DNA from: an uncultured Coriobacteriaceae bacterium | Lineage (GTDB): Bacteria; Actinomycetota; Coriobacteriia; Coriobacteriales; Atopobiaceae | Assembly (NCBI GenBank): GCA_902772435.1 | Contig: CACYAX010000001.1 | Span: 4,987 to 68,986, forward strand | Direction of reading: 5' to 3' | Length of the DNA stretch: 64,000 nt | Shown here: positions 1 to 64,000 of the stretch, piece after piece | How the letters are laid out: every line of letters starts with the position of its first letter | Numbering within the stretch: the first letter of the stretch is position 1 | Notes under the pieces: generated by a model | What the model was told of the DNA's origin: nothing | Databases searched by the model: none | The model's input: only the letters and a program-made list of their open reading frames with translations | Made by a program: the position numbers and the translations under genes

Positions 1-41
1 ACCAGCAGCGTGGCGGCCAGCGGCCGTACGGGCAGCGTGAC

Positions 42-917
42 ATGGTCCGCGGTCGTGGTGGCGCCGGTGCGGGGGAGCGCAGGGGCCAGGGTGCCCGCCG
101 TGGCGCCTCCGCGAACGGCTCGCTCATCGAGGGCCGTCGTGCAGCCGCCGAGGCGCTCGACACGGGCCTGCCCATCCGCCGCGCCTTCGTGCAGAAGGCC
201 CAAAACGAGGCCGACCCCACGCTCGAGCGCCTGGTGGAACGCCTGCTCGAGCTGGGCATCGAGCCCGAGCGCCTGCCCAAGGCGCGCCTCGACGAGATGT
301 CGAGCCACGGCGCGCACCAGGGCATCGTGCTCGAGACGCGCCCCTTCGAGTACGCCACGGTCCCCGACGTGATCGCGGCGGCGGGGGAGGGCGACGCGCT
401 CGTGGTGCTGCTCGACCACGTGACGGACGAGGGCAACTTCGGCGCCATCGTGCGCTCTGCCGAGGTGGTGGGTGCCGCGGGCGTGATCATCGCCAAGGCG
501 CGTGCGGCGAGCGTGGGCGTCGGTGCCTACAAGACCTCCGCCGGTGCCGTCATGCACCTGCCCATCGCGCAGGTCTCCAACCTGGCCACGGCCATCGAGG
601 AGCTCAAAGAGGCCGGCTTCTGGGTGTGTGGCGCGACCGAGCACGCCGAGCAGAGCGTGTGGGACGCGCCGCTCGGCGGCAGGCTCTGCATCGTGATGGG
701 TTCCGAGGGCGAGGGCATCTCGCGCCTCGTGCGCGAACGCTGTGACTTCGAGTGCCGCCTGCCCCAGCGCGGCCGCGTGGAGAGCCTCAACGTGGCGCAG
801 GCCACCACGGTGCTCTGCTACGAGTGGCTCCGCAGGCAGACGCTGGCCGAGGCGGCTGAGGCCGCGGTGCCGGAGGATGCGGGCTACGAGGCCTTCGACA
901 GCGGATGGGCCGACTAG
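42..917 (+). CDS. rlmB: TrmH/SpoU-family 23S rRNA 2'-O-methyltransferase, RlmB-like. The frame stays open to the window edge, so the true start may lie upstream.
   Basis: 291-aa ORF with SpoU motifs (GNFGAIVRSAE, VMGSEGEGIS, ESLNVAQA) and an RG-rich N-terminus. It is followed by a YacP-like gene, as in many Gram-positives. Confidence 0.8.
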   Translation: MVRGRGGAGAGERRGQGARRGASANGSLIEGRRAAAEALDTGLPIRRAFVQKAQNEADPTLERLVERLLELGIEPERLPKARLDEMSSHGAHQGIVLETRPFEYATVPDVIAAAGEGDALVVLLDHVTDEGNFGAIVRSAEVVGAAGVIIAKARAASVGVGAYKTSAGAVMHLPIAQVSNLATAIEELKEAGFWVCGATEHAEQSVWDAPLGGRLCIVMGSEGEGISRLVRERCDFECRLPQRGRVESLNVAQATTVLCYEWLRRQTLAEAAEAAVPEDAGYEAFDSGWAD

Positions 918-918
918 C

Positions 919-1497
919 ATGGCGCGCCGGCTGCCGCTTCTCGTGGTCGATGGCTACAACGTCATCCATGGCACGGCTCGCTACCAGGGGCTCATCGACG
1001 AGCACGCGGGCGCGGGCGCCATGGCGGACGTGGCCTTCCTGGAGCGCAACCCCTATGGCGACGACCCCTTCGAGCGGGCGCGCGAGGCGCTCGTGGCCGA
1101 CGTCGCGGCCTACGCGCAGGGCAGCCATGACCCCGTGATCGTGTTCGACGGCGCGGGCAACCTCTCCGACGAGCGGCCCAACTTCTCGCGCGCGGGCGTG
1201 CGCATCATCTTCTCCAACACGGGCGAGTCCGCGGACACGGTGATCGAGCGCCTCGTGAGCAAGGCACGCCGCGACAACCGCGACGTGCTGCTCGTGACCT
1301 CCGACAACACCATCCGCTTCACCGTGGGCGGCATCCCGGTGACGAGCATCTCCAGCCAGCTTCTGGCCACCGACATAGCCACCGTCTCGCACGAGGCGAG
1401 CGTGGCGCGCCAGGAGCGCAGCTACGGGCACATGACCGTGGAGAGCCGCGTCTCACCCGAGGTGCGCGAGAAGCTCTGGAAGATGCTGGGCCGCTAG
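919..1497 (+). CDS. NYN-domain YacP/Rae1-like ribonuclease
   Basis: ATG at 919 lies 2 nt after the rlmB stop. The N-terminus LLVVDGYNVIHG is typical of YacP/NYN proteins. 192 aa. The longer ORF from 742 overlaps rlmB and was rejected. Confidence 0.7.
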   Translation: MARRLPLLVVDGYNVIHGTARYQGLIDEHAGAGAMADVAFLERNPYGDDPFERAREALVADVAAYAQGSHDPVIVFDGAGNLSDERPNFSRAGVRIIFSNTGESADTVIERLVSKARRDNRDVLLVTSDNTIRFTVGGIPVTSISSQLLATDIATVSHEASVARQERSYGHMTVESRVSPEVREKLWKMLGR

Positions 1498-1615
1498 GCC
1501 GTGGGCGGCCGTCGCCCCGCGGGTGCGCGCCGGACGGCGAACGATGTCTGGGCAATTCGCTGATTGGGGCATTCGCGTGTGCTGCGGCCCGCGTCGTGCT
1601 ACTATGGTCATCCAT

Positions 1616-1690
1616 GCCAGTGTGGCTCAATGGTAGAGCACCGGCCTTGTAATCCGGTGGTTATGGGTTCGATTCCCATCACTGGCTCCA
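1616..1690 (+). tRNA. tRNA-Thr (anticodon TGT), CCA encoded
   Basis: Acceptor stem gccagtg/cactggc, T-arm atggg-ttcgatt-cccat, anticodon loop cTTGTAa. Folded by eye. Confidence 0.8.
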
Positions 1691-1700
1691 TGCAACGCAA

Positions 1701-1733
1701 AGGCCAGGCGGCTCGTCCGTCTGGCCTTCTTCA
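1701..1733 (+). terminator. Hairpin aggccag/ctggcct followed by a tcttc tract, downstream of tRNA-Thr
   Basis: 7-bp stem with a T-rich tail seen directly in the sequence. Confidence 0.35.
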
Positions 1734-1811
1734 TGCCGGGCGCATGCGCCCTCTCAATACGAGACCCGCCCGCCGCCCCGCATTCGCCGTGTCGTTCGTC
1801 ATATGTGGTAA

Positions 1812-1841
1812 TGGACGTGCCGCATACGGGTATCCTATAAT
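1812..1841 (+). promoter_or_regulatory. Candidate sigma-70-type promoter (TGGACG, 18 nt, TATAAT) upstream of the small peptide gene
   Basis: Perfect TATAAT at 1836-1841 with a weak -35. Confidence 0.3.
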
Positions 1842-1916
1842 TCATGTGGGACAAGCAGGCCTTGTTGCCGTACAAGTAGTTGACTCGTGCAGAAGGCCCG
1901 TGAGAAAGGAACACAC

Positions 1917-2120
1917 ATGGAGAACAACGAGTGGCTCGAAAGCCTGAGCGAAGAGGACCGCACTGCTCTTGAGGCCCTCACCACCGACGAAGAGGTCGCC
2001 GCCTATCTTGAGGAGCATTCCATCGAGCTCCCCGACGAGGCCCTCATGGAGGTTGCTGGTGGCGTCAACGTCGGTCGCGAGATCGGCAAGTGGGTTCGTA
2101 AGCTCCTCGGCTTCAAGTAA
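1917..2120 (+). CDS. 67-aa precursor peptide: Nif11-like acidic leader ending in a double-glycine cleavage motif (ELPDEALMEVAGG), then an 18-aa cationic core VNVGREIGKWVRKLLGFK
   Basis: ATG at 1917 preceded by gaaagga. The leader resembles N11P/GG-leader bacteriocin and pheromone precursors. The core has net charge about +4 and no Cys/Ser/Thr. Confidence 0.6.
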   Translation: MENNEWLESLSEEDRTALEALTTDEEVAAYLEEHSIELPDEALMEVAGGVNVGREIGKWVRKLLGFK

Positions 2121-2156
2121 CCAAGTAATCTAGTAGCATAGATACTCGGCATGCAA

Positions 2157-2183
2157 AGCTGCCCCGCGGCGCGGGGCAGCTTC
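2157..2183 (+). promoter_or_regulatory. Perfect 12-bp stem, 3-nt loop hairpin (aagctgccccgc ggc gcggggcagctt) between the peptide gene and the first membrane-protein gene, with no U-tract
   Basis: Read directly from the sequence. Its position is analogous to the partial terminators that follow bacteriocin structural genes. Confidence 0.5.
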
Positions 2184-2222
2184 ATGCCGTTAGATGCGTT
2201 CCTGGATACGAGAGGGGCTCCC

Positions 2223-3413
2223 GTGAAAAAGCCAAGTGAGGTCTGGAAGCAATTTCCCCTTCTGCTGAAGGTGCTCTCCATCATCTTTGCCGTCAACTTC
2301 ATCGTGACGCTGATCGTGCTCATCTTCTCGTCGCGCGACCTCGTCGAATACAGCGCAGCCAACCTCATCGACTGGCTGAACCTCGTGTTCGAGGCCATCG
2401 CCCTCTACATGTTCTGGTACAAGCTGAAGGTGGCCCGTCCCTTCGTGATGGGCTATTCGGCGTTCAACATCGTGGCCGGCACCATCGCCGAGGTCATGGC
2501 GGGCACCTTCGACCCCATCGTGCAGGCGTTCTCCATGGCCTTTGATGTCTTCCTCTTCGTGACGTTCTGGAAGTACCAGCCCTTCGTGGACTACTTCACC
2601 GAGGATCTCTCGTGGGAGGTCGAAGAGGCTGCGAGCGGCGACTACATCTCCAAGCGCTTCACCTGGCCGTGGGTCCGCAACTGCCTCATCTACTTCAGCG
2701 TGTTCTCGTTCGCGGGCCACTGGATGGAGATGGGCTTCTGCATGGCCATCAAGGCGGGCCTGGTCAAGGGCGAGTTCGACCCCTCCAACACCATGCTCTG
2801 GCGCGACTGGTTCTACCCCTTCCCGATGGAGGGCATGGCCGTCGTGCTCATCGCGCTTCTGCTGTACCCGCTGTGGGTGTGGCTCCGCAAGAAGCTGCCG
2901 CTCATTCCGGCGGCGCTCGTGAGCTTCGTGGTCAACGGCATCCTCTGCGTGTCCATCGAGTTCGTCTGCGGCCTCATGTGGAACGCCAACCTGCAGAACT
3001 GGGACTACTCCAACATGCCCTTCAACTTCATGGGCCAGGTCTGCCTGCAGAACGGCCTGGGCTTCGCGTTCGCCGCGAGCGTCATCGCGTGGGTCGTCTA
3101 CCCGCTGCTGGAGCGCCTGCTCAACCGTCTGCCCAAGTCGGTCATGAACGTGGCCTGCATCGTGTTCACGTCGCTCTTCCTCGTGGCGCAGACGCTCTAT
3201 CTCGTCGACACGCCGGTCGACTACCGCACCTCCATCGAGCAGCAGCTCGCCGAGGACGACGCCAACCCGGGCACGCTCACACCCGAGTACCGCAAGGAGC
3301 TCGAGGAGGACCTTGCCTACCTCGACTACCTTGACGAGTACAAGGCGGAGAACGCCGAGCGCATCGCGCGCGAGCGCGCCGAGGCCGCGGCGGCCGAGGG
3401 GAAGGGCGACTAG
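2223..3413 (+). CDS. Polytopic membrane protein with a C-terminal CmpB-like domain ('putative ABC-transporter type IV', DUF1113; Pfam PF06541 from memory) and an acidic coiled C-terminal tail
   Basis: Motifs FSFAGHWMEMG, DPSNTMLWRDWFYPFPMEG and WDYSNMPFNFMGQVCLQNGLGF. GTG at 2223 follows gagagggg. The ATG at 2151 lies inside the hairpin, so it was disfavoured. Confidence 0.65.
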   Translation: MKKPSEVWKQFPLLLKVLSIIFAVNFIVTLIVLIFSSRDLVEYSAANLIDWLNLVFEAIALYMFWYKLKVARPFVMGYSAFNIVAGTIAEVMAGTFDPIVQAFSMAFDVFLFVTFWKYQPFVDYFTEDLSWEVEEAASGDYISKRFTWPWVRNCLIYFSVFSFAGHWMEMGFCMAIKAGLVKGEFDPSNTMLWRDWFYPFPMEGMAVVLIALLLYPLWVWLRKKLPLIPAALVSFVVNGILCVSIEFVCGLMWNANLQNWDYSNMPFNFMGQVCLQNGLGFAFAASVIAWVVYPLLERLLNRLPKSVMNVACIVFTSLFLVAQTLYLVDTPVDYRTSIEQQLAEDDANPGTLTPEYRKELEEDLAYLDYLDEYKAENAERIARERAEAAAAEGKGD

Positions 3414-3437
3414 GCGCTTCACCTGCGTGCACGTCCT

Positions 3438-3470
3438 GCGCCGGGGCCTTCGGGTCCCGGCGCTTTTTTT
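3438..3470 (+). terminator. Rho-independent terminator (gcgccggg..cccggcgc plus T7)
   Basis: GC-rich stem followed by ttttttt. Confidence 0.7.
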
Positions 3471-3605
3471 GCGGGAGCGCCGCTTGAGTGTGCCGTTTCG
3501 TGTGCGGGGTATGGTTCGTGCGCGGGCGAGCGAATGTGCTGGGACAGGGGATGGACAGACTCGTATGCGTAAGGGATACGGTCCATTCCGACGGTTAGGC
3601 ACCCT

Positions 3606-4652
3606 ATGAAAAAATGGCTCACACCAAAGGTCAAACTACGAATATGCGGGGCGTACTTCGGGCTCTACCTGATACTCTCCTTCGCCTACGCGGCACTCTG
3701 CCCGCCGGCAGAATTCACCTACGATCTTTCGCTCTTCCGAGCCGTCCTGATCGCGGCGTGCGCGGCGCATGCGCTGTTCGTGCTGGTGCGGAAACGTATC
3801 GACGCGCGGATCACCTCGCTGGTGACGCTCGTCTTGTGCGTGGGACTCTCAGCCATCGACCTCTTCGGTTTGGGGGCGTTGTCTGACGCTGCGGTGGTCG
3901 TGGGCATGCCGGCGGTGGCGATCGTCACGTTCCTCGAATACGCGGGGGCCATCGTGGTGGCGCTGATCTTAGGCTTTGACAAGGAGACGTACGGGCTGCT
4001 CGACGTGCCCGTGAACCTCGAGCCGGCCTACGACGGCGGCCACAGCTGGGACGAGCCCATGAGCAAACGCGTCCGCACCTGGGAGTTCTGGCGCGACCTG
4101 ATCATGTACTTCATCGTGTTCTCGTTCATCGGGCACTGGGCGGAGATCCTGTTCTGCAGGCTCATCCTCGCGGGCGTCTTCATGGGCGGCTACGACCCCA
4201 CCAACGCGATGCTCTGGGACCAGTGGCTCTTCCCGTTCTCCGCGGAGGGCACGGCGCTGGCGGCCGTGGTGGTGTTTTTGCACCCCATCGCCACGAAGCT
4301 GCAGAATCGCTACGGGCAGCACTCGATTCGCGCCGTGCTGCTGAGCTTCCTTGCCAACTTCGTGGTCTGCACGTCAATCGACTTCGGCACGGGCATGGTG
4401 GCCAACCAGCACTACGAGCTCTGGGACTACCGCGACATGCCGTTCAACTTCATGGGGCAGGTCTGCCTGCAGAACTCGATGGTCTACTCCATCGCGGCGA
4501 CGCTCGTGGTCTGGGGGCTCTATCCGCTGATGGACAAGGGGCTGCGCAAGCTGCCCAAGGACGCGGCTGACGGCCTGTTCTGGGGACTCGTGGGTATCTA
4601 CGGGTTCCTGGCGCTGCTGCACTTCGTGGATCCGTCGATGGCGGTGGCGTAG
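3606..4652 (+). CDS. Paralogous CmpB-like (DUF1113) polytopic membrane protein
   Basis: Shares FSFIGHWAEI, DPTNAMLWDQWLFPFSAEG and WDYRDMPFNFMGQVCLQNSMVY with the 2223-3413 product. The N-terminal TM region is different. Confidence 0.7.
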   Translation: MKKWLTPKVKLRICGAYFGLYLILSFAYAALCPPAEFTYDLSLFRAVLIAACAAHALFVLVRKRIDARITSLVTLVLCVGLSAIDLFGLGALSDAAVVVGMPAVAIVTFLEYAGAIVVALILGFDKETYGLLDVPVNLEPAYDGGHSWDEPMSKRVRTWEFWRDLIMYFIVFSFIGHWAEILFCRLILAGVFMGGYDPTNAMLWDQWLFPFSAEGTALAAVVVFLHPIATKLQNRYGQHSIRAVLLSFLANFVVCTSIDFGTGMVANQHYELWDYRDMPFNFMGQVCLQNSMVYSIAATLVVWGLYPLMDKGLRKLPKDAADGLFWGLVGIYGFLALLHFVDPSMAVA

Positions 4653-4903
4653 CGCGACTGGACGGGGTAACGTCGGGGCGCCCTCGGCTGCATGCGGCAA
4701 GCGGGGGTGCCTCGCGCTGTTTCGGGGTGCCTGGCGCAGCGGTTTTGTGTGCGGGGCCGATGCGAACGGCGGGAGGCCCGCCGAACGCAGCAGTTCCAAC
4801 CCCTCGTCAGCCGCATTTGGCACGGCCGGGCCACGCTCGTGGTGACGCACGCGGCTCCCAAGCGCTACGATGACAAGAGCATCATCCGGCGGAAGGGGAG
4901 ACG

Positions 4904-6733
4904 ATGCACCTCATCGACGCATTCAAGATGTACGGTCGTTCATGGCGGCAGTGGCTCGGCTTCGAGCTCATCTACCGCCTCGTGAGCACGGCGCTCGGCC
5001 TGCCGTTGCTCAAGCTTGCGATCGACACGGCAATGAAGCTGACGGGCTATGCCTACCTCACCTTCGAGAACATAACGGCGTTCTTGCTGACGCCCGTGTG
5101 CATCATCTTCGCCCTGATCGGCTTCCTTGTGCTCGCCTACACCATGGTCATCGAGGTCGCGGGCCTCCACTACATCCTCGACCTCGCCGACCAGGGCATC
5201 CGCCCGCACCTGCGCGACGCCTTCCGCTACGGCTTCATGCGCGCGAACCGTTCCTTCAGGCTGCGCAACATCCTCGCGGTGCCCTACACGCAGATCGTGG
5301 TGCCCTTCCTCGGCCTCGGCGTGACGGCGGGCCTCGTGCAGTCCCTCAACCTCCCCGAGTACATGTACGAGTTCTCCAACATGAACGTCCACGACTTCAT
5401 CCAGTTCACGGTGCTGCCGCTCGTGGGCGCCCTCGCCCTCGTGCCCTTCCTCTTCGCCATCATCTACTTCGTGGCGGACGACATCTCCTTCTTCGAGGCG
5501 GGCCGCAGGAGCTGGAAGGCAAGTTGGAAGCACTACTTCGGCAACCTCGTGGGCTCGGTGTTCGGCGAGCTCGTGGCCTACTTCGTCATCGGCCTCGTGA
5601 TGGTGGTCGCCGCCGTGGTCCTGGCGCGCATCAGCAGCCTGTTCCTGCCGCGCGACCTCTACGAGAACGTCGTCGGGCCGGGCATCTCGGTCTTCGCGGG
5701 CATCTTTGCCAACTTCTTCCTCGTGACGCCGATCTCCTACGCGATCCTGCTCGCGCTGCTGCGCCGTCGCACGGACGCGCCCCAGCCCTCGCGCGTGACG
5801 GAGATGGCGCCCTCGCGCATGCCGGCATGGGCCATGCCCGCGCTCATCGCGGCTACCTGCGCCGTGTCGCTGATCGGTGGGGCGTACTTCATCCAGCTCA
5901 ACTTCCTAGGGACGGGAGCCTCCACGAAGGTGGAGGGCCAGGACCTCGCGCGCCACATCGACGTGACGGCTCATCGTGGCGGCAGCTACGGGGCGCCCGA
6001 GAACACGATGGCCGCCATGGAGCAGGCCAAGATCGACGGTGCCGACATCTGCGAGATTGACGTGCAGATGAGCAAGGACGGCCAGATCTTCGTGAGCCAT
6101 GACACCAACTTCCTGCGCGTGTCGCGCGTGGACAAGAACGCCTGGGAGCTCACCTACGACGAGATCCTCGAGCTTGACGCGCGCGCCCAGTACTGGGTCG
6201 ACCGGGGCTACGAGATGCAGCGCTATCCGCTGCTCGACGAGGTCATCACCTGGGCGGAGGAGTCCGACATGCTCCTCAACATCGAGCTCAAGCCCACGGG
6301 CCATGAGACCGACTTCGAGAAGGCCGTGGCAGACATCGTGAACGCGCACGACTTCGGCAGCCGCTGCATCGTGACCTCGCAGATGTACGACACCGTGGCC
6401 CGCATGAAGGACTACGCGCCCGAGGCCACCTGCACCTACGTGACCAAGCTGGCCTACGGCGACGTGTGCCAGCTCGAGGCGGCGGACGCCTTCTCCATCG
6501 AGGCGCTGAACGCCACGCCCATGTTCGTGTCGTACCTGCACGCCCACAACAAGACGGTGCTCTGCTGGCTGGTCAACAGCGAGACGACCATCCGCAACGT
6601 GGTGGGCAACGGCGTGGACAACGTGATCACCGACGACGTGCCGCTCGCGCGCAGCGTGGTGGACTCGGTGAACGAGCAGACGCCGGCAGAGCGCATGATC
6701 ACCCGCATCGCCTCCATCTTCGGCGTGCAGTGA
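4904..6733 (+). CDS. Membrane-anchored glycerophosphodiester phosphodiesterase: N-terminal multi-TM domain plus a C-terminal GDPD catalytic domain
   Basis: 609 aa. GDPD signature AHRGGSYGAPENTMAAMEQAKIDGADICEIDVQMSKDGQIFVSHD. RBS ggaaggggag. Confidence 0.85.
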   Translation: MHLIDAFKMYGRSWRQWLGFELIYRLVSTALGLPLLKLAIDTAMKLTGYAYLTFENITAFLLTPVCIIFALIGFLVLAYTMVIEVAGLHYILDLADQGIRPHLRDAFRYGFMRANRSFRLRNILAVPYTQIVVPFLGLGVTAGLVQSLNLPEYMYEFSNMNVHDFIQFTVLPLVGALALVPFLFAIIYFVADDISFFEAGRRSWKASWKHYFGNLVGSVFGELVAYFVIGLVMVVAAVVLARISSLFLPRDLYENVVGPGISVFAGIFANFFLVTPISYAILLALLRRRTDAPQPSRVTEMAPSRMPAWAMPALIAATCAVSLIGGAYFIQLNFLGTGASTKVEGQDLARHIDVTAHRGGSYGAPENTMAAMEQAKIDGADICEIDVQMSKDGQIFVSHDTNFLRVSRVDKNAWELTYDEILELDARAQYWVDRGYEMQRYPLLDEVITWAEESDMLLNIELKPTGHETDFEKAVADIVNAHDFGSRCIVTSQMYDTVARMKDYAPEATCTYVTKLAYGDVCQLEAADAFSIEALNATPMFVSYLHAHNKTVLCWLVNSETTIRNVVGNGVDNVITDDVPLARSVVDSVNEQTPAERMITRIASIFGVQ

Positions 6734-6780
6734 CGGTCGGTTGGCATAGGGGTACCCAAGGCGGCAGAGGGGAGATCAGC

Positions 6781-7332
6781 ATGAATGACCCGTTCGAGAC
6801 CGACGTGGCGCGCGATGACCAGCTGGTGCTGGTGGACGCGCTCGACCGCGAGCTGGGCACGGCCTCGAAGGAGCGCGCCCATCGCGAGGGGCTGCTGCAT
6901 CGGGCGTTCTCCGTGGTGCTCACGCGTGAGGACGCTGCGGGACCTGAGCTGCTGCTGGCGCGCCGCGCGCCCGGCAAGTACCATTCGGCGGGGCTCTGGG
7001 CAAACTCCTGCTGCTCGCATCCGAGGGCAGGGGAGCGACTTGAGGACGCCGTGCCGCGCCGCCTGCGCGAGGAGCTCGGCTGCGGTGCGCGTGGCCTGCG
7101 CGAGATAGGCTCGTTTGTGTATCGCACCGACTTTGGCGGGCTCTACGAGTTCGAGTTCGACCACGTGTTTTTGGGCGAGGTGGAGGGCACGCCGGAGCCC
7201 GAGCCCTCGGAGGTGGACGCCCTGCGCTGGGTGGACGCGGAGACGCTTGCCCAAGAGATCGCTGCTCAGCCGCAGCGTTTCGCCTCGTGGGCCCTCACCG
7301 TGCTGCCCATGGCCCTCGCCTCCCTGTGCTGA
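6781..7332 (+). CDS. idi: Isopentenyl-diphosphate delta-isomerase, type 1 (Nudix fold)
   Basis: MNDPF... with HRAFSVVL, GKYHSAGLWANSCCSHP and EFEFDHVF motifs. The ATG at 6781 follows ggggag. Confidence 0.8.
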   Translation: MNDPFETDVARDDQLVLVDALDRELGTASKERAHREGLLHRAFSVVLTREDAAGPELLLARRAPGKYHSAGLWANSCCSHPRAGERLEDAVPRRLREELGCGARGLREIGSFVYRTDFGGLYEFEFDHVFLGEVEGTPEPEPSEVDALRWVDAETLAQEIAAQPQRFASWALTVLPMALASLC

Positions 7333-7431
7333 CTGGCACAAAGAACCGACGGATGTATGCACCAGACGTGGACAAAAGGGAGTATCCCCAACGTCCACTG
7401 GCACACAGGACCGACGGATGTATGCACCAGA
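7333..7431. repeat. Two imperfect 34-bp direct repeats (CTGGCACA.AG.ACCGACGGATGTATGCACCAGA) at 7333-7366 and 7398-7431, 65 bp apart
   Basis: Aligned by eye. The 22-nt core ACCGACGGATGTATGCACCAGA is identical in both copies. Confidence 0.7.
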
Positions 7432-7506
7432 GCTGAAGCGCAGCCAGAAATGTGACCCGATTGTGCAGCTTTCATGGTATAGATACGCCCGGCTGGGTGG
7501 ATTACA

Positions 7507-7535
7507 TTGACAAGATTTTGCCGTCGGCGTATATT
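7507..7535 (+). promoter_or_regulatory. Near-consensus sigma-70 promoter (TTGACA, 17 nt, TATATT) with a GC-rich discriminator, upstream of the tRNA-Tyr/Thr/Met-tuf cluster
   Basis: Hexamers and spacing read directly from the sequence. Confidence 0.55.
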
Positions 7536-7584
7536 CTTCCCGCTTGTGAGGAGCACGACGCTCGCAGGTGCTTGAAAACGGAAT

Positions 7585-7668
7585 GGGGATGTGGCACAGC
7601 GGCAACTGCGGCGGACTGTAAATCCGCTCTCTCTGAGTTCCCTGGTTCGAGTCCAGGCATCCCCACCA
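7585..7668 (+). tRNA. tRNA-Tyr (anticodon GTA) with a long variable arm, CCA encoded
   Basis: Acceptor ggggatg/catcccc, anticodon loop cTGTAaa, T-arm ctgg-ttcgagt-ccag. Confidence 0.85.
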
Positions 7669-7673
7669 TTCCC

Positions 7674-7749
7674 GCCCGTGTAGCTCAGTCGGTAGAGCAC
7701 CTCGTTGGTAACGAGGAGGCCACCAGTTCAAGTCTGGTCGCGGGCTCCA
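7674..7749 (+). tRNA. tRNA-Thr (anticodon GGT), CCA encoded
   Basis: Acceptor gcccgtg/cgcgggc, anticodon stem-loop cctcg-ttGGTaa-cgagg. Confidence 0.85.
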
Positions 7750-7769
7750 TTTCAAGCAGTACGTCCCAT

Positions 7770-7846
7770 GGCGGTGTAGCTCAGTTGGTTAGAGCGCACG
7801 GTTCATACCCGTGTTGTCACTGGTTCGAGTCCAGTCACCGCTACCA
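7770..7846 (+). tRNA. tRNA-Met (anticodon CAT), elongator type, CCA encoded
   Basis: Acceptor ggcggtg/caccgct, anticodon stem-loop cacgg-ttCATac-ccgtg. It lacks the initiator GGG/CCC anticodon stem. Confidence 0.8.
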
Positions 7847-7928
7847 GCGTTCAAACGGCACCCACTGGGTGCCGTGAACATAAATAGAGGCTAAACGGCC
7901 GTGAAGGTTGTTTCAAAAGGAGGATGGC

Positions 7929-9157
<1,229 letters not shown>

Positions 9158-9186
9158 TACCTATCCCTCGATACGTTCGTGCCCAG

Positions 9187-9216
9187 AGCCCGGCACTTCG
9201 GTGCCGGGCTTTTTTC
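9187..9216 (+). terminator. Rho-independent terminator after tuf (agcccggcac ttcg gtgccgggct plus T-run)
   Basis: 10-bp stem, tetraloop, tttttt. Confidence 0.8.
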
Positions 9217-9398
9217 TGCGACGGAAGCTGGCACCTCAGCGGGAGTCGGGGAGCACCTTTCCCGAGTTCCGTGATCCCAGGCAGTGCGCGGCCATCGCGC
9301 TCCGTTTGGGATCGTCAGCGGGGCATCAAGATTGCACTTGTGAATGCGATGTGGAGTCTTGACGCTTACCCAGCAGTGGTGCTAGTCTTTTCCATTGC

Positions 9399-9421
9399 GT
9401 CACCTTCGCGACGAAGGTGAC
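9399..9421 (+). promoter_or_regulatory. Perfect 10-bp stem, 3-nt loop hairpin (gtcaccttcg cga cgaaggtgac) just 5' of the rpmG RBS
   Basis: Read directly from the sequence. Function unknown. Confidence 0.4.
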
Positions 9422-9441
9422 GGCTATGTACAGGAGGAGTC

Positions 9442-9591
9442 ATGCGTACAATGGTTACTCTCGCTTGCCAGGAGTGCAAGCGTCGTAATTACACGACGGA
9501 CAAGAACAAGGCAAACAACCCTGATCGTATTGAGTTGAAGAAATATTGCCCGTGGTGCAAGAAGCATACCGTTCACAGGGAGACCCGCTAA
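9442..9591 (+). CDS. rpmG: 50S ribosomal protein L33 (49 aa; too short for the ORF track)
   Basis: Manual translation gives [52 protein letters not shown] caggaggag. CxxC...CxxC zinc ribbon. Confidence 0.9.
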
Positions 9592-9606
9592 AATAGGGTC
9601 ATACAC

Positions 9607-9682
9607 ACGCCGGTAGTTCAATTGGTAGAGCAGCGGTCTCCAAAACCGCCTGTTGAGGGTTCGAGTCCTTCCCGGCGTGCCA
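9607..9682 (+). tRNA. tRNA-Trp (anticodon CCA), CCA end encoded
   Basis: Acceptor acgccgg/ccggcgt, anticodon loop ctCCAaa. Classic position between rpmG and secE. Confidence 0.85.
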
Positions 9683-9764
9683 GAAACACCACCGGCTATC
9701 CCTCACAAAGGGTTAGCCGGTTTTTATGATACGAGGGCTTTTGTCCAAGAGGGGTTAGGTAGCG

Positions 9765-10136
9765 ATGGCCAACAAAGATCGTCAGAAGAGGAGCGAACGC
9801 CAGGCTCGAGCGAGGGAGCGCGAGGCCCTTGAGGCCGCCCGCGCGGCGTCTGTTCCTGCTAACGCCAAGAAGGACAGCAAGGCCCTCAAGGCCGAGCCCA
9901 AGAAGAGCGAGAAGGCTCTGGTCAAGGGCCAGAAGCCGGGCCTGATCACGCGCGCCAAGACCTACATCCATGACGTGCGCGTCGAGATGCACCGCGTGGT
10001 GTGGCCGTCTAAGGCCGAGCTCAAGGACTACTCCGTGGCCGTCATCGCCACGCTGCTGATCTTCGGCGTGTCGCTTTGGCTGGTCGACACGGGTGTCGTG
10101 GCGCTTCTCGTGGCGTTCACGAGCCTGAGGGGGTAA
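9765..10136 (+). CDS. secE: Preprotein translocase subunit SecE
   Basis: 123 aa. Lys/Arg-rich N-terminus, then EMHRVVWPSKAELKDYSVAVIATLLIFG (TM). Synteny with nusG. Confidence 0.85.
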   Translation: MANKDRQKRSERQARAREREALEAARAASVPANAKKDSKALKAEPKKSEKALVKGQKPGLITRAKTYIHDVRVEMHRVVWPSKAELKDYSVAVIATLLIFGVSLWLVDTGVVALLVAFTSLRG

Positions 10137-10139
10137 GGC

Positions 10140-10688
10140 ATGGCTAAGCGTTGGTACGTCGTCCATACCTACTCTGGGTACGAGAACAAGGTCAAGAACG
10201 ACCTTGAGCATCGTATCGAGACGTATGGCATGGAAGACCAGATCGTCGACATCCAGATCCCGACCGAGGAGATCACCGAGGTCAAGGAGGGTGGCAAGCG
10301 CGAGACCAAGGAGTCCAAGGTCTTCCCTGGCTACGTGCTCGTGCGCATGGAGGTCGACGACAACTCGTGGGCCGTGGTGCGCAACACCCCGGGCGTCACG
10401 GGCTTCGTGGGCATTGATGGACGCCCCACGCCCCTGCGCCGCTCCGAGTACAACAAGATCATGCGCCGCACCAACCCGGCCGCCGCTGGCGCGCCCGTGG
10501 TGAGGCACACGGTAACCAACCTCGAGCCGGGCATGTCCGTCAAGGTCATCGACGGCCCGCTCGCGGACTTCCAGGGCACCATCTCGGAGGTCATGCCGGA
10601 CGCCGGCAAGGTCAAGGTCATGCTCACGATCTTCGGCCGCGAGACCCCCGTCGAGCTCACGCTCAACCAGGTGAAAGTATCGGCATAG
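10140..10688 (+). CDS. nusG: Transcription termination/antitermination factor NusG
   Basis: [27 protein letters not shown]... NGN plus KOW domains. Confidence 0.9.
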
Positions 10689-10771
10689 CAATTCACGCCC
10701 GTCTCGGTATCGGTGAGGATAGCTTCTCGGGATGGACGCGCGGATAGGATAGCAACAACAGGAGGAACACC

Positions 10772-11200
10772 ATGGCCAAGAAGAAGGTCACGCATTTTAT
10801 TAAGCTCCAGATTCCGGCCGGCAAGGCTAACCCCGCGCCTCCCGTCGGTCCCGCCCTCGGTGCCGCCCAGGTCAACATCATGCAGTTCTGCCAGCAGTTC
10901 AATGCTCAGACCTCTGACAAGGCTGGCGACATCATCCCGGTCGAGATCACGGTCTATGAGGACCGCAGCTTCGACTTCATCTGCAAGACCCCGCCTGCGG
11001 CCCAGCTCATCAAGAAGGCCCTCGGCCTCCAGAGCGGTTCCGGCGTGCCCCAGCGCGACAAGGTCGGCCAGCTGACCCAGGAGCAGCTCACCCAGATCGC
11101 CGAGACCAAGATGCCGGACCTCAACGCCAACGACATCGAGGCCGCCAAGAAGATCATCGCCGGCACCGCCCGCTCCATGGGCGTCACCATCGCCGAGTAA
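10772..11200 (+). CDS. rplK: 50S ribosomal protein L11
   Basis: 142 aa, [20 protein letters not shown] motif. Confidence 0.95.
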
Positions 11201-11295
11201 CTTGGGTTTTGGGGCGTCGCACCCGCGGCGCCAAACAATAGTGGGAGGGCATCGGCGCCCGCAAACCACGCGACTACCACTAGGAGGTAGCAATT

Positions 11296-12000
11296 ATGCC
11301 GAAGCATGGTAAGAAGTACAAGGAGCAGGCAGCCAAGGTCGGTAGGGAGCTCTACAGCCCCAAGGCCGCCATGGAGCTCGTGAAGGAGCTCGCTGCCGCC
11401 AAGTTCGACGAGACCGTCGAGGTCTCCGTGCGCCTGGGTGTCGACACCCGTAAGGCCGACCAGAACGTCCGTGGTTCCATCAGCCTGCCCAACGGCACCG
11501 GCAAGGAGGTCCGCGTGGCCGTCTTCGCCGAGGGCGAGAAGGCTCGCGAGGCCGAGGCCGCTGGCGCTGACGTCATCGGCTCCGACGACCTCGTCGCCCA
11601 GATCCAGGCCGGCAACCTCAACTTCGACGCCGCCATCGCCACGCCCAACATGATGGGCAAGGTCGGCCGCCTCGGCCGTATCCTCGGTCCCCGTGGCCTC
11701 ATGCCGAACCCCAAGCTCGGTACCGTCACCATGGACGTCGCCCGCATGGTCAAGGAGCTCAAGGCTGGTCGTGTCGAGTATCGTGCCGACCGTTACGGCA
11801 TCTGCCACGTGCCCGTGGGCAAGGTTTCCTTCTCCACCGAGAAGCTTGTCGAGAACTACGGTGCGCTCTTCACCGAGCTGCTCCGCGTGAAGCCGTCCAC
11901 CGCTAAGGGCCGCTACGTCAAGTCCGTCACCTTCTCCTCCACGATGGGCCCCGGCGTTAAGGTTGACCCGCTGCGCACCCGCAACTTCATGGAGGACTAA
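11296..12000 (+). CDS. rplA: 50S ribosomal protein L1
   Basis: 234 aa, typical L1 sequence ([24 protein letters not shown]). Confidence 0.95.
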
Positions 12001-12027
12001 GCTCCTGCCATCAGTGCATGCTTCCAA

Positions 12028-12056
12028 CTGGCCCGCCTCGTGCGGGCCAGTTTTGT
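12028..12056 (+). terminator. Hairpin ctggcccgc/gcgggccag plus ttttgt, after rplA
   Basis: 9-bp stem and a T-run. Confidence 0.6.
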
Positions 12057-12096
12057 ACGGCGCGTCTGTGTGCGCTTCGTGTCCGCAAACTCCCGC

Positions 12097-12125
12097 TTGA
12101 CAGAGATCTTCTGAGCTGCAACAAT
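12097..12125 (+). promoter_or_regulatory. Candidate promoter TTGACA, 17 nt, AACAAT for rplJL
   Basis: Consensus -35, moderate -10. Confidence 0.4.
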
Positions 12126-12334
12126 AGCTTTTGCTCGCAAGAGCGCACACACATTGCACGTCCGCTGCCAAAGACAGCCGGTGCCGCAAGGCTTAAAGGG
12201 GATGCCCGCCTGCCGAGGTGGTCTAGAAGATTCGCACCTTTGAGACCCCGTTTGGCTGCGCCAGGCGGGGTCTTTGCGTAAAGGGCCCGCCCAGTGGCGG
12301 AAGTGCCCGAACGCACCACAAGGAGGTGAATCAC
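12126..12334 (+). promoter_or_regulatory. Probable L10(L12)4 autoregulatory leader, including the attenuator-like hairpin gaccccg..cggggtc plus tttg (about 12245-12277)
   Basis: Long structured 5' UTR in the position where L10 leaders occur in Gram-positives. No covariance model was run. Confidence 0.35.
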
Positions 12335-12770
12335 ATGCCAGCACAGTCAAAGTACGAGATGCTCGAGAAGGTTACCGCCTCTCTCGAGGCTTCGAAGGGT
12401 TTCTACGTCGTGGACTACCGCGGCCTCACCGTCAAGGAGGCCGAGGAGCTTCGTCGCCAGCTCCGCGCAAGCGGCGCCAACTTACGTGTTCTTCGGTGAT
12501 GATCCGGTCAGCCCGGCAAAGGCCCTGAAGGAGTTCGCGAAGACCACCAAGAAGACCCAGGTCCTCGGTGGTATCGCAGATGGCCAGGCCCTCACCGCTG
12601 ACGAGGCTATCGCTTACGCGGAGCTTCCGAGCTACGAGGAGCTCATGGGCCAGCTCGTGTACGTCATCGCAAGCCCGCTCCGTGGCCTCATGTCCGTCAT
12701 CAACGGCCCCGCCCGCGGTCTGGCGCTCGCCCTCAAGGCGATTTCCGAGAAGGAGCAGGAGGCTGCATAA
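12335..12770 (+). pseudogene. rplJ: 50S ribosomal protein L10, interrupted as written by an internal out-of-frame deletion near 12486-12490
   Basis: The N-terminal 52 codons (MPAQSKYEMLEKV...RQLRASGANLRV) run into TGA at 12497. The C-terminal 93 codons (FFGDDPVSPAKALKEFAK...EKEQEAA) are in another frame. The usual KNTL...GPTA segment is missing. Confidence 0.85.
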
Positions 12771-12844
12771 GAGCCGCCTAGCCTGCACCACGCACAACGC
12801 ACAAGGATGCCAAAGGGCGTCCGCTACCAAAAAGGAGTTTTGAA

Positions 12845-13213
12845 ATGACTATCGATGAGCTCGTTGCCGAGATTGAGAAGATGACCCTGCTCGAGGCCGC
12901 TGACCTCGTCCACGCCCTCGAGGACAAGTTCGGCGTCTCCGCCGCCGCCCCCGTGGCCGTCGCCGCCGCTCCTGCCGCCGCCGCTGAGGAGGTCGAGGAG
13001 AAGACCAACTTTGACGTCGAGCTGACCGCTTTCGGCAGCAACAAGATCGCCGTCATCAAGGTCGTCCGTGCCCTCACCTCCCTTGGCCTCAAGGAGGCCA
13101 AGGAGGCCGTCGAGAGCGCCCCGAAGGTGCTGCTCGAGGGTGCCAAGAAGGAGGACGCCGAGGCTGCCAAGGCCAAGCTCGAGGAGGCCGGCGCCACCGT
13201 CACCCTGAAGTAA
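12845..13213 (+). CDS. rplL: 50S ribosomal protein L7/L12
   Basis: 122 aa with an Ala-rich hinge and C-terminal [40 protein letters not shown]. Confidence 0.95.
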
Positions 13214-13239
13214 ATAACTTCTGGTACATGGTTTTGCCA

Positions 13240-13272
13240 GGGGCCGAGCGTGCGCGCTCGGCCCCTCTTTTG
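13240..13272 (+). terminator. Rho-independent terminator after rplL (ggggccgagcg..cgctcggcccc plus tcttttgtg)
   Basis: 11-bp GC stem and a T-tract. Confidence 0.75.
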
Positions 13273-13640
13273 TGTATGGGGAATCGAATCCCGCATAGCG
13301 CGCGTTCAAACAGGCTGGTCTTAGGTGCATGCGGACCAACGCAGGGGTGGGCATGACGATGCGCCAAGAGCACGCGCACCAGCGAGCACGCCGTACCCGA
13401 TGCGGATATGGTGCGAAGCGCGGGCCTCATGGAGGGGTGCCTTTCATTCTGCCTGCATGACCGTGCACTTCGGCTTTACGCTGGCTCAAGGTTTAATGTC
13501 GTACTCAAGCTGCACCTGAGAGTAATCGAATCCTATCTTGCGGGGGTCTTAAAGGTAGTCTGTGATAAGCTGAAAAGTGCTAAAACGAAACAGAATGCTC
13601 GCGAGATTTGTTTGATGAAGCGGGAACACGGAGAATACCC

Positions 13641-16600
13641 ATGATGGCGTCCAAAACGGAGCACAAACGGAGCAATCGCCTAAGGGCATCCGGCTCGGAA
13701 GGAATGCGGCCCATGAATGGAAGACGGAAGACACTGACCATTCTTGTGTCGGTCGCAATGCTGCTGTCCATGCTGCCCACTAACGCGTTGGCGGAGATGG
13801 TCGGCATTGACGGTGGGTCAGCTGAGGTTGTCGAGACTCCAACTAGCGTGATCGACGAGAGTGGGGTTGAGGCGCCAGGCGCGGACGAGGCGCCTGCGGC
13901 AGGCGATACCGATGTCGAGTCCGAAGTGGCCCAAGAAATCGCGGCCAGCGATGGCGAGTCTCTTGTGGCGGAAGCTGCAACCGAGGACGAAGCCGCAGCC
14001 GAAGGGACTGTCGCCGACGAGCCAAGAGACGACGCCACGTCAAACGACTATGCCGAAGCCGAGCCTGTCGCCGGGTCCGAGGCGTATCTGTCTGGGACGC
14101 TGTCTGTCGAGGGGCTCGACTATGCCGTCTCCGTAGACCCGACCGAAGACGCCAAGCTTCCCGCCAATGCCCAGCTTGTGGTCAGCGAAGTCAGTGGTGC
14201 CGCGTATGACGAATACGTCGCTCAGGCCGAATCCGCGCTCGGCAAGGGCGCCCTCTCCATCGGCCGCATCTTCGACATCGGCTTCGAGGTTGAAGGAGAG
14301 TCCGTCGAACCCGCCTCTGAGGTCTCCGTACACATACGCCTCGCCAACGCCGAGGAGGAGGCCGCTAAGGTCCTCCACATCACTGATGAGGGCGTTGAGG
14401 TCATCGTGCCCGATTCCGCTCCAGAGGGTTCCGAGAGCGTTGACTTCACCGTCGAGCAGCTGTCGCCGTTCCTGATGCAGAAGAGGAACGCGAAGGGGGG
14501 CGAGCAGGGCATCATCACCGATTTCAATACCGAAGTCATCTACGGCGGTTCTTGGACCGACGGCAAGTACGTCTGGAATGCCGCCTCGTCCGCCTCGGGC
14601 CACCACTTCAACTTCCGCATCAGCTTCGGCGTCGACAAACCTGCCGGCTCTGAGGCAGCCGACATCGTCTATCCGGCCGAGAGCATCAAGATCACCGTCC
14701 CTGCTCAGATCCTGCACGACCGCAATGGCGCGTTTGCTGACACCATCGACATGTCCGTGCCCCTCAAGGAAGACCTCGAGCAGGCCATCGCTGACGGTGA
14801 GGAACTCGATGACGACATGAGCTTCGCCTACTACGTGGAGCTTGATGACGAGGGCAATCCCACGGGCAACCTCGTGCTCTACAACTTCCGCGAGGTGGAG
14901 CCGGGCTTTGACGGCTACATCGAGCTCGGCTACGTCACGTCCGAGAAGACCTTTGAGTATGAGGACATGTGCGAGTCAGACCCGTTCTGGGCAACCATCG
15001 AGGTCGTGGACCCCACGAGCGAGACGGGCGAGAAGGAGGTCCATACCACCAAGCTCCTCGAAGAGGGCGAGGAGGAAGACCCTGACGTCGACTACATCGA
15101 CGACCAGGACTACACCGTGTGGATCAACACCCAGGCGAGCATGCTCTCCACCGAGAAGCGCATCCCTACCAAGTACGACAGCTGGCAGAGCAACTGGGGG
15201 ACAGCTCCCGATGATGCGGCCGACTACAACTACCTCATCTATGAGGTCCGTAGCCGCATAAACGACTGCTCGCAGAAGTACACCTTCACGCTTGACGACG
15301 AGTACACCAAGCTCATCTCAGGCAACAACAGCGGTGACGTCCAAGCTGACTCCAGCACCGTCAAGATCATGGGCTACATATTCAGTGGCAGCTCTACGGC
15401 GCAGCAGCAGAACTTCGTCACCGACCAGACCATCCGCGACATCCGCTACGACTACGTGATCGTGGGATTCCAGAACAGCTACTGGAACAGCTACACGCAC
15501 TGGGACGTGGTGAACAAGATCACTGCGACGGTCACGCCCGATGACGGCATCGACGAGCCTACCTCGGGCACGTCGACGCGCCGCTTCAACTGGAACAAGC
15601 CCATCTTTGATGGCGGCGGCGGAGGCTTTAACTCCCGCATCACGGCCGACGGTTACTATCGCAACCGTGCGGACCAGGACCTGTGGCCGCGTGAGTACCT
15701 GACGAGCCTCGGCATGGTTGCGGGCTACTACACGCGCTTCGACCTCGCCGACCTGCAAAGTGGCAGAGTCGAGTATCTTGACAACATCGATTACGCGCAC
15801 TGGGGCGAGGGTTATCCCATCTCCTGGACGCGCGACTCCTCCATTGGCGGAGAGCTTTGGGAGCAGTACTTCCAGAACCCTGTCAAATACGAGGTCTACC
15901 TCGACAACTTCTCTATCTTCAACGGCGACCAGAACGTGGGCACTGCCGAGAAGACCCAGCTCCAGCCGGGTGACTACCAGATCGATACGCTTGCATTCTC
16001 CGTCTCCTGCTATGACCGCGCGTATAACGAGAGCACTGCCGCCTTCGACAAGAAGACCGCTACGACCTACCTCGAAGACGAGGTTCTTACGTTCTACGGC
16101 AAGTTTGGCGAAAGCGACGAGTGGACGGCTTTCGCAACACGCGATGCCGCGACGGGCACGGTCACCGTTCTCGATTCTTCGCTTGCCACTTTCTCGGGCA
16201 ACAAGTTCACCTTTGCCGAAGGCGCTGCCTGCACGGGCTACAAGGTCGAGACGACCAACAAACACTATTACTGGCGTGTCAACCTCGTTCCCAACCTGCG
16301 CCTCATCGGCTCTGACAACGTGAAAGACTTCATCAACGGGACCGATGAGGACGGAAACCCCATCGAGTGCATCGGCATCTACGCCAAGGGCCGCGAGAAC
16401 ATCTACAGCCACCTGTCCGCGTTCGATGCCAAGGTCGCGGCCCTCATGAAAGCTGACAGCAGCCTCACCCAGGCCGATGCTGAGGCACAGGCTGAGGAGC
16501 TCGGCCTCTCCAAGGAGGGCTTCACCAACCTCGTGTGGAACGCGAATCCTGCCGATACCGACTACCTGCGCGTGGTCCAGCGTGAGGTGAAACTGAACAA

Positions 16601-19600
16601 GGACGTCACCGCGACGGCCAACAACGCCACCAAGCGCCAGTACACCCTTACCTGGCAGGTCGACTTCGAGGAAACCTCCACGGTAGGCGATGGCACCGAG
16701 CATGAGCCCGTCGAGCAGTCCAGTGGCGTGTTCTACGACCTGCTGCCCCAGGGCGCGACGCTCAACGAGGACACCGTCATGGTGGTGACCGAGGACGGCG
16801 CCCTGCGCTCCAATGCTTTCACCATCGAGCAGCACGACAATTACAAGGGCACGGGCCGCACGCTGCTCGTGGTCCGCGTGAAGGAGTCTGCCGACTTCTA
16901 CCAGCTTTTCTTCGAGACGGTCCACTCCTATGCCTCCATCAAGGACTACGGTTCCGAGGTCTATAACCCCATTGCCTATCAGACCGGCAACCTCGACATC
17001 TCCGATGGCGTTACGGACAGCGACCCCAACAAGGAGACCGTGCAGAGCACCGATCTCGTTCCCGACCCGCTCGACGATGCCGGGCTCATGACGGACATCG
17101 TCAAGGAGATCACGGGTGAGGATGACGACTCGGGTCGCACCTTCGTGTACAACGAGCGTCTCTATGACATCGTGACCATCACCGCCGCCGCGTCGGGCCT
17201 TTCCAAGAAGATCAAGGCCCCCAGCACGAGCGACTATGTCAATGAGGCCCTCGTCCAGAACGAGGGAAGCTACAGCTACCGTCTGCGCTACCAGAACAGT
17301 TACGCGGGCGAAGCGAAGAGCCTCGTGTTCTACGACAACCTTGAGTCCTACGAGGGCAAGCGCGCGAGCGATTGGCAGGGCACGCTCCAGGCAATCGACT
17401 TCTCCGCCCTCGACCTGTCGCTCGTGGCTCCCGAAGTCTACGTGAGCGAGAACGCAGTCGACACCTCCAACGCCGACAACCGCGACCTCACCAACGAAGA
17501 CGTCTGGACGCACGTCGACGACTACACGAACTACGACTACTCATCTGTCAGGGCAGTTGCCATCGACCTCAGCAAGAACCCCGAGGGCGAGGACTACATC
17601 ATTAACAAGGGCGCCGCCGTCTCTGTCTACCTGTACATGAAGGCGCCGGCAGGCGCGACCCGCTCGGATGGCAAGGCTGACTACCCTGAGGCTTACAACG
17701 AGGTGGCCGACAGCCATACCATCATCAAAGAGACCTCTGCGGACCAGGACGTCTACAACCAGCAGGGCCCGACCATTGCCAAGCTCGCCATCTCCAAGGA
17801 CATCAACCTCCTCAAGGTCGGCGAGGACGGCGTGGGCATCCGTAACATCTCGTTCCGCCTGGTCGGCACCTCCGACTACGGCACCGAGTACGACAAGATC
17901 GAGTACTCCGACAAGAACGGTTACGTGACCTTCAGGAAGATCGAGAAGGGCAGCTACACGTTCTCCGAGTATGAGTGCACCCCCGACTGGCTCGAGGATC
18001 ACACCGTGCACACCGTGTGGATTAGTTCTCAGGGCCACGTGTTCATCGACATGCCCGAGAGCCTGAAGACCGAGCTTGCCGCCGACGCCACGGTGGATGA
18101 GACCATCAGTTACTATGCCGAGCGCGCCGCGTATGACAAGACGAGCGTCGAGTTCGAGATCGTGAACAAGCCGCGCGTGCATGCCGACCTCACCTTCCTC
18201 AAGAGCCGTGCGCTCACCGAGGACGACAACTCCGTCAAGGGCATTCCCGAGACCACGTTCAAGCTGAGCGGAACCTCCGATTACGGCAACGAGATCACCA
18301 AGATCGTGGTTTCCAACGAGCTCGGCATCGTGTCGATCTATGACATCGAGAAGGGCACCTACACCCTCAAGGAGATTCAGGCCAATCCCGACTACGTGCT
18401 CGTGGAGACCGAGTACCGCGTGAAGATCGACGACACGGGCAACGCGACCCTCTATGCCCCGCGCGTTGACGAAGAGGGCAACCCCGTCGTTGACGTCGAG
18501 GGCAACACGGCCTACGACGAGGTCGTGGTCGACGATACCCTCTCGCAGTATCGCCTGCTCTTCAACCCCGAGCGCTACCACGACCTGATGCTGCGCAAGG
18601 TGGACGCCGACAATCCCAGCCGCTGGCTGCAGGGAGCCACCGTGCGCCTGACGGGCGCGAAGCTCGCTGACTACAACTACACCGACGATGAGGGCAACAC
18701 GGTCACCGCCACTGAGGACAACGGCAGCTACTACATCGAGACCGTGAGTGACGCCAACGGCAAGATCAGCTTCCCGCACCTCGAGGCGGGCAGCTACGTG
18801 CTTAAGGAGACCGAGGCGCCTTCGGGCGTTGACGGCGACGGTCACACCGGCACGGGCGGCACGCTCAACTACATCGCTGACAGCAACGAATACGTGGTCG
18901 TCGTCGCCGACGACGGCACGGTGACCATCGATGGCCTTGAGAAGAACAGCTTCGATGAGTACATGCTCAAGAATGCCCGCGCGCTTGACGGCGAGATCAT
19001 CGTCTACAAGCAGTGGGAAGATGACGACAATGCGGATGGCAGCCGCCCTGATGCCGCGACCATCAAGATGACCGCCGATCCCGAGAGCCTCGTCATCAAG
19101 GGTCTCACGGTCACCAAGATCTGGCAGGGCGATACCTCAGAGCTGCGTCCCGATGACCTGAACATCCAGATTTACAAGGCGCCAGGCCAGATTGACGGCT
19201 ACACCATGGTCGAGTACATCGAGGCCAACGGCGGGGCTTGGCTTGACACGGGCTTCAATCCCGATAGCAACACCACGGTTGACGCCACGATCATGATGAC
19301 GGGCAACAACAATCACCAAACGCTCTTTGGTGCGAGGAACGCGGTTTCGGGAACGCCGGCTTTCTCATTGTGTGAGGGCCACGATAAGAACACCAACCTG
19401 CTCTATTACTATGGCGCCGCGGGCCAGTGGTATGAGATGGGCAAAAAGTCCCTCACGCGAGACGTCAGCTATGACGTGCACCTAGGACCGGATGCCGTGA
19501 CGGTTTCCAACGACTTCTTCTCCTCGACCACACCGAGCGCGGAGTTCTCGGTTGACGTCTCGCTTTACATCTTTGCATACCACCATGACTCAGACGTGGT

Positions 19601-22600
19601 CTACGGCGACACGCAGGGCCGCATCTACTCCTTCCGCATCTACGACGGCAGCACGCTCGTGCGCGACTACATTCCCGTCTACGACGCGACCAACGGCGTC
19701 TACGGCCTGTACGATCTCGTGAACGGCAACTTCATCTCTTCGATCGGCACCGCGCAGTTCACGGGCCCCGAGGTGAGCACCGAGGCTGAGCTCTACGAAG
19801 AGAGCACGGGCAACGACAACGTGACCATCATCAAGGTGGGTAACGTCTGGACCTATACGTTCACTGACATCACTATCGACGGCAAGCAGAACTTCTTTGC
19901 CTGCGAGGCTGCGGCTCCTGAGGGCTATACCGGCTCAAACGTGGGCGCCAGCAACCTCGCGGCGGTCCAGTCCGGCAAGGCGACGATCACCAACGCCTAT
20001 GAGTCCGCGACCGACTATGAATACACGGGAGCCGTCCAGACCTTCACGGCCCCCGTCACGGGCGACTACAAGCTCGAGGCTTGGGGTGCCCAGGGCGGTA
20101 ACTCTGCGGGCAACAAAAGCGTGCAAAAGCCCGTGTATTACGGATTGGGCGGTAGAGGCGCCTACACTTCGGGCACCATCAGGCTCACTGCAGGCCAGAC
20201 CATCTATGTCTACGTTGGTGGACGCAACAATGGCCCCTATAGGTATGACGCCAACGGCAGGGTCGCAAGCGGCGATGACGCACCCGCGGCCTTCAATGGC
20301 GGAGGCGGCGGAAACCATGACCACAGCGGTCGTGAATCAGGCTCACCGGAGAGTGGTGGCTCTGGTGGCGGTGCGACCGACTTCCGCCTGACGGTGTCCA
20401 CTGCCGATGATGGCTGGAGCGGTTTTGACTCACTGAAGACACGCATCATGGTCGCCGCTGGTGGCGGCGGTTCCGCCGACCAGCAGACCGGCGGCTACGG
20501 TGGTGCCCTGACGGGCGGTAATGCACTCGGCAATGCCTATGGCGCCACGCAGAATACGGGCTTTGGTTTCGGCGTGGGCCAAACATCGACATATAAATGG
20601 TCCAACAAGGACGGCGGAGGTGCTGGCGGCGGATACTACGGCGGATTCGCGCAGACAAACGCTAGCCATGGCCGCGGAAACTACTCCAACGCGGGCGCCG
20701 GCGGCTCGTCCTTCGTGTCCGGCTATGAGGGCTGCGACGCCATCGCCGAGAGCTCTACGGCTGCCAGCATCGTTCATACGGGATCTTCTGAGCATTACTC
20801 CGGCATCGTGTTCAGCGACCCGGTCATGCTCGCGGGCAACCAGGCGATCACCGAGCCGGATGGAAGCAGCTCCACTGGTCACGAGGGCGATGGCCACGCG
20901 CGCGTCACGCTCGTGGTGGACACCAACTCATCAACCGACGGCTCTTCGAGCTCCGATGACGCGAGCTCCGACACGATGCTCCCCGTCGCGGAGTACATGA
21001 CCGAGACCGATGGCTGGGAGTACGTTGAGGGCAACCCCAACATGCAGAAGTACGTCTTCAAGGTCTTCAACGACGAGGGCACGTACTACCTCGAGGAGCT
21101 TACTGACGCTGAGCACCTGCCCGAGGGCTACACCTGCGACATGGACTACCAGGTGCTCGACGGAACCAAGCAGAAGTCGGTCATCTTCACCAACCGCAAG
21201 GCGGGCGCCTACGGTGACCTCGAGATCACCAAGACCGTCGAGGGCCTCGATGACTCGAACCAGAAGTTTGAGATCACCGTCACCCTCTCTGACGGCGACG
21301 GCACCAAGATTGACGAGGCCGGCAGCACCATCATCGACGGCATCGCCTTTACCAACGGCGCGGCGACCTTCTCGCTGGCCGACGGCGAGAAGGCGACCAT
21401 CCATAACATCCCGCTGAACGTGGCGTACACGGTCTCCGAGGCAGCGAACCCCAACTTCAACAACGGCGCAGCGCTAGCCGACCAGACTGGCACCATTCAG
21501 CCAAACACCACGACGACCGATGACGAGGGCAACACCGTGACGGAGCCCGGCAACAAGGTTGCGCTCACCAACGTCTATACGTATAAGGCAGAGACCGTGC
21601 CGTTGACCATCTCCAAGGTCGTGACGGGCTCCAAGCTCGGTAGCGAGGACGTGGAGTACCCGTTCTTCGTATCCTTCACCAACCTTGCCAAGAACTTCGA
21701 ATACGTGCTCCTGAGCACTGACGGTGCCACCGAGTATGCCCGCTTCACCTCCGATGACAGCGGCAACGCCACGGTGTCCTTCAAGCTCAAGGACGGCGAG
21801 AGCGCCGTGCTCGCGGACTCCTACGCGATTCCGGTCGATGCTACCTACCAGGTAACCGAGAACGAGGGAGACTACGTCGCCTCCTTCTCCATCAAGGACG
21901 CGGGCGCGGAGTCCCAGGGCAGCATCCTGCAGTCCGCGAAGGAGAACACCGCGTCCCAGACCTCGCTGACCACGGAAAACGAGGTCGCGGAGTCGGACGA
22001 GGACGTGACCATTACCTACACGAACAAGCTCAGCTACACGCATGACCTCACGCTCGCCAAGGTTGTTGACGCACAGGGCACCACGGTGCCGGCGGGCCAG
22101 ACCTTCGAGTTCACGGTCCGCTTCGAGGGGCTGGAATCCGAGCAGGCCATCGACACCACGATCGGCCGATGGGTCGCCGACGACGAGGGCGTGGTCGAGA
22201 AGACCTTCAACCTCAAGGACGCCGGCACGGTGACCTTCAAGAAGCTGCCGGTGGGCACCAAGTACACCATCACGGAGGCCAAGGCGGGCGGTTACATTGC
22301 CAGCTATGAGATCACGGCGGAAGACGAGGATGCCCTCGTGGCCGTCAAGGCCGAGGACGCAAACGAGGCTGCCGGCAAGGCGCTTGCCACCGCTCAGGAG
22401 ACCGTGAACAAGAACGAGGTCGCCACGGTGACCTTCACCAACACGCGTGCGATGGGCGAGCTTACCCTCGAGAAGCAGGTTGAGGGCAAGACGACCAGCA
22501 AGAAGTTTGAGTTTGAGCTCTACATCCCCGACCTGGTGCGCCAGAAGACGTCGTATGAGGCCTATCTGAACACGGACGGCACGCCCGTAAGCCAAGGCAC

Positions 22601-22973
22601 GGGCGAGATCGAGTTTGACGCAAACGGCAAGGCGACCGTGCAGCTGGCCGATAACGAGCGCTACGTTATTGCCGTGCCCGAAGGCGCGTCGTACAAGATC
22701 ACCGAGACCATGGACGCGCAGTACACCGCGAGCTACACCGTCGCGGGAGGCAAGAAGGTCTCCAGCCCGGTGGTCTCTGGCCGCACCATCAGCAGCGAAC
22801 CCGCTGAGAACGTGGTCATCTTCACCAACACGTTCGCTACCTACGAACTGCCCTCTTCGGGCGGTCCCGGATCGTATCCGTTCATCATCTGTGGCGTGGC
22901 CATTCTCGCCACGGCCCTTCTTCTGCTTGAGAAGAACAGGCGTGAGGAAGGGGGAAACAAGGCGAGGTCCTAG
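13641..22973 (+). CDS. Giant (about 3110 aa) sortase-anchored surface adhesin / probable pilus tip protein. The start is uncertain: 13608 TTG, 13641 ATG or 13704 ATG.
   Basis: Signal peptide (RRKTLTILVSVAMLLSMLPTNALA). Acidic N-terminal region. Three Cna-B/prealbumin-like repeats (about 17790-18830). Glycine-rich domain (about 20017-20920). Four C-terminal pilin-like Ig repeats (about 21200-22830). LPSSG plus TM plus a basic tail at the C-terminus. Confidence 0.8.
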   Translation: MMASKTEHKRSNRLRASGSEGMRPMNGRRKTLTILVSVAMLLSMLPTNALAEMVGIDGGSAEVVETPTSVIDESGVEAPGADEAPAAGDTDVESEVAQEIAASDGESLVAEAATEDEAAAEGTVADEPRDDATSNDYAEAEPVAGSEAYLSGTLSVEGLDYAVSVDPTEDAKLPANAQLVVSEVSGAAYDEYVAQAESALGKGALSIGRIFDIGFEVEGESVEPASEVSVHIRLANAEEEAAKVLHITDEGVEVIVPDSAPEGSESVDFTVEQLSPFLMQKRNAKGGEQGIITDFNTEVIYGGSWTDGKYVWNAASSASGHHFNFRISFGVDKPAGSEAADIVYPAESIKITVPAQILHDRNGAFADTIDMSVPLKEDLEQAIADGEELDDDMSFAYYVELDDEGNPTGNLVLYNFREVEPGFDGYIELGYVTSEKTFEYEDMCESDPFWATIEVVDPTSETGEKEVHTTKLLEEGEEEDPDVDYIDDQDYTVWINTQASMLSTEKRIPTKYDSWQSNWGTAPDDAADYNYLIYEVRSRINDCSQKYTFTLDDEYTKLISGNNSGDVQADSSTVKIMGYIFSGSSTAQQQNFVTDQTIRDIRYDYVIVGFQNSYWNSYTHWDVVNKITATVTPDDGIDEPTSGTSTRRFNWNKPIFDGGGGGFNSRITADGYYRNRADQDLWPREYLTSLGMVAGYYTRFDLADLQSGRVEYLDNIDYAHWGEGYPISWTRDSSIGGELWEQYFQNPVKYEVYLDNFSIFNGDQNVGTAEKTQLQPGDYQIDTLAFSVSCYDRAYNESTAAFDKKTATTYLEDEVLTFYGKFGESDEWTAFATRDAATGTVTVLDSSLATFSGNKFTFAEGAACTGYKVETTNKHYYWRVNLVPNLRLIGSDNVKDFINGTDEDGNPIECIGIYAKGRENIYSHLSAFDAKVAALMKADSSLTQADAEAQAEELGLSKEGFTNLVWNANPADTDYLRVVQREVKLNKDVTATANNATKRQYTLTWQVDFEETSTVGDGTEHEPVEQSSGVFYDLLPQGATLNEDTVMVVTEDGALRSNAFTIEQHDNYKGTGRTLLVVRVKESADFYQLFFETVHSYASIKDYGSEVYNPIAYQTGNLDISDGVTDSDPNKETVQSTDLVPDPLDDAGLMTDIVKEITGEDDDSGRTFVYNERLYDIVTITAAASGLSKKIKAPSTSDYVNEALVQNEGSYSYRLRYQNSYAGEAKSLVFYDNLESYEGKRASDWQGTLQAIDFSALDLSLVAPEVYVSENAVDTSNADNRDLTNEDVWTHVDDYTNYDYSSVRAVAIDLSKNPEGEDYIINKGAAVSVYLYMKAPAGATRSDGKADYPEAYNEVADSHTIIKETSADQDVYNQQGPTIAKLAISKDINLLKVGEDGVGIRNISFRLVGTSDYGTEYDKIEYSDKNGYVTFRKIEKGSYTFSEYECTPDWLEDHTVHTVWISSQGHVFIDMPESLKTELAADATVDETISYYAERAAYDKTSVEFEIVNKPRVHADLTFLKSRALTEDDNSVKGIPETTFKLSGTSDYGNEITKIVVSNELGIVSIYDIEKGTYTLKEIQANPDYVLVETEYRVKIDDTGNATLYAPRVDEEGNPVVDVEGNTAYDEVVVDDTLSQYRLLFNPERYHDLMLRKVDADNPSRWLQGATVRLTGAKLADYNYTDDEGNTVTATEDNGSYYIETVSDANGKISFPHLEAGSYVLKETEAPSGVDGDGHTGTGGTLNYIADSNEYVVVVADDGTVTIDGLEKNSFDEYMLKNARALDGEIIVYKQWEDDDNADGSRPDAATIKMTADPESLVIKGLTVTKIWQGDTSELRPDDLNIQIYKAPGQIDGYTMVEYIEANGGAWLDTGFNPDSNTTVDATIMMTGNNNHQTLFGARNAVSGTPAFSLCEGHDKNTNLLYYYGAAGQWYEMGKKSLTRDVSYDVHLGPDAVTVSNDFFSSTTPSAEFSVDVSLYIFAYHHDSDVVYGDTQGRIYSFRIYDGSTLVRDYIPVYDATNGVYGLYDLVNGNFISSIGTAQFTGPEVSTEAELYEESTGNDNVTIIKVGNVWTYTFTDITIDGKQNFFACEAAAPEGYTGSNVGASNLAAVQSGKATITNAYESATDYEYTGAVQTFTAPVTGDYKLEAWGAQGGNSAGNKSVQKPVYYGLGGRGAYTSGTIRLTAGQTIYVYVGGRNNGPYRYDANGRVASGDDAPAAFNGGGGGNHDHSGRESGSPESGGSGGGATDFRLTVSTADDGWSGFDSLKTRIMVAAGGGGSADQQTGGYGGALTGGNALGNAYGATQNTGFGFGVGQTSTYKWSNKDGGGAGGGYYGGFAQTNASHGRGNYSNAGAGGSSFVSGYEGCDAIAESSTAASIVHTGSSEHYSGIVFSDPVMLAGNQAITEPDGSSSTGHEGDGHARVTLVVDTNSSTDGSSSSDDASSDTMLPVAEYMTETDGWEYVEGNPNMQKYVFKVFNDEGTYYLEELTDAEHLPEGYTCDMDYQVLDGTKQKSVIFTNRKAGAYGDLEITKTVEGLDDSNQKFEITVTLSDGDGTKIDEAGSTIIDGIAFTNGAATFSLADGEKATIHNIPLNVAYTVSEAANPNFNNGAALADQTGTIQPNTTTTDDEGNTVTEPGNKVALTNVYTYKAETVPLTISKVVTGSKLGSEDVEYPFFVSFTNLAKNFEYVLLSTDGATEYARFTSDDSGNATVSFKLKDGESAVLADSYAIPVDATYQVTENEGDYVASFSIKDAGAESQGSILQSAKENTASQTSLTTENEVAESDEDVTITYTNKLSYTHDLTLAKVVDAQGTTVPAGQTFEFTVRFEGLESEQAIDTTIGRWVADDEGVVEKTFNLKDAGTVTFKKLPVGTKYTITEAKAGGYIASYEITAEDEDALVAVKAEDANEAAGKALATAQETVNKNEVATVTFTNTRAMGELTLEKQVEGKTTSKKFEFELYIPDLVRQKTSYEAYLNTDGTPVSQGTGEIEFDANGKATVQLADNERYVIAVPEGASYKITETMDAQYTASYTVAGGKKVSSPVVSGRTISSEPAENVVIFTNTFATYELPSSGGPGSYPFIICGVAILATALLLLEKNRREEGGNKARS

Positions 22974-23113
22974 CGGGAAGGCGGCAGTGCCGCCGGCTCG
23001 GCCTGCACCGAAGCAGGCGCGGAGCCCAAAGCCCGGGCCTCCCGGGAGAATCGTGAGTAGGCAAACAGGAATAGAACGTTGCGAACAAGGCAAGCAATGT
23101 GAAAGGAGCAGGC

Positions 23114-24787
23114 ATGAAGATGAAGGCGCGTATAGGAGCGATGCTGGCGGCGGCCGTCATGTCGTTCTCGCTTGCAGTGCCCGCGCTGGCGGCTGTGCCG
23201 AGTGCTGACACTGAGGCGACCATCACGGTCCAGAACGTCAAGAACGAGGGCGTCACGGTAAAGGCCTACCAGGTCGTTGAGGGCACCTACAACAGCTATG
23301 GCCTGACGGGCTACAAGGCCATCGCGGGCGTCTCGATTGCCGACATCGAGAACCCGACGGCGGCCGAGATCACCAAGATTGCCGCTGACATTGCGGCGGG
23401 CACTATCACCCCTTCACCCATTGATCTCTCGAGCACTGACGGCTCAACCTACACGGCCGATGTCCCCGCGGGCTCCTACGTCGTGTTGATCACTGGTGGC
23501 ACGGATACCATCTATAACCCGATCCTCATGGGCGTGTATTACACCGACGCCCAGGATGACACCAAGATCGCGGCTGGTACCGTGGACGCCGAGGGCAACT
23601 TCGTCTACAAGGCCGAGAATGGTGACGGCGATCTTGAGGACGTGACGGCCTACGTCAAGAGCGACCTCATCCCCGGCGACAAGACCGTCACGGACGAAGA
23701 CGCCGAAACCGATCACGGCAGCGACTACGCCATCGGCGACACCGTACCCTTCAAGATCGAGACCGCGTTCCCGTCGTATGCCGACAACTATGAGGACGCC
23801 GTCTTCAACGTCACCGATACATTCAGCGCTGGCCTGACCAATAACGAGGACGTGAAGATTACCATCACCGATGCTGATGATAACGAGGTCAATGCCACCG
23901 AAGACGACTACACCATTAACTACGGGACCGACCCCACCATCAAGATCGAGTTCGACTCTGACTTCGTCCTCGCTAACGGCGGCGCCAACGTCGTCATCAC
24001 CTACAGCGCTGAAGTCAACGATGACGCGGTCGTGAACCTCGACCCCAACACCAACAGCTTCGTCATCGAGTTCACGAACGGCCCCGACGACACGAGCGAT
24101 GGCATCGAGGGCAAGACCTACCAGTACACCTTCGCCATTGACGGCAAGATCATGGGCACCAACGAGGAGGTCGAGAAGGAGCTCGTGAAGGTTTCCCTCG
24201 ACGAGAACGGTGACCCTGTGTACGAGGAGACCGAGGGCGAGACCACGACCAACTACTATCCGCTGGCTGGCGCAACCTTCAAGCTCACCAACGACGATAC
24301 CGATGCGATCTACTACGCCACGACCGACAACAAGGGCCTCTTCGGCCCCGCCACGGTTGACGGAACCGACTACGCTGGTTTTGTGGGCCTCGACGCGGGC
24401 GAGTACACCCTCATCGAGACTGTTGCGCCTACGGGCTATACGGTTGACGGCCAGGAGCACGCCGTGAAGATCGAGGCCGAGTACTATGAGGCCGACGAGC
24501 TCGACGACGATGGTGCCATCGTCGCCCACAAGGGTCAGCTGAAGAGCTACACCATCACCATCGACAGCAAGGAGCAGACCTACACCGCCGCGTATGAGGG
24601 CGGCTCCGTTACCAGCTACACTGAGGAAGACGAAGAGGGGTTTGCCGTCATCAAGAACACCAAGCTTTCCGAGCTTCCCAGCACGGGCGGAATCGGTTCC
24701 TACGTGTTCACCATTGCCGGCGTGGTCGTCATGGCCGGCGCGGCGGGCATCTTCTTCATGAACCGTCGTAAGGACGAGCAGAAGTAA
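23114..24787 (+). CDS. LPXTG-anchored major (backbone) pilin, SpaA/FimA-like
   Basis: Signal peptide, E-box-like GEYTLIETVAPTGYT, candidate pilin-motif Lys (TAYVKSD), and a C-terminal LPSTG plus TM plus RRKDEQK. Confidence 0.75.
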   Translation: MKMKARIGAMLAAAVMSFSLAVPALAAVPSADTEATITVQNVKNEGVTVKAYQVVEGTYNSYGLTGYKAIAGVSIADIENPTAAEITKIAADIAAGTITPSPIDLSSTDGSTYTADVPAGSYVVLITGGTDTIYNPILMGVYYTDAQDDTKIAAGTVDAEGNFVYKAENGDGDLEDVTAYVKSDLIPGDKTVTDEDAETDHGSDYAIGDTVPFKIETAFPSYADNYEDAVFNVTDTFSAGLTNNEDVKITITDADDNEVNATEDDYTINYGTDPTIKIEFDSDFVLANGGANVVITYSAEVNDDAVVNLDPNTNSFVIEFTNGPDDTSDGIEGKTYQYTFAIDGKIMGTNEEVEKELVKVSLDENGDPVYEETEGETTTNYYPLAGATFKLTNDDTDAIYYATTDNKGLFGPATVDGTDYAGFVGLDAGEYTLIETVAPTGYTVDGQEHAVKIEAEYYEADELDDDGAIVAHKGQLKSYTITIDSKEQTYTAAYEGGSVTSYTEEDEEGFAVIKNTKLSELPSTGGIGSYVFTIAGVVVMAGAAGIFFMNRRKDEQK

Positions 24788-24874
24788 GTGCTGCTCGCGT
24801 GCGTGAGCACGCTGTGTGTGAGTTTGCGGGGCCGGCGCACGTTGCCGGCCCCCGCGAGAAGCAATGGGGAACGC

Positions 24875-25867
24875 ATGAATGGTCGCCGGAAGGCAAACAT
24901 CATCCTCGTCCTCGTGTTCTTTGTGGGACTGAGCGTTGCGCTGTATCCGACGATCAGCACGGCTTGGAACGAGTATCGCGCCCGCCAGCTGGTGACCAGC
25001 TACGACCAGACGGTCAGCAGGGCCACGGCGGAGGACGAAGACTACTTTGCCCAAGAGATCGGCAAGGCACAGCGCTACAACGCGACGCTTGCCAACATGC
25101 CGGTTCCCGATGCCTTCTCGGTGCGAGAGGGCGTGAAGGACGTCTCGTATGAGGCGCTGCTGAACGTCAACGGTGATGGGATGATCGGCTACGTCGAGAT
25201 ACCGTGTCTCGACGAGAAGCTGCCCATCTATCACTACACCACCGAGTCCGTGCTGCTCAAGGGCGCCGGACACCTGCTGGGGAGCGCGCTCCCTGTAGGC
25301 GGTGAGGGAACGCATTGCGTGGTCTCGGCCCACCGCGGGCTGCCCCACGCAAAGATGTTCAAAGAGCTGGACCTCATGGAGGTGGGCGACGAGTTCTACT
25401 TCCATGTGCTGGGCAAGGTCTTCGCCTACGAGGTCGACCAGATCCTCGTGGTGGAACCGAGCGAGGTCGAGTCGCTCGGCGTGACGGAGGGCAAGGACTA
25501 CGCGACCCTCATCACGTGCACGCCCTACGCAGTGAACACGCGCCGCTTGCTGGTGCGGGGCCATCGGGTGGAGTTCGACGAAGCGGCCTACGAAAAGGCC
25601 GTGGGAGAGACGGCTGCCAAGAGCAACGTACCCTACCTGCTCATGCAGCTACTCTGCGTAGCCTTGGGTCTCGTGATCGCGTTCGTAATCGTGAGGCTTC
25701 TGGACAGGCGCAGGCAGGCGAAGAGCGCGCCTGCGGTGGCTGGGCGTCACAGCAGGATGACAGGGCCTGATGGTGGGCCGCGGCCTCATGAGAAAGAGGG
25801 GCACGAGGAAACAGGGGAAGTGCGCGGACGCCACGTCCGCCGCGGCCCGGATGGGGGAGCGCAGTGA
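24875..25867 (+). CDS. Class C (pilus-assembly) sortase
   Basis: N-terminal TM, catalytic region with CVVSAHRG and TLITCTPYAVNTRRLLVRGHRV (TLxTC), and a C-terminal TM anchor. Confidence 0.85.
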   Translation: MNGRRKANIILVLVFFVGLSVALYPTISTAWNEYRARQLVTSYDQTVSRATAEDEDYFAQEIGKAQRYNATLANMPVPDAFSVREGVKDVSYEALLNVNGDGMIGYVEIPCLDEKLPIYHYTTESVLLKGAGHLLGSALPVGGEGTHCVVSAHRGLPHAKMFKELDLMEVGDEFYFHVLGKVFAYEVDQILVVEPSEVESLGVTEGKDYATLITCTPYAVNTRRLLVRGHRVEFDEAAYEKAVGETAAKSNVPYLLMQLLCVALGLVIAFVIVRLLDRRRQAKSAPAVAGRHSRMTGPDGGPRPHEKEGHEETGEVRGRHVRRGPDGGAQ

Positions 25868-26844
25868 CGGCGCCCGCCACATCGAAGCGCAGGCGCAGGG
25901 CCATCAACCTGATGCTCCTGCTGGTGTTCTTGCTCGGGGCGGGAATCTTGTTCTACCCCACGCTGAGCAACGCGTGGAACCGGTATCGCAGCCGGCAACT
26001 GATAACCGAATACGAGACAGTCGTGAGCGCGCTGCCGGATGACGAGAGTGCAGAGATTCTGGCGGCCGCCCGGGCCTATAACGAACAGCACGCCACCAAC
26101 GTGATCGTGGACGCGTTCAACGAGGAGACCGAGGACTACGTCCTCACGCATCCGTACGACACGCTGCTCAACCCCATGGGCAACATGATCATGGGCTACC
26201 TGCAGATACCCAAGATCGACGTGAGGCTGGCCATCTACCACGGTGTGGGTGCCAAGGCCTTGCGCGAGGGAGTGGGGCACGTGGAGGGAACGAGCCTCCC
26301 GGTTGGCGGCGAGCGCACGCACGCGGTGCTCTCCGCGCACCGCGGGCTTCCGAGTGCCAAGCTGTTCACCGACCTTGACCAGCTGAAGGTAGGGGACACG
26401 TTCTACCTGCACATACTGGACGAGGTTTTGGCCTACGAGGTCGATCAGATCCTCACGGTGCAGCCCGACGAAACGGAGGCGCTGGCACTTGAGGACGGCA
26501 AGGATCTCGTGACGCTCGTCACCTGTACGCCCTACGGGGTCAACTCGCACCGCCTGCTGGTGCGCGGGCACCGCGTGGCGTACAAGCCTGAGCACGAGGA
26601 GGCTGCGGCCGCTGAGGGCTCGGGAGAGACGGGGATCGAAGAGAAGCTGCTCATCATAGGGCTTTGCTCGGTCGCGGCGATCGTTCTCGTTATGTGGTTG
26701 GTGTTCGGCAGGCGTAAGCGCGAGGAATCGCGTGAAGAGCCTGGCAGGCATGCACGGGGCGGTGTGCACGCGCGCCGCGAAGGGCATGCGGAGCGGGAGG
26801 CGCGCGATGAGCGCGCGACGTACGGAAAGCACGCACGGCGCTGA
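25864..26844 (+). CDS. Second class C sortase; its start overlaps the upstream stop (GTGA)
   Basis: AVLSAHRG, VTLVTCTPYGVNSHRLLVRGHRV, C-terminal TM. Confidence 0.85.
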   Translation: MTAPATSKRRRRAINLMLLLVFLLGAGILFYPTLSNAWNRYRSRQLITEYETVVSALPDDESAEILAAARAYNEQHATNVIVDAFNEETEDYVLTHPYDTLLNPMGNMIMGYLQIPKIDVRLAIYHGVGAKALREGVGHVEGTSLPVGGERTHAVLSAHRGLPSAKLFTDLDQLKVGDTFYLHILDEVLAYEVDQILTVQPDETEALALEDGKDLVTLVTCTPYGVNSHRLLVRGHRVAYKPEHEEAAAAEGSGETGIEEKLLIIGLCSVAAIVLVMWLVFGRRKREESREEPGRHARGGVHARREGHAEREARDERATYGKHARR

Positions 26845-26974
26845 GCGTGAGCGTCGTAGGAAGAGATCACAGGGCGCGCATCACGTGTCAGTGGGTTTTG
26901 GGCACGGGGTGCGCTGGTTCGGTGACAAGGGTTTCAAGGTGCAGGGTTTCGGCATCGAGTGAAGAGGGTCAGTT

Positions 26975-28099
26975 ATGAAGAGAGAGAATCTGAAGGCGTT
27001 CAAGGGGCTGCTTGCGTTCGTGCTTGCCCTGCTGCTCGCGCTGCCGGCCGGCCTGGCCTTTGCGGACGAGCTAAATGACCTGGAGAAGAATCGCGTCGAG
27101 GACGTGGACGCGGGCAAGGCCTGTAGCCTGACCCTCGTCTTGAGCTACGAGAATGACGAGGGCGAGACCGTGGTGGTTCCCGATGCCTCGGTCAAGCTCT
27201 ACAAGGTGGCCGACCTCACGACTGCGGGCGGCAGCGCGACCTATGCCCTGACGTCTGCGTATGCGGGCACGGGCGTTGTGTTCGAGGGCATGACCGCCTC
27301 CGAGTCGGTGGACGCCGCTGATCTGCTCGCCGCAAGCGCTGGGGAGCCGCTGGCCTCTGCGGTCACAGACGATACGGGAACCGCGGCCTTTGACGGGCTC
27401 ACGCCGGGCATGTACCTGCTTGTGCAGGACAGCGAGTTCTCTGCGGGCGACGGAAGTTACCTCGAGTTCCTGCCGACCCTCGTTGCCGTGCCGCAGGCCA
27501 CGTGGAACGAAGAGGCGGCCATCAACCAGTGGAACTACGACGTGACCGCCGCGCCCAAGGTCGGACCCAAGACCACGCGCGTGAGCGTAGACCCGCCCGT
27601 GACGAAGACCGTGACGGGCGACAAGCCCTCCGCGGAAGGCACCTTCACGTTCACGCTGACGGCTGACCCCGCTTCGAGCACCCTGCCCGACGGCATGACC
27701 GAGATGCCGATGCCCGAGGATTCCGAGAACCAGACCAAGAGCATTACCGTCACGGGCGGCGGCCAGTACGAGTTTGGCCCCATCAGCTATAAACTGCCTG
27801 GTACCTACGTCTACACCGTGACCGAAGAGGCCGTGGGGGAGAAGGACTGGAACTATGACGGTAGCACCTATGTCGTGACCCATACCGTGACGGGCGACGG
27901 CGCCAACCTGGATGTGGAGACGGTCATCACCAGGGATGGCGCCGCGGTCTCCCAGATCGAGTTCGTGAACGAGTATCGTGTCGACAAGCCCATGCCGTTC
28001 ACGAGCGACATCATCCTGCCGTTCGCGCTGGTGGGTGGCATCGGTGCCACGGTGCTGGTGATCGGCCTGCTCGCGCGTCGCAAGAAGGGTGACGATTAA
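26975..28099 (+). CDS. Pilin subunit with a streptococcal-type pilin isopeptide-linkage domain and a non-canonical sorting signal (MPFTS plus TM plus RRKKGDD)
   Basis: Signal peptide. FTFTLTADP...LPDGMTEMPMPED...YEFGPISYKLPGTYVYTVTEE...WNYDGSTYVVTHTV pattern. C-terminal hydrophobic segment and basic tail. Confidence 0.7.
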   Translation: MKRENLKAFKGLLAFVLALLLALPAGLAFADELNDLEKNRVEDVDAGKACSLTLVLSYENDEGETVVVPDASVKLYKVADLTTAGGSATYALTSAYAGTGVVFEGMTASESVDAADLLAASAGEPLASAVTDDTGTAAFDGLTPGMYLLVQDSEFSAGDGSYLEFLPTLVAVPQATWNEEAAINQWNYDVTAAPKVGPKTTRVSVDPPVTKTVTGDKPSAEGTFTFTLTADPASSTLPDGMTEMPMPEDSENQTKSITVTGGGQYEFGPISYKLPGTYVYTVTEEAVGEKDWNYDGSTYVVTHTVTGDGANLDVETVITRDGAAVSQIEFVNEYRVDKPMPFTSDIILPFALVGGIGATVLVIGLLARRKKGDD

Positions 28100-28126
28100 C
28101 GGCTGTGTTCAAAACGCAGTAGCCGA

Positions 28127-28155
28127 GGGGCCCCGCGCGCGGGGCCCTTCTTTTG
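28127..28155 (+). terminator. Terminator after the pilus locus (ggggcccc gcgcgc ggggccc plus ttcttttg)
   Basis: GC hairpin and a T-tract. Confidence 0.6.
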
Positions 28156-28434
28156 CCTCTCGCACAACGTGGGGCAGATCGCTGAGACTGCATTTCGGAA
28201 GAGCGGGAGCGCAACGTCGCGGGATGGCGCTTTCGACCGCTGTACCGCGCGGCTCACGTCAAACCCAGGGCAAATTTCGTTCACAGGCATTTGCAATCAG
28301 GAGCAAATGCGCTATCATGGAATTTCTACCGATATCGTCACAAATACTACACATTCGGTATACATAGTTTTCGCAGGTAGACGCGCTGACGCCGTCCCAT
28401 ACAAGAAAACTCACAAGATGTCAAGACTTTTTCA

Positions 28435-28463
28435 TTGACCAAATTTCCTCCCTCGATTAAGTT
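28435..28463 (+). promoter_or_regulatory. Candidate rpoB promoter TTGACC, 17 nt, TAAGTT in an AT-richer stretch
   Basis: Hexamers read directly from the sequence. The ORF-track start at 28435 coincides with this site and was rejected. Confidence 0.4.
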
Positions 28464-28515
28464 ATTAGATTGCGACAACTGCCGCCTTTTAGCTTTCCGA
28501 AGGAGGAAGTGCCTG

Positions 28516-32025
<3,510 letters not shown>

Positions 32026-32031
32026 CGGGAC

Positions 32032-36594
<4,563 letters not shown>

Positions 36595-36617
36595 GCTTTT
36601 CCGCACGCAAACGTTTC

Positions 36618-36655
36618 GGGCGCCCCGGGCTTCGGCTCGGGGCGCCCTCTTTGTC
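36618..36655 (+). terminator. Rho-independent terminator after rpoC (gggcgccccg..cggggcgccc plus tctttg)
   Basis: 10-bp GC stem and a T-tract. Confidence 0.7.
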
Positions 36656-36786
36656 AGCGGCTGGCCACAGCCTGAAAGGATTGTTACTGTTATAACAACC
36701 TTTGTCTCGCTCAGATTTCTTGTCATCGCGTTGCGCGATATTCCGTGCTACAGTGTCCATAACGAACGTACGACGAAAGGTGTGCC

Positions 36787-37383
36787 ATGGATCCCGCAGA
36801 GCTGGGGAACCGTCAGGATGTCGCCAACCGCATCAGGTCCCTGCGTGAGGACAACGACTTCACCATCGACGAGATGGCGATTGCCACCGGCCGCTCGGCC
36901 GAGGAGTATGCCGCGCGCGAGAGCGGCGACATGGACCTTACCTTCACGTTCGTCTACAAGTGCGCCAAGAAGCTGGGCGTCGACGTGGTCGAGCTGCTGA
37001 CGGGCGAGAGCCCGCGCCTCAAGCACTACGAGATCGTCCGCGCGGGCGAGGGCCTGCCGCTCGAGCGCCACACCGATTTCCACTACCTCCACAAGGCACC
37101 GCACTTCAAGGACCGCCTCGGCGAGCCCTTCCTCGTGGACGTGCCCTATCAGGAGGCAAGCCAGACCGAGCCGATCCATCTCTCCTACCATGAGGGGCAG
37201 GAATTCGACTTCGTCATCAAGGGCCATCTGCGCTTCCGCTTCGAGAACCACTTCGAGGAGGCTGGTCCTGGCGACACCCTCTTCTATGACTCTGGCCGTG
37301 GTCACGGCATGATCGCCATCGGTGGCGAGGACGCTCAGATACTGGCCGTTGTCTTCAATCCAAGGGAAGAAGAGATTATCTAG
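36787..37383 (+). CDS. XRE-family HTH transcriptional regulator with a C-terminal cupin domain
   Basis: 198 aa. HTH (IRSLREDNDFTIDEMAIATGRSAEEYAARESG) followed by a cupin-like beta region. Confidence 0.75.
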   Translation: MDPAELGNRQDVANRIRSLREDNDFTIDEMAIATGRSAEEYAARESGDMDLTFTFVYKCAKKLGVDVVELLTGESPRLKHYEIVRAGEGLPLERHTDFHYLHKAPHFKDRLGEPFLVDVPYQEASQTEPIHLSYHEGQEFDFVIKGHLRFRFENHFEEAGPGDTLFYDSGRGHGMIAIGGEDAQILAVVFNPREEEII

Positions 37384-37499
37384 GCATCGCCTGCCTTCAT
37401 GCGGGCGGTGCCGTAAACCATCTCTGACTGCATGCGCGGCGTAGACGCGCAGGTCAATCCTGCATGCCGCCGCTTTTCCCTAGAATTGAGGACACTTCT

Positions 37500-39302
37500 A
37501 TGCGCTATCTGAGCGAGAACTACCTTTCCGAGAGCCGCGACCGCACGGGCCAGGTGGCCCACCTCTCCCTGCACTATCCCGAGACCTTCAACTGGGCCTA
37601 CGATGTCGTCGATGACATCGCGACCGTCGAGCCTGACCGCCCCGCCATGGTGTGGTGCAACCCGGAAGGGGAGGAGCATCGCTTCACGTTCGGTGAGATG
37701 AAGTTCTGGTCTGACAAGTGTGCCAACTTCCTCGTGGCGCAGGGTATCCGCAAGGGCGACGCCGTGCTCGTCATCCTCCGCCGTCACTACCAGTTCTGGA
37801 TCGCCTCCCTGGCGCTGCACAAGATCGGCGCGCTGCTCGTGCCCGCCACCTTCATGCTGCGCGAGCATGACCTCGAGTACCGCCTCAACGCCGCGGGCAT
37901 CAAGGCCATCCTCTGCACCGACGCCGGCAACATCGCCGACGTGGTAGACGCCGTCGAGCCGATCTGCCCCGACCTGCAGGTCAAGATCCTGGTCGCCGCG
38001 GGCGGGGCGGGCCTCGCCATCGATGAGGAGGGCTTCGATCCCGCCCCGCACAAGGCGCTCTCGGGCCCCGAGCACATCTGCGAGCTCAGCTGCGAGCGCG
38101 AGGGCTGGGTCGACTTCAACGCCGGCGTGCGCGCCGCGAGCGACTTCTGGGGCCGCATCCCCACCACGGTCCACGAGCCGATGATCATGTACTTCTCCAG
38201 CGGCACCTCGGGCAACCCCAAGATGGTGCTGCATGACTACACCTACGCGCTCGCCCACACCATCACCGCCAAGCTCTGGCACAACGTGGTCGGCGACAAC
38301 GGCCTGCACTTCACCATCGCCGACACGGGCTGGGGCAAGGCCGTGTGGGGCAAGTTCTACGGCGCGTGGACCATGGAGTCCTGCGTCTTCACCTACGACT
38401 TCGACCGCTTCCATGCCGACGACATCCTGGGCCTCATCGACCGCTACGGCGTGACCACGCTCTGCTGCCCGCCCACGATGTACCGCCTCATGATGCGGAC
38501 CATGCGCCACAACACCAAGAGCTACCGCCTCAACTCGCTGGTCTACTGCACCACCGCCGGCGAGGCGCTCAACCCCGACCTCTTCGAGTTCTGGAAGGAG
38601 CGCACGGGCCTCGTCATCTACGAGGGCTTCGGCCAGACCGAGACCCCGCTCACCGTGGCGAACCTCAACGGCTCGCACCCCAAGTCGGGCTCCATGGGCA
38701 AGATCGTGCCGCTCTACGACATCCGCGTGCTGCGTGACGACGGCACGGAGTGCGAGGACGGCGAGACGGGCGAGATCTGCATCCGCTACCCGGAGGACCA
38801 CCGTCCCGAGGGCATCATGATCGGCTACTACCGCGATCCGGAGAAGACCGCCGAGGCTATCTACGACGGCTGGTACCACACGGGCGACACCGCGTGGCGC
38901 GACGAGGACGACTACCTCTGGTACGTGGGCCGCAACGACGACGTGATCAAGAGCTCCGGCTACCGCATCGGGCCGACCGAGATCGAGAGCGTGCTGCTGC
39001 AGCACCCGGCCGTGCGCGAGTGCGCCGTCACCGGCGTTCCCGACCCCGTGCGCGGCAAGGCCGTCAAGGCCACCATCGTGCTGCACTCCGAGTACGAGGG
39101 CACGCCCGAGCTCACCAAGGAGCTGCAGCGCTACGTGAAGCGCGAGACCGCCCCGTACAAGTACCCGCGCATCATCGACTACGTGGCCGAGCTGCCCAAG
39201 ACCGTCAACGGAAAGATCCGTCGCGTCGCCATTCGCATGCAGGACGAAAAGGCTGCCGAGGCCGAGGCGCACAAGCGCGACAAGAAGGACGGCCTCGTCT
39301 AG
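37500..39302 (+). CDS. AMP-forming acyl-CoA synthetase (medium-chain/ACSM-like)
   Basis: About 600 aa with AMP-binding motifs (MYFSSGTSGNPKM, YHTGD, GRNDDVIKSSGYRIGPTEIE, PKTVNGKIRR). ATG at 37500 preferred over 37464. Confidence 0.8.
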   Translation: MRYLSENYLSESRDRTGQVAHLSLHYPETFNWAYDVVDDIATVEPDRPAMVWCNPEGEEHRFTFGEMKFWSDKCANFLVAQGIRKGDAVLVILRRHYQFWIASLALHKIGALLVPATFMLREHDLEYRLNAAGIKAILCTDAGNIADVVDAVEPICPDLQVKILVAAGGAGLAIDEEGFDPAPHKALSGPEHICELSCEREGWVDFNAGVRAASDFWGRIPTTVHEPMIMYFSSGTSGNPKMVLHDYTYALAHTITAKLWHNVVGDNGLHFTIADTGWGKAVWGKFYGAWTMESCVFTYDFDRFHADDILGLIDRYGVTTLCCPPTMYRLMMRTMRHNTKSYRLNSLVYCTTAGEALNPDLFEFWKERTGLVIYEGFGQTETPLTVANLNGSHPKSGSMGKIVPLYDIRVLRDDGTECEDGETGEICIRYPEDHRPEGIMIGYYRDPEKTAEAIYDGWYHTGDTAWRDEDDYLWYVGRNDDVIKSSGYRIGPTEIESVLLQHPAVRECAVTGVPDPVRGKAVKATIVLHSEYEGTPELTKELQRYVKRETAPYKYPRIIDYVAELPKTVNGKIRRVAIRMQDEKAAEAEAHKRDKKDGLV

Positions 39303-39327
39303 GTTCTTTTATCCTTGATGGACGCGC

Positions 39328-39368
39328 CGCCGGGAAGAAGAGGGCTGCCCCTCTCTTCCCGGCGGTTT
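39328..39368 (+). terminator. Hairpin cgccgggaagaagaggg/ccctctcttcccggcg plus gttt
   Basis: Long stem with a one-nt bulge and a weak T-tract. Confidence 0.5.
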
Positions 39369-39765
39369 CCGTTGTGTGCGACGCCCTCTGTTTCGAACGA
39401 GTGTCAGTCTGTTTCACCCTCGTGTCTACCTTGGGATGGCATGGTGTGGGCGCGCCTTAAGATGGTATAAAGCCTAACGGAGCACGTTTGGGCCGATGTG
39501 AGAGGGGAGGGCACCATGCGCAATCAAACTCGCGACCGTCTGCATGCCGCAGCCGAGCTGCCCGCCCACGCTCTCCTGTTACAAGGCCTCGCTCTTCTAT
39601 AGGCGCTTCCGCATAAGCGAGCGGTTGCGCCGATAACCTTTCTGCTGGGCCCTTTGCCCTAGAGTAGCGCTGCTCACGCTGAGCATGTCTCGGCACGCCA
39701 TCAACCCTCGACGCACTTCGGGTCTTACCTGCTCACTGCGTCGCCCCCAGATCGGAGAAGAGCAT

Positions 39766-42402
39766 ATGAAGCTCGCGTTTTCCACCCTCGGTTGCCCCTC
39801 GTACTCGTGGACCGACATCTATCCCATGGCCAAGGACCTCGGCTTTGACGGCATCGAGGTTCGTGGCATCCAGGGCAGGGCCTTCGCGCCCAACACGCCG
39901 CCCTTCCGCCCTGGCCGTCGCATGCACACCTACGAGCAGCTCAAGCGCTTGGGCCTCGAGATCCCGTGCTTCTCGTCCAACTGCGAGCTGGCGGACGACA
40001 GCCGCTACGGTGACAACATCCGCGAGGTGACCGACTACATCGAGCTCGCGAGCGACATGGGCACGCCGTACGTGCGCGTGCTGCTCTCCCGCGACGTGCG
40101 CCCCGTGGGCGGGGTCGATGACGAGTACATCGTGAGGCTGCTCAAGGAGCTGGGCGGCATCGCGCGCATCTACGACGTGACCGTGCTCGTGGAGACCACC
40201 TCCGAGTACGCTGACACGGCCCGCCTGGCCCGTGTGCTCGACGCGGTCGGCATGGAGAGCGTGGGCGCCCTCTGGGACCTGCACCATCCGTACCGCCTCA
40301 ACGGCGAAGAGCCCGAGACCAGCGTGGCCAACCTGGGCAAGCACCTCAAGTACTGCCAGGTGAAGGACTCCATCGCCAACGGCGACCACTTCGAGTACCG
40401 CATGATGGGCGAGGGCGACCTGCCCCTCACCCGCATGTTCGACGCCCTCATCGCCTCGGGCTACGAGGGCTACATGACCTTCGAGTGGGTCACCCGCTGG
40501 GCCCGCGACATCGCCGTGGGCGAGGCGGGCATCGTGTTCCCGCAGTTCATGAACTACATGCGCGACTACCTCTCCGGTGGCTTGGCCGAGCAGGAGGCCG
40601 CGCCCGAGCGCGAGGCGGCGCCGGCGGCCGCTGCCGCTCCCGCGGAGCCCGTGGTGCTGCAGCACTCGCTCACCAACGAGGGCACCTACCCCTGGCCCAA
40701 GGAGCACCTCATCGACTTCACGTTCCCCCAGGTGCTCGACCACATCTGCGAGCTCTATCCCGAGCAGTATGCCTTCCGTTACACCGAGCCCGACAGCCAC
40801 TACAACACCGAACCGGACGCGGGCGGCGAGTACTACGTGCGCACCTACCCGCAGTTCCGCGACGACGTGGACGAGTTCGCGCGCTCGCTCATCGCGATGG
40901 GCGTCAAGCCGGGCGACAAGGTGGCCATCTGGGCTTCCAACGTGCCGCAGTGGTACCTCACCTTCTGGGCTGCGGTCAAGATCGGTGCCGTGCTCGTCAC
41001 GGTCAACACTGGCTACAAGATCCACGAGCTCGAGTACCTGCTCAAGCAGTCCGACACCCACACGCTCGTGATGATCGACTCCTACAAGGGCACGAGCTAC
41101 CTCGACATCGTGGACGAGCTCATCCCCGAGCTGGCCGCGGCCACGCCGGGCACCTGGGCCAACCGCAAGCTGCCGTTCCTCAAGAACATCGTCACCATCG
41201 ACGGCCCGCACCAGGGATGCTACAGCTGGGGCGAGGCGCTCGCGCTCGGCAGGCCCGAGCTGCAGGCAGAGGTCGACCGCCGCTGTGCCGCCATCGACAA
41301 GCACGACGTCTGCAACATGCAGTACACCTCCGGCACCACCGGCTTCCCCAAGGGCGTCATGCTCACGCACTACAACGTGGTCAACAACGGCAAGGCCATC
41401 GGCGACTGCATGGACCTCTCCACGGGCGAGCGCATGATGATCCAGGTGCCCATGTTCCACTGCTTCGGCATGGTGCTGGCCATGACGGCGTCCATGACGC
41501 ACGGCACCACCATGAGCCCCATCCCCATCTTCAGCCCGCGCAAGAGCCTGGCGTGCATCACGCGCGAGAAGATCACCTGCTTCCACGGCGTGCCCACCAT
41601 GTTCATCGCCATGATGAACACCCACCCCGCCTTCGAGGAGACCGACTTCTCGCACATGCGCACGGGCATCATGGCCGGCAGCCCCTGTCCCATCGAGAAG
41701 ATGCGCGAGGTCGTCGACAAGATGAACATGCGCGACATCTGCATCACCTACGGCCAGACCGAGGCGTCGCCGGCCACCACCATGAGCAAGACCACCGACA
41801 CGCTCGAGCAGCGCGTAGCCACCGTCGGCCTGCCCATCTTCGGCGTGGAGTGCAAGATCATCGACCCCGAGACGGGCATCGAGCTGGGCGACGACGAGCC
41901 GGGCGAGTTCTGCAGCCGCGGCTACAACACGATGAAGGGCTACTACAAGATGCCCGAGGCCACGGCGGCCACCATCGACAAGGACGGCTGGCTGCACTCC
42001 GGCGACATCCTGCTACGCCAGTCGGACGGCTACTACCGCGTGACCGGCCGCGTGAAGGACATGATCATCCGCGGCGGCGAGAACGTGTACCCCAAGGAAA
42101 TCGAGGACTTCCTCTACACCTTCCCCAAGACCAAGGACGTGCAGGTCATCGGCGTGCCCGACAAGGTCTACGGCGAGGTCGTGCTGGCCGAGATCATCCT
42201 CAACGAGGGTGAGACGGCCACCGAGGAGGAGGTCAAGGACTTCTGCCGCGCCCGCGTGGCCAAGGAGAAGGTGCCCGAGTACGTGCGCTTCGTGACCGGC
42301 TTCCCCATGAACGAGGCCGGCAAGATCCAGAAGTACAAGATGCGCGAAGAGGCCGTCGAGCTGCTCGGCCTGCAGGAGGCCGCCGCGATCGAGACGGCGT
42401 AG
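39766..42402 (+). CDS. Fusion protein: N-terminal xylose-isomerase-like TIM barrel (sugar phosphate isomerase/epimerase family), Ala/Pro/Glu linker, C-terminal AMP-dependent acyl-CoA ligase (FadD-like)
   Basis: ATG at 39766 follows ggagaag. MKLAFSTLGCPSYSW...FDGIEVRG...TFEW, then linker EQEAAPEREAAPAAAAAPAEP, then MQYTSGTTGFPKGVMLTH, ITYGQTEASP, LHSGD, GRVKDMIIRGGENVYPKEIE. Confidence 0.8.
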   Translation: MKLAFSTLGCPSYSWTDIYPMAKDLGFDGIEVRGIQGRAFAPNTPPFRPGRRMHTYEQLKRLGLEIPCFSSNCELADDSRYGDNIREVTDYIELASDMGTPYVRVLLSRDVRPVGGVDDEYIVRLLKELGGIARIYDVTVLVETTSEYADTARLARVLDAVGMESVGALWDLHHPYRLNGEEPETSVANLGKHLKYCQVKDSIANGDHFEYRMMGEGDLPLTRMFDALIASGYEGYMTFEWVTRWARDIAVGEAGIVFPQFMNYMRDYLSGGLAEQEAAPEREAAPAAAAAPAEPVVLQHSLTNEGTYPWPKEHLIDFTFPQVLDHICELYPEQYAFRYTEPDSHYNTEPDAGGEYYVRTYPQFRDDVDEFARSLIAMGVKPGDKVAIWASNVPQWYLTFWAAVKIGAVLVTVNTGYKIHELEYLLKQSDTHTLVMIDSYKGTSYLDIVDELIPELAAATPGTWANRKLPFLKNIVTIDGPHQGCYSWGEALALGRPELQAEVDRRCAAIDKHDVCNMQYTSGTTGFPKGVMLTHYNVVNNGKAIGDCMDLSTGERMMIQVPMFHCFGMVLAMTASMTHGTTMSPIPIFSPRKSLACITREKITCFHGVPTMFIAMMNTHPAFEETDFSHMRTGIMAGSPCPIEKMREVVDKMNMRDICITYGQTEASPATTMSKTTDTLEQRVATVGLPIFGVECKIIDPETGIELGDDEPGEFCSRGYNTMKGYYKMPEATAATIDKDGWLHSGDILLRQSDGYYRVTGRVKDMIIRGGENVYPKEIEDFLYTFPKTKDVQVIGVPDKVYGEVVLAEIILNEGETATEEEVKDFCRARVAKEKVPEYVRFVTGFPMNEAGKIQKYKMREEAVELLGLQEAAAIETA

Positions 42403-42585
42403 CGTTTCAGCTGAACCTTCTGGCTTGGGCGCCCGCTGCCGCAGCAGGCTGCGGGCGCCCTGCCGAACTCATCAGCTGCGGGGCCCGAACAGTTGCGAAC
42501 GGCAGCCCATCATCACCAGCGCTACAAATGTCCTCCAAATGCGCTGGTATACTACTAGAGCGCACGACACGAAAGGGGGTCGCAC

Positions 42586-43395
42586 ATGCCGCACATTCTC
42601 GATCTGCCTGCCATCACGGTGCTCGTGGGGCACGCGGGAACGGGCAAGACCAACGCCGCCATCGGCTTGGCACGCGCTGCCGCTGCAGCCGGCCGCACGG
42701 TCACGCTGGCGGACCTCGACATCGTGAACCCCTACTTCCGTTCGAGCGACTACCCCCAGTACGCCTCTGAGCTGGGCATTCACCTCATCGCGCCCGTCTT
42801 TGCCCGCACCACGCTCGACACCCCGAGCCTCACGGCCGAGCTGGACGTGGTCATCAACCGCGTGGCGTTTGCCGCGGCCGAAGCAGCCAAGGCAGGCACG
42901 ACCACGAAGGAATGCCTGATCATCGACGTGGGTGGCGACGACATCGGCGCCACGGCCCTCGGCCGCTACTCCCGCGCGCTCGCGCAGGCTGACGCGTGGG
43001 TGCTCTACGTGGTCTCCGCGTTCCGCGCGCTCACGGCCCAGCCTGCCGAGGCCGTGGACATCCTGGCCGAGGTGGAGGAGAACGCGCGCCTCAAGGCGAG
43101 CGCCATCCTCAACGCGTCCAACCTCGCGGACGTCACCTCCGCGGAGAACGTCGCCCAGGGCCGCGCATATGCGCGCGAGGTCGCGCAGCTCACGGGCCTG
43201 CCGCTCGTGGCCACGCTCGTGCCCCGCGCCTGCGCGGAGGACGTGGCCGCCCAGACGGGCGAGAGCTTGGGTCCCACGCAAGCCGCCGAAGCCCCCGCAG
43301 GGGTTGCGCTTGCGTTAACAGAGGGCAACTCCGACCATGAGCCCCTGGTCGTGATGCCTAGATTTGTAAGAACGCCGTGGGACGACGCGCTGTAG
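42586..43395 (+). CDS. MinD/ParA/CooC-type P-loop NTPase of unknown role
   Basis: Walker A VLVGHAGTGKTNAA near the N-terminus. 269 aa. Confidence 0.6.
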   Translation: MPHILDLPAITVLVGHAGTGKTNAAIGLARAAAAAGRTVTLADLDIVNPYFRSSDYPQYASELGIHLIAPVFARTTLDTPSLTAELDVVINRVAFAAAEAAKAGTTTKECLIIDVGGDDIGATALGRYSRALAQADAWVLYVVSAFRALTAQPAEAVDILAEVEENARLKASAILNASNLADVTSAENVAQGRAYAREVAQLTGLPLVATLVPRACAEDVAAQTGESLGPTQAAEAPAGVALALTEGNSDHEPLVVMPRFVRTPWDDAL

Positions 43396-43467
43396 GGGAT
43401 ACGGCGCGCCAGGAGGGGAGACCCTCATAACCACGACTGAGGTTCGTTTGTAAGAGAGGGAGGGAGC

Positions 43468-43674
43468 ATGGCTCGTATCATCGTGGATGACGTGCATTGC
43501 AAGGGTTGCGGCCTTTGCGTGTCCGCTTGTCCCAAGGGCGTGCTCGCGCTTGACCAAGAGCGCATCACGCCAAAGGGGTATCACCCCGCTAAGCTCGTGG
43601 ATCCCGAGCACTGCATCGGGTGCTCCACCTGCTTCATCACATGCCCGGACGTCGCAATTACGGTGGTGATGTAG
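43468..43674 (+). CDS. 2-oxoacid:ferredoxin oxidoreductase delta subunit (2x[4Fe-4S] ferredoxin)
   Basis: 68 aa with CKGCGLCVSACP and CIGCSTCFITCP. Confidence 0.85.
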   Translation: MARIIVDDVHCKGCGLCVSACPKGVLALDQERITPKGYHPAKLVDPEHCIGCSTCFITCPDVAITVVM

Positions 43675-44835
43675 ATGGCAGAGAACGCGCGCGTGCTCAT
43701 GAAGGGCAACGAGGTGCTGGCCGAGGCGGCCATGCGCGCTGGTTGTCGCTTCTTCTTCGGCTACCCCATCACCCCGCAGACCGAGCTCGCGGCCTACATG
43801 GCCAAGAAGCTCCCGCTCATCGGCGGCACGTTCCTGCAGGCAGAGAGCGAGATCGCGGCCATCAACATGGTCTACGGTGCCGCTGCCGCAGGCGCCCGCG
43901 TCATGACGAGCTCCAGCTCGCCCGGCGTCTCCCTCAAGGGTGAGGGCGTCTCCTACATGGCCGGCGCCGACGTGCCCGGCGTCATCGTCAACGTCGAGCG
44001 TGGCGGCCCGGGCCTCGGCGGCATCCAGCCCTCGCAGTCCGACTACTTCCAGGCCACCCGCGCCCTCGGCCACGGTGACTTCTACATGCCCGTCCTCGCG
44101 CCGTCCACGGTGCAGGAGATGGCCGACCTCATCTACCTGGCCTTCGACCTCGCCGACCAGTACCGCACGCCGGCCATGATCCTCGCCGACGGCATGATCG
44201 GCCAGATGATGGAGCCCGTGGAGCTGCCGCCCGAGCGCGACGCCTCCGCCCTGCCCGAGAAGCCCTGGGCCACCACCGGCACCAAGATGCAGCGCGAGCA
44301 CAACGTGGTCAACTCCCTCTACCTCTCGCCCGAGAAGCTCGAGGACACCAACCGCGAGCGCTTCGCGCGCTACGCCGAGATCCGCGAGACCCAGCAGCGC
44401 CAGGAGCTCATGATGTGCGACGACGCCGAGATCGTGGTCGTCGCCTTCGGCGCCGCGAGCCGTATCGCCCGCACCGCCGTGCGCGACGCGCGCGCCAAGG
44501 GCATCAAGGCCGGCCTGCTCCGCCCGATCACCCTCTGGCCGTACCCGACCAAGGCGATTGACCAGGTCATCGAGAACGGCGCCAAGCAGTTCCTGTCCGT
44601 CGAGCTCAACATGGGCCAGATGGTCGAGGACGTGCGCCTGGCCGCCAACGGCCGCGCCGACGTCAGCTTCTACGGCCGCACGGGCGGCGTGCTGCCCACC
44701 CCCGAGGAGGTTCTCGAGCAGATCGAGAAGCTCGCCGCCGGCGAGGCTCCCAACGCGAGCGCCCGCGCGACCGTCATGGGCTCGGTGCTCCCGCAGCCCA
44801 TCGACCGCAAGAGCAGTTACGAAAGGGGTGAGTAG
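43675..44835 (+). CDS. 2-oxoacid:ferredoxin oxidoreductase alpha subunit (KorA/VorB-like)
   Basis: 386 aa; MKGNEVLAEAAMRAGCRFFFGYPITPQTEL. Confidence 0.85.
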   Translation: MAENARVLMKGNEVLAEAAMRAGCRFFFGYPITPQTELAAYMAKKLPLIGGTFLQAESEIAAINMVYGAAAAGARVMTSSSSPGVSLKGEGVSYMAGADVPGVIVNVERGGPGLGGIQPSQSDYFQATRALGHGDFYMPVLAPSTVQEMADLIYLAFDLADQYRTPAMILADGMIGQMMEPVELPPERDASALPEKPWATTGTKMQREHNVVNSLYLSPEKLEDTNRERFARYAEIRETQQRQELMMCDDAEIVVVAFGAASRIARTAVRDARAKGIKAGLLRPITLWPYPTKAIDQVIENGAKQFLSVELNMGQMVEDVRLAANGRADVSFYGRTGGVLPTPEEVLEQIEKLAAGEAPNASARATVMGSVLPQPIDRKSSYERGE

Positions 44836-44836
44836 C

Positions 44837-45730
44837 ATGGCAGCTCCCAAGACTCCCATCACGCTCCCCGATTACCAGCAGGAGCGCATCGGTTCCCAGA
44901 TCGCTGAGGGCGAGAAGATCAAGAGCGCCCGTCCGCATGCCCTTACCGACGCCATCTTCAACTACTGCCCCGGCTGCACCCACGGCATCGTGAACCGCCT
45001 CGTGGCCGAGTGCATCGACGAGCTCGGCATCGAGGGCAAGACGGTGGGCATCGCTCCCGTCGGCTGCTCGGTCATGTGCTACGACTTCTTCAACTGCGAC
45101 ATGATCGAGGCCGCCCACGGCCGTGCGCCCGCAGTCGCCACCGGCGTCAAGCGCGTGCACCCCGACAACGTGGTCTTCGCCTACCAGGGCGACGGCGACC
45201 TTGCCTCCATCGGTACCGCCGAGACCGTGCACGCCGCCACCCGCGGCGAGAAGATCACCGTGATCTTCATCAACAACGCCATCTACGGCATGACCGGCGG
45301 CCAGATGGCCCCCACGAGCCTGCCCAACCAGGTCACCCAGACCTCCCCGTATGGCCGCGACGTGAGCAAGGTGGGCTACCCGGTGCGCATCGCCGAGCTG
45401 CTCTCCACCCTCGACGGCGTAGCCTACGTCGAGCGCGTGACCTGCGACAGCCGCGCTCACATCCTCCAGGCGAAGAAGGCCATCAAGAAGGCCTTCCAGA
45501 ACCAGATCGACGGCGTGGGCTACTCCCTCGTCGAGGTCGTGGCCACCTGCCCGACCAACTGGGGCATGACTCCGCAGGACGCGTTCCAGTGGCTGCGCGA
45601 CAACATGCTTCCGTACTATCCGCTGGGCGTGTACAAAGACGTCACGGCTGACGGCTTTGCCAACGCGGCCGAGGCTGCGCTCGAGCGCGCCAAGGACTGC
45701 CCGATCGCCCAGCAGGGAAGGGGTGAGTAG
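44837..45730 (+). CDS. 2-oxoacid:ferredoxin oxidoreductase beta subunit (TPP-binding)
   Basis: ATG at 44837. FNYCPGCTHG and GDGDLASIGTAE motifs. Confidence 0.85.
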   Translation: MAAPKTPITLPDYQQERIGSQIAEGEKIKSARPHALTDAIFNYCPGCTHGIVNRLVAECIDELGIEGKTVGIAPVGCSVMCYDFFNCDMIEAAHGRAPAVATGVKRVHPDNVVFAYQGDGDLASIGTAETVHAATRGEKITVIFINNAIYGMTGGQMAPTSLPNQVTQTSPYGRDVSKVGYPVRIAELLSTLDGVAYVERVTCDSRAHILQAKKAIKKAFQNQIDGVGYSLVEVVATCPTNWGMTPQDAFQWLRDNMLPYYPLGVYKDVTADGFANAAEAALERAKDCPIAQQGRGE

Positions 45731-45731
45731 C

Positions 45732-46286
45732 ATGGCAAAGACCACTACCGAGCTGCTCTGCGTGCTCTCCGGCTTCGGCGGCCAGGGCGTGCTGTTCGCG
45801 GGCAAGGTGCTCGCCAACTGCGGCCTCATCGACGGCCGTCACGTCTCGTGGATGCCGAGCTACGGCCCCGAGATGCGCGGCGGCACCGCCAACTGCAGCG
45901 TGTCGCTGTCCGTCGAGCCCATCGGCTCGCCGTTCATCACCAGGCCGACGGCGGTCATCGCCATGAACCAGCCGTCCGTGGAGAAGTTCGGCCCCACCAT
46001 CGTGCCGGGCGGCGTCTGCGTGATCGACACCACGCTCGCCATGAAGGCCGACGAGATCGAGATGGCCGAGGGCGTCACCCGCTGCATGTTCCCCGCGACC
46101 AAGATCGCCGAGGACGAGGGCCTCAAGGGCCTGGCCAACATCATCTGCCTGGGCAAGCTCTGGGCGGAGACCGGCTTCTGCGAGCACGACGTGCTCACGG
46201 CCGCCATCGAGAAGTGCGTGCCTCCCAAGAAGAAGCACCTGCTCGAGCCCAACCTGCGCGCCATCGAGCTGGGCATCAACCTGTAA
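45732..46286 (+). CDS. 2-oxoacid:ferredoxin oxidoreductase gamma subunit
   Basis: ATG at 45732. LSGFGGQGVLFAGKVLA...SYGPEMRGGTANCSV. Confidence 0.85.
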   Translation: MAKTTTELLCVLSGFGGQGVLFAGKVLANCGLIDGRHVSWMPSYGPEMRGGTANCSVSLSVEPIGSPFITRPTAVIAMNQPSVEKFGPTIVPGGVCVIDTTLAMKADEIEMAEGVTRCMFPATKIAEDEGLKGLANIICLGKLWAETGFCEHDVLTAAIEKCVPPKKKHLLEPNLRAIELGINL

Positions 46287-46310
46287 GCGGGTTCTCATCG
46301 CACGACGAAC

Positions 46311-46339
46311 GGGGCACCGGAAGCGATTTCCGGTGCCCC
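46311..46339 (+). terminator. Hairpin ggggcaccgg/ccggtgcccc after the oxidoreductase operon, with no clear U-tract
   Basis: 10-bp perfect stem. Confidence 0.4.
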
Positions 46340-46475
46340 GTCCCTGTCGGGTTCATGCGGCGACCAGGACTTTCCCGACAGCCCGGACCCCGTCCCTGTC
46401 GGGTCCGTGCCCCAGCCGGACTTTCCCGACAGTTTGGGCCCCGTTCCTGTCGGGTCCGTGCGGCGGCCGGGACCA
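46336..46475. repeat. About 2.7 tandem copies of a 52-bp unit. Each of the two full units carries the inverted repeat CTGTCGGG(N22)CCCGACAG.
   Basis: Units at 46336-46387, 46388-46439 and a partial one at 46440-46475, aligned by eye at about 80% identity. Confidence 0.75.
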
Positions 46476-46562
46476 ACCCGCCAAACCCGAACCAGCCCTG
46501 CAAATGACCCCGCATATGTGCAGTTTGCGTGAGGGATAGGCAACGCCCGGCACCGTGGCGTT

Positions 46563-46591
46563 TTGACAACTGCAGAACGTCGGCGTAGACT
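46563..46591 (+). promoter_or_regulatory. Candidate str-operon promoter TTGACA, 17 nt, TAGACT
   Basis: Consensus -35, good spacing, about 90 nt upstream of rpsL. Confidence 0.5.
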
Positions 46592-46680
46592 ACCACCTTG
46601 CGCCAATTCAGGGTCGCGGTGCTGCGCTGCCCTTACACATTGATACGCAACATGTCAGATAGGTATGAAGGAGAAGAGCT

Positions 46681-47052
46681 TTGCCTACCATCAACCAGCT
46701 CGTTCGCCAGGGCCGCAAGTCTGTGGCAGCCAAGTCCAAGAACGCCGCCCTCCAGCACAACCCGCAGAAGCGCGGCGTGTGCACCCGCGTCTTCACCACT
46801 ACCCCCAAGAAGCCGAACTCGGCCCTTCGTAAGGTCGCCCGTGTGCGCCTCGTCAACGGCATCGAGGTCACGGCCTACATCCCCGGTGAGGGCCACAACC
46901 TCCAGGAGCACTCCATCGTGCTCATCCGCGGCGGCCGCGTGCGTGACCTCCCCGGTGTCCGTTACAAGATCATCCGCGGCGCCTACGACTGCGCAGCGGT
47001 CCAGAACCGCAAGCGTGCCCGCTCCCGCTACGGCACCAAGCGCCCCAAGTAA
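46681..47052 (+). CDS. rpsL: 30S ribosomal protein S12 (TTG start)
   Basis: [13 protein letters not shown]...[16 protein letters not shown]. Confidence 0.95.
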
Positions 47053-47104
47053 TGCCGCGCGCGACAAGCGCAGTTAAGTGAAGTTCTAGTTAGAGGAGAA
47101 AACT

Positions 47105-47575
47105 ATGCCGCGTCGTGCAGCAGCAGTCCGTCGTGAGGTTCAGCCTGACGCCGTTTACAACAACCGTCTCGTCACCCAGCTCATCAACAAGGTGCTCCTC
47201 GACGGCAAGAAGTCCGTCGCAGAGCGCATCGTCTACAACGCGTTCGACATCGTCGCCGCCAAGAGCGGCGAGGACGCCCTGACCGTCTTCAAGAAGGCCA
47301 TGGACAACGTCCGCCCGACCCTCGAGGTCAAGCCCAAGCGCGTCGGTGGCGCCACCTACCAGGTGCCCATGGAGGTCAACTCCCGTCGTGCAACCACCCT
47401 CGCCATCCGTTGGATGGTCAACTTCTCGCGTGCCCGCAAGGAGAAGACCATGGCCGAGCGCCTTGCCAACGAGATTCTCGATGCTTCCAATGGTGTCGGC
47501 GCCTCCGTCAAGCGCCGTGAGGACCTCTTCAAGATGGCTGAGTCCAACCGCGCATTCGCGCACTATCGTTTCTAG
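47105..47575 (+). CDS. rpsG: 30S ribosomal protein S7
   Basis: 156 aa, typical S7. Confidence 0.95.
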
Positions 47576-47596
47576 AGGACCCAGGAGTAGCATTAC

Positions 47597-49690
<2,094 letters not shown>

Positions 49691-49750
49691 TCAGTATACG
49701 TAGCCAGCTAGGGCGGCAGCAGCCGTCCTGCGAAGATGGAGGTACCAGAA

Positions 49751-50059
49751 GTGTCAAGCCAGAAGATCAGGATTCGCCTCAAGGGCTACGATCATGAGGT
49801 CGTTGACCAGTCCGCGAAGCTTATCGTCGACACCGCCCAGAAGACCGGCGCGCGTGTCTCGGGCCCCATCCCCCTGCCCACCGAGCGCAACCTCTACACG
49901 GTCATCCGCTCACCGCACAAGGACAAGGACTCCCGCGAGGAGTTCGAGATGCGCACCCACAAGCGCCTCATCGACATCCTTGACCCCACCGCCTCTACGG
50001 TCGACAGCCTCATGCGTCTCGACCTCCCCGCAGGCGTGGACATCGAGATCAAGCTCTAA
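49751..50059 (+). CDS. rpsJ: 30S ribosomal protein S10 (GTG start after ggaggt)
   Basis: 102 aa; [19 protein letters not shown]. Confidence 0.9.
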
Positions 50060-50099
50060 GGCAAGCCTCAGCTGATACAGCAGCAATATGGCAAATTGA

Positions 50100-50132
50100 G
50101 CCCCTCCGCCCACCGGGTGGAGGGGCTTTTTG
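50100..50132 (+). terminator. Rho-independent terminator immediately after rpsJ (gcccctcc..ggaggggc plus ttttt)
   Basis: GC stem and T5. Confidence 0.75.
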
Positions 50133-50261
50133 CCTCGGTACGCCGTCTGCAGGGAATGAGGTGGCCTAAACGGTTTCGGTTGCGCCGTGAAAACCTCTCC
50201 ACGTGACAGCTTCATTTATGATGTTCTTTGCTGCGTTGAGCGTCGAGGGAGGTGATGTGCT

Positions 50262-51665
50262 GTGGAGAAGCGCTATCGAGTGCCTGAGCTGCGCATGGCG
50301 CTCATCATCTGCGTATGCTTCTTCCTCACCTCGACAGGCTGGCTCTCGTGGCTCTATCACATCATCGAGCTCGGTCTCTCTGAGTTTGCTGACTTCTTCA
50401 CCTTGGTGTGCGGATACCTGACGCAGGCGGTTGGCGTTGCCGTGTACCTTGCGTTGCGTAAGGGCTTGCGTGATGCGGACAGGTCGATTTCTTTAGCGTC
50501 AATCGTTGTATACGCGCTCCTGTGCGTCCCAGCCTTGCTTGCGAACAATCTTGTAGCGACGCTCGCGTTTGGCCTCTTATCCAACATTCCTTGCGGCATG
50601 ATCCAGGGGATATATCTTTGCCTTTTGGCCGAACAGGTTGATCCGGATCATCAAGGGACCATGTTCGGCTGTGGCTATGCTCTCTCCACATTGATGACTT
50701 GGCTCTTGTCGCTTCCCGCAAGCGGTGCACTCACGCTGGGCATTCCGAGCCTTGCCGTGTGCGCGGTGGTGTCGGTCATCGCCTTTGTCTTGGTGCGCGA
50801 GGCTTTCGTTGAGACGTCGACGGAGGGCGTCGCCAAAGGCTTCGACCCACCTGATGCGGCGATGCCGCGCGACTTGCTCTTCCTCGCGAGTGCGGCAATC
50901 GTCTTGGCGAGTCTCGTGAAGACCGCGGGCTTCTCATTTCCCTCGACCGACCTCGTTTCGGGCGTCAACCTTGAGTTCTCACGCCTGCTGTACGGATTCG
51001 GATTGGTTGTTGCGGGCGTTGCGAGCGACCGCGACCGCCGCTACGGGCTCATTATCTGCACCATGGCACTGGTCATGCCCTTCCTGATGCTCGCCCTTTC
51101 GGGAGCGGGAGCTCCAGAAGCGTTCCTTTGGCTCACGGGCTATTTCCTAAATGGATTCTTTACGGTCTTCCGCGTGCTTCTGATGGTTGACCTTGCCAGG
51201 CGATACGCCCTGCCGGGAGTCGCTGCTCTGGGCTTGCTGATGGGGCGCACGGGCGATGCGCTCGGGTCAATGCTGTGCCTCGCGCTTTCGGGAACCCCCA
51301 TGGTGCTCATCGGTGTGACGGCCGTGCTATTCATGCTTGCCGCCGGGTGTTTCGTGGTGCTTTACCAGCGTTTCTACCAAGCGGAGACGAGCGGTGCGCA
51401 AGATGAGGAGTCCGTGGGGGAGCCGGAGCAGGTTTCTGTGCCGAGCGCACGCGAAGTCTTCGAGCTCTTTGCTGCCCGCTACGGCCTGACGGCTCGCGAG
51501 CGCGACGTGCTGCGGCTCGTGCTGGCGGAGAAGAGCAATTCAGAAATTGCGAGCGAGCTTTTCGTCTCCGAGGGGACCGTCAAATACCATGTGGGCAACC
51601 TGCTCAAGAAGACGGAATGCAAGAACCGCCTCGAGGTCCTGGCGCTATATGCGCGCGGCGAGTGA
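50262..51665 (+). CDS. Membrane-bound LuxR-family regulator: polytopic N-terminal domain plus a C-terminal LuxR/GerE HTH
   Basis: Many hydrophobic helices, then LTARERDVLRLVLAEKSNSEIASELFVSEGTVKYHVGNLLKK. Confidence 0.8.
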   Translation: MEKRYRVPELRMALIICVCFFLTSTGWLSWLYHIIELGLSEFADFFTLVCGYLTQAVGVAVYLALRKGLRDADRSISLASIVVYALLCVPALLANNLVATLAFGLLSNIPCGMIQGIYLCLLAEQVDPDHQGTMFGCGYALSTLMTWLLSLPASGALTLGIPSLAVCAVVSVIAFVLVREAFVETSTEGVAKGFDPPDAAMPRDLLFLASAAIVLASLVKTAGFSFPSTDLVSGVNLEFSRLLYGFGLVVAGVASDRDRRYGLIICTMALVMPFLMLALSGAGAPEAFLWLTGYFLNGFFTVFRVLLMVDLARRYALPGVAALGLLMGRTGDALGSMLCLALSGTPMVLIGVTAVLFMLAAGCFVVLYQRFYQAETSGAQDEESVGEPEQVSVPSAREVFELFAARYGLTARERDVLRLVLAEKSNSEIASELFVSEGTVKYHVGNLLKKTECKNRLEVLALYARGE

Positions 51666-51888
51666 CGCCCCTTAGGTGAAAGAGCCGTTGTTTTCTGATG
51701 CCGCTCACCGCGGGCCAGCGGTTGGTCACCTTGCTCTCAAGACCTCAATCAAATTACAAATCCGCAGGTAGAAGGCAACCTATACCAAACCTAGACTTGT
51801 GGCAAACCAACCTTTTGCGCATGGTGGAAACTGTATTGCTATCTCTAATGCCCAGGGATTCGCGCCATGGGTGAAGGGTGGTGCGCTC

Positions 51889-54800
51889 ATGAGTCGAAGC
51901 TTGAACAGAGCATTGTCCGTCCTGCTTTCCTTTGCGCTTGTTATGAGCACCGTGCCCGCAGAGGCACTGGCAGAGGCGCTCGATGACGTGGCGGCGGTGA
52001 CCGCCGCGGAGGAGGTGGCCGTCGAATCCGAAGGGGATGAAGGGGCCCTGCAGGTGGCGGAGGAGGTCACGCCGGAAGAGTTGGTTGTGACGGACACTTC
52101 TGCGGACGATGATGCTCAGGCAGGCACGGATGAGGGCGCAGCCCCTGCGGCAGCGGCTGACGACGAAGAGACGGCGGAGACTCCAGCGGGCAACGATGCG
52201 ACTGACGAGACCGTGACCGACGAGGGAGCTCAGCCGGAACAGGAGGCTGCGGAACCAGCGGCAGACGAGGAGGGGATCGAGACCGAAGCGGTCGAGGACG
52301 ACCCGCTCTACTTCCAGGACCTCCAGACGGGCAAGCGCGTGACCACGCTGCACACCTCGGGCACCTATCTTTTGGTGGACGCCGACGGGTCGCCCTACAC
52401 CGGATACCTCAGCTCGGTGACGTTTGACTACATGGGCGCAGATCCGCGTGGCAACGAGGGAAGCTATCAGGTCGATCTCAAGACCGTGGACAACTATGGG
52501 GGGTCCGGGGAGAGCGTCCTCGTGCTCGAGGACCTCAAGGACGGCGATGGCTGGCAGCTTCCCTCGGGATCCTATACCGTTGCTGGGGGCTCCTACTTAG
52601 GACACACCAATCTTAAACAGACGTATCGCGTGGTCAATGATGGCCTTTACTGGCATTATTTCGATCTCTCCGACAGCGTGCAACAAGATTCGCTTCGGAG
52701 GGAATTCAGCATCAAGGGCTACAACGAAGACACGACCGACCTTGAATATGACGGCGGACTTACTGACGAGGGCTATTACGTGTCCCCGACCGTTCCCGAG
52801 CAGGACACCTTCGTGCTTGCCGCCGACACGCGCCTCAGGTTCGAAGTCAATTCAACCGTCTCGATGAACGGGAACACCATGCCCCAGATCGAGAGCATCA
52901 GCCTTTGGAAGGCCGACGAAGCGCTCGAGACCCTTGTGGGAACCTTCGACGATGCGGGCGAACTTGTCACAGAGGGCAAGTATGTCGACCTGTATGAGGC
53001 GCTCGTCTCTCGCGTGCCTGAGCTCCTGCAGGAAGGTGGGGTAGACGCCGTGCCCACGTGGCCCAGCTACCTCAATTTTGGCGAGACCGAAAAGCTCACG
53101 ACGCTGTGGGAGCGCGGCGACGCGAGCCTGAACGAGCGCATCGAGCTTGACGCAACCGATGTCGAGAACGGTCAATGCACGTCTACGTCCGTGATCATCG
53201 ACCAGGTCAGTTTCGCGAACAGCGCGGTCGAGGACGGGGTGTATTTCCCAATCGTGAAGGCGACCATCGCCGGCGAGTCCTATACCTACGCGTATTACCC
53301 AATCGAGGTGGCGGCAGAAGAGGATGTGCGCGGCGATCCGCGCATCACGACCTCGGCACTTCCTGCCGGGCGTGTGGGAGATGCGTACACCATCACACTG
53401 AAAGCCCAGAGCGGATCTATCCAGGAGGGCACGTTCTCCTGGGCCGTGACCGAAGGCACCCTGCCCGAAGGCCTTTCCCTCGAGGCTTCGACGGGCATCA
53501 TTTTGGGTACGCCTGCCGCGGAAGGCACGGCGAACTTCACCGTGACCCTCACCGAGACGGTTGGTGGCGAAGACCGTACGACCATGCGCTCCTTCTCCCT
53601 GCGCGTGCGCGAGGCGGCTGTGTCCGAGAACGCCTTTGACAGGCTGTCTTTGGGCGAGATCGGCTATACGCCCGGCACCATTTGGACGTCAGGTGTCTAC
53701 AACAAAGCCACCTACACGACCCTGCGCATCCCAATCTCCCTTGACATCCGTGACGAGCGCTACAACTTGGGCGAAACCGAGCTGTGGTACATGCTCAAGA
53801 TGACGACGAAATACGATGACGGGCCGCACTATCGCGTGTGGCATGACCGAGCTGTGGACCTCATGAATGCCGACGGTACGGCGCTCGAGGTTGCCGCTCC
53901 CGTGGAGAAGGGTCTCCTCTTGGATCCTCTGACCCTCACGAGGATCCGTGCGTTTCTGGTTCCCAAGACAAATAATGGCGACTATGCCTTTGACCCCGGG
54001 CAGCTTGAAAATGACGGCACCTATTCTGATGGCACCCCATACCGGATCCTTCCGATCGAAGTCACCCTGTCCGAACGCTATGGCGCGGAGTCCCAAGACG
54101 CCGTCGTCAATGAGGACGGCTATCTGTCTGAGACGCAGTCCTATGTCTACATGAGTGCAGACGGCAGCTCGACATCAGCAAGCTGGTATGGCGACTACGC
54201 GTATTACAACAACGCTCCCGAGATGCCCCACACGGCGCTCGAGAACCCCGATATAACCTTCGGTAGCTGGATTTCCATACCAGAGCTCGAGCTTGAGGGC
54301 GATGCCGCTTACGCAACTGATGAGGGACGCGTCCGCCTGTGGGCCTGCGACGGCACCACTACGGTGGGCGAGCCGCAGGTACGAGACCTTTCCACCGATG
54401 CCGTCTTCAAATTGAAGCCGGGCACCTATGCCCTCACGGTCGAGGGGCTGGTGCCCTCCTATGACGAGAACGGCGTCGAAATAGAGGACGCCGACGTCTG
54501 GATCGATGTCGTGGGTAAGGTGAGCGGCGCTAGCGTGCTCAAGGGAACCTATCCCAAGCAGTATGTGTTTTCCGTCGGTCCCAACGAGGGAACTAAGAGC
54601 GATCCTCTGGGCATCGATGTGACCTACTCGTATGAGGGCATGAGCGATGTCAACCGCCACTCGGTCTCGCCGACCTTCGAGATGACCGATGGGACCTATG
54701 CGAACAGCCGCGATGCTGGTGTGTATGGCTATGTGCAGTATGAGGTCCGCTGGTATCGTCGGGTGGGCCAAAGCGACCCCGCAAAAGACGTGCTCGTGGC

Positions 54801-57800
54801 AACGGGCGACACGGTGGTGTTCGGCCGGTCTGACTACGACCTGTATGTTGAGGTCGTGCCTACGGGCCGCGACAACGCCTTCTGGAAGGCAAAGAAGCTG
54901 AAGGTCTCCCAAGACAACAAGGTCGTTCAGGTGAAGCTGGAACGCAAGCAGCGGTTCACGGGAACGTTCACGCTTTCGTGCGTGTCGGGCAAGGTTCCGG
55001 CAGGGGGCACGAATTGGGGCATCATCGAGGTGAGCACCATCACAGACGATGGAGGCATCTCGACGTATAACCTTTGGGCAGGCGAGGCCACCGTGTCTGT
55101 GCCCAACCTCACCTCGGGAGCCACGGTCACGTTCACGCCCATCGTGGACCTGAAGGGCGGCGAGGTCTCCTATACCGTGCCGGAAGAAGCCGAGGAGAAT
55201 TTCACCGCCGAGCTGGTAGCGCCTCTAGCGAAGGGGGTCATCGACTTCGAGGGCCTGCACTTCGTTGACGTCAACGGCAAGACGACGGATTTCACGCTCA
55301 ACGATGGCCATACCGGCGTCAAGGTCCAGGTCGGGTACGCCTGGGACGAAGGCATTGTTTACTACGACGAGGTCCCTTCCTACGTCCTTGATGGCGGCAG
55401 CATCCTCCTGCAGCCAGAGCTTTACGAGGACGAGCCGCAGTTCATGCGAAACACGGGGGACACGTTCTATCGCGTGACGGTGACGCATAAGGATCCGGAT
55501 GCGCCCGACTACGTTGGCACCATGACGACCGATGTTGCGGCAAGCGAGTCGTTTGACATCGGGCTTTCCCGCGAGGTCACCTCAGCCACCATCAAGGACA
55601 CGACGTTCCTGTCGCGGGGCTATGCGCTGGTGCCGATAAACAAGGGGTCGCGCAAGCTGGCGAACGTGGCACTTTTCCGCACCACGCTTGATGAGGAAGG
55701 CACGATTACCAGCGCAGAGTCGCAGGACAAGGCGTCGTCTGCGGCGATTGGCGATGTGGACGTGCTGCGCACGCCCTTCCTCGATGCGGGTACCTATGCG
55801 TTCTATGCTGTGTACGCCGATTCATTGGGCGGGGACCTTTCTCTCGAGAATTTCTCGGACATGGAGCGGGTGGTTCGGGATGGCCAAGGTTCTCGTATCG
55901 ACTTCGAGATCGAGGACGGAACCATCACCGACTGCAACACGACGTCCTTCAGGAGTTCCCTGTGGTCGTGGGCCGGCTCCGCGAGTGAAGACAAGGGCTT
56001 GGTGAACAAAGACACCAGCTTCGTGAACGCCTCGATCGTGTATCGCGGCATGACAAGCATCGAGATGCGCGCAGAGCTGGCTTCGGGCGTCACGCTTTCT
56101 GACAGCGCGAGGCTCGAGATACGCACCAACCAGGCATCCGGTGACAGCGGCGCTGGCTATACGCATCCGCGGGCGCTCACCATCAACGGTAAGCCCCTTG
56201 TGATCAACCGCTGGGAGAACCTCTTTAACGGAACCCAGAACATGGATGAAGGCAATCTCACCATACTGCTTTCCGAAGCCAAGAAACAGGGGGCGGAATG
56301 CGCGAGCTTCCCGATGGACCTCACGCTCGTCGTTCCCCGAAACAGCGCAACCAGCACGATCGACGCGAGCGTCTGGCTCGTTGACGGCGGGAAGCGAACA
56401 CTGGTGGGCACGTGTCACGAGGTGTACAACCAGACGGACCTCGTCGTACCGTCGTACGTGGCATGGAAGACCTTCTACGTGTACGGCTCGACAAGTCCCA
56501 ACGCCAACGTGACGGTGTTCATGGACGGCATGCGCGCGGCAACGGCATGCGCCGACAACTTTGGCTACTATTCGGCCGAGATCACGCTGCCTTACGACGT
56601 GCGCAACAACGATAGTTTCTCGTTGACGGCTTCGGCACAGTGGGCTACCGCAGACAGCATAACGCACGCGGCGACCACCGAGTCGCACGAGGTGATATAC
56701 ACCGAGGCCATCCCCGTCGTCGAACGCATCACGGCGTATTACCAGTCTATGCCGGGCGATCCCTACACGTCCGTGGTGAGCTACTATCGCGGCATGATGC
56801 CCGACAAGTATCGGCGCATCTATCGTGCCGAGAACGAAGGGGGCTCGTCCACAGGCGAGCATGCCATGCAGTTCTGGATGGTGGAGTTTGCCAACCCGAA
56901 GGGCGTGTGTGACGTGTCGATCACGGTGCCGTTCGCCTCGGGTGATGTCACGATGGAGACCACTGACAAGATCGCTACTGCCAAGTCCTGGATTCCCGAC
57001 GTGAAGAACGCAAGCACCGGCTACTCCTATGCTGGCCAAGAGATACTGGATGGCCTTTCGGCAACGGAGCCGCACGGTTTCGTGTCGAAGCCCACGTACT
57101 TCGCGACGGCGCCGACTGAAATCATGGTGAATTCCAGCCTCGACATCGAGGCCATCAGGCAGCCTGGCTTTGAGACGGTGGTGGACATCGGCTCGGCCTT
57201 GGGAGCCTTCGAGGGTTACCAGGCGGAGGGCATGGCAGAGGACATCGAGGGCTATCTGGGCAAGATGTCCGACAGCGGTTACCTGCATATCCTTACGGAT
57301 GCCGAGGTGGCACAGCTGACGGTTAACCAAGGCACGCTCGTCAAGCCAGAAGACCTACCGGACGTGTCGGCGACGGCGCAGACTCTGCTCACAAACGCAG
57401 CGGGGTGTGCTGACGACTGGGTTTTGCTCGGGCCTGCTAAGGATGCCACCAGCGGAGAGGATGCACTGCTTCTGCTGCATCACACAGCCCAGACCACGGC
57501 GGTCTCTCAAGACGCGATTTCTAGCGAAGTGCAGGGCCTTGTGGATGGCACGCAGACCCAGCGCGACCTGTGCGCCCCGTGGTTCGCTTCGGGGACTGCC
57601 GTAAGCGAGGAAGACCTTGCAGAGGCGGCATACGCGGGCAACAACCTCGTCTACGCCATCGACGGGACGACCGAGGGAGTCGACGACCCCTCCTGCCTCT
57701 ACAACATCATCACTGAGGACAATGCAGGCAACGTCCAGTGGGAGACGCTCAACGAGTACGTCATATATGGCTCCGGCAAGCACTACTACACCTTCCAGCG

Positions 57801-60297
57801 CATGGACAAGCAGAGCATGCGCTACGTCACGTGGGACGAGGAGTACGGTCGTCGGGTCGACGTGAGTTACACGATCCATCCAAACCAGGTGCGCCAGAGC
57901 GCCGTGGGCTTCTATGACCTCTACCTGCAGTGGAACACAACACTTCTTGCCCTGCATCGCGGCATTGACGAGGGCCTTGGCTATACGGAAGATGACACCA
58001 TCTACGGCGAGGTGGAAGACGATGTGCTCATCGGGCAATCGACGGACGACGGGGCGCTGGGAAGCGATGAGTCCTCGTTGGCGACGCAAGGCTTTTGGGG
58101 TGAAGCCGGCGGCTACCTTGCGGGAGACTCGATTAAGTATGGCCTCGAACAGATATGCAAGCAATTTGGCATCAAGAGCACCGACGAGAACATGCAAGAC
58201 GCGAATACCCTCAACGAGCAGATCAACAACCCCGAGTTCCGTATGCAGCGCACGGCGATTGACGGCAACCAGAGCTGGATTGTCGACGGAATGAAGACCA
58301 TAGCTGCGCGCCAGACCGTCAATAACGTCTCGAACACGGCGTACAACTACGTGTCAAGCGGTCGTTCTGCCTTTGGTATCGCCACGCTCTTCATTCCGGT
58401 CTCACCGACCCAGGAGGCGGTCGAGGCGGTAAGCTCGGGCAAGGGCTGGCCTACCAACAAGAAGAAGGCCACGACGACCAAGCCCAAAAAGAGGAAGCGT
58501 CCCCAGACCGAGAAGGAGTGGAAGGAGGAGTACTGGCGCCAGGCGATTGCCCGTGAGATGGGCTGGGAATACGACATGACCATCTTCTTTGAGCTGGACA
58601 AGACCACGCTCAAGCACTGCGTCCAGTACTTCGAGCGGAACCTCAAGCAGAATTTGCCCGACCTCTGGCGAAAGTACGAGCTCCATAAGAGGGTCCACGA
58701 CCCGTCTGGCTTCGTGTATGAGGCGGTGCTGTCCAACGTGGTGGAAGGCGCGACGGTCAAACTGTACACCTACAACCCTGCGGCGGCCGAAGCGGGCTTT
58801 GACGACCCGTCTACCTTCGTGGACTCCGAGCAGTTCGGGCTGAGTGAAGAGAATCCGCAGGTCACGGGAGCTGATGGACGCTACCAGTGGTTCGTGCCAG
58901 AAGGGTTCTGGCAGGTGCGCGTGAGCAAGACGGGCTACGAGAGCTTCAGCACGGGCGAGTGGGGCCATAAGGAGTCGCATCCGGTCTATGGCGAGGATGG
59001 CGAGCCGGTGCTCGATGAGGACGGCGCGATGGTCGCGCAGGCCGTCTGGGTCGGCGACTACGGCATCGGAGGCACGAAGGACTTCGACGGCGACGGCGAA
59101 GACGATGCGGCCGAATACTGGATGCCCGTGCTGCCCGTCCAGCTGGACGTGAACATCCCGCTCGTAAGCTATGAGGAGCCCACGATAGAGACGATTGAGG
59201 CGGGCGAGGACGGGGTGACGGTGACCTTCTCCAAGTACATGAAGGTCGATACCGTTACGGCCGATCTCTTCTCCATCGACGGCGAACAGGCACCTTCATG
59301 CACGCCGGTTGACGAGGAGGCGGCCGCTGACGGCTCCGGCCAGATGCTGGCGACCACCTTCAAGCTGTCATACCCCGACTCGACGGAACTCGTCGTGGGG
59401 TTCAACAGGATCTCCGTGACGTTCGATGACGAGAACAGCGTGGCCACTAGTTATGCGGGCGTTCCGGCCGATGACTATGCGACGAAGACGGTCTACGTGA
59501 CCATTGAGAACATCGACATCTCCCAGGCAAGCATCGCCGCCATCCCCGCGCAGACCTACACTGGCAAGGCGATCAAGCCGGCGATCACGGTGACGTACGG
59601 CGGGAAGACCCTCGTCGCCGGCACCGACTACACGGTGACGTATAGCGACAACGTGAACGTGGGCAACAAGGCGACCGTGACCGTCACGGGCACGGGCGAC
59701 TTCGCGGGCACCAAGTCCGCGACCTTCCGCATCGCCTTCAAGGACGTGAGGAAGGGCGCGTGGTACTACAACGTGGTGCACCGCGCGAACGACCTCGGGC
59801 TGATGAACGGCTACGGCGGGGCCAGGGCGGGCAACTTCGGGCCCAACGACAACATCAGGCGCTGCGACGTGGCGGTGATCCTCTGGAACATGGCGGGCAA
59901 GCCGGCCGCGGGCACGGGCGCGAAGAGCTTCGACGACGTCAAGTCGGGCGCCTACTACTACGCGGCGGTGCGCTGGGCGAGCTCCGTGGGCGTGGTGAGC
60001 GGCGGCAGCGACGGCACGTTCCGCCCGACCGACGACGTGACGCGCGAGGAGCTCGCCAGCATGCTGAGGAGCTACTACGTGAAGGTCGCCGGGAGGACGG
60101 CGGCCGGCTCGGCGGCCGACTTCGCCTCGATGCCTGACGCCTCGAAGGTCTCGATCTGGGCGCGCAGCGGCGTGGGCTTCTGCTTCAGGAACAGGATCAT
60201 CTCCGGCAAGGACGGCCTGATCGCCCCGAAGGCGACGGCCACGCGCGCCGAGACGGCGAAGATGGTGGTCTTCCTCTACGACATGCTGAACGCGTAG
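51889..60297 (+). CDS. Giant (about 2802 aa) secreted cell-wall protein with three C-terminal SLH domains
   Basis: Signal peptide MSRSLNRALSVLLSFALVMSTVPAEALA. Acidic region. He_PIG-type putative Ig domain (about 53344-53555). CarboxypepD_reg/Cna-B-like module (DPSGFVYEAV...TGADGRYQWFVPEGFWQVRVSKTGY). Ig-like YTGKAIKP module. SLH repeats at 59737-60294. Confidence 0.8.
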   Translation: MSRSLNRALSVLLSFALVMSTVPAEALAEALDDVAAVTAAEEVAVESEGDEGALQVAEEVTPEELVVTDTSADDDAQAGTDEGAAPAAAADDEETAETPAGNDATDETVTDEGAQPEQEAAEPAADEEGIETEAVEDDPLYFQDLQTGKRVTTLHTSGTYLLVDADGSPYTGYLSSVTFDYMGADPRGNEGSYQVDLKTVDNYGGSGESVLVLEDLKDGDGWQLPSGSYTVAGGSYLGHTNLKQTYRVVNDGLYWHYFDLSDSVQQDSLRREFSIKGYNEDTTDLEYDGGLTDEGYYVSPTVPEQDTFVLAADTRLRFEVNSTVSMNGNTMPQIESISLWKADEALETLVGTFDDAGELVTEGKYVDLYEALVSRVPELLQEGGVDAVPTWPSYLNFGETEKLTTLWERGDASLNERIELDATDVENGQCTSTSVIIDQVSFANSAVEDGVYFPIVKATIAGESYTYAYYPIEVAAEEDVRGDPRITTSALPAGRVGDAYTITLKAQSGSIQEGTFSWAVTEGTLPEGLSLEASTGIILGTPAAEGTANFTVTLTETVGGEDRTTMRSFSLRVREAAVSENAFDRLSLGEIGYTPGTIWTSGVYNKATYTTLRIPISLDIRDERYNLGETELWYMLKMTTKYDDGPHYRVWHDRAVDLMNADGTALEVAAPVEKGLLLDPLTLTRIRAFLVPKTNNGDYAFDPGQLENDGTYSDGTPYRILPIEVTLSERYGAESQDAVVNEDGYLSETQSYVYMSADGSSTSASWYGDYAYYNNAPEMPHTALENPDITFGSWISIPELELEGDAAYATDEGRVRLWACDGTTTVGEPQVRDLSTDAVFKLKPGTYALTVEGLVPSYDENGVEIEDADVWIDVVGKVSGASVLKGTYPKQYVFSVGPNEGTKSDPLGIDVTYSYEGMSDVNRHSVSPTFEMTDGTYANSRDAGVYGYVQYEVRWYRRVGQSDPAKDVLVATGDTVVFGRSDYDLYVEVVPTGRDNAFWKAKKLKVSQDNKVVQVKLERKQRFTGTFTLSCVSGKVPAGGTNWGIIEVSTITDDGGISTYNLWAGEATVSVPNLTSGATVTFTPIVDLKGGEVSYTVPEEAEENFTAELVAPLAKGVIDFEGLHFVDVNGKTTDFTLNDGHTGVKVQVGYAWDEGIVYYDEVPSYVLDGGSILLQPELYEDEPQFMRNTGDTFYRVTVTHKDPDAPDYVGTMTTDVAASESFDIGLSREVTSATIKDTTFLSRGYALVPINKGSRKLANVALFRTTLDEEGTITSAESQDKASSAAIGDVDVLRTPFLDAGTYAFYAVYADSLGGDLSLENFSDMERVVRDGQGSRIDFEIEDGTITDCNTTSFRSSLWSWAGSASEDKGLVNKDTSFVNASIVYRGMTSIEMRAELASGVTLSDSARLEIRTNQASGDSGAGYTHPRALTINGKPLVINRWENLFNGTQNMDEGNLTILLSEAKKQGAECASFPMDLTLVVPRNSATSTIDASVWLVDGGKRTLVGTCHEVYNQTDLVVPSYVAWKTFYVYGSTSPNANVTVFMDGMRAATACADNFGYYSAEITLPYDVRNNDSFSLTASAQWATADSITHAATTESHEVIYTEAIPVVERITAYYQSMPGDPYTSVVSYYRGMMPDKYRRIYRAENEGGSSTGEHAMQFWMVEFANPKGVCDVSITVPFASGDVTMETTDKIATAKSWIPDVKNASTGYSYAGQEILDGLSATEPHGFVSKPTYFATAPTEIMVNSSLDIEAIRQPGFETVVDIGSALGAFEGYQAEGMAEDIEGYLGKMSDSGYLHILTDAEVAQLTVNQGTLVKPEDLPDVSATAQTLLTNAAGCADDWVLLGPAKDATSGEDALLLLHHTAQTTAVSQDAISSEVQGLVDGTQTQRDLCAPWFASGTAVSEEDLAEAAYAGNNLVYAIDGTTEGVDDPSCLYNIITEDNAGNVQWETLNEYVIYGSGKHYYTFQRMDKQSMRYVTWDEEYGRRVDVSYTIHPNQVRQSAVGFYDLYLQWNTTLLALHRGIDEGLGYTEDDTIYGEVEDDVLIGQSTDDGALGSDESSLATQGFWGEAGGYLAGDSIKYGLEQICKQFGIKSTDENMQDANTLNEQINNPEFRMQRTAIDGNQSWIVDGMKTIAARQTVNNVSNTAYNYVSSGRSAFGIATLFIPVSPTQEAVEAVSSGKGWPTNKKKATTTKPKKRKRPQTEKEWKEEYWRQAIAREMGWEYDMTIFFELDKTTLKHCVQYFERNLKQNLPDLWRKYELHKRVHDPSGFVYEAVLSNVVEGATVKLYTYNPAAAEAGFDDPSTFVDSEQFGLSEENPQVTGADGRYQWFVPEGFWQVRVSKTGYESFSTGEWGHKESHPVYGEDGEPVLDEDGAMVAQAVWVGDYGIGGTKDFDGDGEDDAAEYWMPVLPVQLDVNIPLVSYEEPTIETIEAGEDGVTVTFSKYMKVDTVTADLFSIDGEQAPSCTPVDEEAAADGSGQMLATTFKLSYPDSTELVVGFNRISVTFDDENSVATSYAGVPADDYATKTVYVTIENIDISQASIAAIPAQTYTGKAIKPAITVTYGGKTLVAGTDYTVTYSDNVNVGNKATVTVTGTGDFAGTKSATFRIAFKDVRKGAWYYNVVHRANDLGLMNGYGGARAGNFGPNDNIRRCDVAVILWNMAGKPAAGTGAKSFDDVKSGAYYYAAVRWASSVGVVSGGSDGTFRPTDDVTREELASMLRSYYVKVAGRTAAGSAADFASMPDASKVSIWARSGVGFCFRNRIISGKDGLIAPKATATRAETAKMVVFLYDMLNA

Positions 60298-60319
60298 GGG
60301 GGCGCACACAGTGACGCAC

Positions 60320-60357
60320 GGGGCGCCGGGGCATCTGCCTCGGCGCCCCTTCTGTCT
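60320..60357 (+). terminator. Terminator after the giant SLH gene (ggggcgccg..cggcgcccc plus ttctgtct)
   Basis: 9-bp GC stem and a T-rich tail. Confidence 0.6.
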
Positions 60358-60727
60358 AGATGGTGGAACAAGGGACGGAGGTTTGTTTCACGTCTTGTTC
60401 CACGCGTCTCCAACGTCAGCGGAGAAGCGTTCGGCGGGCTTATGGCGACTCTCCAACGAGGTCTCAGGTCGGTCTTTCGGTCTAATTCCATGGAAACTTT
60501 GTGAAACCCCCGGAGCCGGGCGTTCCCTGCTATACTCGAAAAGCTGCTGAATTGTGGCGATTGCTGTCGCATGCCCGCATGTCCCAGCCTGTGTAGGGAC
60601 ACCTGCTCGCGAGCAAACAACAGTAAAACCGCAGCTAGGCAGCACATCAGAGGACGCGGTCCGCTGGGGGAGGGCGAAGGGTTCGCCCCAACTGAAGTCC
60701 CATGACCGCCAAACGAAAGGACCAGGA

Positions 60728-61348
60728 ATGGTCAACACGATTCTCGGCCGCAAGATCGGGATGACTCAGGTGTGGGATGAGGACGACAACGTCGTGCCCG
60801 TCACCGTCATCCAGGCTGGCCCCTGCACGGTGTCGCAGGTCAAGACCAAGGCTACTGATGGCTATGAGGCCGTCCAGATCGGCTTTGGTGACATCACCGC
60901 CAAGCACGTCAACAAGCCGCGCGCTGGCCACTTTGCCGCCCAGGGCGTCGAGCCTATGCGCTACCTGCGTGAGGTTCGCGTCGAGGACGCCAGCCAGTAC
61001 AGCACCGGCGACCAGGTCACCGTGGCCGACTTCGCAGAGGTCAAGGCCGTCGACGTGACCGGTACCTCCAAGGGTAAGGGCTTCCAGGGCACCATCAAGC
61101 GCTGGAACTTCCACCGTGGCCCCATGACCCATGGTTCGCGCAACCAGCGCCGCCCGGGCTCCATCGGCCAGTGCGCTTACCCCGCTCGCGTCCGCAAGGG
61201 CCTGCACATGGCTGGCCACATGGGCGATGAGCGCGTGACCGTCAAGAACCTCAAGCTTGTCCGCATCGACGCCGAGCAGAACCTCATGCTCATCAAAGGC
61301 GCGGTCCCTGGCGGCAAGAACGCCCTCGTCCAGGTCCGCATGGCCTAA
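60728..61348 (+). CDS. rplC: 50S ribosomal protein L3
   Basis: ATG at 60728; MVNTILGRKIGMTQVWDEDDNVVPVTVIQAGPC. Confidence 0.95.
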   Translation: MVNTILGRKIGMTQVWDEDDNVVPVTVIQAGPCTVSQVKTKATDGYEAVQIGFGDITAKHVNKPRAGHFAAQGVEPMRYLREVRVEDASQYSTGDQVTVADFAEVKAVDVTGTSKGKGFQGTIKRWNFHRGPMTHGSRNQRRPGSIGQCAYPARVRKGLHMAGHMGDERVTVKNLKLVRIDAEQNLMLIKGAVPGGKNALVQVRMA

Positions 61349-61389
61349 GGGCCACGTAAGACGCCTTTAGGCAAACAAGGAGGACAAAC

Positions 61390-62016
61390 ATGTCCAGTAT
61401 CGAAGTCAAGAGCGTCGAGGGGCAGGCGGCCGGTACCGTCGAGCTCTCCTCTGACGTGTTCGGCATCGAGCCGAACGTCCCCGTGATGCACCAGGTCGTG
61501 GTGGCCTACGAGGCCTGCCTGCGCCAGGGCACCCACTCCACCAAGAACCGTCACTTCGTCTCTGGTGGCGGCAAGAAGCCGTATCGCCAGAAGGGCACCG
61601 GCCGTGCCCGTCAGGGCTCGACCCGCGCTGGTCAGTGGACCGGCGGCGGCGTGATCTTCGGGCCCCTGCCCCACAGCCACGCCCTGCGTTGCAACAACAA
61701 GATGAAGAAGCTCGCCATGCGCTCCGCGCTGTCCGCCAAGCTGGCTGACGCCGAGCTCGTGGTGGTCGACGAGCTCTCCTTCGAGAAGCCGTCCACCAAG
61801 GGCGCCGTCGCCATCCTCAAGGCGCTCGAGCTCGAGGCCAAGCGTGTGACCGTCGTCGTCCCCGACGATGACGTCAACACCTACCTCTCCTTCCGCAACA
61901 TCCCCACCGTCACCGTCATCGGTGTCTCTGAGGCCAACACCCGCTATATCCTCGACAACGGCGCCCTGCTCATGAGCACCGCTATCGCGAAGCAGCTTGA
62001 GGAGGTGCTTGCTTAA
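61390..62016 (+). CDS. rplD: 50S ribosomal protein L4
   Basis: 208 aa; typical L4 (GGGKKPYRQKGTGRARQGS). Confidence 0.95.
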   Translation: MSSIEVKSVEGQAAGTVELSSDVFGIEPNVPVMHQVVVAYEACLRQGTHSTKNRHFVSGGGKKPYRQKGTGRARQGSTRAGQWTGGGVIFGPLPHSHALRCNNKMKKLAMRSALSAKLADAELVVVDELSFEKPSTKGAVAILKALELEAKRVTVVVPDDDVNTYLSFRNIPTVTVIGVSEANTRYILDNGALLMSTAIAKQLEEVLA

Positions 62017-62319
62017 ATGAAGTCCGCTTACGATGTCATCATCCGCCCGGTCGTCTCCGAGCGTTCCTTCGACCTCATGGCCGACGGCAGGTACACCTTC
62101 GAGGTTGCCCGCACCGCGCCGAAGGAAGAGATCGCTGCTGCCGTTGAGAAGCTCTTCGGTGTCCACGTTCTCAAGGTCAACACCATGTGGGTCCGCGCCA
62201 AGAAGAAGCGCCTGCGCTACAACTATGGCACCACCCGCACGTGGAAGAAGGCCATCGTCACCATCGCCCCGGGCGAGACGATTGAGGTCTTCGCAGCCCA
62301 GGCCGCTGCAGCCGAGTAA
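62017..62319 (+). CDS. rplW: 50S ribosomal protein L23
   Basis: 100 aa; DVIIRPVVSERS. Confidence 0.9.
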   Translation: MKSAYDVIIRPVVSERSFDLMADGRYTFEVARTAPKEEIAAAVEKLFGVHVLKVNTMWVRAKKKRLRYNYGTTRTWKKAIVTIAPGETIEVFAAQAAAAE

Positions 62320-62457
62320 GTAAGGTAAACCCGCCCGCCAAGACGTGGTTGGGCGTGTTATGCCGCGCAACATAGATACGCGCGGTACCGTGGTAATCCG
62401 GTGTCGTCCCGCAAGTCCCTGAACGGGACGGCCAACGGGTAAGAAAGGGAAGAACGA

Positions 62458-63300
<843 letters not shown>

Positions 63301-63330
63301 TCGGCACGCGAGTATAGGAGATAGGAAAGC

Positions 63331-63591
63331 ATGAGCAGAAGTCTCAAGAAGGGCCCGTACGTGGAGACTCGCCTCCTCGAGCGTGTCATTGCTATGAACG
63401 AGTCCGGCAAGAAGGAAGTCATCAAGACCTGGTCGCGTTCCTCGACCATCTTCCCCGAGATGGTTGGCCACACGATCGCCGTCCACGATGGCCGCAAGCA
63501 CGTCCCCGTGTACGTTACCGAGTCCATGGTCGGTCACAAGCTCGGCGAGTTCTCGCCGTCCCGTACCTTCCGCGGCCACAAGGTTAAGTAG
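63331..63591 (+). CDS. rpsS: 30S ribosomal protein S19
   Basis: 86 aa; [11 protein letters not shown]. Confidence 0.95.
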
Positions 63592-63606
63592 GGGAGGTAG
63601 GAGTAC

Positions 63607-63969
63607 ATGGCTAAGAGAACCAACCCGGGCGAGGTCCGCGCGACCGCTAAGTTCGTCCGCATGGCCCCGCGCAAGGTGCGCATGGTGGTGGCCCAGATCC
63701 GCAACAAGTCCGTCGACGATGCTCGCGAGACGCTCCAGTTCTGCGAGCGCGCTGCCGCCGAGCCCGTCGCCAAGGTCCTGAACTCGGCCATCGCCAACGC
63801 CGAGAACAACAACAACCTGCGCGCCAGCAACCTCGTGGTTGCTGAGGCCTATGTCGACGAGGGTCCGACCCTCAAGCGCATCCGCCCGCGCGCCAAGGGC
63901 TCCGCTTCGCGCATCAACAAGCGCACGAGCCACATCACCGTCGTCGTCGCACCCAGGAAGGAGGCGTAA
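63607..63969 (+). CDS. rplV: 50S ribosomal protein L22
   Basis: 120 aa; typical L22. Confidence 0.9.
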
Positions 63970-63971
63970 GG

Positions 63972-64000
63972 ATGGGACAGAAGGTACATCCTACCGGCTT
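63972..64000 (+). CDS. rpsC: 30S ribosomal protein S3, 5' fragment truncated by the window end
   Basis: MGQKVHPTG... and synteny after rplV. Confidence 0.8.

Follow-up and report, generated by a model that had tools for sequence, protein, structure and literature searches.

A Nif11-like double-glycine leader peptide gene linked to a pair of PF06541 (DUF1113) membrane protein genes in a rumen actinobacterium

The described system closest to the locus analyzed here is the N11P/NHLM system (TIGR03798/PF07862; TIGR03794/03796/03797), in which a paralogous family of precursors carries an acidic helical leader of ~69 residues that ends in E-L-x-D-E-x-L-x-x-V-A-G-G. N11P genes are found beside this exporter in Eggerthella lenta, a member of the Coriobacteriia (Haft, Basu and Mitchell, 2010; PMC2887384). 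The PCAT1 transporter of Clostridium thermocellum and its substrate CtA (PDB 6v9z, 7s5j and 7t55), which form a single-transporter system in contrast to the two-ABC arrangement of NHLM, provide a model for the docking of a C39 domain on such a leader. In class II (IIc/IId) double-glycine bacteriocins, a small, cationic, amphipathic and unmodified core follows a leader of 15–30 residues of the LSxxELxxIxGG type. Their structural genes are followed by a stem-loop and polytopic membrane genes, and immunity is conferred by a small dedicated protein. Lactococcin A, with its downstream immunity gene (LciA), belongs to this class. A precedent for the recruitment of a widespread, catalytic-looking family to immunity is offered by the Abi/CPBP proteins PlnI, PlnLR and SkkI, which are reportedly immunity proteins drawn from a broad membrane-enzyme-like family. 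In the SdpC/SdpI system of Bacillus subtilis, the polytopic immunity protein also transduces a signal (PMC2910880).

PF06541 (DUF1113) is an ancient and broadly distributed family of membrane proteins whose eukaryotic members are TMEM229A/B. A literature search for a characterized bacterial member had as its sole result a table entry labeled 'not tested', and the literature searched offered no association of PF06541 with double-glycine leader peptides. The partnership between DUF1113 proteins and a leader peptide thus appears to have been undescribed so far.

The locus was analyzed in a 64-kb stretch of DNA from a rumen actinobacterium, referred to in full as the window. On the + strand, a small gene for a double-glycine leader cationic peptide is followed by a hairpin and by two PF06541 genes, termed DUF_A and DUF_B (Table 1). 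These elements had been proposed in a sequence-only reading; each was recovered within ~1 nt, and the ORF with its acidic leader and cationic core has exactly the sequence quoted there. Just 3' of the tRNA-Thr gene, the composition profile falls from 70–75% to 56–60% GC. The window neighbors of the module encode an rRNA methylase, YacP, a tRNA, a GDPD and a NUDIX protein, with the membrane GDPD gene lying directly downstream of the DUF1113 pair. Searches of the window by tblastn with proteins of related loci detected no relative of the C39/ABC exporter, STAS, sigma-factor or PP2C proteins, and neither a RiPP enzyme nor a two-component system emerged from a Pfam scan of its large ORFs, in agreement with the earlier reading.

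Table 1. Positions of the peptide–DUF1113 module and its associated elements, counted from the first nucleotide of the window
Feature	Position	Strand	Description
tRNA-Thr(TGT)	1616..1690	+	ARAGORN; Rfam tRNA 72 bits; landmark directly 5' of module
Sigma-70-like promoter candidate	1812..1841	+	TGGACG-18-TATAAT, 10/12; pattern match, putative function
Peptide ORF	1917..2120 (ATG 1917 to TAA 2120)	+	67 aa; sequence identical to that first quoted
Leader part of precursor	1917..2063	+	49 aa; net charge -15; C-terminal end ELPDEALMEVAGG
Predicted mature core VNVGREIGKWVRKLLGFK and stop codon	2064..2120	+	18 aa; +4; amphipathic helix; core pattern conserved in relatives
GC-rich stem-loop	2147..2189	+	Candidate leaky terminator/attenuator between peptide gene and DUF_A
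DUF_A, PF06541/DUF1113 polytopic membrane protein	2223..3413	+	396 aa from GTG 2223 (likely start); Pfam E = 1.6e-20
Intrinsic terminator between DUF_A and DUF_B	3438..3470	+	11-bp stem, 10 GC pairs, then T7; strong
DUF_B, PF06541/DUF1113 membrane protein	3606..4652	+	348 aa; Pfam E = 3.8e-18

The 67-aa ORF is a genuine, conserved gene. Purifying selection acts on leader and core alike, with dN/dS of 0.1–0.28 among relatives. The ORF is preceded by a Shine-Dalgarno-like sequence (GAGAAAGGAA, 1902–1911), and every close relative has a homologous small ORF with a Shine-Dalgarno sequence ahead of DUF_A. Conservation in relatives, set beforehand as a test of the gene, was observed. The exact window peptide occurs in ~120 metagenome blocks, always in an identical context. 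The locus holds a single precursor gene, in contrast to the paralogous precursor set of N11P clusters.

The leader ends in a segment that reads ELPDEALxEVAGG and agrees with the published N11P cleavage motif ELSDEELEAVAGG at 10 of 13 residues (PMC2887384). Hydrophobic residues at V46 (-4), L43 (-7) and L38 (-12), read off the sequence, together with G48-G49 retain the full PCAT recognition pattern. The AF2 model of the leader contains four short helices (pLDDT ~83). At 49 residues, the leader is shorter than those of N11P precursors and longer than those of class II bacteriocins, and it scores below both curated N11P HMMs: the window peptide matched nothing in Pfam or NCBIfam at E ≤ 1, and its L011 and L013 homologues likewise matched neither TIGR03798 nor PF07862. 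The Nif11-type assignment of the sequence-only reading accordingly failed as a direct HMM match and held at the profile level. A family profile built from 11 members reached PF07862-annotated peptides at E = 4e-11 to 6e-10 in a search of 5.8 billion proteins. Among 46 sampled linked sequences, 16 matched TIGR03798 (best 3.2e-6) and 12 matched PF07862 (best 5.5e-7). This homology overturns the missing direct match and places the peptide in the Nif11-type double-glycine leader superfamily, with a short, divergent Nif11-like leader. The superfamily comprises 4,421 cluster representatives at E ≤ 1e-3, and its other members are multi-copy RiPP/bacteriocin precursors with hypervariable cores; the Firmicutes relatives of the leader are accompanied by rSAM enzymes and many precursors. 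The best PDB match of the peptide is CtA, aligned at the cleavage motif (G-x-E-L-T/P-D-E-x-L-x-x-x-x-G-G); the match is weak (E = 0.07) and the cargo unrelated. PF03047 was touched by only one of the 46 superfamily members (E = 0.006). Assignment as a ComC/BlpC-type pheromone was rejected, given that the locus has neither an adjacent histidine kinase and response regulator nor a ComC-family leader.

The leader and the exporter found in relatives are both of known kinds. At L011, the peptide gene is divergently adjacent to genes for proteins that score 948 bits against TIGR03796 and 723 bits against TIGR03797, above the curated cut-offs of 853 and 709 bits, respectively. The TIGR03796 protein contains the Gln, Cys, His and Asp residues of the C39 site, consistent with an active peptidase. 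A HlyD-like protein is also encoded, truncated to 179 aa against a 421-position model. The same exporter set, likewise above the cut-offs, lies ~4 kb downstream of the module at L020. The C39 ABC exporter that the sequence-only reading had sought as a partner is thus present beside a homologous peptide gene in relatives (L011/L012 and L020) and absent from the window, and most module-bearing loci have no exporter within 6–8 kb. Since the window lacks an exporter, export in this organism is conjectural and the cassette could be an orphan.

The predicted core is small, cationic and amphiphilic, as in the unmodified double-glycine bacteriocins of class II. Its hydrophobic moment of 0.54 is reached by only 4% of shuffled sequences, and the AF2 model places a helix at residues 52–64 in the core region. 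As the earlier reading had it, the core is free of Cys, Ser and Thr; it offers no obviously modifiable residue. No RiPP enzyme is encoded beside the module, either here or at annotated related loci, and LanM, cyclodehydratase and radical SAM genes, which accompany N11P precursors, are likewise missing. A core pattern, x-N-x5-6-[IF]..-[KR]-x2-L, is kept in relatives. The cores of relatives carry charges of +3 to +5 and are no more amphipathic than shuffled controls, leaving the window core as the one clearly amphipathic case. Core sequences within the L013 subgroup show strong conservation and no diversification. Two departures from the common precursor were observed. In the L022 variant, AG replaces GG, the leader is non-acidic and the tail is acidic, with core and DUF_A retained. 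The type-B proteins have 95 residues with an extra Zn-ribbon-like tail, and their first ~15 core residues (x-N-x..-L) are still conserved.

The promoter candidate is the sole match of a consensus scan over 1500–5000 and lies ~75 nt 5' of the peptide start. The hairpin between the peptide gene and DUF_A combines a 12-bp inner stem (2156–2167 paired with 2171–2182, loop of 3 nt) with a 7-bp outer stem (2147–2153 paired with 2183–2189) and has a free energy of -36.1 kcal/mol (z = -4.65 against shuffles). No T-run follows it, as had been noted for the inner stem before. A hairpin is present at the same position in all relatives with differing sequences, and three pairs co-vary through compensatory changes in the L013 group. 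In metagenome contig L001, which is 99.5% identical, the T-run of the downstream terminator reads TTTTTCGT.

The first membrane gene probably starts at GTG 2223, judging from a Shine-Dalgarno sequence (GAGAGGGG) 5 nt upstream; gene callers place the start at ATG 2151, for a product of 420 aa, and both ATG 2151 and ATG 2184 lie inside the hairpin stem. DUF_A and DUF_B score 74.3 and 66.5 bits against PF06541, above the gathering cut-off of 25.9 bits, which bears out their assignment to the family. They share 42% identity over ~190 C-terminal residues only, and their N-terminal transmembrane regions are unrelated, in line with the conserved and divergent parts described earlier. DUF_A has full-length homologues throughout the Coriobacteriia, and its pairing with DUF_B is kept in relatives. 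In distant DUF_A proteins, the N-terminus is extended by a long helical cytoplasmic segment that is absent from the peptide-linked clade. A Foldseek search of the PDB with the AF2 model of DUF1113 (pLDDT 78 for DUF_A) found no solved enzyme or transporter of matching fold, the best E value being 0.42 and the TM-scores below 0.2. The NCBI name 'ABC transporter permease' was discarded, with no ATPase gene at the locus and no ABC fold match; the 'ABC transporter type IV' name of PF06541 is unsupported here because an ATPase partner is lacking.

Synteny between the peptide gene and DUF_A is strict among the loci found. The peptide is present at six of six genome loci whose DUF_A is at least 57% identical and at none of 74 other Coriobacteriia DUF1113 loci, and in the reverse scan DUF_A directly follows the type-A peptide in seven of seven cases. 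DUF_A always starts within ~30–135 nt of the peptide gene. The peptide-linked DUF_A proteins are monophyletic (bootstrap 95/100), and none of the DUF1113 genes of this clade among relatives lacks a peptide, so the co-occurrence proposed from the window extends to its relatives. The module was found in at least five unrelated genomic contexts. Genomes with the module carry further DUF1113 paralogues (L019/L083, L020/L082 and L021/L096), a distribution that fits an extra, dedicated DUF1113 copy.

The explanation that we tentatively prefer is an unmodified cationic helical bacteriocin whose exporter is encoded elsewhere and whose producer is protected by the DUF1113 pair, expressed through a leaky hairpin. 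The 67-aa product would be the precursor of a small peptide of the class II type, with an acidic, four-helix leader. An NHLP/Nif11 ('NHLM') peptidase-containing ABC exporter, the gene for which must in that case lie outside the window, would recognize the leader, cut after Gly48-Gly49 and export the 18-mer. The promoter candidate would drive strong expression of the peptide, and the hairpin would halt most transcripts while a fraction reads through into DUF_A. DUF_B would be transcribed separately, because a strong terminator precedes it. The two PF06541 proteins would be the dedicated partners of the peptide, most likely for self-protection. The module would differ from class II systems in placing a candidate pair of ~350–400-aa proteins where a small immunity protein is usual and in dispensing with histidine kinase/response regulator control, its activity and immunity being putative; described N11P clusters do not include a PF06541 pair either. 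Several observations weigh against this reading: the missing direct HMM match, the exporter-free window, the broad and enzyme-like character of PF06541, the many peptide-less DUF1113 pairs beside STAS and PP2C genes, the undiversified L013 cores, the L022 variant and the limited amphipathicity of the cores of relatives. We infer the antimicrobial function and the roles of the pair, as well as cleavage, export and attenuation in this organism, from these comparisons. With this link, the widespread PF06541/DUF1113 family would for the first time have a role open to testing, most likely protection of the producer from its own peptide.

A pheromone function of the exported 18-mer, sensed by DUF_A and DUF_B and signaled via STAS/PP2C to an alternative sigma factor that controls the exporter and peptide genes, is unlikely. 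It draws on the wider Coriobacteriia, where a STAS gene often immediately precedes DUF_A, which is also often near a polytopic PP2C phosphatase gene (~15 of 80 loci) or a sigma-70-family factor gene located just upstream of HlyD-short/PCAT/ABC2 genes. Such neighbors extend to peptide-bearing loci, with a STAS gene adjoining the peptide at L011 and a STAS-kinase fusion and a sigma factor adjoining the module at L020. Purifying selection on the core is expected of a ligand with a cognate receptor, and the positive-inside rule applied to AF2 helices suggests that conserved polar motifs of PF06541 face outward in loops. However, the window contains none of these regulators, and most Coriobacteriia DUF1113 pairs stand beside STAS and PP2C genes instead of a peptide, showing that the regulators do not require it. 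The peptide-linked clade also gives no indication of a signaling output domain and lacks the N-terminal extension of the STAS-linked forms. The SdpC/SdpI pair is relevant here in view of the STAS, PP2C and sigma-factor genes that accompany DUF1113 in relatives; it joins a secreted peptide toxin to a multi-pass membrane protein that could protect and signal, an analogy only, with no sequence or family relationship to the DUF1113 module. A combined role of the DUF1113 pair as specific target, immunity protein and sensor of the peptide, with a STAS/PP2C cascade and an alternative sigma factor driving the NHLM exporter, is rather improbable. If true, it would constitute a previously undescribed peptide-sensing circuit in Coriobacteriia and the first molecular function for a family conserved from bacteria to humans.

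We think it similarly improbable that the 67-aa product stays in the cell, in the cytoplasm or at the membrane periphery, as a small subunit or regulator of the DUF1113 complex, its C-terminal amphipathic helix docking on DUF_A and 'GG' serving only as a linker. Such a subunit would fit the core residues conserved both in type-B proteins and in L022, where GG is lost and the leader is no longer acidic. It would also fit the scarcity of nearby exporters and the absence from the peptide-linked clade of the DUF_A extension. Against this, the leader retains the PCAT recognition pattern, its superfamily consists otherwise of classic multi-copy precursors, and a cognate exporter stands beside the peptide at L011 and L020; by inspection only, the leader has no visible similarity to the DUF_A extensions. 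It is quite doubtful that the DUF1113 proteins process, modify or help to export the peptide, or remodel membrane lipids with protection as a by-product. PF06541 does look more like an enzyme or transporter family than a typical bacteriocin-specific immunity protein because of its breadth, its ether-lipid-linked eukaryotic members and the His, Glu, Asp, Asn, Cys and Arg residues that 19 diverse homologues share without exception in transmembrane segments and loops. A lysoplasmalogenase-like role has been proposed for human TMEM229B, a protein with this Pfam domain and a genetic connection to plasmalogen turnover (PMC12393746). Lipid-related genes, moreover, neighbor the pair in the window (GDPD) and at L015 (GT2 and LPG_synthase_TM), but these neighbors are not conserved among module contexts, and the core's lack of obviously modifiable residues, the unmatched fold and the missing ABC ATPase partner speak against catalysis or transport. 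Least probable of all is a single insertion of the peptide gene upstream of a housekeeping DUF1113 pair followed by mere co-inheritance. The association did arise once, in a single clade, and in most Coriobacteriia the DUF1113 pairs work with no peptide. Yet the three-gene unit stays intact across its unrelated contexts, compensatory changes preserve the hairpin between the genes, the genomes with the module keep other DUF1113 paralogues too, and in the window the module occupies an islet of low GC that follows a tRNA gene.

The peptide module of the window comprises the 67-aa ORF, which encodes a 49-aa acidic GG leader and an 18-aa cationic core, a hairpin and two PF06541 (DUF1113) genes, DUF_A and DUF_B, all of which are present as described in the sequence-only reading of this DNA. 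The genes are ordered rRNA methylase (SpoU), YacP, tRNA-Thr, peptide, DUF_A, DUF_B, membrane GDPD, NUDIX, tRNAs, tuf, rpmG, secE and nusG. The GC content of the module is 56-64%, versus 70-75% in the genes upstream of the tRNA. The drop occurs directly past tRNA-Thr, from 70-75% (positions 1-1400; SpoU and YacP) to 56-60% (positions 1601-2600; peptide gene plus first half of DUF_A), and this contrast suggests that the module is an acquired islet. No att-like flanking direct repeats were found around this tRNA-linked segment, and an Rfam scan of 1-10 kb returned tRNAs only, with no match at the hairpin. The window derives from a rumen Coriobacteriia bacterium of high GC content, whose nearest named relatives are Atopobiaceae MAGs. 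The identical peptide sequence is found in ~120 metagenome assembly blocks, mainly from cattle rumen; assemblies in NCBI, ENA and Logan contain the peptide, and the organism is represented in the cattle datasets of Stewart et al.

Coordinates of features in the window and in loci of relatives
Feature	Locus	Coordinates	Remark
tRNA-Thr	window	1616-1690	
Peptide gene	window	1917-2120 (+)	67 aa
Hairpin outer stem, 7 bp	window	2147-2153 paired with 2183-2189	
Hairpin inner stem, 12 bp	window	2156-2167 paired with 2171-2182	
DUF_A	window	2223-3413	more plausible start
Canonical terminator	window	3438-3470	between DUF_A and DUF_B
DUF_B	window	3606-4652	
tuf	window	7908-9157	two reading frames
23-bp direct duplication	window	8600-8640	within tuf
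Pilus/adhesin cluster and second giant ORF	window	13608-28099 and 51799-60297	
Variant peptide	L022	3884-4126	
Type B, 95-aa GG-leader protein	L013	8442-8729	downstream of DUF1113 pair
Type B	L019	10259-10684	downstream of DUF1113 pair
Type B	L020	10868-11155	downstream of DUF1113 pair
Type B	L018	5030-5233	downstream of DUF1113 pair
Long-form DUF_A paralogue	L082	9420-10839	SpoU-YacP convergent to it; module of this MAG at L020
Long-form DUF_A paralogue	L083	9320-10738	SpoU-YacP convergent to it; module of this MAG at L019
Tandem precursor genes	L098	whole locus	Firmicutes metagenome
Tandem precursor genes	L097	7000-10900	Firmicutes metagenome

A single-sequence search with the window peptide against 5.8 billion proteins retrieved its own 90% cluster only; relatives were reached first via the neighbours of DUF_A and later by profile. 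Homologous small ORFs (type A) are located upstream of DUF_A homologues in the relatives' loci L011 (69 aa), L013 (66 aa) and others, and metagenomes yielded two new type-A core variants, INPFLLLGQALKRMLGNR and INPFALLGQALKRRLSRK. In five orthologues, dN/dS is 0.1-0.28 in leader and core alike, and each has a good Shine-Dalgarno sequence. The small ORF is thus conserved in relatives, as its proposal as a precursor gene had presupposed, and by these signatures it is a gene.

The peptide and DUF_A are associated in both search directions. In the forward test, an HMM from three type-A peptides was run against all stop-to-stop ORFs in the 80 genome loci that a DUF_A profile had retrieved. The peptide lies directly upstream of DUF_A in 6 of 6 loci with a DUF_A 57-61% identical to that of the window and in 0 of 74 loci with a DUF_A identity of ≤52%, and a broader family HMM gave the same result. 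In the reverse direction, metagenomes were scanned with the alignment of type-A peptides; all seven type-A-like peptides recovered are followed by DUF_A, and the Firmicutes-type matches have STAS neighbours without PF06541. The peptide-linked DUF_A proteins are exactly monophyletic in a neighbour-joining tree of 78 DUF_A proteins (bootstrap 95/100). The flanking genes differ among the window, L011, the L013 group, L020, L021 and L022, and the unit has therefore moved intact. The link suggested between the peptide and the membrane proteins holds on both counts, and DUF_A and DUF_B are very probably functional partners of the peptide. The literature searched contains no description of a strict pairing of a GG-leader peptide with a PF06541 clade. 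The new part of the finding is an invariant, mobile three-gene unit that joins a GG-leader peptide to a specific PF06541 clade; the leader and exporter classes are known.

The MAGs RUG12252, RUG12495 and RUG14646 contain the module plus extra long-form DUF_A paralogues. In two module-bearing MAGs, a long-form paralogue without a peptide is convergent to SpoU-YacP. This paralogue differs from the DUF_A of the window module, also in orientation, and the window module occupies the equivalent neighbourhood. Plasmids searched by tblastn with DUF_A yielded a single weak match, from Collinsella, and no bacteriocin context.

Scanned directly against Pfam and NCBIfam, the window peptide gave no relevant match and hit no curated leader model. 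A profile of 11 family members retrieved 361 proteins, and an exhaustive profile search retrieved 4,421 cluster representatives at E ≤ 1e-3. Beyond the Atopobiaceae set, the profile matches form a large family, chiefly from gut and rumen Firmicutes, with the leader consensus ...SLTDEQKEKAKACKTxEELxxLAxxEGIELPDEALDAVAGG followed by hypervariable, often Cys-rich cores. PF07862 is already annotated on several members of this family, and 16 and 12 of 46 sampled members match TIGR03798 (Nif11-like leader) and PF07862, respectively. The cleavage-proximal motif of the window peptide agrees at 10 of 13 positions with the published consensus of Nif11-derived leader peptides (N11P), ELSDEELEAVAGG (PMC2887384), and shows a weak alignment (E = 0.07) to CtA, the PCAT1 substrate of known structure. 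In an AF2 model (pLDDT 83), four helices are predicted for the leader, helicity is interrupted at GG, and residues 52-64 form a helix in the core; the best E value in a Foldseek search with this model was 2.6. Because of the profile matches, the members matching TIGR03798 and PF07862, the N11P motif, the weak CtA alignment and the modeled helices, the window peptide is assigned to the Nif11-like GG-leader superfamily, in which it is a short and divergent form that falls outside curated cut-offs. The earlier assignment of a Nif11-type leader stands as homology at the profile level and fails as a curated HMM match of the peptide itself. GG-leader and Nif11-like precursors and NHLM (NHLP/Nif11-type) exporters are well known, and the peptide taken by itself is a routine addition to them. 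In two Firmicutes metagenome loci (L098 and L097), up to ~20 tandem precursor genes with the same leader superfamily are accompanied by a radical SAM enzyme, a sigma factor and a STAS protein, together with a C39-peptidase ABC exporter (PCAT) and a second ABC transporter (ABC2) in L097, and without a PF06541 gene.

Export genes adjoin the module in some relatives. In L011 and L012, the peptide gene is divergently adjacent to genes for a STAS protein, a short HlyD-like protein, a TIGR03796 peptidase-ABC transporter (948 bits versus a cut-off of 853; PF03412 E = 6e-34) and a TIGR03797 second ABC transporter (723 bits versus a cut-off of 709). The TIGR03796 protein contains the C39-site residues Gln14, Cys20, His and Asp, and the similarity of the 179-aa protein to the NHLM HlyD-like protein is confined to the N-terminus of the latter. 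The fullest cluster, L020, consists of pepA, DUF_A, DUF_B, a 168-aa gene, pepB, a STAS-kinase fusion, a sigma-70-family factor, a short HlyD-like gene and PCAT. These export genes correspond to a transport trio linked by Haft et al. (2010, PMC2887384) to NHLP and Nif11 precursors, those of Eggerthella lenta included. The peptide is probably an exported GG-leader precursor. The lack of a C39 ABC exporter noted for the window was confirmed across 64 kb, which also contains no STAS, HlyD-like, ABC2 or sigma factor gene; a cognate exporter must thus be encoded in another part of the genome or be missing from it.

The hairpin between the peptide gene and DUF_A is larger than first described, with a 7-bp outer stem extending the 12-bp inner stem. 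It has a free energy of -36.1 kcal/mol (z = -4.65 versus shuffles). A hairpin occupies this position in all relatives, with unrelated sequences in the window, L011 and the L013 group and compensatory changes at three base pairs within the L013 group. ATG 2151, the gene callers' choice for the DUF_A start, and ATG 2184 both fall within the hairpin stem. ATG 2151 was rejected as a probable start, being buried in the stem without a Shine-Dalgarno sequence; GTG 2223, with GAGAGGGG 5 nt upstream, appears more plausible. The 192-nt DUF_A-DUF_B spacer of the window (3414-3605) contains a strong terminator, and the relatives have both genes directly adjoining or overlapping (L013, 7221/7223; L015, 7407/7407; L020, 9146/9149).

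PF06541 is a large family that reaches human TMEM229A/B, and we know of no solved structure. The 'ABC permease' name used for the family is unsupported. In the literature searched, bacterial DUF1113, PF06541 or CmpB proteins appear in a single table entry marked 'not tested', with no study of a bacterial member, and no paper there ties the family to bacteriocins. Human TMEM229B has a GWAS link to plasmalogen turnover (PMC12393746). The AF2 model of DUF_A (pLDDT 78, pTM 0.71) consists of approximately nine transmembrane helices and a long charged C-terminal helix; a Foldseek search against the PDB gave no usable match (best E 0.42). The motifs GHWxE, N-T-x-LWRDW-x-YP and W-x-Y...N..G..CL-N are invariant in 19 diverse homologues, and from the positive-inside rule we infer that they face outward. 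DUF_B retains most of them, with LWDQW where others have LWRDW.

Distant Coriobacteriia DUF_A proteins carry a charged cytoplasmic N-terminal extension of 100-200 aa. The idea that the extensions are fused leaders was rejected by inspection: this helical region is charged and conserved but differs from the leaders. The occurrence of 'DVAGG' at the N-terminus of L015 seems to be a coincidence. A STAS gene commonly precedes the distant DUF_A, with a polytopic PP2C phosphatase, a sigma factor and an NHLM exporter nearby. STAS-DUF_A-DUF_B operons with PP2C, sigma-70-family factor and NHLM genes are found in L048, L050, L051, L056, L061, L066 and L086 (also L055, L069 and L074-L079). Within ±8 kb of the former, exporter-bearing loci, a regex and the broad family HMM detected no GG-leader ORF; one weak match was seen, in L089.

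Two kinds of peptide depart from the window form. In L022, the leader lacks acidity and ends in ...AELAAG, and the core VNVGRSFGVWLKHML is retained and lengthened by an acidic tail; DUF_A alone follows this peptide, and no DUF_B was detected. In type-B proteins, of which the window has none, the core starts as in type A with the x-N-F-x..L helix and then runs into a Cys-x-Cys...Cys-x-x-Cys tail.

Immunity to an unmodified cationic bacteriocin is the most economical role for DUF_A and DUF_B because of the operon layout, the candidate leaky hairpin, the extra paralogue copy and the precedent of Abi/CPBP proteins, and it is proposed tentatively, at slightly less than an even chance. However, PF06541 conservation is enzyme-like, and an enzyme or processing role for the pair is conceivable but very unlikely. 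The core is also conserved and not diversifying, which argues against immunity; that the pair acts as receptor or signalling proteins is unlikely. The L022 variant, with AG for GG and an acidic tail, and the type-B proteins, which have approximately the first 15 core residues in common with type A and an added Zn-ribbon-like tail, likewise speak against immunity. A peptide that is not exported and serves as a regulatory subunit is quite unlikely; exporter genes adjoin the module in L011, L012 and L020. Meaningless hitch-hiking, with the peptide-DUF1113 adjacency recurring amid different flanks, is highly improbable.

The peptide partner offers a direct experimental handle on the large uncharacterised PF06541 family through protection, binding or response to a synthesisable 18-mer. 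If the pair is an immunity determinant, bacteriocin genome mining would gain a new family of immunity proteins, and narrow-spectrum peptides of abundant rumen Atopobiaceae would be flagged. A receptor or enzyme role would make the finding more significant.

Further features of the window were observed. The direct duplication in tuf (CGGCCGCGGCACCGTCGC...) splits EF-Tu into two reading frames. In metagenome contig L001 (99.5% identical), the duplication is missing and tuf is one intact 401-aa gene; the split probably reflects an artefact of assembly or a frameshift specific to the strain. The pilus/adhesin cluster contains an LPXTG pilin, an FctA-like pilin, a sortase and a 3,121-aa ORF with SpaA, DUF7601 and glycine-rich domains. 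The window also has another giant ORF, of 2,832 aa.

Follow-up and report, generated by a model that had tools for sequence, protein, structure and literature searches.

In an uncultured Coriobacteriaceae bacterium, an operon for surface pili lies between the ribosomal protein gene rplL and the RNA polymerase gene rpoB. The window, the whole stretch of 64,000 nucleotides that was analysed, shows the order secE-nusG-rplKA-rplJL, island, rpoBC, which is the type of insertion into this operon cluster described by Brandis (2021). The left flank is rplL (12845–13213, + strand; TIGR00855, 145.6 bits), which encodes ribosomal protein L7/L12. The right flank is rpoB, which extends from a GTG at 28516 to 32025 (+ strand; NF001616, 1607 bits). 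RpoB is colinear over its entire length with its best solved relatives, which we take from their PDB codes to be mycobacterial and Streptomyces beta subunits. Between the flanks follow a terminator, a giant adhesin gene, a backbone pilin gene, two class C sortase genes, a third pilin gene, a second terminator and a promoter-like block. Every gene of the locus lies on the + strand, and the only open reading frames of at least 80 aa in 13214–28515 are the five pilus genes and their shadow frames. The sequence-only reading of this DNA had described a self-contained sortase-dependent pilus locus bracketed by terminators and co-directional with the ribosomal genes. All of the elements that it listed, namely the 3110-aa LPXTG-type adhesin, the backbone pilin, the two class C sortases, the third pilin and both terminators, were found, with coordinates agreeing within a few bases. 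Judged by its gene content, the locus is probably a complete and working, self-contained five-gene operon for a sortase-assembled three-component pilus.

The first gene of the operon (13641–22973, ATG to stop, + strand) encodes a putative tip adhesin of 3110 aa with Pfam matches to SpaA (three), ALK_LTK_GRD, DUF7601 (four) and DUF5979 (two). The protein begins with a signal peptide and ends with its own sorting signal, consisting of LPSSG, a transmembrane segment and RREEG. The ALK_LTK_GRD domain occupies residues 2151–2435 of the 3121-aa frame that starts with TTG, and its residue numbers are about 11 lower in the 3110-aa protein, the identical form of which is called in several assemblies. 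The N-terminal 1200 aa share 36–44% identity with clostridial giant pilus adhesins. The next gene (23114–24787, + strand) encodes the backbone, or major, pilin of 557 aa, which matches T6_Ig_like, GramPos_pilinBB, SpaA and Gram_pos_anchor of Pfam as well as the isopeptide D2 model TIGR04226. Its feature set is complete, with a signal peptide (MKMKARIGAMLAAAVMSFSLAVPALA), a pilin-motif lysine, an E-box, and LPXTG followed by a transmembrane segment and a basic tail. The YxK motif is YVK, and its lysine, K182, is invariant across 15 homologues. The E-box reads GEYTLIETVAPTGY (given as YTLIETVAPTGY among the invariant motifs), and the sorting signal LPSTG, likewise invariant, opens the tail LPSTGGIGSY...NRRKDEQK. 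The protein matches solved backbone pilins at low sequence identity. A second, mosaic allele of the backbone pilin, with 83% aa identity, was found between otherwise near-identical flanks.

The two class C sortases are encoded on the + strand at 24788–25867 (359 aa) and 25912–26844 (310 aa), and they match NF033745 with 257.8 and 277.9 bits, respectively, against a cut-off of 160. The second may also start at a GTG at 25864, which would give a protein of 326 aa. Both contain the TLxTC cysteine, the histidine and the arginine, with transmembrane segments at the N- and C-termini. The motifs are TLITCTP, SAHRG and LLVRGHR in the first enzyme and TLVTCTP in the second, and the two genes share 70% nucleotide identity over 300 nt. 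The third pilin (26975–28099, + strand) has 374 aa and is of the FctA/Spy0128 type (PF12892, 75.9 bits; TIGR03786). Its C-terminus consists of a non-canonical MPFTSD, a transmembrane segment and RRKKGDD, and MPFTSD is a candidate sortase motif rather than a proven one. Another giant open reading frame of the same genome ends in a similar VPHTSD tail. The third pilin is probably the basal pilin; tip and base are putative roles here, read from the order and the domains of the genes. The genome is 92% complete, and the search for housekeeping sortases in it gave no enzyme of class A or class E; a class B enzyme is the sole other sortase type.

A strong intrinsic terminator follows rplL at 13239–13276 (+ strand). 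Its hairpin (13239–13266; −27 kcal/mol, z = −4.3) has a 12-bp GC-rich stem and is followed by a U-tract (CUUUUGUG). The terminator of the pilus operon, also strong, lies at 28125–28160 (+ strand), with its hairpin at 28125–28150 (−25.6 kcal/mol, z = −2.8), an 11-bp stem and a U-tract (UUUUGCC). The region between the first terminator and the adhesin gene (13277–13640, + strand) is island-specific and shows no homology to relatives. It is presumed to contain the pilus promoter and the 5′ untranslated region, and it ends with a GGAGA ribosome-binding site 8 nt upstream of the adhesin ATG. A consensus promoter scan gave no candidate in 13277–13640, and an Rfam search of the region upstream of the adhesin gave no element and hence no riboswitch. 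Positions 13367–13410 are missing from one independent assembly (L015). The final 161 nt before the adhesin gene (13480–13640) have a GC content of 0.46 and positions 28280–28515 one of 0.44, compared with 0.63 for the window, which bears out the visual impression of AT-richer DNA upstream of the adhesin gene and of rpoB. On the left, homology to sister species stops at the rplL stop codon or no more than about 15 nt away from it. On the right, homology to relatives returns at 28347–28419, about 100–170 nt before rpoB. The island extends from about 13277 to somewhere in 28161–28340, roughly 15 kb, and is followed by an ancestral spacer (28338–28515, + strand) that contains the rpoB promoter-like block, a leader and a GGAGGAA ribosome-binding site.

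The promoter candidate that had been proposed upstream of rpoB at 28435–28463 is exact: TTGACC (28435–28440) is followed after 17 nt by TAAGTT (28458–28463). It is absent from the list of the consensus scan and is conserved in nine species, whose alignment shows GTCAAG, TTGAC, TA..TT, TTGCG..CAA.TGCCGC and AGGAGGAA..GCC.GGTG to be invariant. Relatives without the island have the same block, GTCAAG, TTGAC(C/G), 17 nt, TAnnTT, TTGCG(A)CAA(C/G)TGCCGC and GGAGGAA-GTG. Three of these island-free species (G003, G006 and G011) also have a terminator about 25–35 nt downstream of rplL, and the rplL terminator at 13239–13276 is probably ancestral. Upstream, the rplJL genes have an L10 leader at 12150–12285. 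The sequence-only reading had suggested that the insertion makes rpoBC depend on a promoter of its own. This part of the reading did not hold, since both the rplL terminator and the TTGACC-17-TAAGTT block are already present in island-free relatives. On the sequence evidence, rplJL and rpoBC were therefore separate transcription units before the insertion, and the cargo landed between them. The spacer of G006 additionally contains repeats of 34 nt and 98 bp; these were considered as a recombination site and rejected, as they are unique to G006.

The distance between rplL and rpoB is 260–740 bp in ten of the 15 assessable species of the genus and 283–832 bp in nearly all other genera of the family. 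Of the 19 species in the genus, this one alone has the operon, and it was seen nowhere else in the 201 genomes sampled from the family. No pilin more than 38% identical was found in the 18 sister species or the 201 family genomes, and no full-length relative of the adhesin in the family. The best relatives of both pilin and adhesin are from Clostridia, at only about 40–44% identity. All of the best 80 relatives of the pilin in named genomes belong to Bacillota, in an alignment scan seeded with peptide patterns that may miss actinobacterial relatives. The contigs of the closest adhesins (44% and 38%) also bear sortase and pilin genes, and one of them also Spo0A. An origin within the genome was rejected, as the sortases of its second pilus locus (C170) are only about 34–44% identical. 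The island genes show no deviant base composition or codon usage: their GC3 is 0.82–0.85 against a genome median of 0.80, and their codon-usage distance is low, at or below the genome median. Profile searches (Pfam, NCBIfam) found no integrase, recombinase or transposase in 13214–28515, and no flanking direct or inverted repeats were found at the island boundaries. The host-like composition and the lack of integrase, transposase and direct repeats noted in the sequence-only reading are thereby confirmed. Its view of the operon as a lineage-specific insertion is supported as well: the same gene order throughout the class, which would have pointed to an ancestral arrangement, was not seen, and relatives mostly have rplL and rpoB close together.

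In four other species of the genus the slot is filled with unrelated cargo, of 29.3 kb in G009 and 4.2 kb in G005; G010 has a different pilus locus, which includes SipA/S26, and G007 has two LPQTG/LPQTS proteins. All five cargos encode surface proteins, four with LPXTG-type substrates and one with a transmembrane-anchored Ig-repeat giant, and all five, though unrelated, are bounded alike, by the terminator of rplL and the promoter block of rpoB. No cargo was found to be shared between species representatives. On the species tree, which was built from one 1.2-kb rpoB fragment adjoining the slot, at least three state changes are needed, and the grouping of all cargo bearers in one clade is rejected. 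These cargos in sister species and the second backbone-pilin allele are new with respect to the sequence-only reading, as is the clostridial affinity of the locus. It is because of the other cargos that the case is notable, as otherwise it would be ordinary gene gain.

We regard it as likely that the operon is an accessory pilus operon, horizontally gained and placed in the spacer between the already separate rplJL and rpoBC units. The explanation that contig C1 of a fragmented metagenome-assembled genome falsely joins a pilus locus between rplL and rpoB has next to no probability. Join defects are present near the locus in this assembly, at rplJ (12481) and in EF-Tu, and three other contigs are chimeric inside the adhesin 5′ region. 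However, at least four independent metagenome assemblies (ENA) carry the same layout with an island identity of 99.93–99.95%, so that it is not a chimera. In three assemblies from different samples rplL, island and rpoB are unbroken, and the fourth covers the island through rpoB. Additional contigs have the adhesin after rplL: among 22 contigs with identical RplL, the adhesin starts at the same offset in all listed places that reach far enough. The island also has the GC3 of the host. Two contigs in which other genes seemingly follow rplL (L123 and L125) were rejected as alternative cargo, and a 99% identical adhesin fragment in a genome of another genus (G207:C220) was rejected as a recent transfer. 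All three were read as chimeras or contamination, because their non-matching parts have a GC content of 0.46–0.56 and are missing from this genome. It is also very improbable that the operon already stood at this place in the ancestor of the genus, or in an older one, and was later lost or replaced in all other sampled lineages. Such an origin would be in line with the host-like GC3 and codon usage and with the pilus locus of G010, which likewise ends in an FctA-type pilin just upstream of rpoB. Yet the two loci have a single common domain with 30–43% identity, and a tree places the backbone pilin outside the group of the genus's other pilins. Moreover, the spacer is short in ten of the congeneric species and in almost every other genus, and this species falls within a well-supported clade whose assessable members all have rplL and rpoB adjacent. 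The ancestral reading is thus disfavoured.

Somewhat less remote, though still unlikely, is a decayed integrative element (ICE or IME) or genomic island that inserted site-specifically at the rplL 3′ end and of which, once integrase, genes for conjugation and attachment repeats had disappeared, just the pilus cargo remains. The left boundary lies within about 15–60 nt of the rplL stop codon, and the two terminators agree at 18 of 21 positions in their descending arms. Against this, the 15 kb contain pilus genes only, with no integrase, relaxase or transposase among them. A search of the right border gave no second copy of the rplL 3′ end; when the two borders are aligned, the best match is the 21-nt terminator arm, with a score of 27 compared with a shuffled maximum of 25. 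Scans of the cargo in the four other species likewise gave no integrase matches. There is perhaps one further route by which the pilus operon may have arrived, which we consider possible but hold only tentatively: the spacer would be a dedicated site for surface cassettes, swapped between species by homologous recombination in the highly conserved flanks, with rplL to the left and the rpoB promoter and rpoB to the right, similar to the replacement of capsule loci or of the FCT region. Five differing cargos in 15 assessable species, each with surface proteins, argue for this, as do their matching boundaries after the rplL terminator and about 100–170 nt before rpoB and the fact that only about seven open reading frames in the entire genome of this species carry a sortase signal. 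The lack of integrase and repeats and the interspecies flank identity of 85–93% are also consistent with it, and the mosaic pilin allele shows recombination inside the operon. However, no cargo is common to two species, so that no exchange has been observed; surface proteins are frequent among accessory genes anyway, the events are few (n = 5), and the same flanks occur in other genera of the family with no cargo between them. In its broadest and equally tentative form, the spacer would serve the whole genus as a slot in which surface cassettes (pili, LPXTG proteases, giant adhesins) can be exchanged, and it would be refilled by flank recombination without mobile-element machinery, with the major pilin under diversifying selection, as the 83% identical allele in near-identical flanks might suggest. 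If this were true, the junction of the ribosomal and RNA polymerase genes would be a locus of surface variation comparable to the cps or FCT regions.

We propose the following for the accessory operon gained between two existing transcription units. All three pilins would be exported through Sec. The pair of class C sortases, both bound to the membrane, would cut the LPSTG of the 557-aa backbone pilin and link its threonine to K182, the pilin-motif lysine (YVK) of the subunit that follows. With its LPSSG, the 3110-aa adhesin would be the first to enter and would therefore occupy the tip, and the FctA-type third pilin with its MPFTSD would enter last and pass the fibre on to the wall, possibly by way of the class B sortase, the genome's only other sortase type. 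The CnaB, SpaA and DUF7601 domains would form isopeptide-stabilised stalks. The operon would be species-specific cargo between an rplJL unit with its own L10 leader and terminator and an rpoBC unit with its own conserved promoter. It may have been gained from an unsampled donor with an otherwise clostridial type of pilus. Its host-like appearance would reflect either long residence or a donor of similar composition, and the insertion mechanism would have left no trace. Since rplJL and rpoBC were already two transcription units, the insertion would have been nearly neutral for these essential genes, which would also explain the other cargo in the same slot in sister species.

As a single case the locus carries little weight, since much is known about sortase pili, and insertions into the ribosomal and RNA polymerase gene cluster are documented. 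It is a clean worked example in which expression of the polymerase need not suffer when the junction of rplL and rpoB is interrupted: in this lineage, the rplL terminator and the promoter of rpoB are both older than the insertion. Five surface-protein fillings of one slot offer a natural system for the study of accessory gene gain without mobile-element machinery. The operon further adds a clostridial-type pilus with a 3110-aa tip and two pilin alleles in an actinobacterium, and in the presumed rumen habitat the pilus may determine whether the cells attach to fibre, to the host or to partner microbes.

Among known pili, those of the FCT region of Streptococcus pyogenes (cpa-sipA-tee/fctA-srtC-fctB; T6 backbone) show the same order of tip adhesin, backbone, sortase or sortases, and small FctA/FctB-type basal pilin. 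They share the T6_Ig_like N-domain of the backbone, the Spy0128/FctA domain that is found here on the third pilin, and a backbone gene that is allelically diverse between conserved flanks; in S. pyogenes this diversity is seen as the T-antigen types. The present operon differs in its two class C sortases, where S. pyogenes has a polymerase of the class B type, in its lack of a SipA/S26 chaperone (which the G010 cargo has), and in a tip of 3110 aa with ALK_LTK_GRD and no recognised thioester or vWA domain. It also differs in its low identity to any solved pilin and in its actinobacterial host. The rlrA islet (PI-1) of Streptococcus pneumoniae (rrgA, rrgB, rrgC, srtC1-3) is likewise a self-contained accessory islet of about 12–15 kb with tip, backbone and base pilins and several class C sortases. 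It occurs in some lineages only, and its backbone pilin falls into divergent clades. PI-1 has the regulator rlrA and flanking IS elements, whereas no regulator, IS or repeat is found here, and the chromosomal site is another one. The SpaA-type pili of Corynebacterium diphtheriae and the Actinomyces fimbriae use the same class C polymerisation via pilin-motif lysine, E-box and LPXTG, which is read here from the genes. Their basal pilin also has a deviant signal, LAFTG in SpaB, compared with MPFTSD here. In that paradigm the fibre is anchored by a class E housekeeping sortase, while only a class B enzyme was found in the present genome, and the pilins described here are nearer to clostridial than to actinobacterial ones.

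With respect to the site, Tn5252-family ICEs of streptococci sit in the rplL 3′ end and carry a tyrosine integrase, a conjugation module and 12–54 bp direct repeats containing the rplL 3′ end (Ambroset et al. 2016, PMC4701971). Foreign DNA directly after rplL is common to both, but the island has no integrase, conjugation module or such repeats. Mycobacterium tuberculosis is, like the present host, an actinobacterium in which an unrelated gene block separates rplL and rpoB; we take its rpoB to be Rv0667, and the locus tags would then imply 14 genes in between, rplL being Rv0652 (PMC4125215). There the cargo contains no pilus and the arrangement is genus-wide, whereas here it is found in one species. 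In Gammaproteobacteria and Bacilli, few to many unrelated genes have been described between neighbouring units of the cluster, e.g. nrdHEF of Lactobacillaceae, which lies between rplL and rsmC; how they got there can mostly not be traced, and junctions once opened tend to diversify (Brandis 2021). The present case differs from these in its actinobacterial host, in the prior separation of rplJL and rpoBC, and in the five fillings of the junction within one genus.

An ORF map combined with Pfam and NCBIfam scans bears out the pilus locus that the sequence-only reading had placed between rplL (12845–13213, plus strand) and rpoB (GTG start at 28516, plus strand): a giant adhesin, a backbone pilin, two class C sortases and a third pilin, all encoded on the plus strand. 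The adhesin gene is a single ORF running from an ATG at 13641 to 22973. Its 3110-aa product has a signal peptide and carries three domains of the SpaA/CnaB type, one glycine-rich ALK_LTK domain and, as stalk domains, four copies of DUF7601 and two of DUF5979; at the C-terminus, LPSSG is followed by a hydrophobic segment and then a basic tail. The adhesin gene is followed by the backbone pilin gene (23114–24787; 557 aa), which encodes T6_Ig_like, GramPos_pilinBB and SpaA domains and an LPSTG anchor. The two sortase genes (24788–25867 and 25912–26844) both encode the TLxTC motif, and their products score 258 and 278 bits, respectively, against NF033745, the cut-off of which is 160 bits. The last gene (26975–28099) encodes a small FctA-type pilin of 374 aa with a C-terminal MPFTSD and a membrane anchor. 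Sortase-type tails were found in only about seven ORFs of the whole genome, three of which lie inside the island.

The two bracketing terminators are also present as strong hairpins followed by U-tracts, one after rplL (13239–13266, −27 kcal/mol) and one at the end of the pilus operon (28125–28150, −25.6 kcal/mol). GC content is 0.46 and 0.44 immediately before the adhesin gene and rpoB, respectively, the regions described earlier as AT-richer, compared with 0.63 for the window. The composition of the genes themselves is host-like as proposed: the five island genes have a GC3 of 0.82–0.85, in line with the median of the genome, and use codons as the host typically does. Neither a recombinase gene in the ORF map and the Pfam and NCBIfam scans nor a boundary repeat at the island borders was found, in agreement with the reported absence of an integrase, a transposase and flanking direct repeats. 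The best similarity between the left and right borders is the 21-nt descending arm of both terminators, which barely exceeds shuffled controls. The observation as a whole is confirmed, and its interpretation as an old insertion or lineage-specific rearrangement that forces rpoBC onto its own promoter is partly supported.

The source genome is a metagenome assembly of 312 contigs with local join defects. About 89 nt are missing from the window at 12481, within rplJ, and these are present in every independent assembly of the species; the break in rplJ thus stems from the present assembly and is not biology. The layout of the island holds up. Proteins identical to its adhesin, pilin and sortases were found on many contigs. 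The region from rplL through the five island genes to rpoB is covered, with unchanged spacing, by three independent assemblies from ENA, and a fourth covers the adhesin through rpoB. These four are 99.93–99.95% identical to the window, and the island is gap-free in them except for one 44-bp indel, a deletion at 13367–13410 in one assembly (contig L015) that is non-coding and lies upstream of the adhesin gene. In the 22 contigs with an identical RplL that were read, the adhesin stands at the same offset in all places shown that reach far enough. No island-free strain was seen among the independent assemblies and the identical-RplL contigs compared. Three independent metagenome contigs, L123, L125 and L130, switch abruptly to unrelated DNA within 1.4 kb of the start of the adhesin gene, at window positions 14400, 14718 and 15072, respectively. 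The last of these is the same as G207:C220, a 99% adhesin fragment in a MAG of another genus. These contigs were rejected as alternative arrangements, since the DNA beyond the switch points does not match, has a lower GC content (0.46–0.56) and is absent from the source genome. The junctions are taken to reflect chimeric assembly or contaminated bins, to which strain microdiversity in the 5′ region of the adhesin gene may have contributed.

DNA homology to the sister species extends on the left to the stop codon of rplL or some 15 nt further, and on the right it resumes at 28347–28419. The island proper extends from about 13277 to a point between 28161 and 28340. In island-free relatives, rplL is followed by a GC-rich terminator 25–35 nt downstream, a poorly conserved spacer and a conserved block preceding rpoB. 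The last 150 nt before rpoB were aligned for nine species, including both cargo-bearing and cargo-free genomes. The alignment revealed the invariant elements GTCAAG, TTGAC, a 17-nt spacer, TAnnTT, TTGCG(A)CAA(C/G)TGCCGC, AGGAGGAA and the GTG start. The promoter candidate previously proposed at 28435–28463 corresponds exactly to the genus-conserved TTGACC-17-TAAGTT. An L10 leader was detected upstream of rplJ at 12150–12285 (RF00557, 44 bits, exactly at the gathering score). The terminator and the pre-rpoB block of the island-free relatives, together with the leader of rplJL, indicate that rplJL and rpoBC were already two units in this lineage, with a terminator and a promoter in between, before any cargo arrived and inserted between them. 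The idea that the insertion forced rpoBC onto its own promoter is thus not borne out. The terminator on the right is that of the pilus operon, and the one on the left is probably that of rplL in its ancestral arrangement.

To compare synteny, rplL and the 5′ part of rpoB were located in 60 relatives. The genus comprises 19 species representatives, of which 15 are assessable and four (G001, G004, G012 and G018) are unresolved. In ten of the 15 (G002, G003, G006, G008, G011 and G013–G017), rplL and rpoB are separated by only 264–735 bp. The remaining genera of the family have a gap of 283–832 bp wherever both genes share one contig, and elsewhere in the order the genes are adjacent in about 11 genomes, 2–3.3 kb apart in six and unlinked in several. 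A class-wide gene order, named earlier as the finding that would make the arrangement ancestral, is clearly contradicted by these gaps; the order is confined to one species among the relatives compared. The slot is filled in five of the 15 assessable species. It measures 15.3 kb in the present genome (G000), 29.3 kb in G009 and 4.2 kb in G005; in G010, rplL and rpoB are split between two contigs and the cargo preceding rpoB is at least 7.4 kb long, and in G007 at least 6.7 kb precede rpoB. A tree built from a 1.2-kb rpoB fragment places the present genome in a well-supported clade with G008, G001, G004, G006 and G011, the assessable members of which all have adjacent genes. G009 and G010 group with the adjacent G003, and G007 with the adjacent G017, G015, G002 and G016. 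A constraint uniting the cargo bearers in a single clade was rejected on this tree, and at least three gains of cargo are required on it, the tree being based on one short gene next to the slot itself and not including G005.

The cargos differ in kind. That of G009 (L001:1408–20000 and L002:1–11090) encodes a raffinose-type ABC transporter, a GH36 alpha-galactosidase, a galactokinase, a Ser/Thr kinase and a giant Ig-repeat protein that is anchored in the membrane at its C-terminus. It also encodes an EssC-like FtsK/FHA ATPase and FHA partners of this ATPase, which may form a type VII-like secretion module. G005 carries a 1234-aa S8 subtilase with Kelch repeats and a C-terminal LPKTG (L003:1102–4806). 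A different, FCT-like pilus locus lies directly upstream of rpoB in G010 (L006:1–7258), with genes for a large Listeria-Bacteroides-repeat protein, an S26 SipA-like peptidase, a DUF7601 pilin, a sortase and an FctA pilin. In G007, two large proteins with no Pfam match end in LPQTG and LPQTS (L023:3–6521). The five cargos are mutually unrelated by tblastx, except for an FctA domain common to the present genome and G010 (34–43% identity). All five encode surface proteins and four encode sortase substrates, a suggestive pattern, although it rests on five events. A recombination-driven site for surface-protein cassettes would be a doubtful description of the slot. A variable slot at the genus level that always holds surface-protein genes is a modestly new observation. 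The rplL–rpoB spacer of G006 (L004:2076–2525) contains a perfect 98-bp tandem duplication with 34-nt units, along with partial copies in inverted orientation. This repeat, unique to G006, could be genuine or a product of misassembly.

No backbone pilin more than 38% identical was found in the other species of the genus or in 201 sampled family genomes, and no full-length relative of the N-terminal 1200 residues of the adhesin was found in the family. In a collection of 5.8 billion proteins, the pilin relatives form three tiers: its own cluster, one 83% variant, and sequences of at most 41% identity named Acetatifactor, Faecalicatena and Eubacteriales. The best 80 pilin relatives among named species genomes are labelled Bacillota, except for one on a probably mis-binned contig and two labelled only ‘bacterium’. 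A tree of 77 sequences puts the pilin and the 83% variant on a long branch of their own inside this radiation, separate from the pilins of the sister species G015 and G002. The closest adhesins are 44% and 38% identical over 97% of the N-terminal 1200-residue region, share the SpaA, ALK_LTK_GRD and DUF7601/DUF5979 architecture and adjoin pilin and sortase genes. One lies on a contig of 55.5% GC that also encodes Spo0A and the other on a contig of 52% GC. The second pilus locus of the genome (contig C170) is unrelated, its sortases being about 34–44% identical. These sequence comparisons are most economically read as a pilus operon of clostridial type acquired horizontally from a donor not yet sampled. 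On this reading, either the gain would be old enough for the composition to have equilibrated or the donor would have been similarly GC-rich.

Both sortases have complete catalytic motifs. The backbone pilin has a signal peptide, a YxK lysine, K182, that is invariant in 15 homologues, the E-box YTLIETVAPTGY and LPSTG, and is similar to solved backbone pilins. By analogy with established Gram-positive pilus assembly, the sortases would polymerise the backbone via Thr-Lys isopeptide bonds, the adhesin would be incorporated first and form the fibre tip, and the small pilin would end the fibre and mediate wall anchoring. The MPFTSD of the third pilin is not a known motif. The tail of this protein, MPFTSDIILPFALVGGIGATVLVIG (28040–28099), closely resembles the tail VPHTSDIKLPFMLFAGAGAVVLVIG, containing VPHTSD, of another giant ORF (2523 aa, minus strand of contig C9). 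This resemblance suggests a second class of sorting signal, PxTSD, in the genome. The only non-class-C sortase detected in the 92%-complete genome is of class B (TIGR03064, 163 bits; C3:35371–36624), which may serve the MPFTSD and VPHTSD tails.

Allelic variation of the pilin was revealed by L119, a 3.3-kb contig from another sample (Logan SRR27608113), which was compared with the window over 21761–25036. Identity amounts to 97.5–100% in most of the 3′ end of the adhesin gene, to 94.5% in the first 400 nt compared and to 100% where the first sortase gene begins. The body of the backbone pilin gene (23161–24760) shows only 81–91% nucleotide and 83% amino acid identity. Such a mosaic points to the major pilin having been subject to recombination or diversifying selection. 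A comparable pattern is known from the types of the streptococcal T antigens and pneumococcal RrgB. The mosaic pilin allele is a modestly new observation.

At the level of its sequence, the locus has the features of a sortase-dependent heteromeric pilus operon, the sorting signal of the third pilin being putative. The separation of rplL and rpoB is familiar in Actinobacteria. In M. tuberculosis, rpoB is Rv0667. The rplL gene of that species is Rv0652 (PMC4125215). Streptococcal ICEs target the 3′ end of rplL (PMC4701971), but the island is not of this kind, since three of the four hallmarks of a mobile island, namely a recombinase, att repeats and a deviating composition, are absent from it and only its sporadic distribution agrees. 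Insertions into the secE-rpoBC-str-S10 cluster have been catalogued, one of them directly after rplL (Brandis 2021, PMC8046335), and the placement of the island is an instance of such insertions. The locus thus adds to two kinds already known, the pilus operon and the operon-cluster insertion.

Follow-up and report, generated by a model that had tools for sequence, protein, structure and literature searches.

An operon boundary between rpsJ and rplC in Coriobacteriales, with a conserved candidate regulatory RNA in the rplC leader and lineage-specific genes in the gap

The str-S10-spc region is a textbook case of near-invariant gene order, and the adjacency of rpsJ and rplC within it serves as a synteny anchor. 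In Coriobacteriales, these two genes are separated by gaps of 0.2 to 10.7 kb with lineage-specific cargo. In an uncultured Atopobiaceae bacterium, within the 64,000-nt stretch of DNA analyzed here (the window), rpsJ ends at 50059 and rplC starts at 60728, and the intervening 10,668 nt contain two predicted terminators and two unrelated genes, in the order rpsJ, terminator, gene for a LuxR-type regulator, gene for a giant surface protein, terminator, 370 nt of non-coding DNA, and rplC. A first-pass annotation of this DNA had proposed that the insert split an intact operon and thereby forced the emergence of a new promoter. Comparison with relatives reverses the causality, given that the promoter and the leader are already in place in gaps of only 114-141 nt. 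The presence of both elements in short-gap relatives, along with cargo that varies by lineage, indicates that the split is an old, lineage-wide operon boundary. As an overall explanation, it appears probable that rpsJ and rplC belong to two separate units, that the cargo came later to the space between the operons, and that the rplC leader functions as an autogenous operator.

Results

The rpsJ-rplC junction across relatives

The first-pass annotation had singled out rpsJ-rplC synteny in relatives as a check, and the separation turned out not to be unique to the window but to extend across Coriobacteriales, with the gaps forming a graded natural series (~17 nt, 114-141 nt, 0.2-0.4 kb, 1-4.5 kb, and 10.7 kb). 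Loci of the Eggerthella/Raoultibacter type have a gap of ~17 nt and no leader motif; either loss of the leader element in the Eggerthella type or its gain elsewhere would fit this pattern, the direction being read without a species tree. In deep relatives with gaps of 114-141 nt, a TGGTAnAAT extended -10 directly follows the rpsJ stop codon and is accompanied by the leader motif, with no terminator. Relatives with gaps of 187-382 nt have a terminator, a promoter, and the motif, and carry no cargo. In the 1-4.5 kb gaps, the cargo differs per lineage; among the lineages, this junction was found to hold a phosphatase gene, genes of a two-component system, a lipoprotein gene in antisense orientation, and a fab cluster. 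A gap of 10.7 kb is also present in a Collinsella, where it holds birA-fabHKD. In the diverged species represented by contig L223, rpsJ (93% identity to the window), the LuxR gene (51%), and the giant gene (45%) occur in the same order, and the module ends at the same ATTGTGAA box. Coordinates of the features in the window are given in Table 1.

Table 1. Features of the rpsL-rplV region of the window, with the basis on which each was assigned
Feature	Position	Strand	Basis or description
Promoter-like site of the rpsL-rpsG-fusA-rpsJ unit, TTGACA-17-TAGACT	46563-46591	+	Consensus scan, 10/12 matches; prediction
rpsL	46681-47052	+	High-GC3 ORF; S12 in gene tables of identical contigs
rpsG	47105-47575	+	High-GC3 ORF; S7 in gene tables of identical contigs
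fusA	47597-49690	+	High-GC3 ORF; Pfam; EF-G in gene tables of identical contigs
rpsJ (S10), final gene of the str-type unit	49736-50059	+	Pfam Ribosomal_S10
Predicted intrinsic terminator after rpsJ	50100-50131	+	GCCCCTCCGCCC-ACC-GGGTGGAGGGGC then TTTTT
Polytopic membrane LuxR-type regulator, ~12 TM helices and C-terminal GerE HTH	50262-51665	+	Pfam, hydropathy
Conserved block 5' of the giant gene: candidate operator and activator-dependent promoter	51762-51798	+	Kept in L223
Secreted, SLH-anchored giant surface protein of 2802 aa (predicted)	51889-60297	+	Signal peptide, He_PIG, SLH
Predicted intrinsic terminator after the giant gene	60320-60357	+	13-bp stem, 12 G-C pairs, then T-rich tail
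Box TTTGTGAAAC upstream of the rplC promoter	60498-60507	+	Comparison with Atopobiaceae
Predicted extended -10 TGCTATACT of the rplC unit	60528-60536	+	Conservation
rplC 5' UTR, ~185 nt if the start is just past the -10	60545-60727	+	Inferred from promoter position
Three-helix structured RNA (rplC leader motif)	60656-60709	+	Covariance model, covariation
Leader helix P1	60656-60661/60704-60709	+	
Leader helix P2	60665-60669/60698-60702	+	
Leader hairpin P3	60672-60678/60682-60688	+	
rplC Shine-Dalgarno AGGA	60718-60721	+	Sequence; position conserved in alignment A2
rplC, first of a 12-gene unit	60728-61348	+	Pfam; NCBIfam L3_bact, 294 bits
rplD	61390-62016	+	Pfam
rplW	62017-62319	+	Pfam
rplB	62458-63300	+	Pfam
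rpsS	63331-63591	+	Pfam
rplV	63607-63969	+	Pfam

Two predicted transcription units flank the gap

Upstream of the gap, an rpsL-rpsG-fusA-rpsJ unit would end with rpsJ and be closed by a strong intrinsic terminator, so that in Coriobacteriales the str-type unit would give way to the S10-type unit one gene later than in E. coli. The link between rpsJ and fusA, already suggested by the first-pass annotation, is borne out by the 45-60 nt spacer between the two genes in all Coriobacteriia loci examined; tuf is absent from this position and has been relocated to a tRNA-tuf-secE-nusG locus. The true start of rpsJ is probably the GTG at 49751 rather than 49736, because the resulting 102-aa product fits the NCBIfam S10 profile end to end (1-102/102); a Shine-Dalgarno (SD) sequence, GGAGGT, is located at 49738-49743. 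The predicted terminator after rpsJ consists of a 12-14 bp G+C stem and U5, and its strength, also anticipated in the first-pass annotation, is corroborated by the fold of positions 50060-50140 (-43.7 kcal/mol, z = -4.9), with 0/200 shuffles equally stable. Terminators of an equivalent kind are found 3' of rpsJ in all split relatives.

Downstream of the gap, rplC would open a separate unit with a conserved promoter, a ~185-nt leader, and a three-helix RNA in the 3' part of that leader. According to the gene table of L011, which belongs to the same species, the unit beginning with rplC consists of 12 genes and ends after rplX, where it is followed by a terminator. The candidate promoter element named previously, TGcTATACT, aligns with a conserved -10 in 10/10 relatives, none of which departs from the T, A, and T of its hexamer. 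This predicted -10 box is conserved across Atopobiaceae and Collinsella and is the sole match to TANNNTNNNNARGCTG in the window, and the pattern (T)GTG-TAnACT-AGACAGGCTG is present in ~35/37 Coriobacteriales leaders. The ATTGTGAA box, conserved in Atopobiaceae, is mostly positioned 17 nt from the -10; in the window and in L106, the distance is 26 nt, so that promoter strength in the window would rest on the TG extension. The earlier view that rpsJ and rplC are uncoupled thus agrees with the predicted terminators and with the predicted promoter of rplC itself, from which both the transcription start of the rplC unit and the lack of read-through from rpsJ are predicted. The rplC 5' UTR further includes a variable hairpin at ~60571-60611 that is common to the closest relatives. 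Another upstream box, TGGATACGCCCG, was considered as an enriched element and rejected, the count of nine matches vs 7.4 expected in the window being not significant; these matches are retained as an observation only, for their positions.

A conserved RNA structure in the rplC leader

The first-pass annotation made no mention of a conserved rplC leader. In the window, 8 nt separate the 3' strand of P1 from AGGA, a distance conserved in alignment A2; across all lineages, the motif keeps a position 8-13 nt 5' of the rplC SD, regardless of the upstream content. A covariance model of the motif yielded a single match in the window, at 80 bits, with the next best at 10 bits. Within 1.15 Mb of rpsJ-anchored genome loci, the model gave 16 matches, all directly upstream of rplC, and no match elsewhere in these loci at E < 1; 15 of the 16 have E values of 3e-5 or lower, and the remaining one, in L080, is weak (17.5 bits, E 0.48). 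A pattern search of metagenomes returned 120 matches, of which 84 abut rplC. Among cultured bacteria, genome loci place Olsenella uli and Tractidigestivibacter among the leader carriers; Collinsella aerofaciens is presumed to be a carrier as well, the isolate contigs stopping short of rplC.

Across 50 leader sequences, part of which were gathered by a pattern fixing most P1 and P2 bases and with alignment A4 fitted to the model, 95% of the cells are paired and 10/18 pairs show double changes; independent evidence is limited to P3, the P1 Y-R pair, and the rpsJ-anchored subset. None of 500 shuffles was as good, and slid controls fall to 35-50% paired. P3 covaries at 7/7 pairs, a P1 pair divides 36:13 between U-A and C-G, and a G-C to A-U change in P2 was observed in L089. 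In an alignment-free check, the leader hairpin forms in 47/47 sequences, and the G-U pairs are consistent with the + strand only. Searched against Rfam at gathering thresholds, the whole window gave five tRNAs only and no leader family, and a permissive search of positions 60300-60800 and eight representative leader loci found no relevant family. No second copy of the leader was detected within the window.

The element shares three hallmarks of r-leaders: it is consistently located 5' of an r-protein gene, its structure is backed by covariation, and it abuts the ribosome-binding site. Furthermore, its internal-loop nucleotides are highly conserved and its distal hairpin is variable, as is typical of protein-binding r-leaders. 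The structure does not sequester the SD, and no terminator hairpin with a U-run is present inside the motif. By analogy, the leader RNA is most likely an autogenous r-protein feedback operator and likely represents the local counterpart of the S10/L4 leader cited in the first-pass annotation. One of the unit's own r-proteins, uL4 by analogy or else uL3, would then bind the leader whenever it exceeds the rRNA and keep the 30S subunit off the adjacent SD. Alternatively, the RNA might serve in the processing or stability of the mRNA, for instance as a site at which RNase III or RNase E would part the rpsJ message from that of rplC in lineages without the split, or it might bind a non-ribosomal factor or a small molecule. 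Processing would make sense in the deep lineages, where the leader is intercistronic, and the position of the SD outside the structure, the lack of apparent rRNA mimicry (a simple search of loop and helix strings against E. coli 16S, 23S, and 5S rRNA produced only chance-level 2-mismatch matches), and the occurrence in one distant genome (L126) of a weak additional copy, located between rpsQ and rplN and lacking a counterpart in L011, are all compatible with such a role. We consider it rather unlikely, however, because the distance to the rplC SD is fixed in all lineages whatever lies upstream, the pattern of loop and hairpin conservation is that of protein-binding r-leaders, and the leader is kept in split lineages, where nothing is left to separate; in addition, the 54-nt motif is small, without the complexity usual for riboswitch aptamers.

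The cargo of the window

The first gene of the insert encodes a LuxR-type protein with a GerE HTH domain (PF00196; residues 409-459, 8.9e-17 in Pfam). A weak Pfam match to MFS_1 spans its N-terminal membrane part, and the NCBIfam matches are confined to the HTH. Hydropathy peaks span residues 7-366, and reading of the sequence, rather than a dedicated TM predictor, suggests 12 segments arranged as 6+6, consistent with the weak MFS_1 match. LuxR proteins of Coriobacteriia with 10-12 TM segments activate neighboring genes; among these, DadR, HcdR, and CadR of Eggerthella lenta control catechol dehydroxylases and respond to small aromatic substrates (PMC9734109). The regulator in the window resembles these proteins in its polytopic N-terminal membrane domain, C-terminal LuxR/GerE HTH, Coriobacteriia host, and adjacency to its presumed target gene, but the neighbor encodes a giant surface protein rather than a catechol dehydroxylase. 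The cargo thus connects the recently recognized TM-LuxR family with a giant surface protein instead of a metabolic enzyme, a possible new role for this family.

In the giant protein, a signal peptide, MSRSLNRALSVLLSFALVMSTVPAEALA, is visible in the sequence, and a He_PIG domain (residues 486-573) and three C-terminal SLH repeats (3.4e-28) were identified. The signal peptide and the three C-terminal repeats are shared with the SLH proteins Sap and EA1 of B. anthracis, and the SLH region matches the SLH structure of Sap. Residues 575-1700 are predicted to be all-beta, with tandem Ig-like domains resembling those of Gram-positive pilus adhesins; this structure model is of moderate to low confidence (pLDDT 64, pTM 0.31), and the body of the protein, as a tandem beta-sandwich resembling the Ig-domain adhesins SpaC, PitA, and BcpA, is described from its fold matches. 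Unlike in these SLH and Ig-adhesin systems, ~2000 residues of the giant protein contain no Pfam domain, and the LPXTG motif is absent. A search of 5.8 billion proteins gave six full-length homologues, which makes this family very rare. The few homologues replace the C-terminal anchor by ricin lectin, CW_binding_2, or Big_2, and some are found in unrelated contexts, including one beside a Y1 transposase.

Upstream of the giant gene, the block at 51762-51798 contains a -10-like TAGACT at 51792-51797 with a poor -35, and is shared by the window and L223 even though the adjoining proteins are only 45-51% identical. The giant gene probably has its own promoter, predicted to be activated by the LuxR protein. 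The terminator that follows the gene has a fold z of -3.7. In the arrangement proposed here, the 12-TM LuxR sensor-regulator and the giant SLH, Ig-rich surface protein would form a two-gene cargo insulated by the terminators on both sides.

Two further junctions in the window, rplL|rpoB and rpoC|rpsL, also hold cargo, including a cluster with a 3121-aa pilus adhesin at rplL|rpoB, and in L225 the gene directly upstream of rpsL encodes a protein homologous to the giant one. These placements of giant surface-protein genes, along with the location of all genes on one strand, are what would be expected if the rpsJ terminator were leaky and the LuxR and giant genes were deliberately coupled to the r-protein units by growth-rate-dependent read-through, such that surface-protein output would follow translation capacity. 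Such coupling seems improbable given the strong predicted terminators that flank the module and the conserved promoter-like block of the giant gene itself. Moreover, antisense or housekeeping genes occupy the same junction in other lineages, so that co-orientation is no rule.

Age of the insert and assembly support

The reading of the insert as a horizontal island that recently split an intact S10 operon in this species, with a new promoter arising afterwards, draws on the somewhat lower GC (0.59-0.62 vs 0.63-0.65) and GC3 (0.73-0.79 vs 0.82-0.93) of the insert relative to the flanks, and on the rarity of the giant-protein family, with homologues elsewhere and one next to a transposase. We regard it as highly improbable. 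The promoter and leader are conserved both in cargo-free relatives and in the deep lineages with 114-141 nt gaps, and L223 carries the module at the same site with orthologues only 45-51% identical, so that the module is not recent. The interval contains only two ORFs, neither related to mobility (ORF list and Pfam), in line with the first-pass annotation; no integrase, transposase, or tRNA is present, and a repeat search revealed no direct or inverted repeats flanking the insert. The GC content is within the range of the window, the pilus block at 14-24 kb having a similar GC of 0.60-0.62, and apart from a slightly lower GC3 the composition does not break at the insert.

All features listed in the first-pass annotation were recovered at their coordinates, and its proviso that the contig could be misassembled was addressed by comparison of assemblies. 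The identical layout was found in at least ten independent metagenome assemblies; the S10 protein is identical on 21 contigs and the L3 protein on 19, gene order is unchanged wherever the contig is long enough, and an 18,318-nt contig (L003/L012) runs from rpsL to rpsC, including both junctions. A chimeric join at the conserved ribosomal genes, of a kind that does happen in this region, as the probably chimeric related contig L005 shows, is therefore dismissed as exceedingly unlikely, both junctions being crossed in identical order by many contigs from separate samples and studies, and the diverged L223 having a matching order with the terminator, promoter, and leader at the expected places. 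L005 itself was considered as a second module-bearing species and rejected as a probable chimeric contig, since its identity to the window leaps from ~75% to 100% inside fusA.

Discussion

The S10 operon of E. coli, whose leader responds to L4 (Zengel and Lindahl; reviewed in PMC3616713), shares its gene order with the window from rplC on, and the window likewise has a structured leader before the first cistron of the unit, at the ribosome-binding site, where it plausibly serves autogenous control. Unlike in E. coli, the unit starts at rplC, and rpsJ is neither the first cistron nor adjacent to rplC. A promoter and L4-responsive leader upstream of rpsJ are likewise missing, given the short spacer after fusA and no Rfam leader in the window, and the rplC leader differs from the E. 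coli S10 leader in that it has no Rfam match and no evident attenuation arm.

In cyanobacteria, plastids, and archaea, the gene for S10 accompanies the str genes, and that for L3 heads its own unit. A candidate leader before rplC, an L4 r-leader, has been described in Archaeoglobi (PMC7247131), and a conserved structure upstream of rplC has been reported in cyanobacteria (PMC12873609). Coriobacteriales similarly combine rpsJ with elongation-factor genes and place rplC first in its unit, preceded by a conserved structure, but they are an independent lineage (Actinomycetota), lack tuf between fusA and rpsJ, and yield no match to the Rfam models. An incomplete literature search found neither a published rpsJ|rplC split in Coriobacteriia nor, for bacteria other than cyanobacteria, a description of an rplC leader.

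The leader is a new candidate cis-regulatory RNA in abundant gut and rumen bacteria. Outside Proteobacteria, little is known about how uL3, uL4, and their neighbors are feedback-controlled, and the leader makes this question testable, genetic tools now being available for Coriobacteriia.

Insertions gather between, not within, r-protein operons, and synteny relaxes afterwards (PMC8046335). The cargo described here resembles such insertions in forming small to medium blocks at junctions, with colinear flanking units and variable or disconnected neighbors, and in showing no obvious mobile-element signature; it differs in that the rpsJ|rplC junction lies inside a single operon of model organisms and would have become a junction only because the internal promoter and leader exist. 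In the scenario that we favor, the internal promoter and leader predate any DNA insertion; once rplC was independent of read-through from rpsJ, the junction would act as an inter-operon spacer and could gain lineage-specific genes. Such an operon might thus be opened harmlessly, with the internal promoter and its own leader coming first and insertions later. In practical terms, a break between rpsJ and rplC in Coriobacteriales is no error for operon predictors or synteny-based binning checks.

A more far-reaching version of this history can be offered tentatively, as a possibility that we do not favor. The leader might be a new class of r-protein-sensing RNA that arose with the internal promoter in the ancestor of Coriobacteriia, functionally replacing the rpsJ leader and releasing rpsJ into the str unit. 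A place inside the operon that is normally inviolable would thereby have turned into a junction, after which r-protein junctions would have become preferred sites for giant, fast-evolving adhesin genes in Atopobiaceae. Examples of adhesin genes at junctions under that reading are the SLH giant at rpsJ|rplC, the homologue 5' of rpsL in L225, and the cluster at rplL|rpoB.

Gene order at the rpsJ-rplC junction

On comparative sequence evidence, the separation of rpsJ from rplC in the window is a lineage-wide variant of r-protein operon organization, for which we found no description in the literature; it matters for operon evolution and RNA regulation but does not constitute a new type of system. 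ORF listing, translations, and profile searches, on which our gene map of this high-GC window (0.59-0.69) is based, bore out the order of the first-pass annotation, in which the end of rpsJ is followed by a LuxR-type regulator, a giant ORF, and rplC onward. The gene callers place the rpsJ start at ATG 49736 (107 aa), but the true start is more probably GTG 49751, judging from the sequence, with the SD GGAGGT 7 nt upstream and a canonical 102-aa product that fits the S10 profile (1-102/102). Similarly, the 2784-aa start chosen by the callers for the giant protein cuts off the signal peptide MSRSLNRALSVLLSFALVMSTVPAEALA, which opens the protein when ATG 51889 is used. Terminators had been claimed after both rpsJ and the giant gene, and both hairpins are far stabler than shuffled sequence (z = -4.9 and -3.7, respectively). 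The insert consists of the LuxR and giant-protein genes only, and a search for mobility genes and flanking repeats found neither, in agreement with the earlier report of no mobility genes.

The layout is not an assembly artefact, a concern raised at the outset. An identical S10 protein is encoded in 21 public contigs and an identical L3 in 19; all of these that are sufficiently long have the order rpsL-rpsG-fusA-rpsJ-LuxR-giant-rplC-rplD onward, with both junctions covered by a single 18.3-kb contig (L003/L012).

Features of the window (nt; all helices and genes on the strand indicated)
Feature	Position	Strand	Remarks
fusA	47597-49690	+	ORF and profile search
rpsJ	49736-50059	+	ORF and profile search
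Hairpin after rpsJ	50100-50131		G+C stem of 12-14 bp, U5
LuxR-type regulator	50262-51665	+	467 aa; hydrophobic N-terminal 370 residues, C-terminal GerE/LuxR helix-turn-helix
37-nt block	51762-51798		upstream of giant gene
Giant protein	51889-60297	+	very long ORF; 2802 aa from best start, ATG 51889
Hairpin after giant gene	60320-60349
Leader helix P1	60656-60661/60704-60709	+	GYGGUC/GACCRC
Leader helix P2	60665-60669/60698-60702	+	UGGGG/UCCCA
Leader helix P3	60672-60678/60682-60688	+	variable hairpin, frequently AAGGG loop
rplC	60728-61348	+
rplD	61390-62016	+
rplW	62017-62319	+
rplB	62458-63300	+

Among one-genome-per-species contigs, the closest S10 proteins come from Atopobiaceae MAGs (95% identity, full length) and Olsenella uli (97% over residues 6-107), followed by Collinsella, Eggerthellaceae, and other Actinomycetota. 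We located fusA, rpsJ, rplC, and rplD in 80 genome loci and 120 metagenome loci, in which the rpsJ-rplC distances form a graded series. The cargo at this site nearly always differs between lineages: a low-molecular-weight phosphotyrosine phosphatase in Atopobium MAGs, a zinc-ribbon membrane protein in Olsenella/Tractidigestivibacter, a LytTR two-component system with phosphatases in O. uli An820, and a cation-efflux protein with a histidine phosphatase in locus L090. In loci L219 and L184, an antisense lipoprotein gene sits in the gap, which argues that co-transcription of rpsJ and rplC is not obligatory in these lineages.

Distance between rpsJ and rplC
Group	Gap	Content
Eggerthella, Raoultibacter, and similar	about 17 nt	nothing
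Typical Actinomycetota (Streptomyces, Nocardioides)	about 30 nt	nothing
Uncultured deep relatives (L3 53-69% identical), some Eggerthellaceae-like genomes	114-141 nt	extended -10 and leader motif, without terminator
Several Atopobiaceae, one deeper relative (L087, L3 70% identical)	187-382 nt	terminator, promoter, and motif, without gene
Other Atopobiaceae, Collinsella	about 1-4.5 kb	lineage-specific genes
Window	10,668 nt	LuxR and giant protein
Collinsella L149	10,687 nt	birA, fabH, fabK, fabD, and more genes

One contig, L005, was rejected as evidence, including for module transfer, and left out of comparisons as a probable chimeric assembly: at ~9200, inside fusA, its identity with the window switches abruptly from about 75% to 100%. 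In its other-species part, rpsL directly follows rpoC.

An old predicted promoter ahead of rplC

When ten Atopobiaceae and Collinsella genomes are aligned over the roughly 400 nt preceding rplC, the extended -10 (TGcTATACT, 60528-60536) guessed previously gains support. The T, A, and T of TATACT (60531-60536) are invariant, the stretch downstream is conserved as AGACAGGCTGC (AAAAGCTGCTG in the window), and a ATTGTGAA box lies 17 nt upstream of the -10 in most of the ten. Of 37 distinct Coriobacteriales leaders, about 35 show the same pattern; judged by conservation, the promoter is real, and it is old. In the window and in L106, the relative closest to it, the ATTGTGAA box is 26 nt from the -10, which carries a TG extension. 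In the deep relatives with short gaps, TGGTAGAAT, TGGTACAAT, TGGTACTAT, or GGTTATAAT immediately follows the rpsJ stop, apparently as an extended -10 whose -35 would fall within rpsJ, and no terminator lies between the two, which argues that the internal rplC promoter predates both the terminator and the cargo. The anatomy and promoter of the original interpretation thus hold, whereas its order of events, with a new promoter required by the insert, does not.

A candidate leader RNA

The most conserved part of the spacer, the last ~75 nt before the rplC start, folds as three stacked helices, with an internal loop between P1 and P2 (3-nt CKC facing a single U or A), and the SD lies 8-13 nt downstream of the motif. 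When rpsJ-anchored loci totalling 1.15 Mb were searched with a covariance model built on ten genomes, 16 matches emerged: 15 at E <= 3e-5 and a weak one (L080, 17.5 bits, E 0.48). All 16 adjoin rplC on its upstream side, and none away from rplC reaches E < 1. Run without filters on the window, the model gave exactly one match (80 bits; next best, 10 bits). A pattern scan of metagenomes recovered 120 loci, 84 with an rplC start at most 60 nt away, representing 47 distinct leaders.

In an alignment of 50 sequences, 95% of cells pair, vs 35-50% with slid partners, double changes occur in 10 of 18 pairs, and P3 pairs covary in 7 of 7, values matched by none of 500 shuffles. Because most bases of P1 and P2 were set by the metagenome pattern, and alignment A4 was fitted to the model, the independent support is that from P3, from the Y-R pair, and from the rpsJ-anchored subset. 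At the second pair of P1, 36 sequences have U-A and 13 have C-G. In locus L089, a G-C pair of P2 is replaced by A-U, a compensatory change. The G-U pair in P2 is compatible with the + strand only. In alignment-free folding, the inner segment forms a hairpin of at least 6 bp in all 47 leaders (median z = -3.5).

No Rfam 15 family matched the motif, and a simple search of E. coli rRNA for mimicry was negative. A 2020 r-leader catalogue has no entry ahead of bacterial rplC; it lists only an L4 candidate upstream of archaeal rplC and, in Firmicutes, an S10 leader upstream of rpsJ (PMC7247131). For cyanobacteria, a conserved structure preceding rplC has been reported (PMC12873609). The motif is a well-supported new candidate r-leader, and very probably some type of functional cis-acting RNA. 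A weak second copy (29.7 bits; CCGGUCCGCUCGGG...CCGAUGACCGG) lies between rpsQ and rplN in a distant genome (L126, 8357-8400), with no counterpart in the species of the window (L011, 14889-14962).

The junction separates two units with separate conserved signals, and the position of the RNA beside the rplC SD is fixed regardless of upstream content. The rpsL-rpsG-fusA-rpsJ unit would run from a promoter-like site at 46563-46591 to a stop at 50131, and the rplC-to-rplX unit would start near 60543 and end at the terminator after rplX seen in the same species (L011). The likeliest reading, by analogy with the established feedback that L4 exerts on the S10 leader of E. coli (PMC3616713), is that a protein of the same unit as the RNA binds it and hinders 30S binding; we give this about an even chance.

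The cargo module

The regulator contains about 12 hydrophobic stretches, arranged 6+6, and has a weak hit to MFS_1; it fits the 10-12-TM LuxR family, which in Eggerthella lenta has been shown to activate neighbouring genes when substrates are present (PMC9734109). The giant protein has six full-length homologues among 5.8 billion clustered proteins (38-46% identical), with varying C-terminal anchors (ricin lectin, CW_binding_2, or Big_2); the protein of the window carries an SLH triplet with a match to B. anthracis Sap. Pfam domains are absent from about 2000 of its residues. A structure model of residues 575-1700, of moderate to low confidence (pLDDT 64, pTM 0.31), is all-beta and resembles the tandem Ig-like domains of the Gram-positive pilus adhesins SpaC, PitA, and BcpA, a likeness that is suggestive only.

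A different species (L223) has the same order, rpsJ-terminator-LuxR-giant-terminator-repeats-ATTGTGAA box, with S10 93%, LuxR 51%, and the giant protein 45% identical to those of the window. Because L223 retains this order and the 37-nt block at 45-51% LuxR/giant identity, the module is old at this site and fast-evolving. The block contains a -10-like TAGACT and a poor -35, the combination that an activator-dependent promoter would be expected to have, and is a candidate for one. Other homologues are encoded elsewhere, one directly upstream of rpsL (L225, 9716-9937; 46% identical, CW_binding_2 anchor); overall, r-protein operon junctions account for three of the six informative loci in this rare family.

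Other interruptions of the supercluster

The tRNA-tuf-secE-nusG-rplKA-rplJL-rpoBC-str-S10 supercluster is colinear in the window and interrupted at junctions. Between rplL (12845-13213) and rpoB (28435-32025) lies a 14.5-kb sortase-dependent pilus cluster (13608-28099) encoding a 3121-aa adhesin (SpaA, DUF7601, ALK_LTK_GRD, and DUF5979 domains), an LPXTG backbone pilin, two sortases, and an FctA-like pilin. It is the second block in the window to encode a giant surface protein, here at a junction of r-protein and RNAP genes. The rpoC-rpsL junction (36787-46300) holds about 10 kb of metabolic genes, namely an HTH-cupin regulator, two AMP-binding enzymes (one fused to an AP_endonuc_2 domain), a CbiA-like protein, ferredoxin, and 2-oxoacid:ferredoxin oxidoreductase subunits. 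In the same species (L011, 15663-20621), rplX and a terminator (15688-15720) are followed by a PASTA-domain protein, HSP20, and a Ser/Thr kinase, not rplE; therefore, the S10/spc cluster is broken again after rplX. The interruptions in the window fit the published pattern, in which insertions accumulate between operons and synteny relaxes afterwards (PMC8046335), except that the str-S10 junction is shifted here to after rpsJ. The sole tuf of the window (about 7.9-9.2 kb, ~7900-9157) is tufB-like, in a tRNA-tuf-tRNA-secE-nusG arrangement (tRNAs at 1616, 7585-7843, and 9607), and fusA abuts rpsJ because no tuf follows it.

Several intergenic features were also observed. Just upstream of the rpsL promoter, at 46330-46470, a 51-nt tandem repeat is present in 2.7 copies, each with the inverted repeat CCCTGTCGGG/CCCGACAG; arrays of different ~30-nt repeats lie downstream of the giant gene in L223 (~11950-12600) and L225 (~9090-9400), at the same kind of junction. 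A GATACGCCCGG(N)ACCGTGG box occurs upstream of translation-gene promoters (tRNA/tuf, 7481-7491; rpsL, 46537-46560, and in L225; rplC in relatives, alignment A1) and at 62374-62392 in the rplW-rplB spacer. Its count in the window is not significant (9 vs 7.4 expected), and its positions are suggestive of a shared upstream element. The spacer itself (62320-62457), at 138 nt, is unusually long. It contains this box and, around 62400-62430, a hairpin, and it may serve as an rplB leader or an internal promoter.
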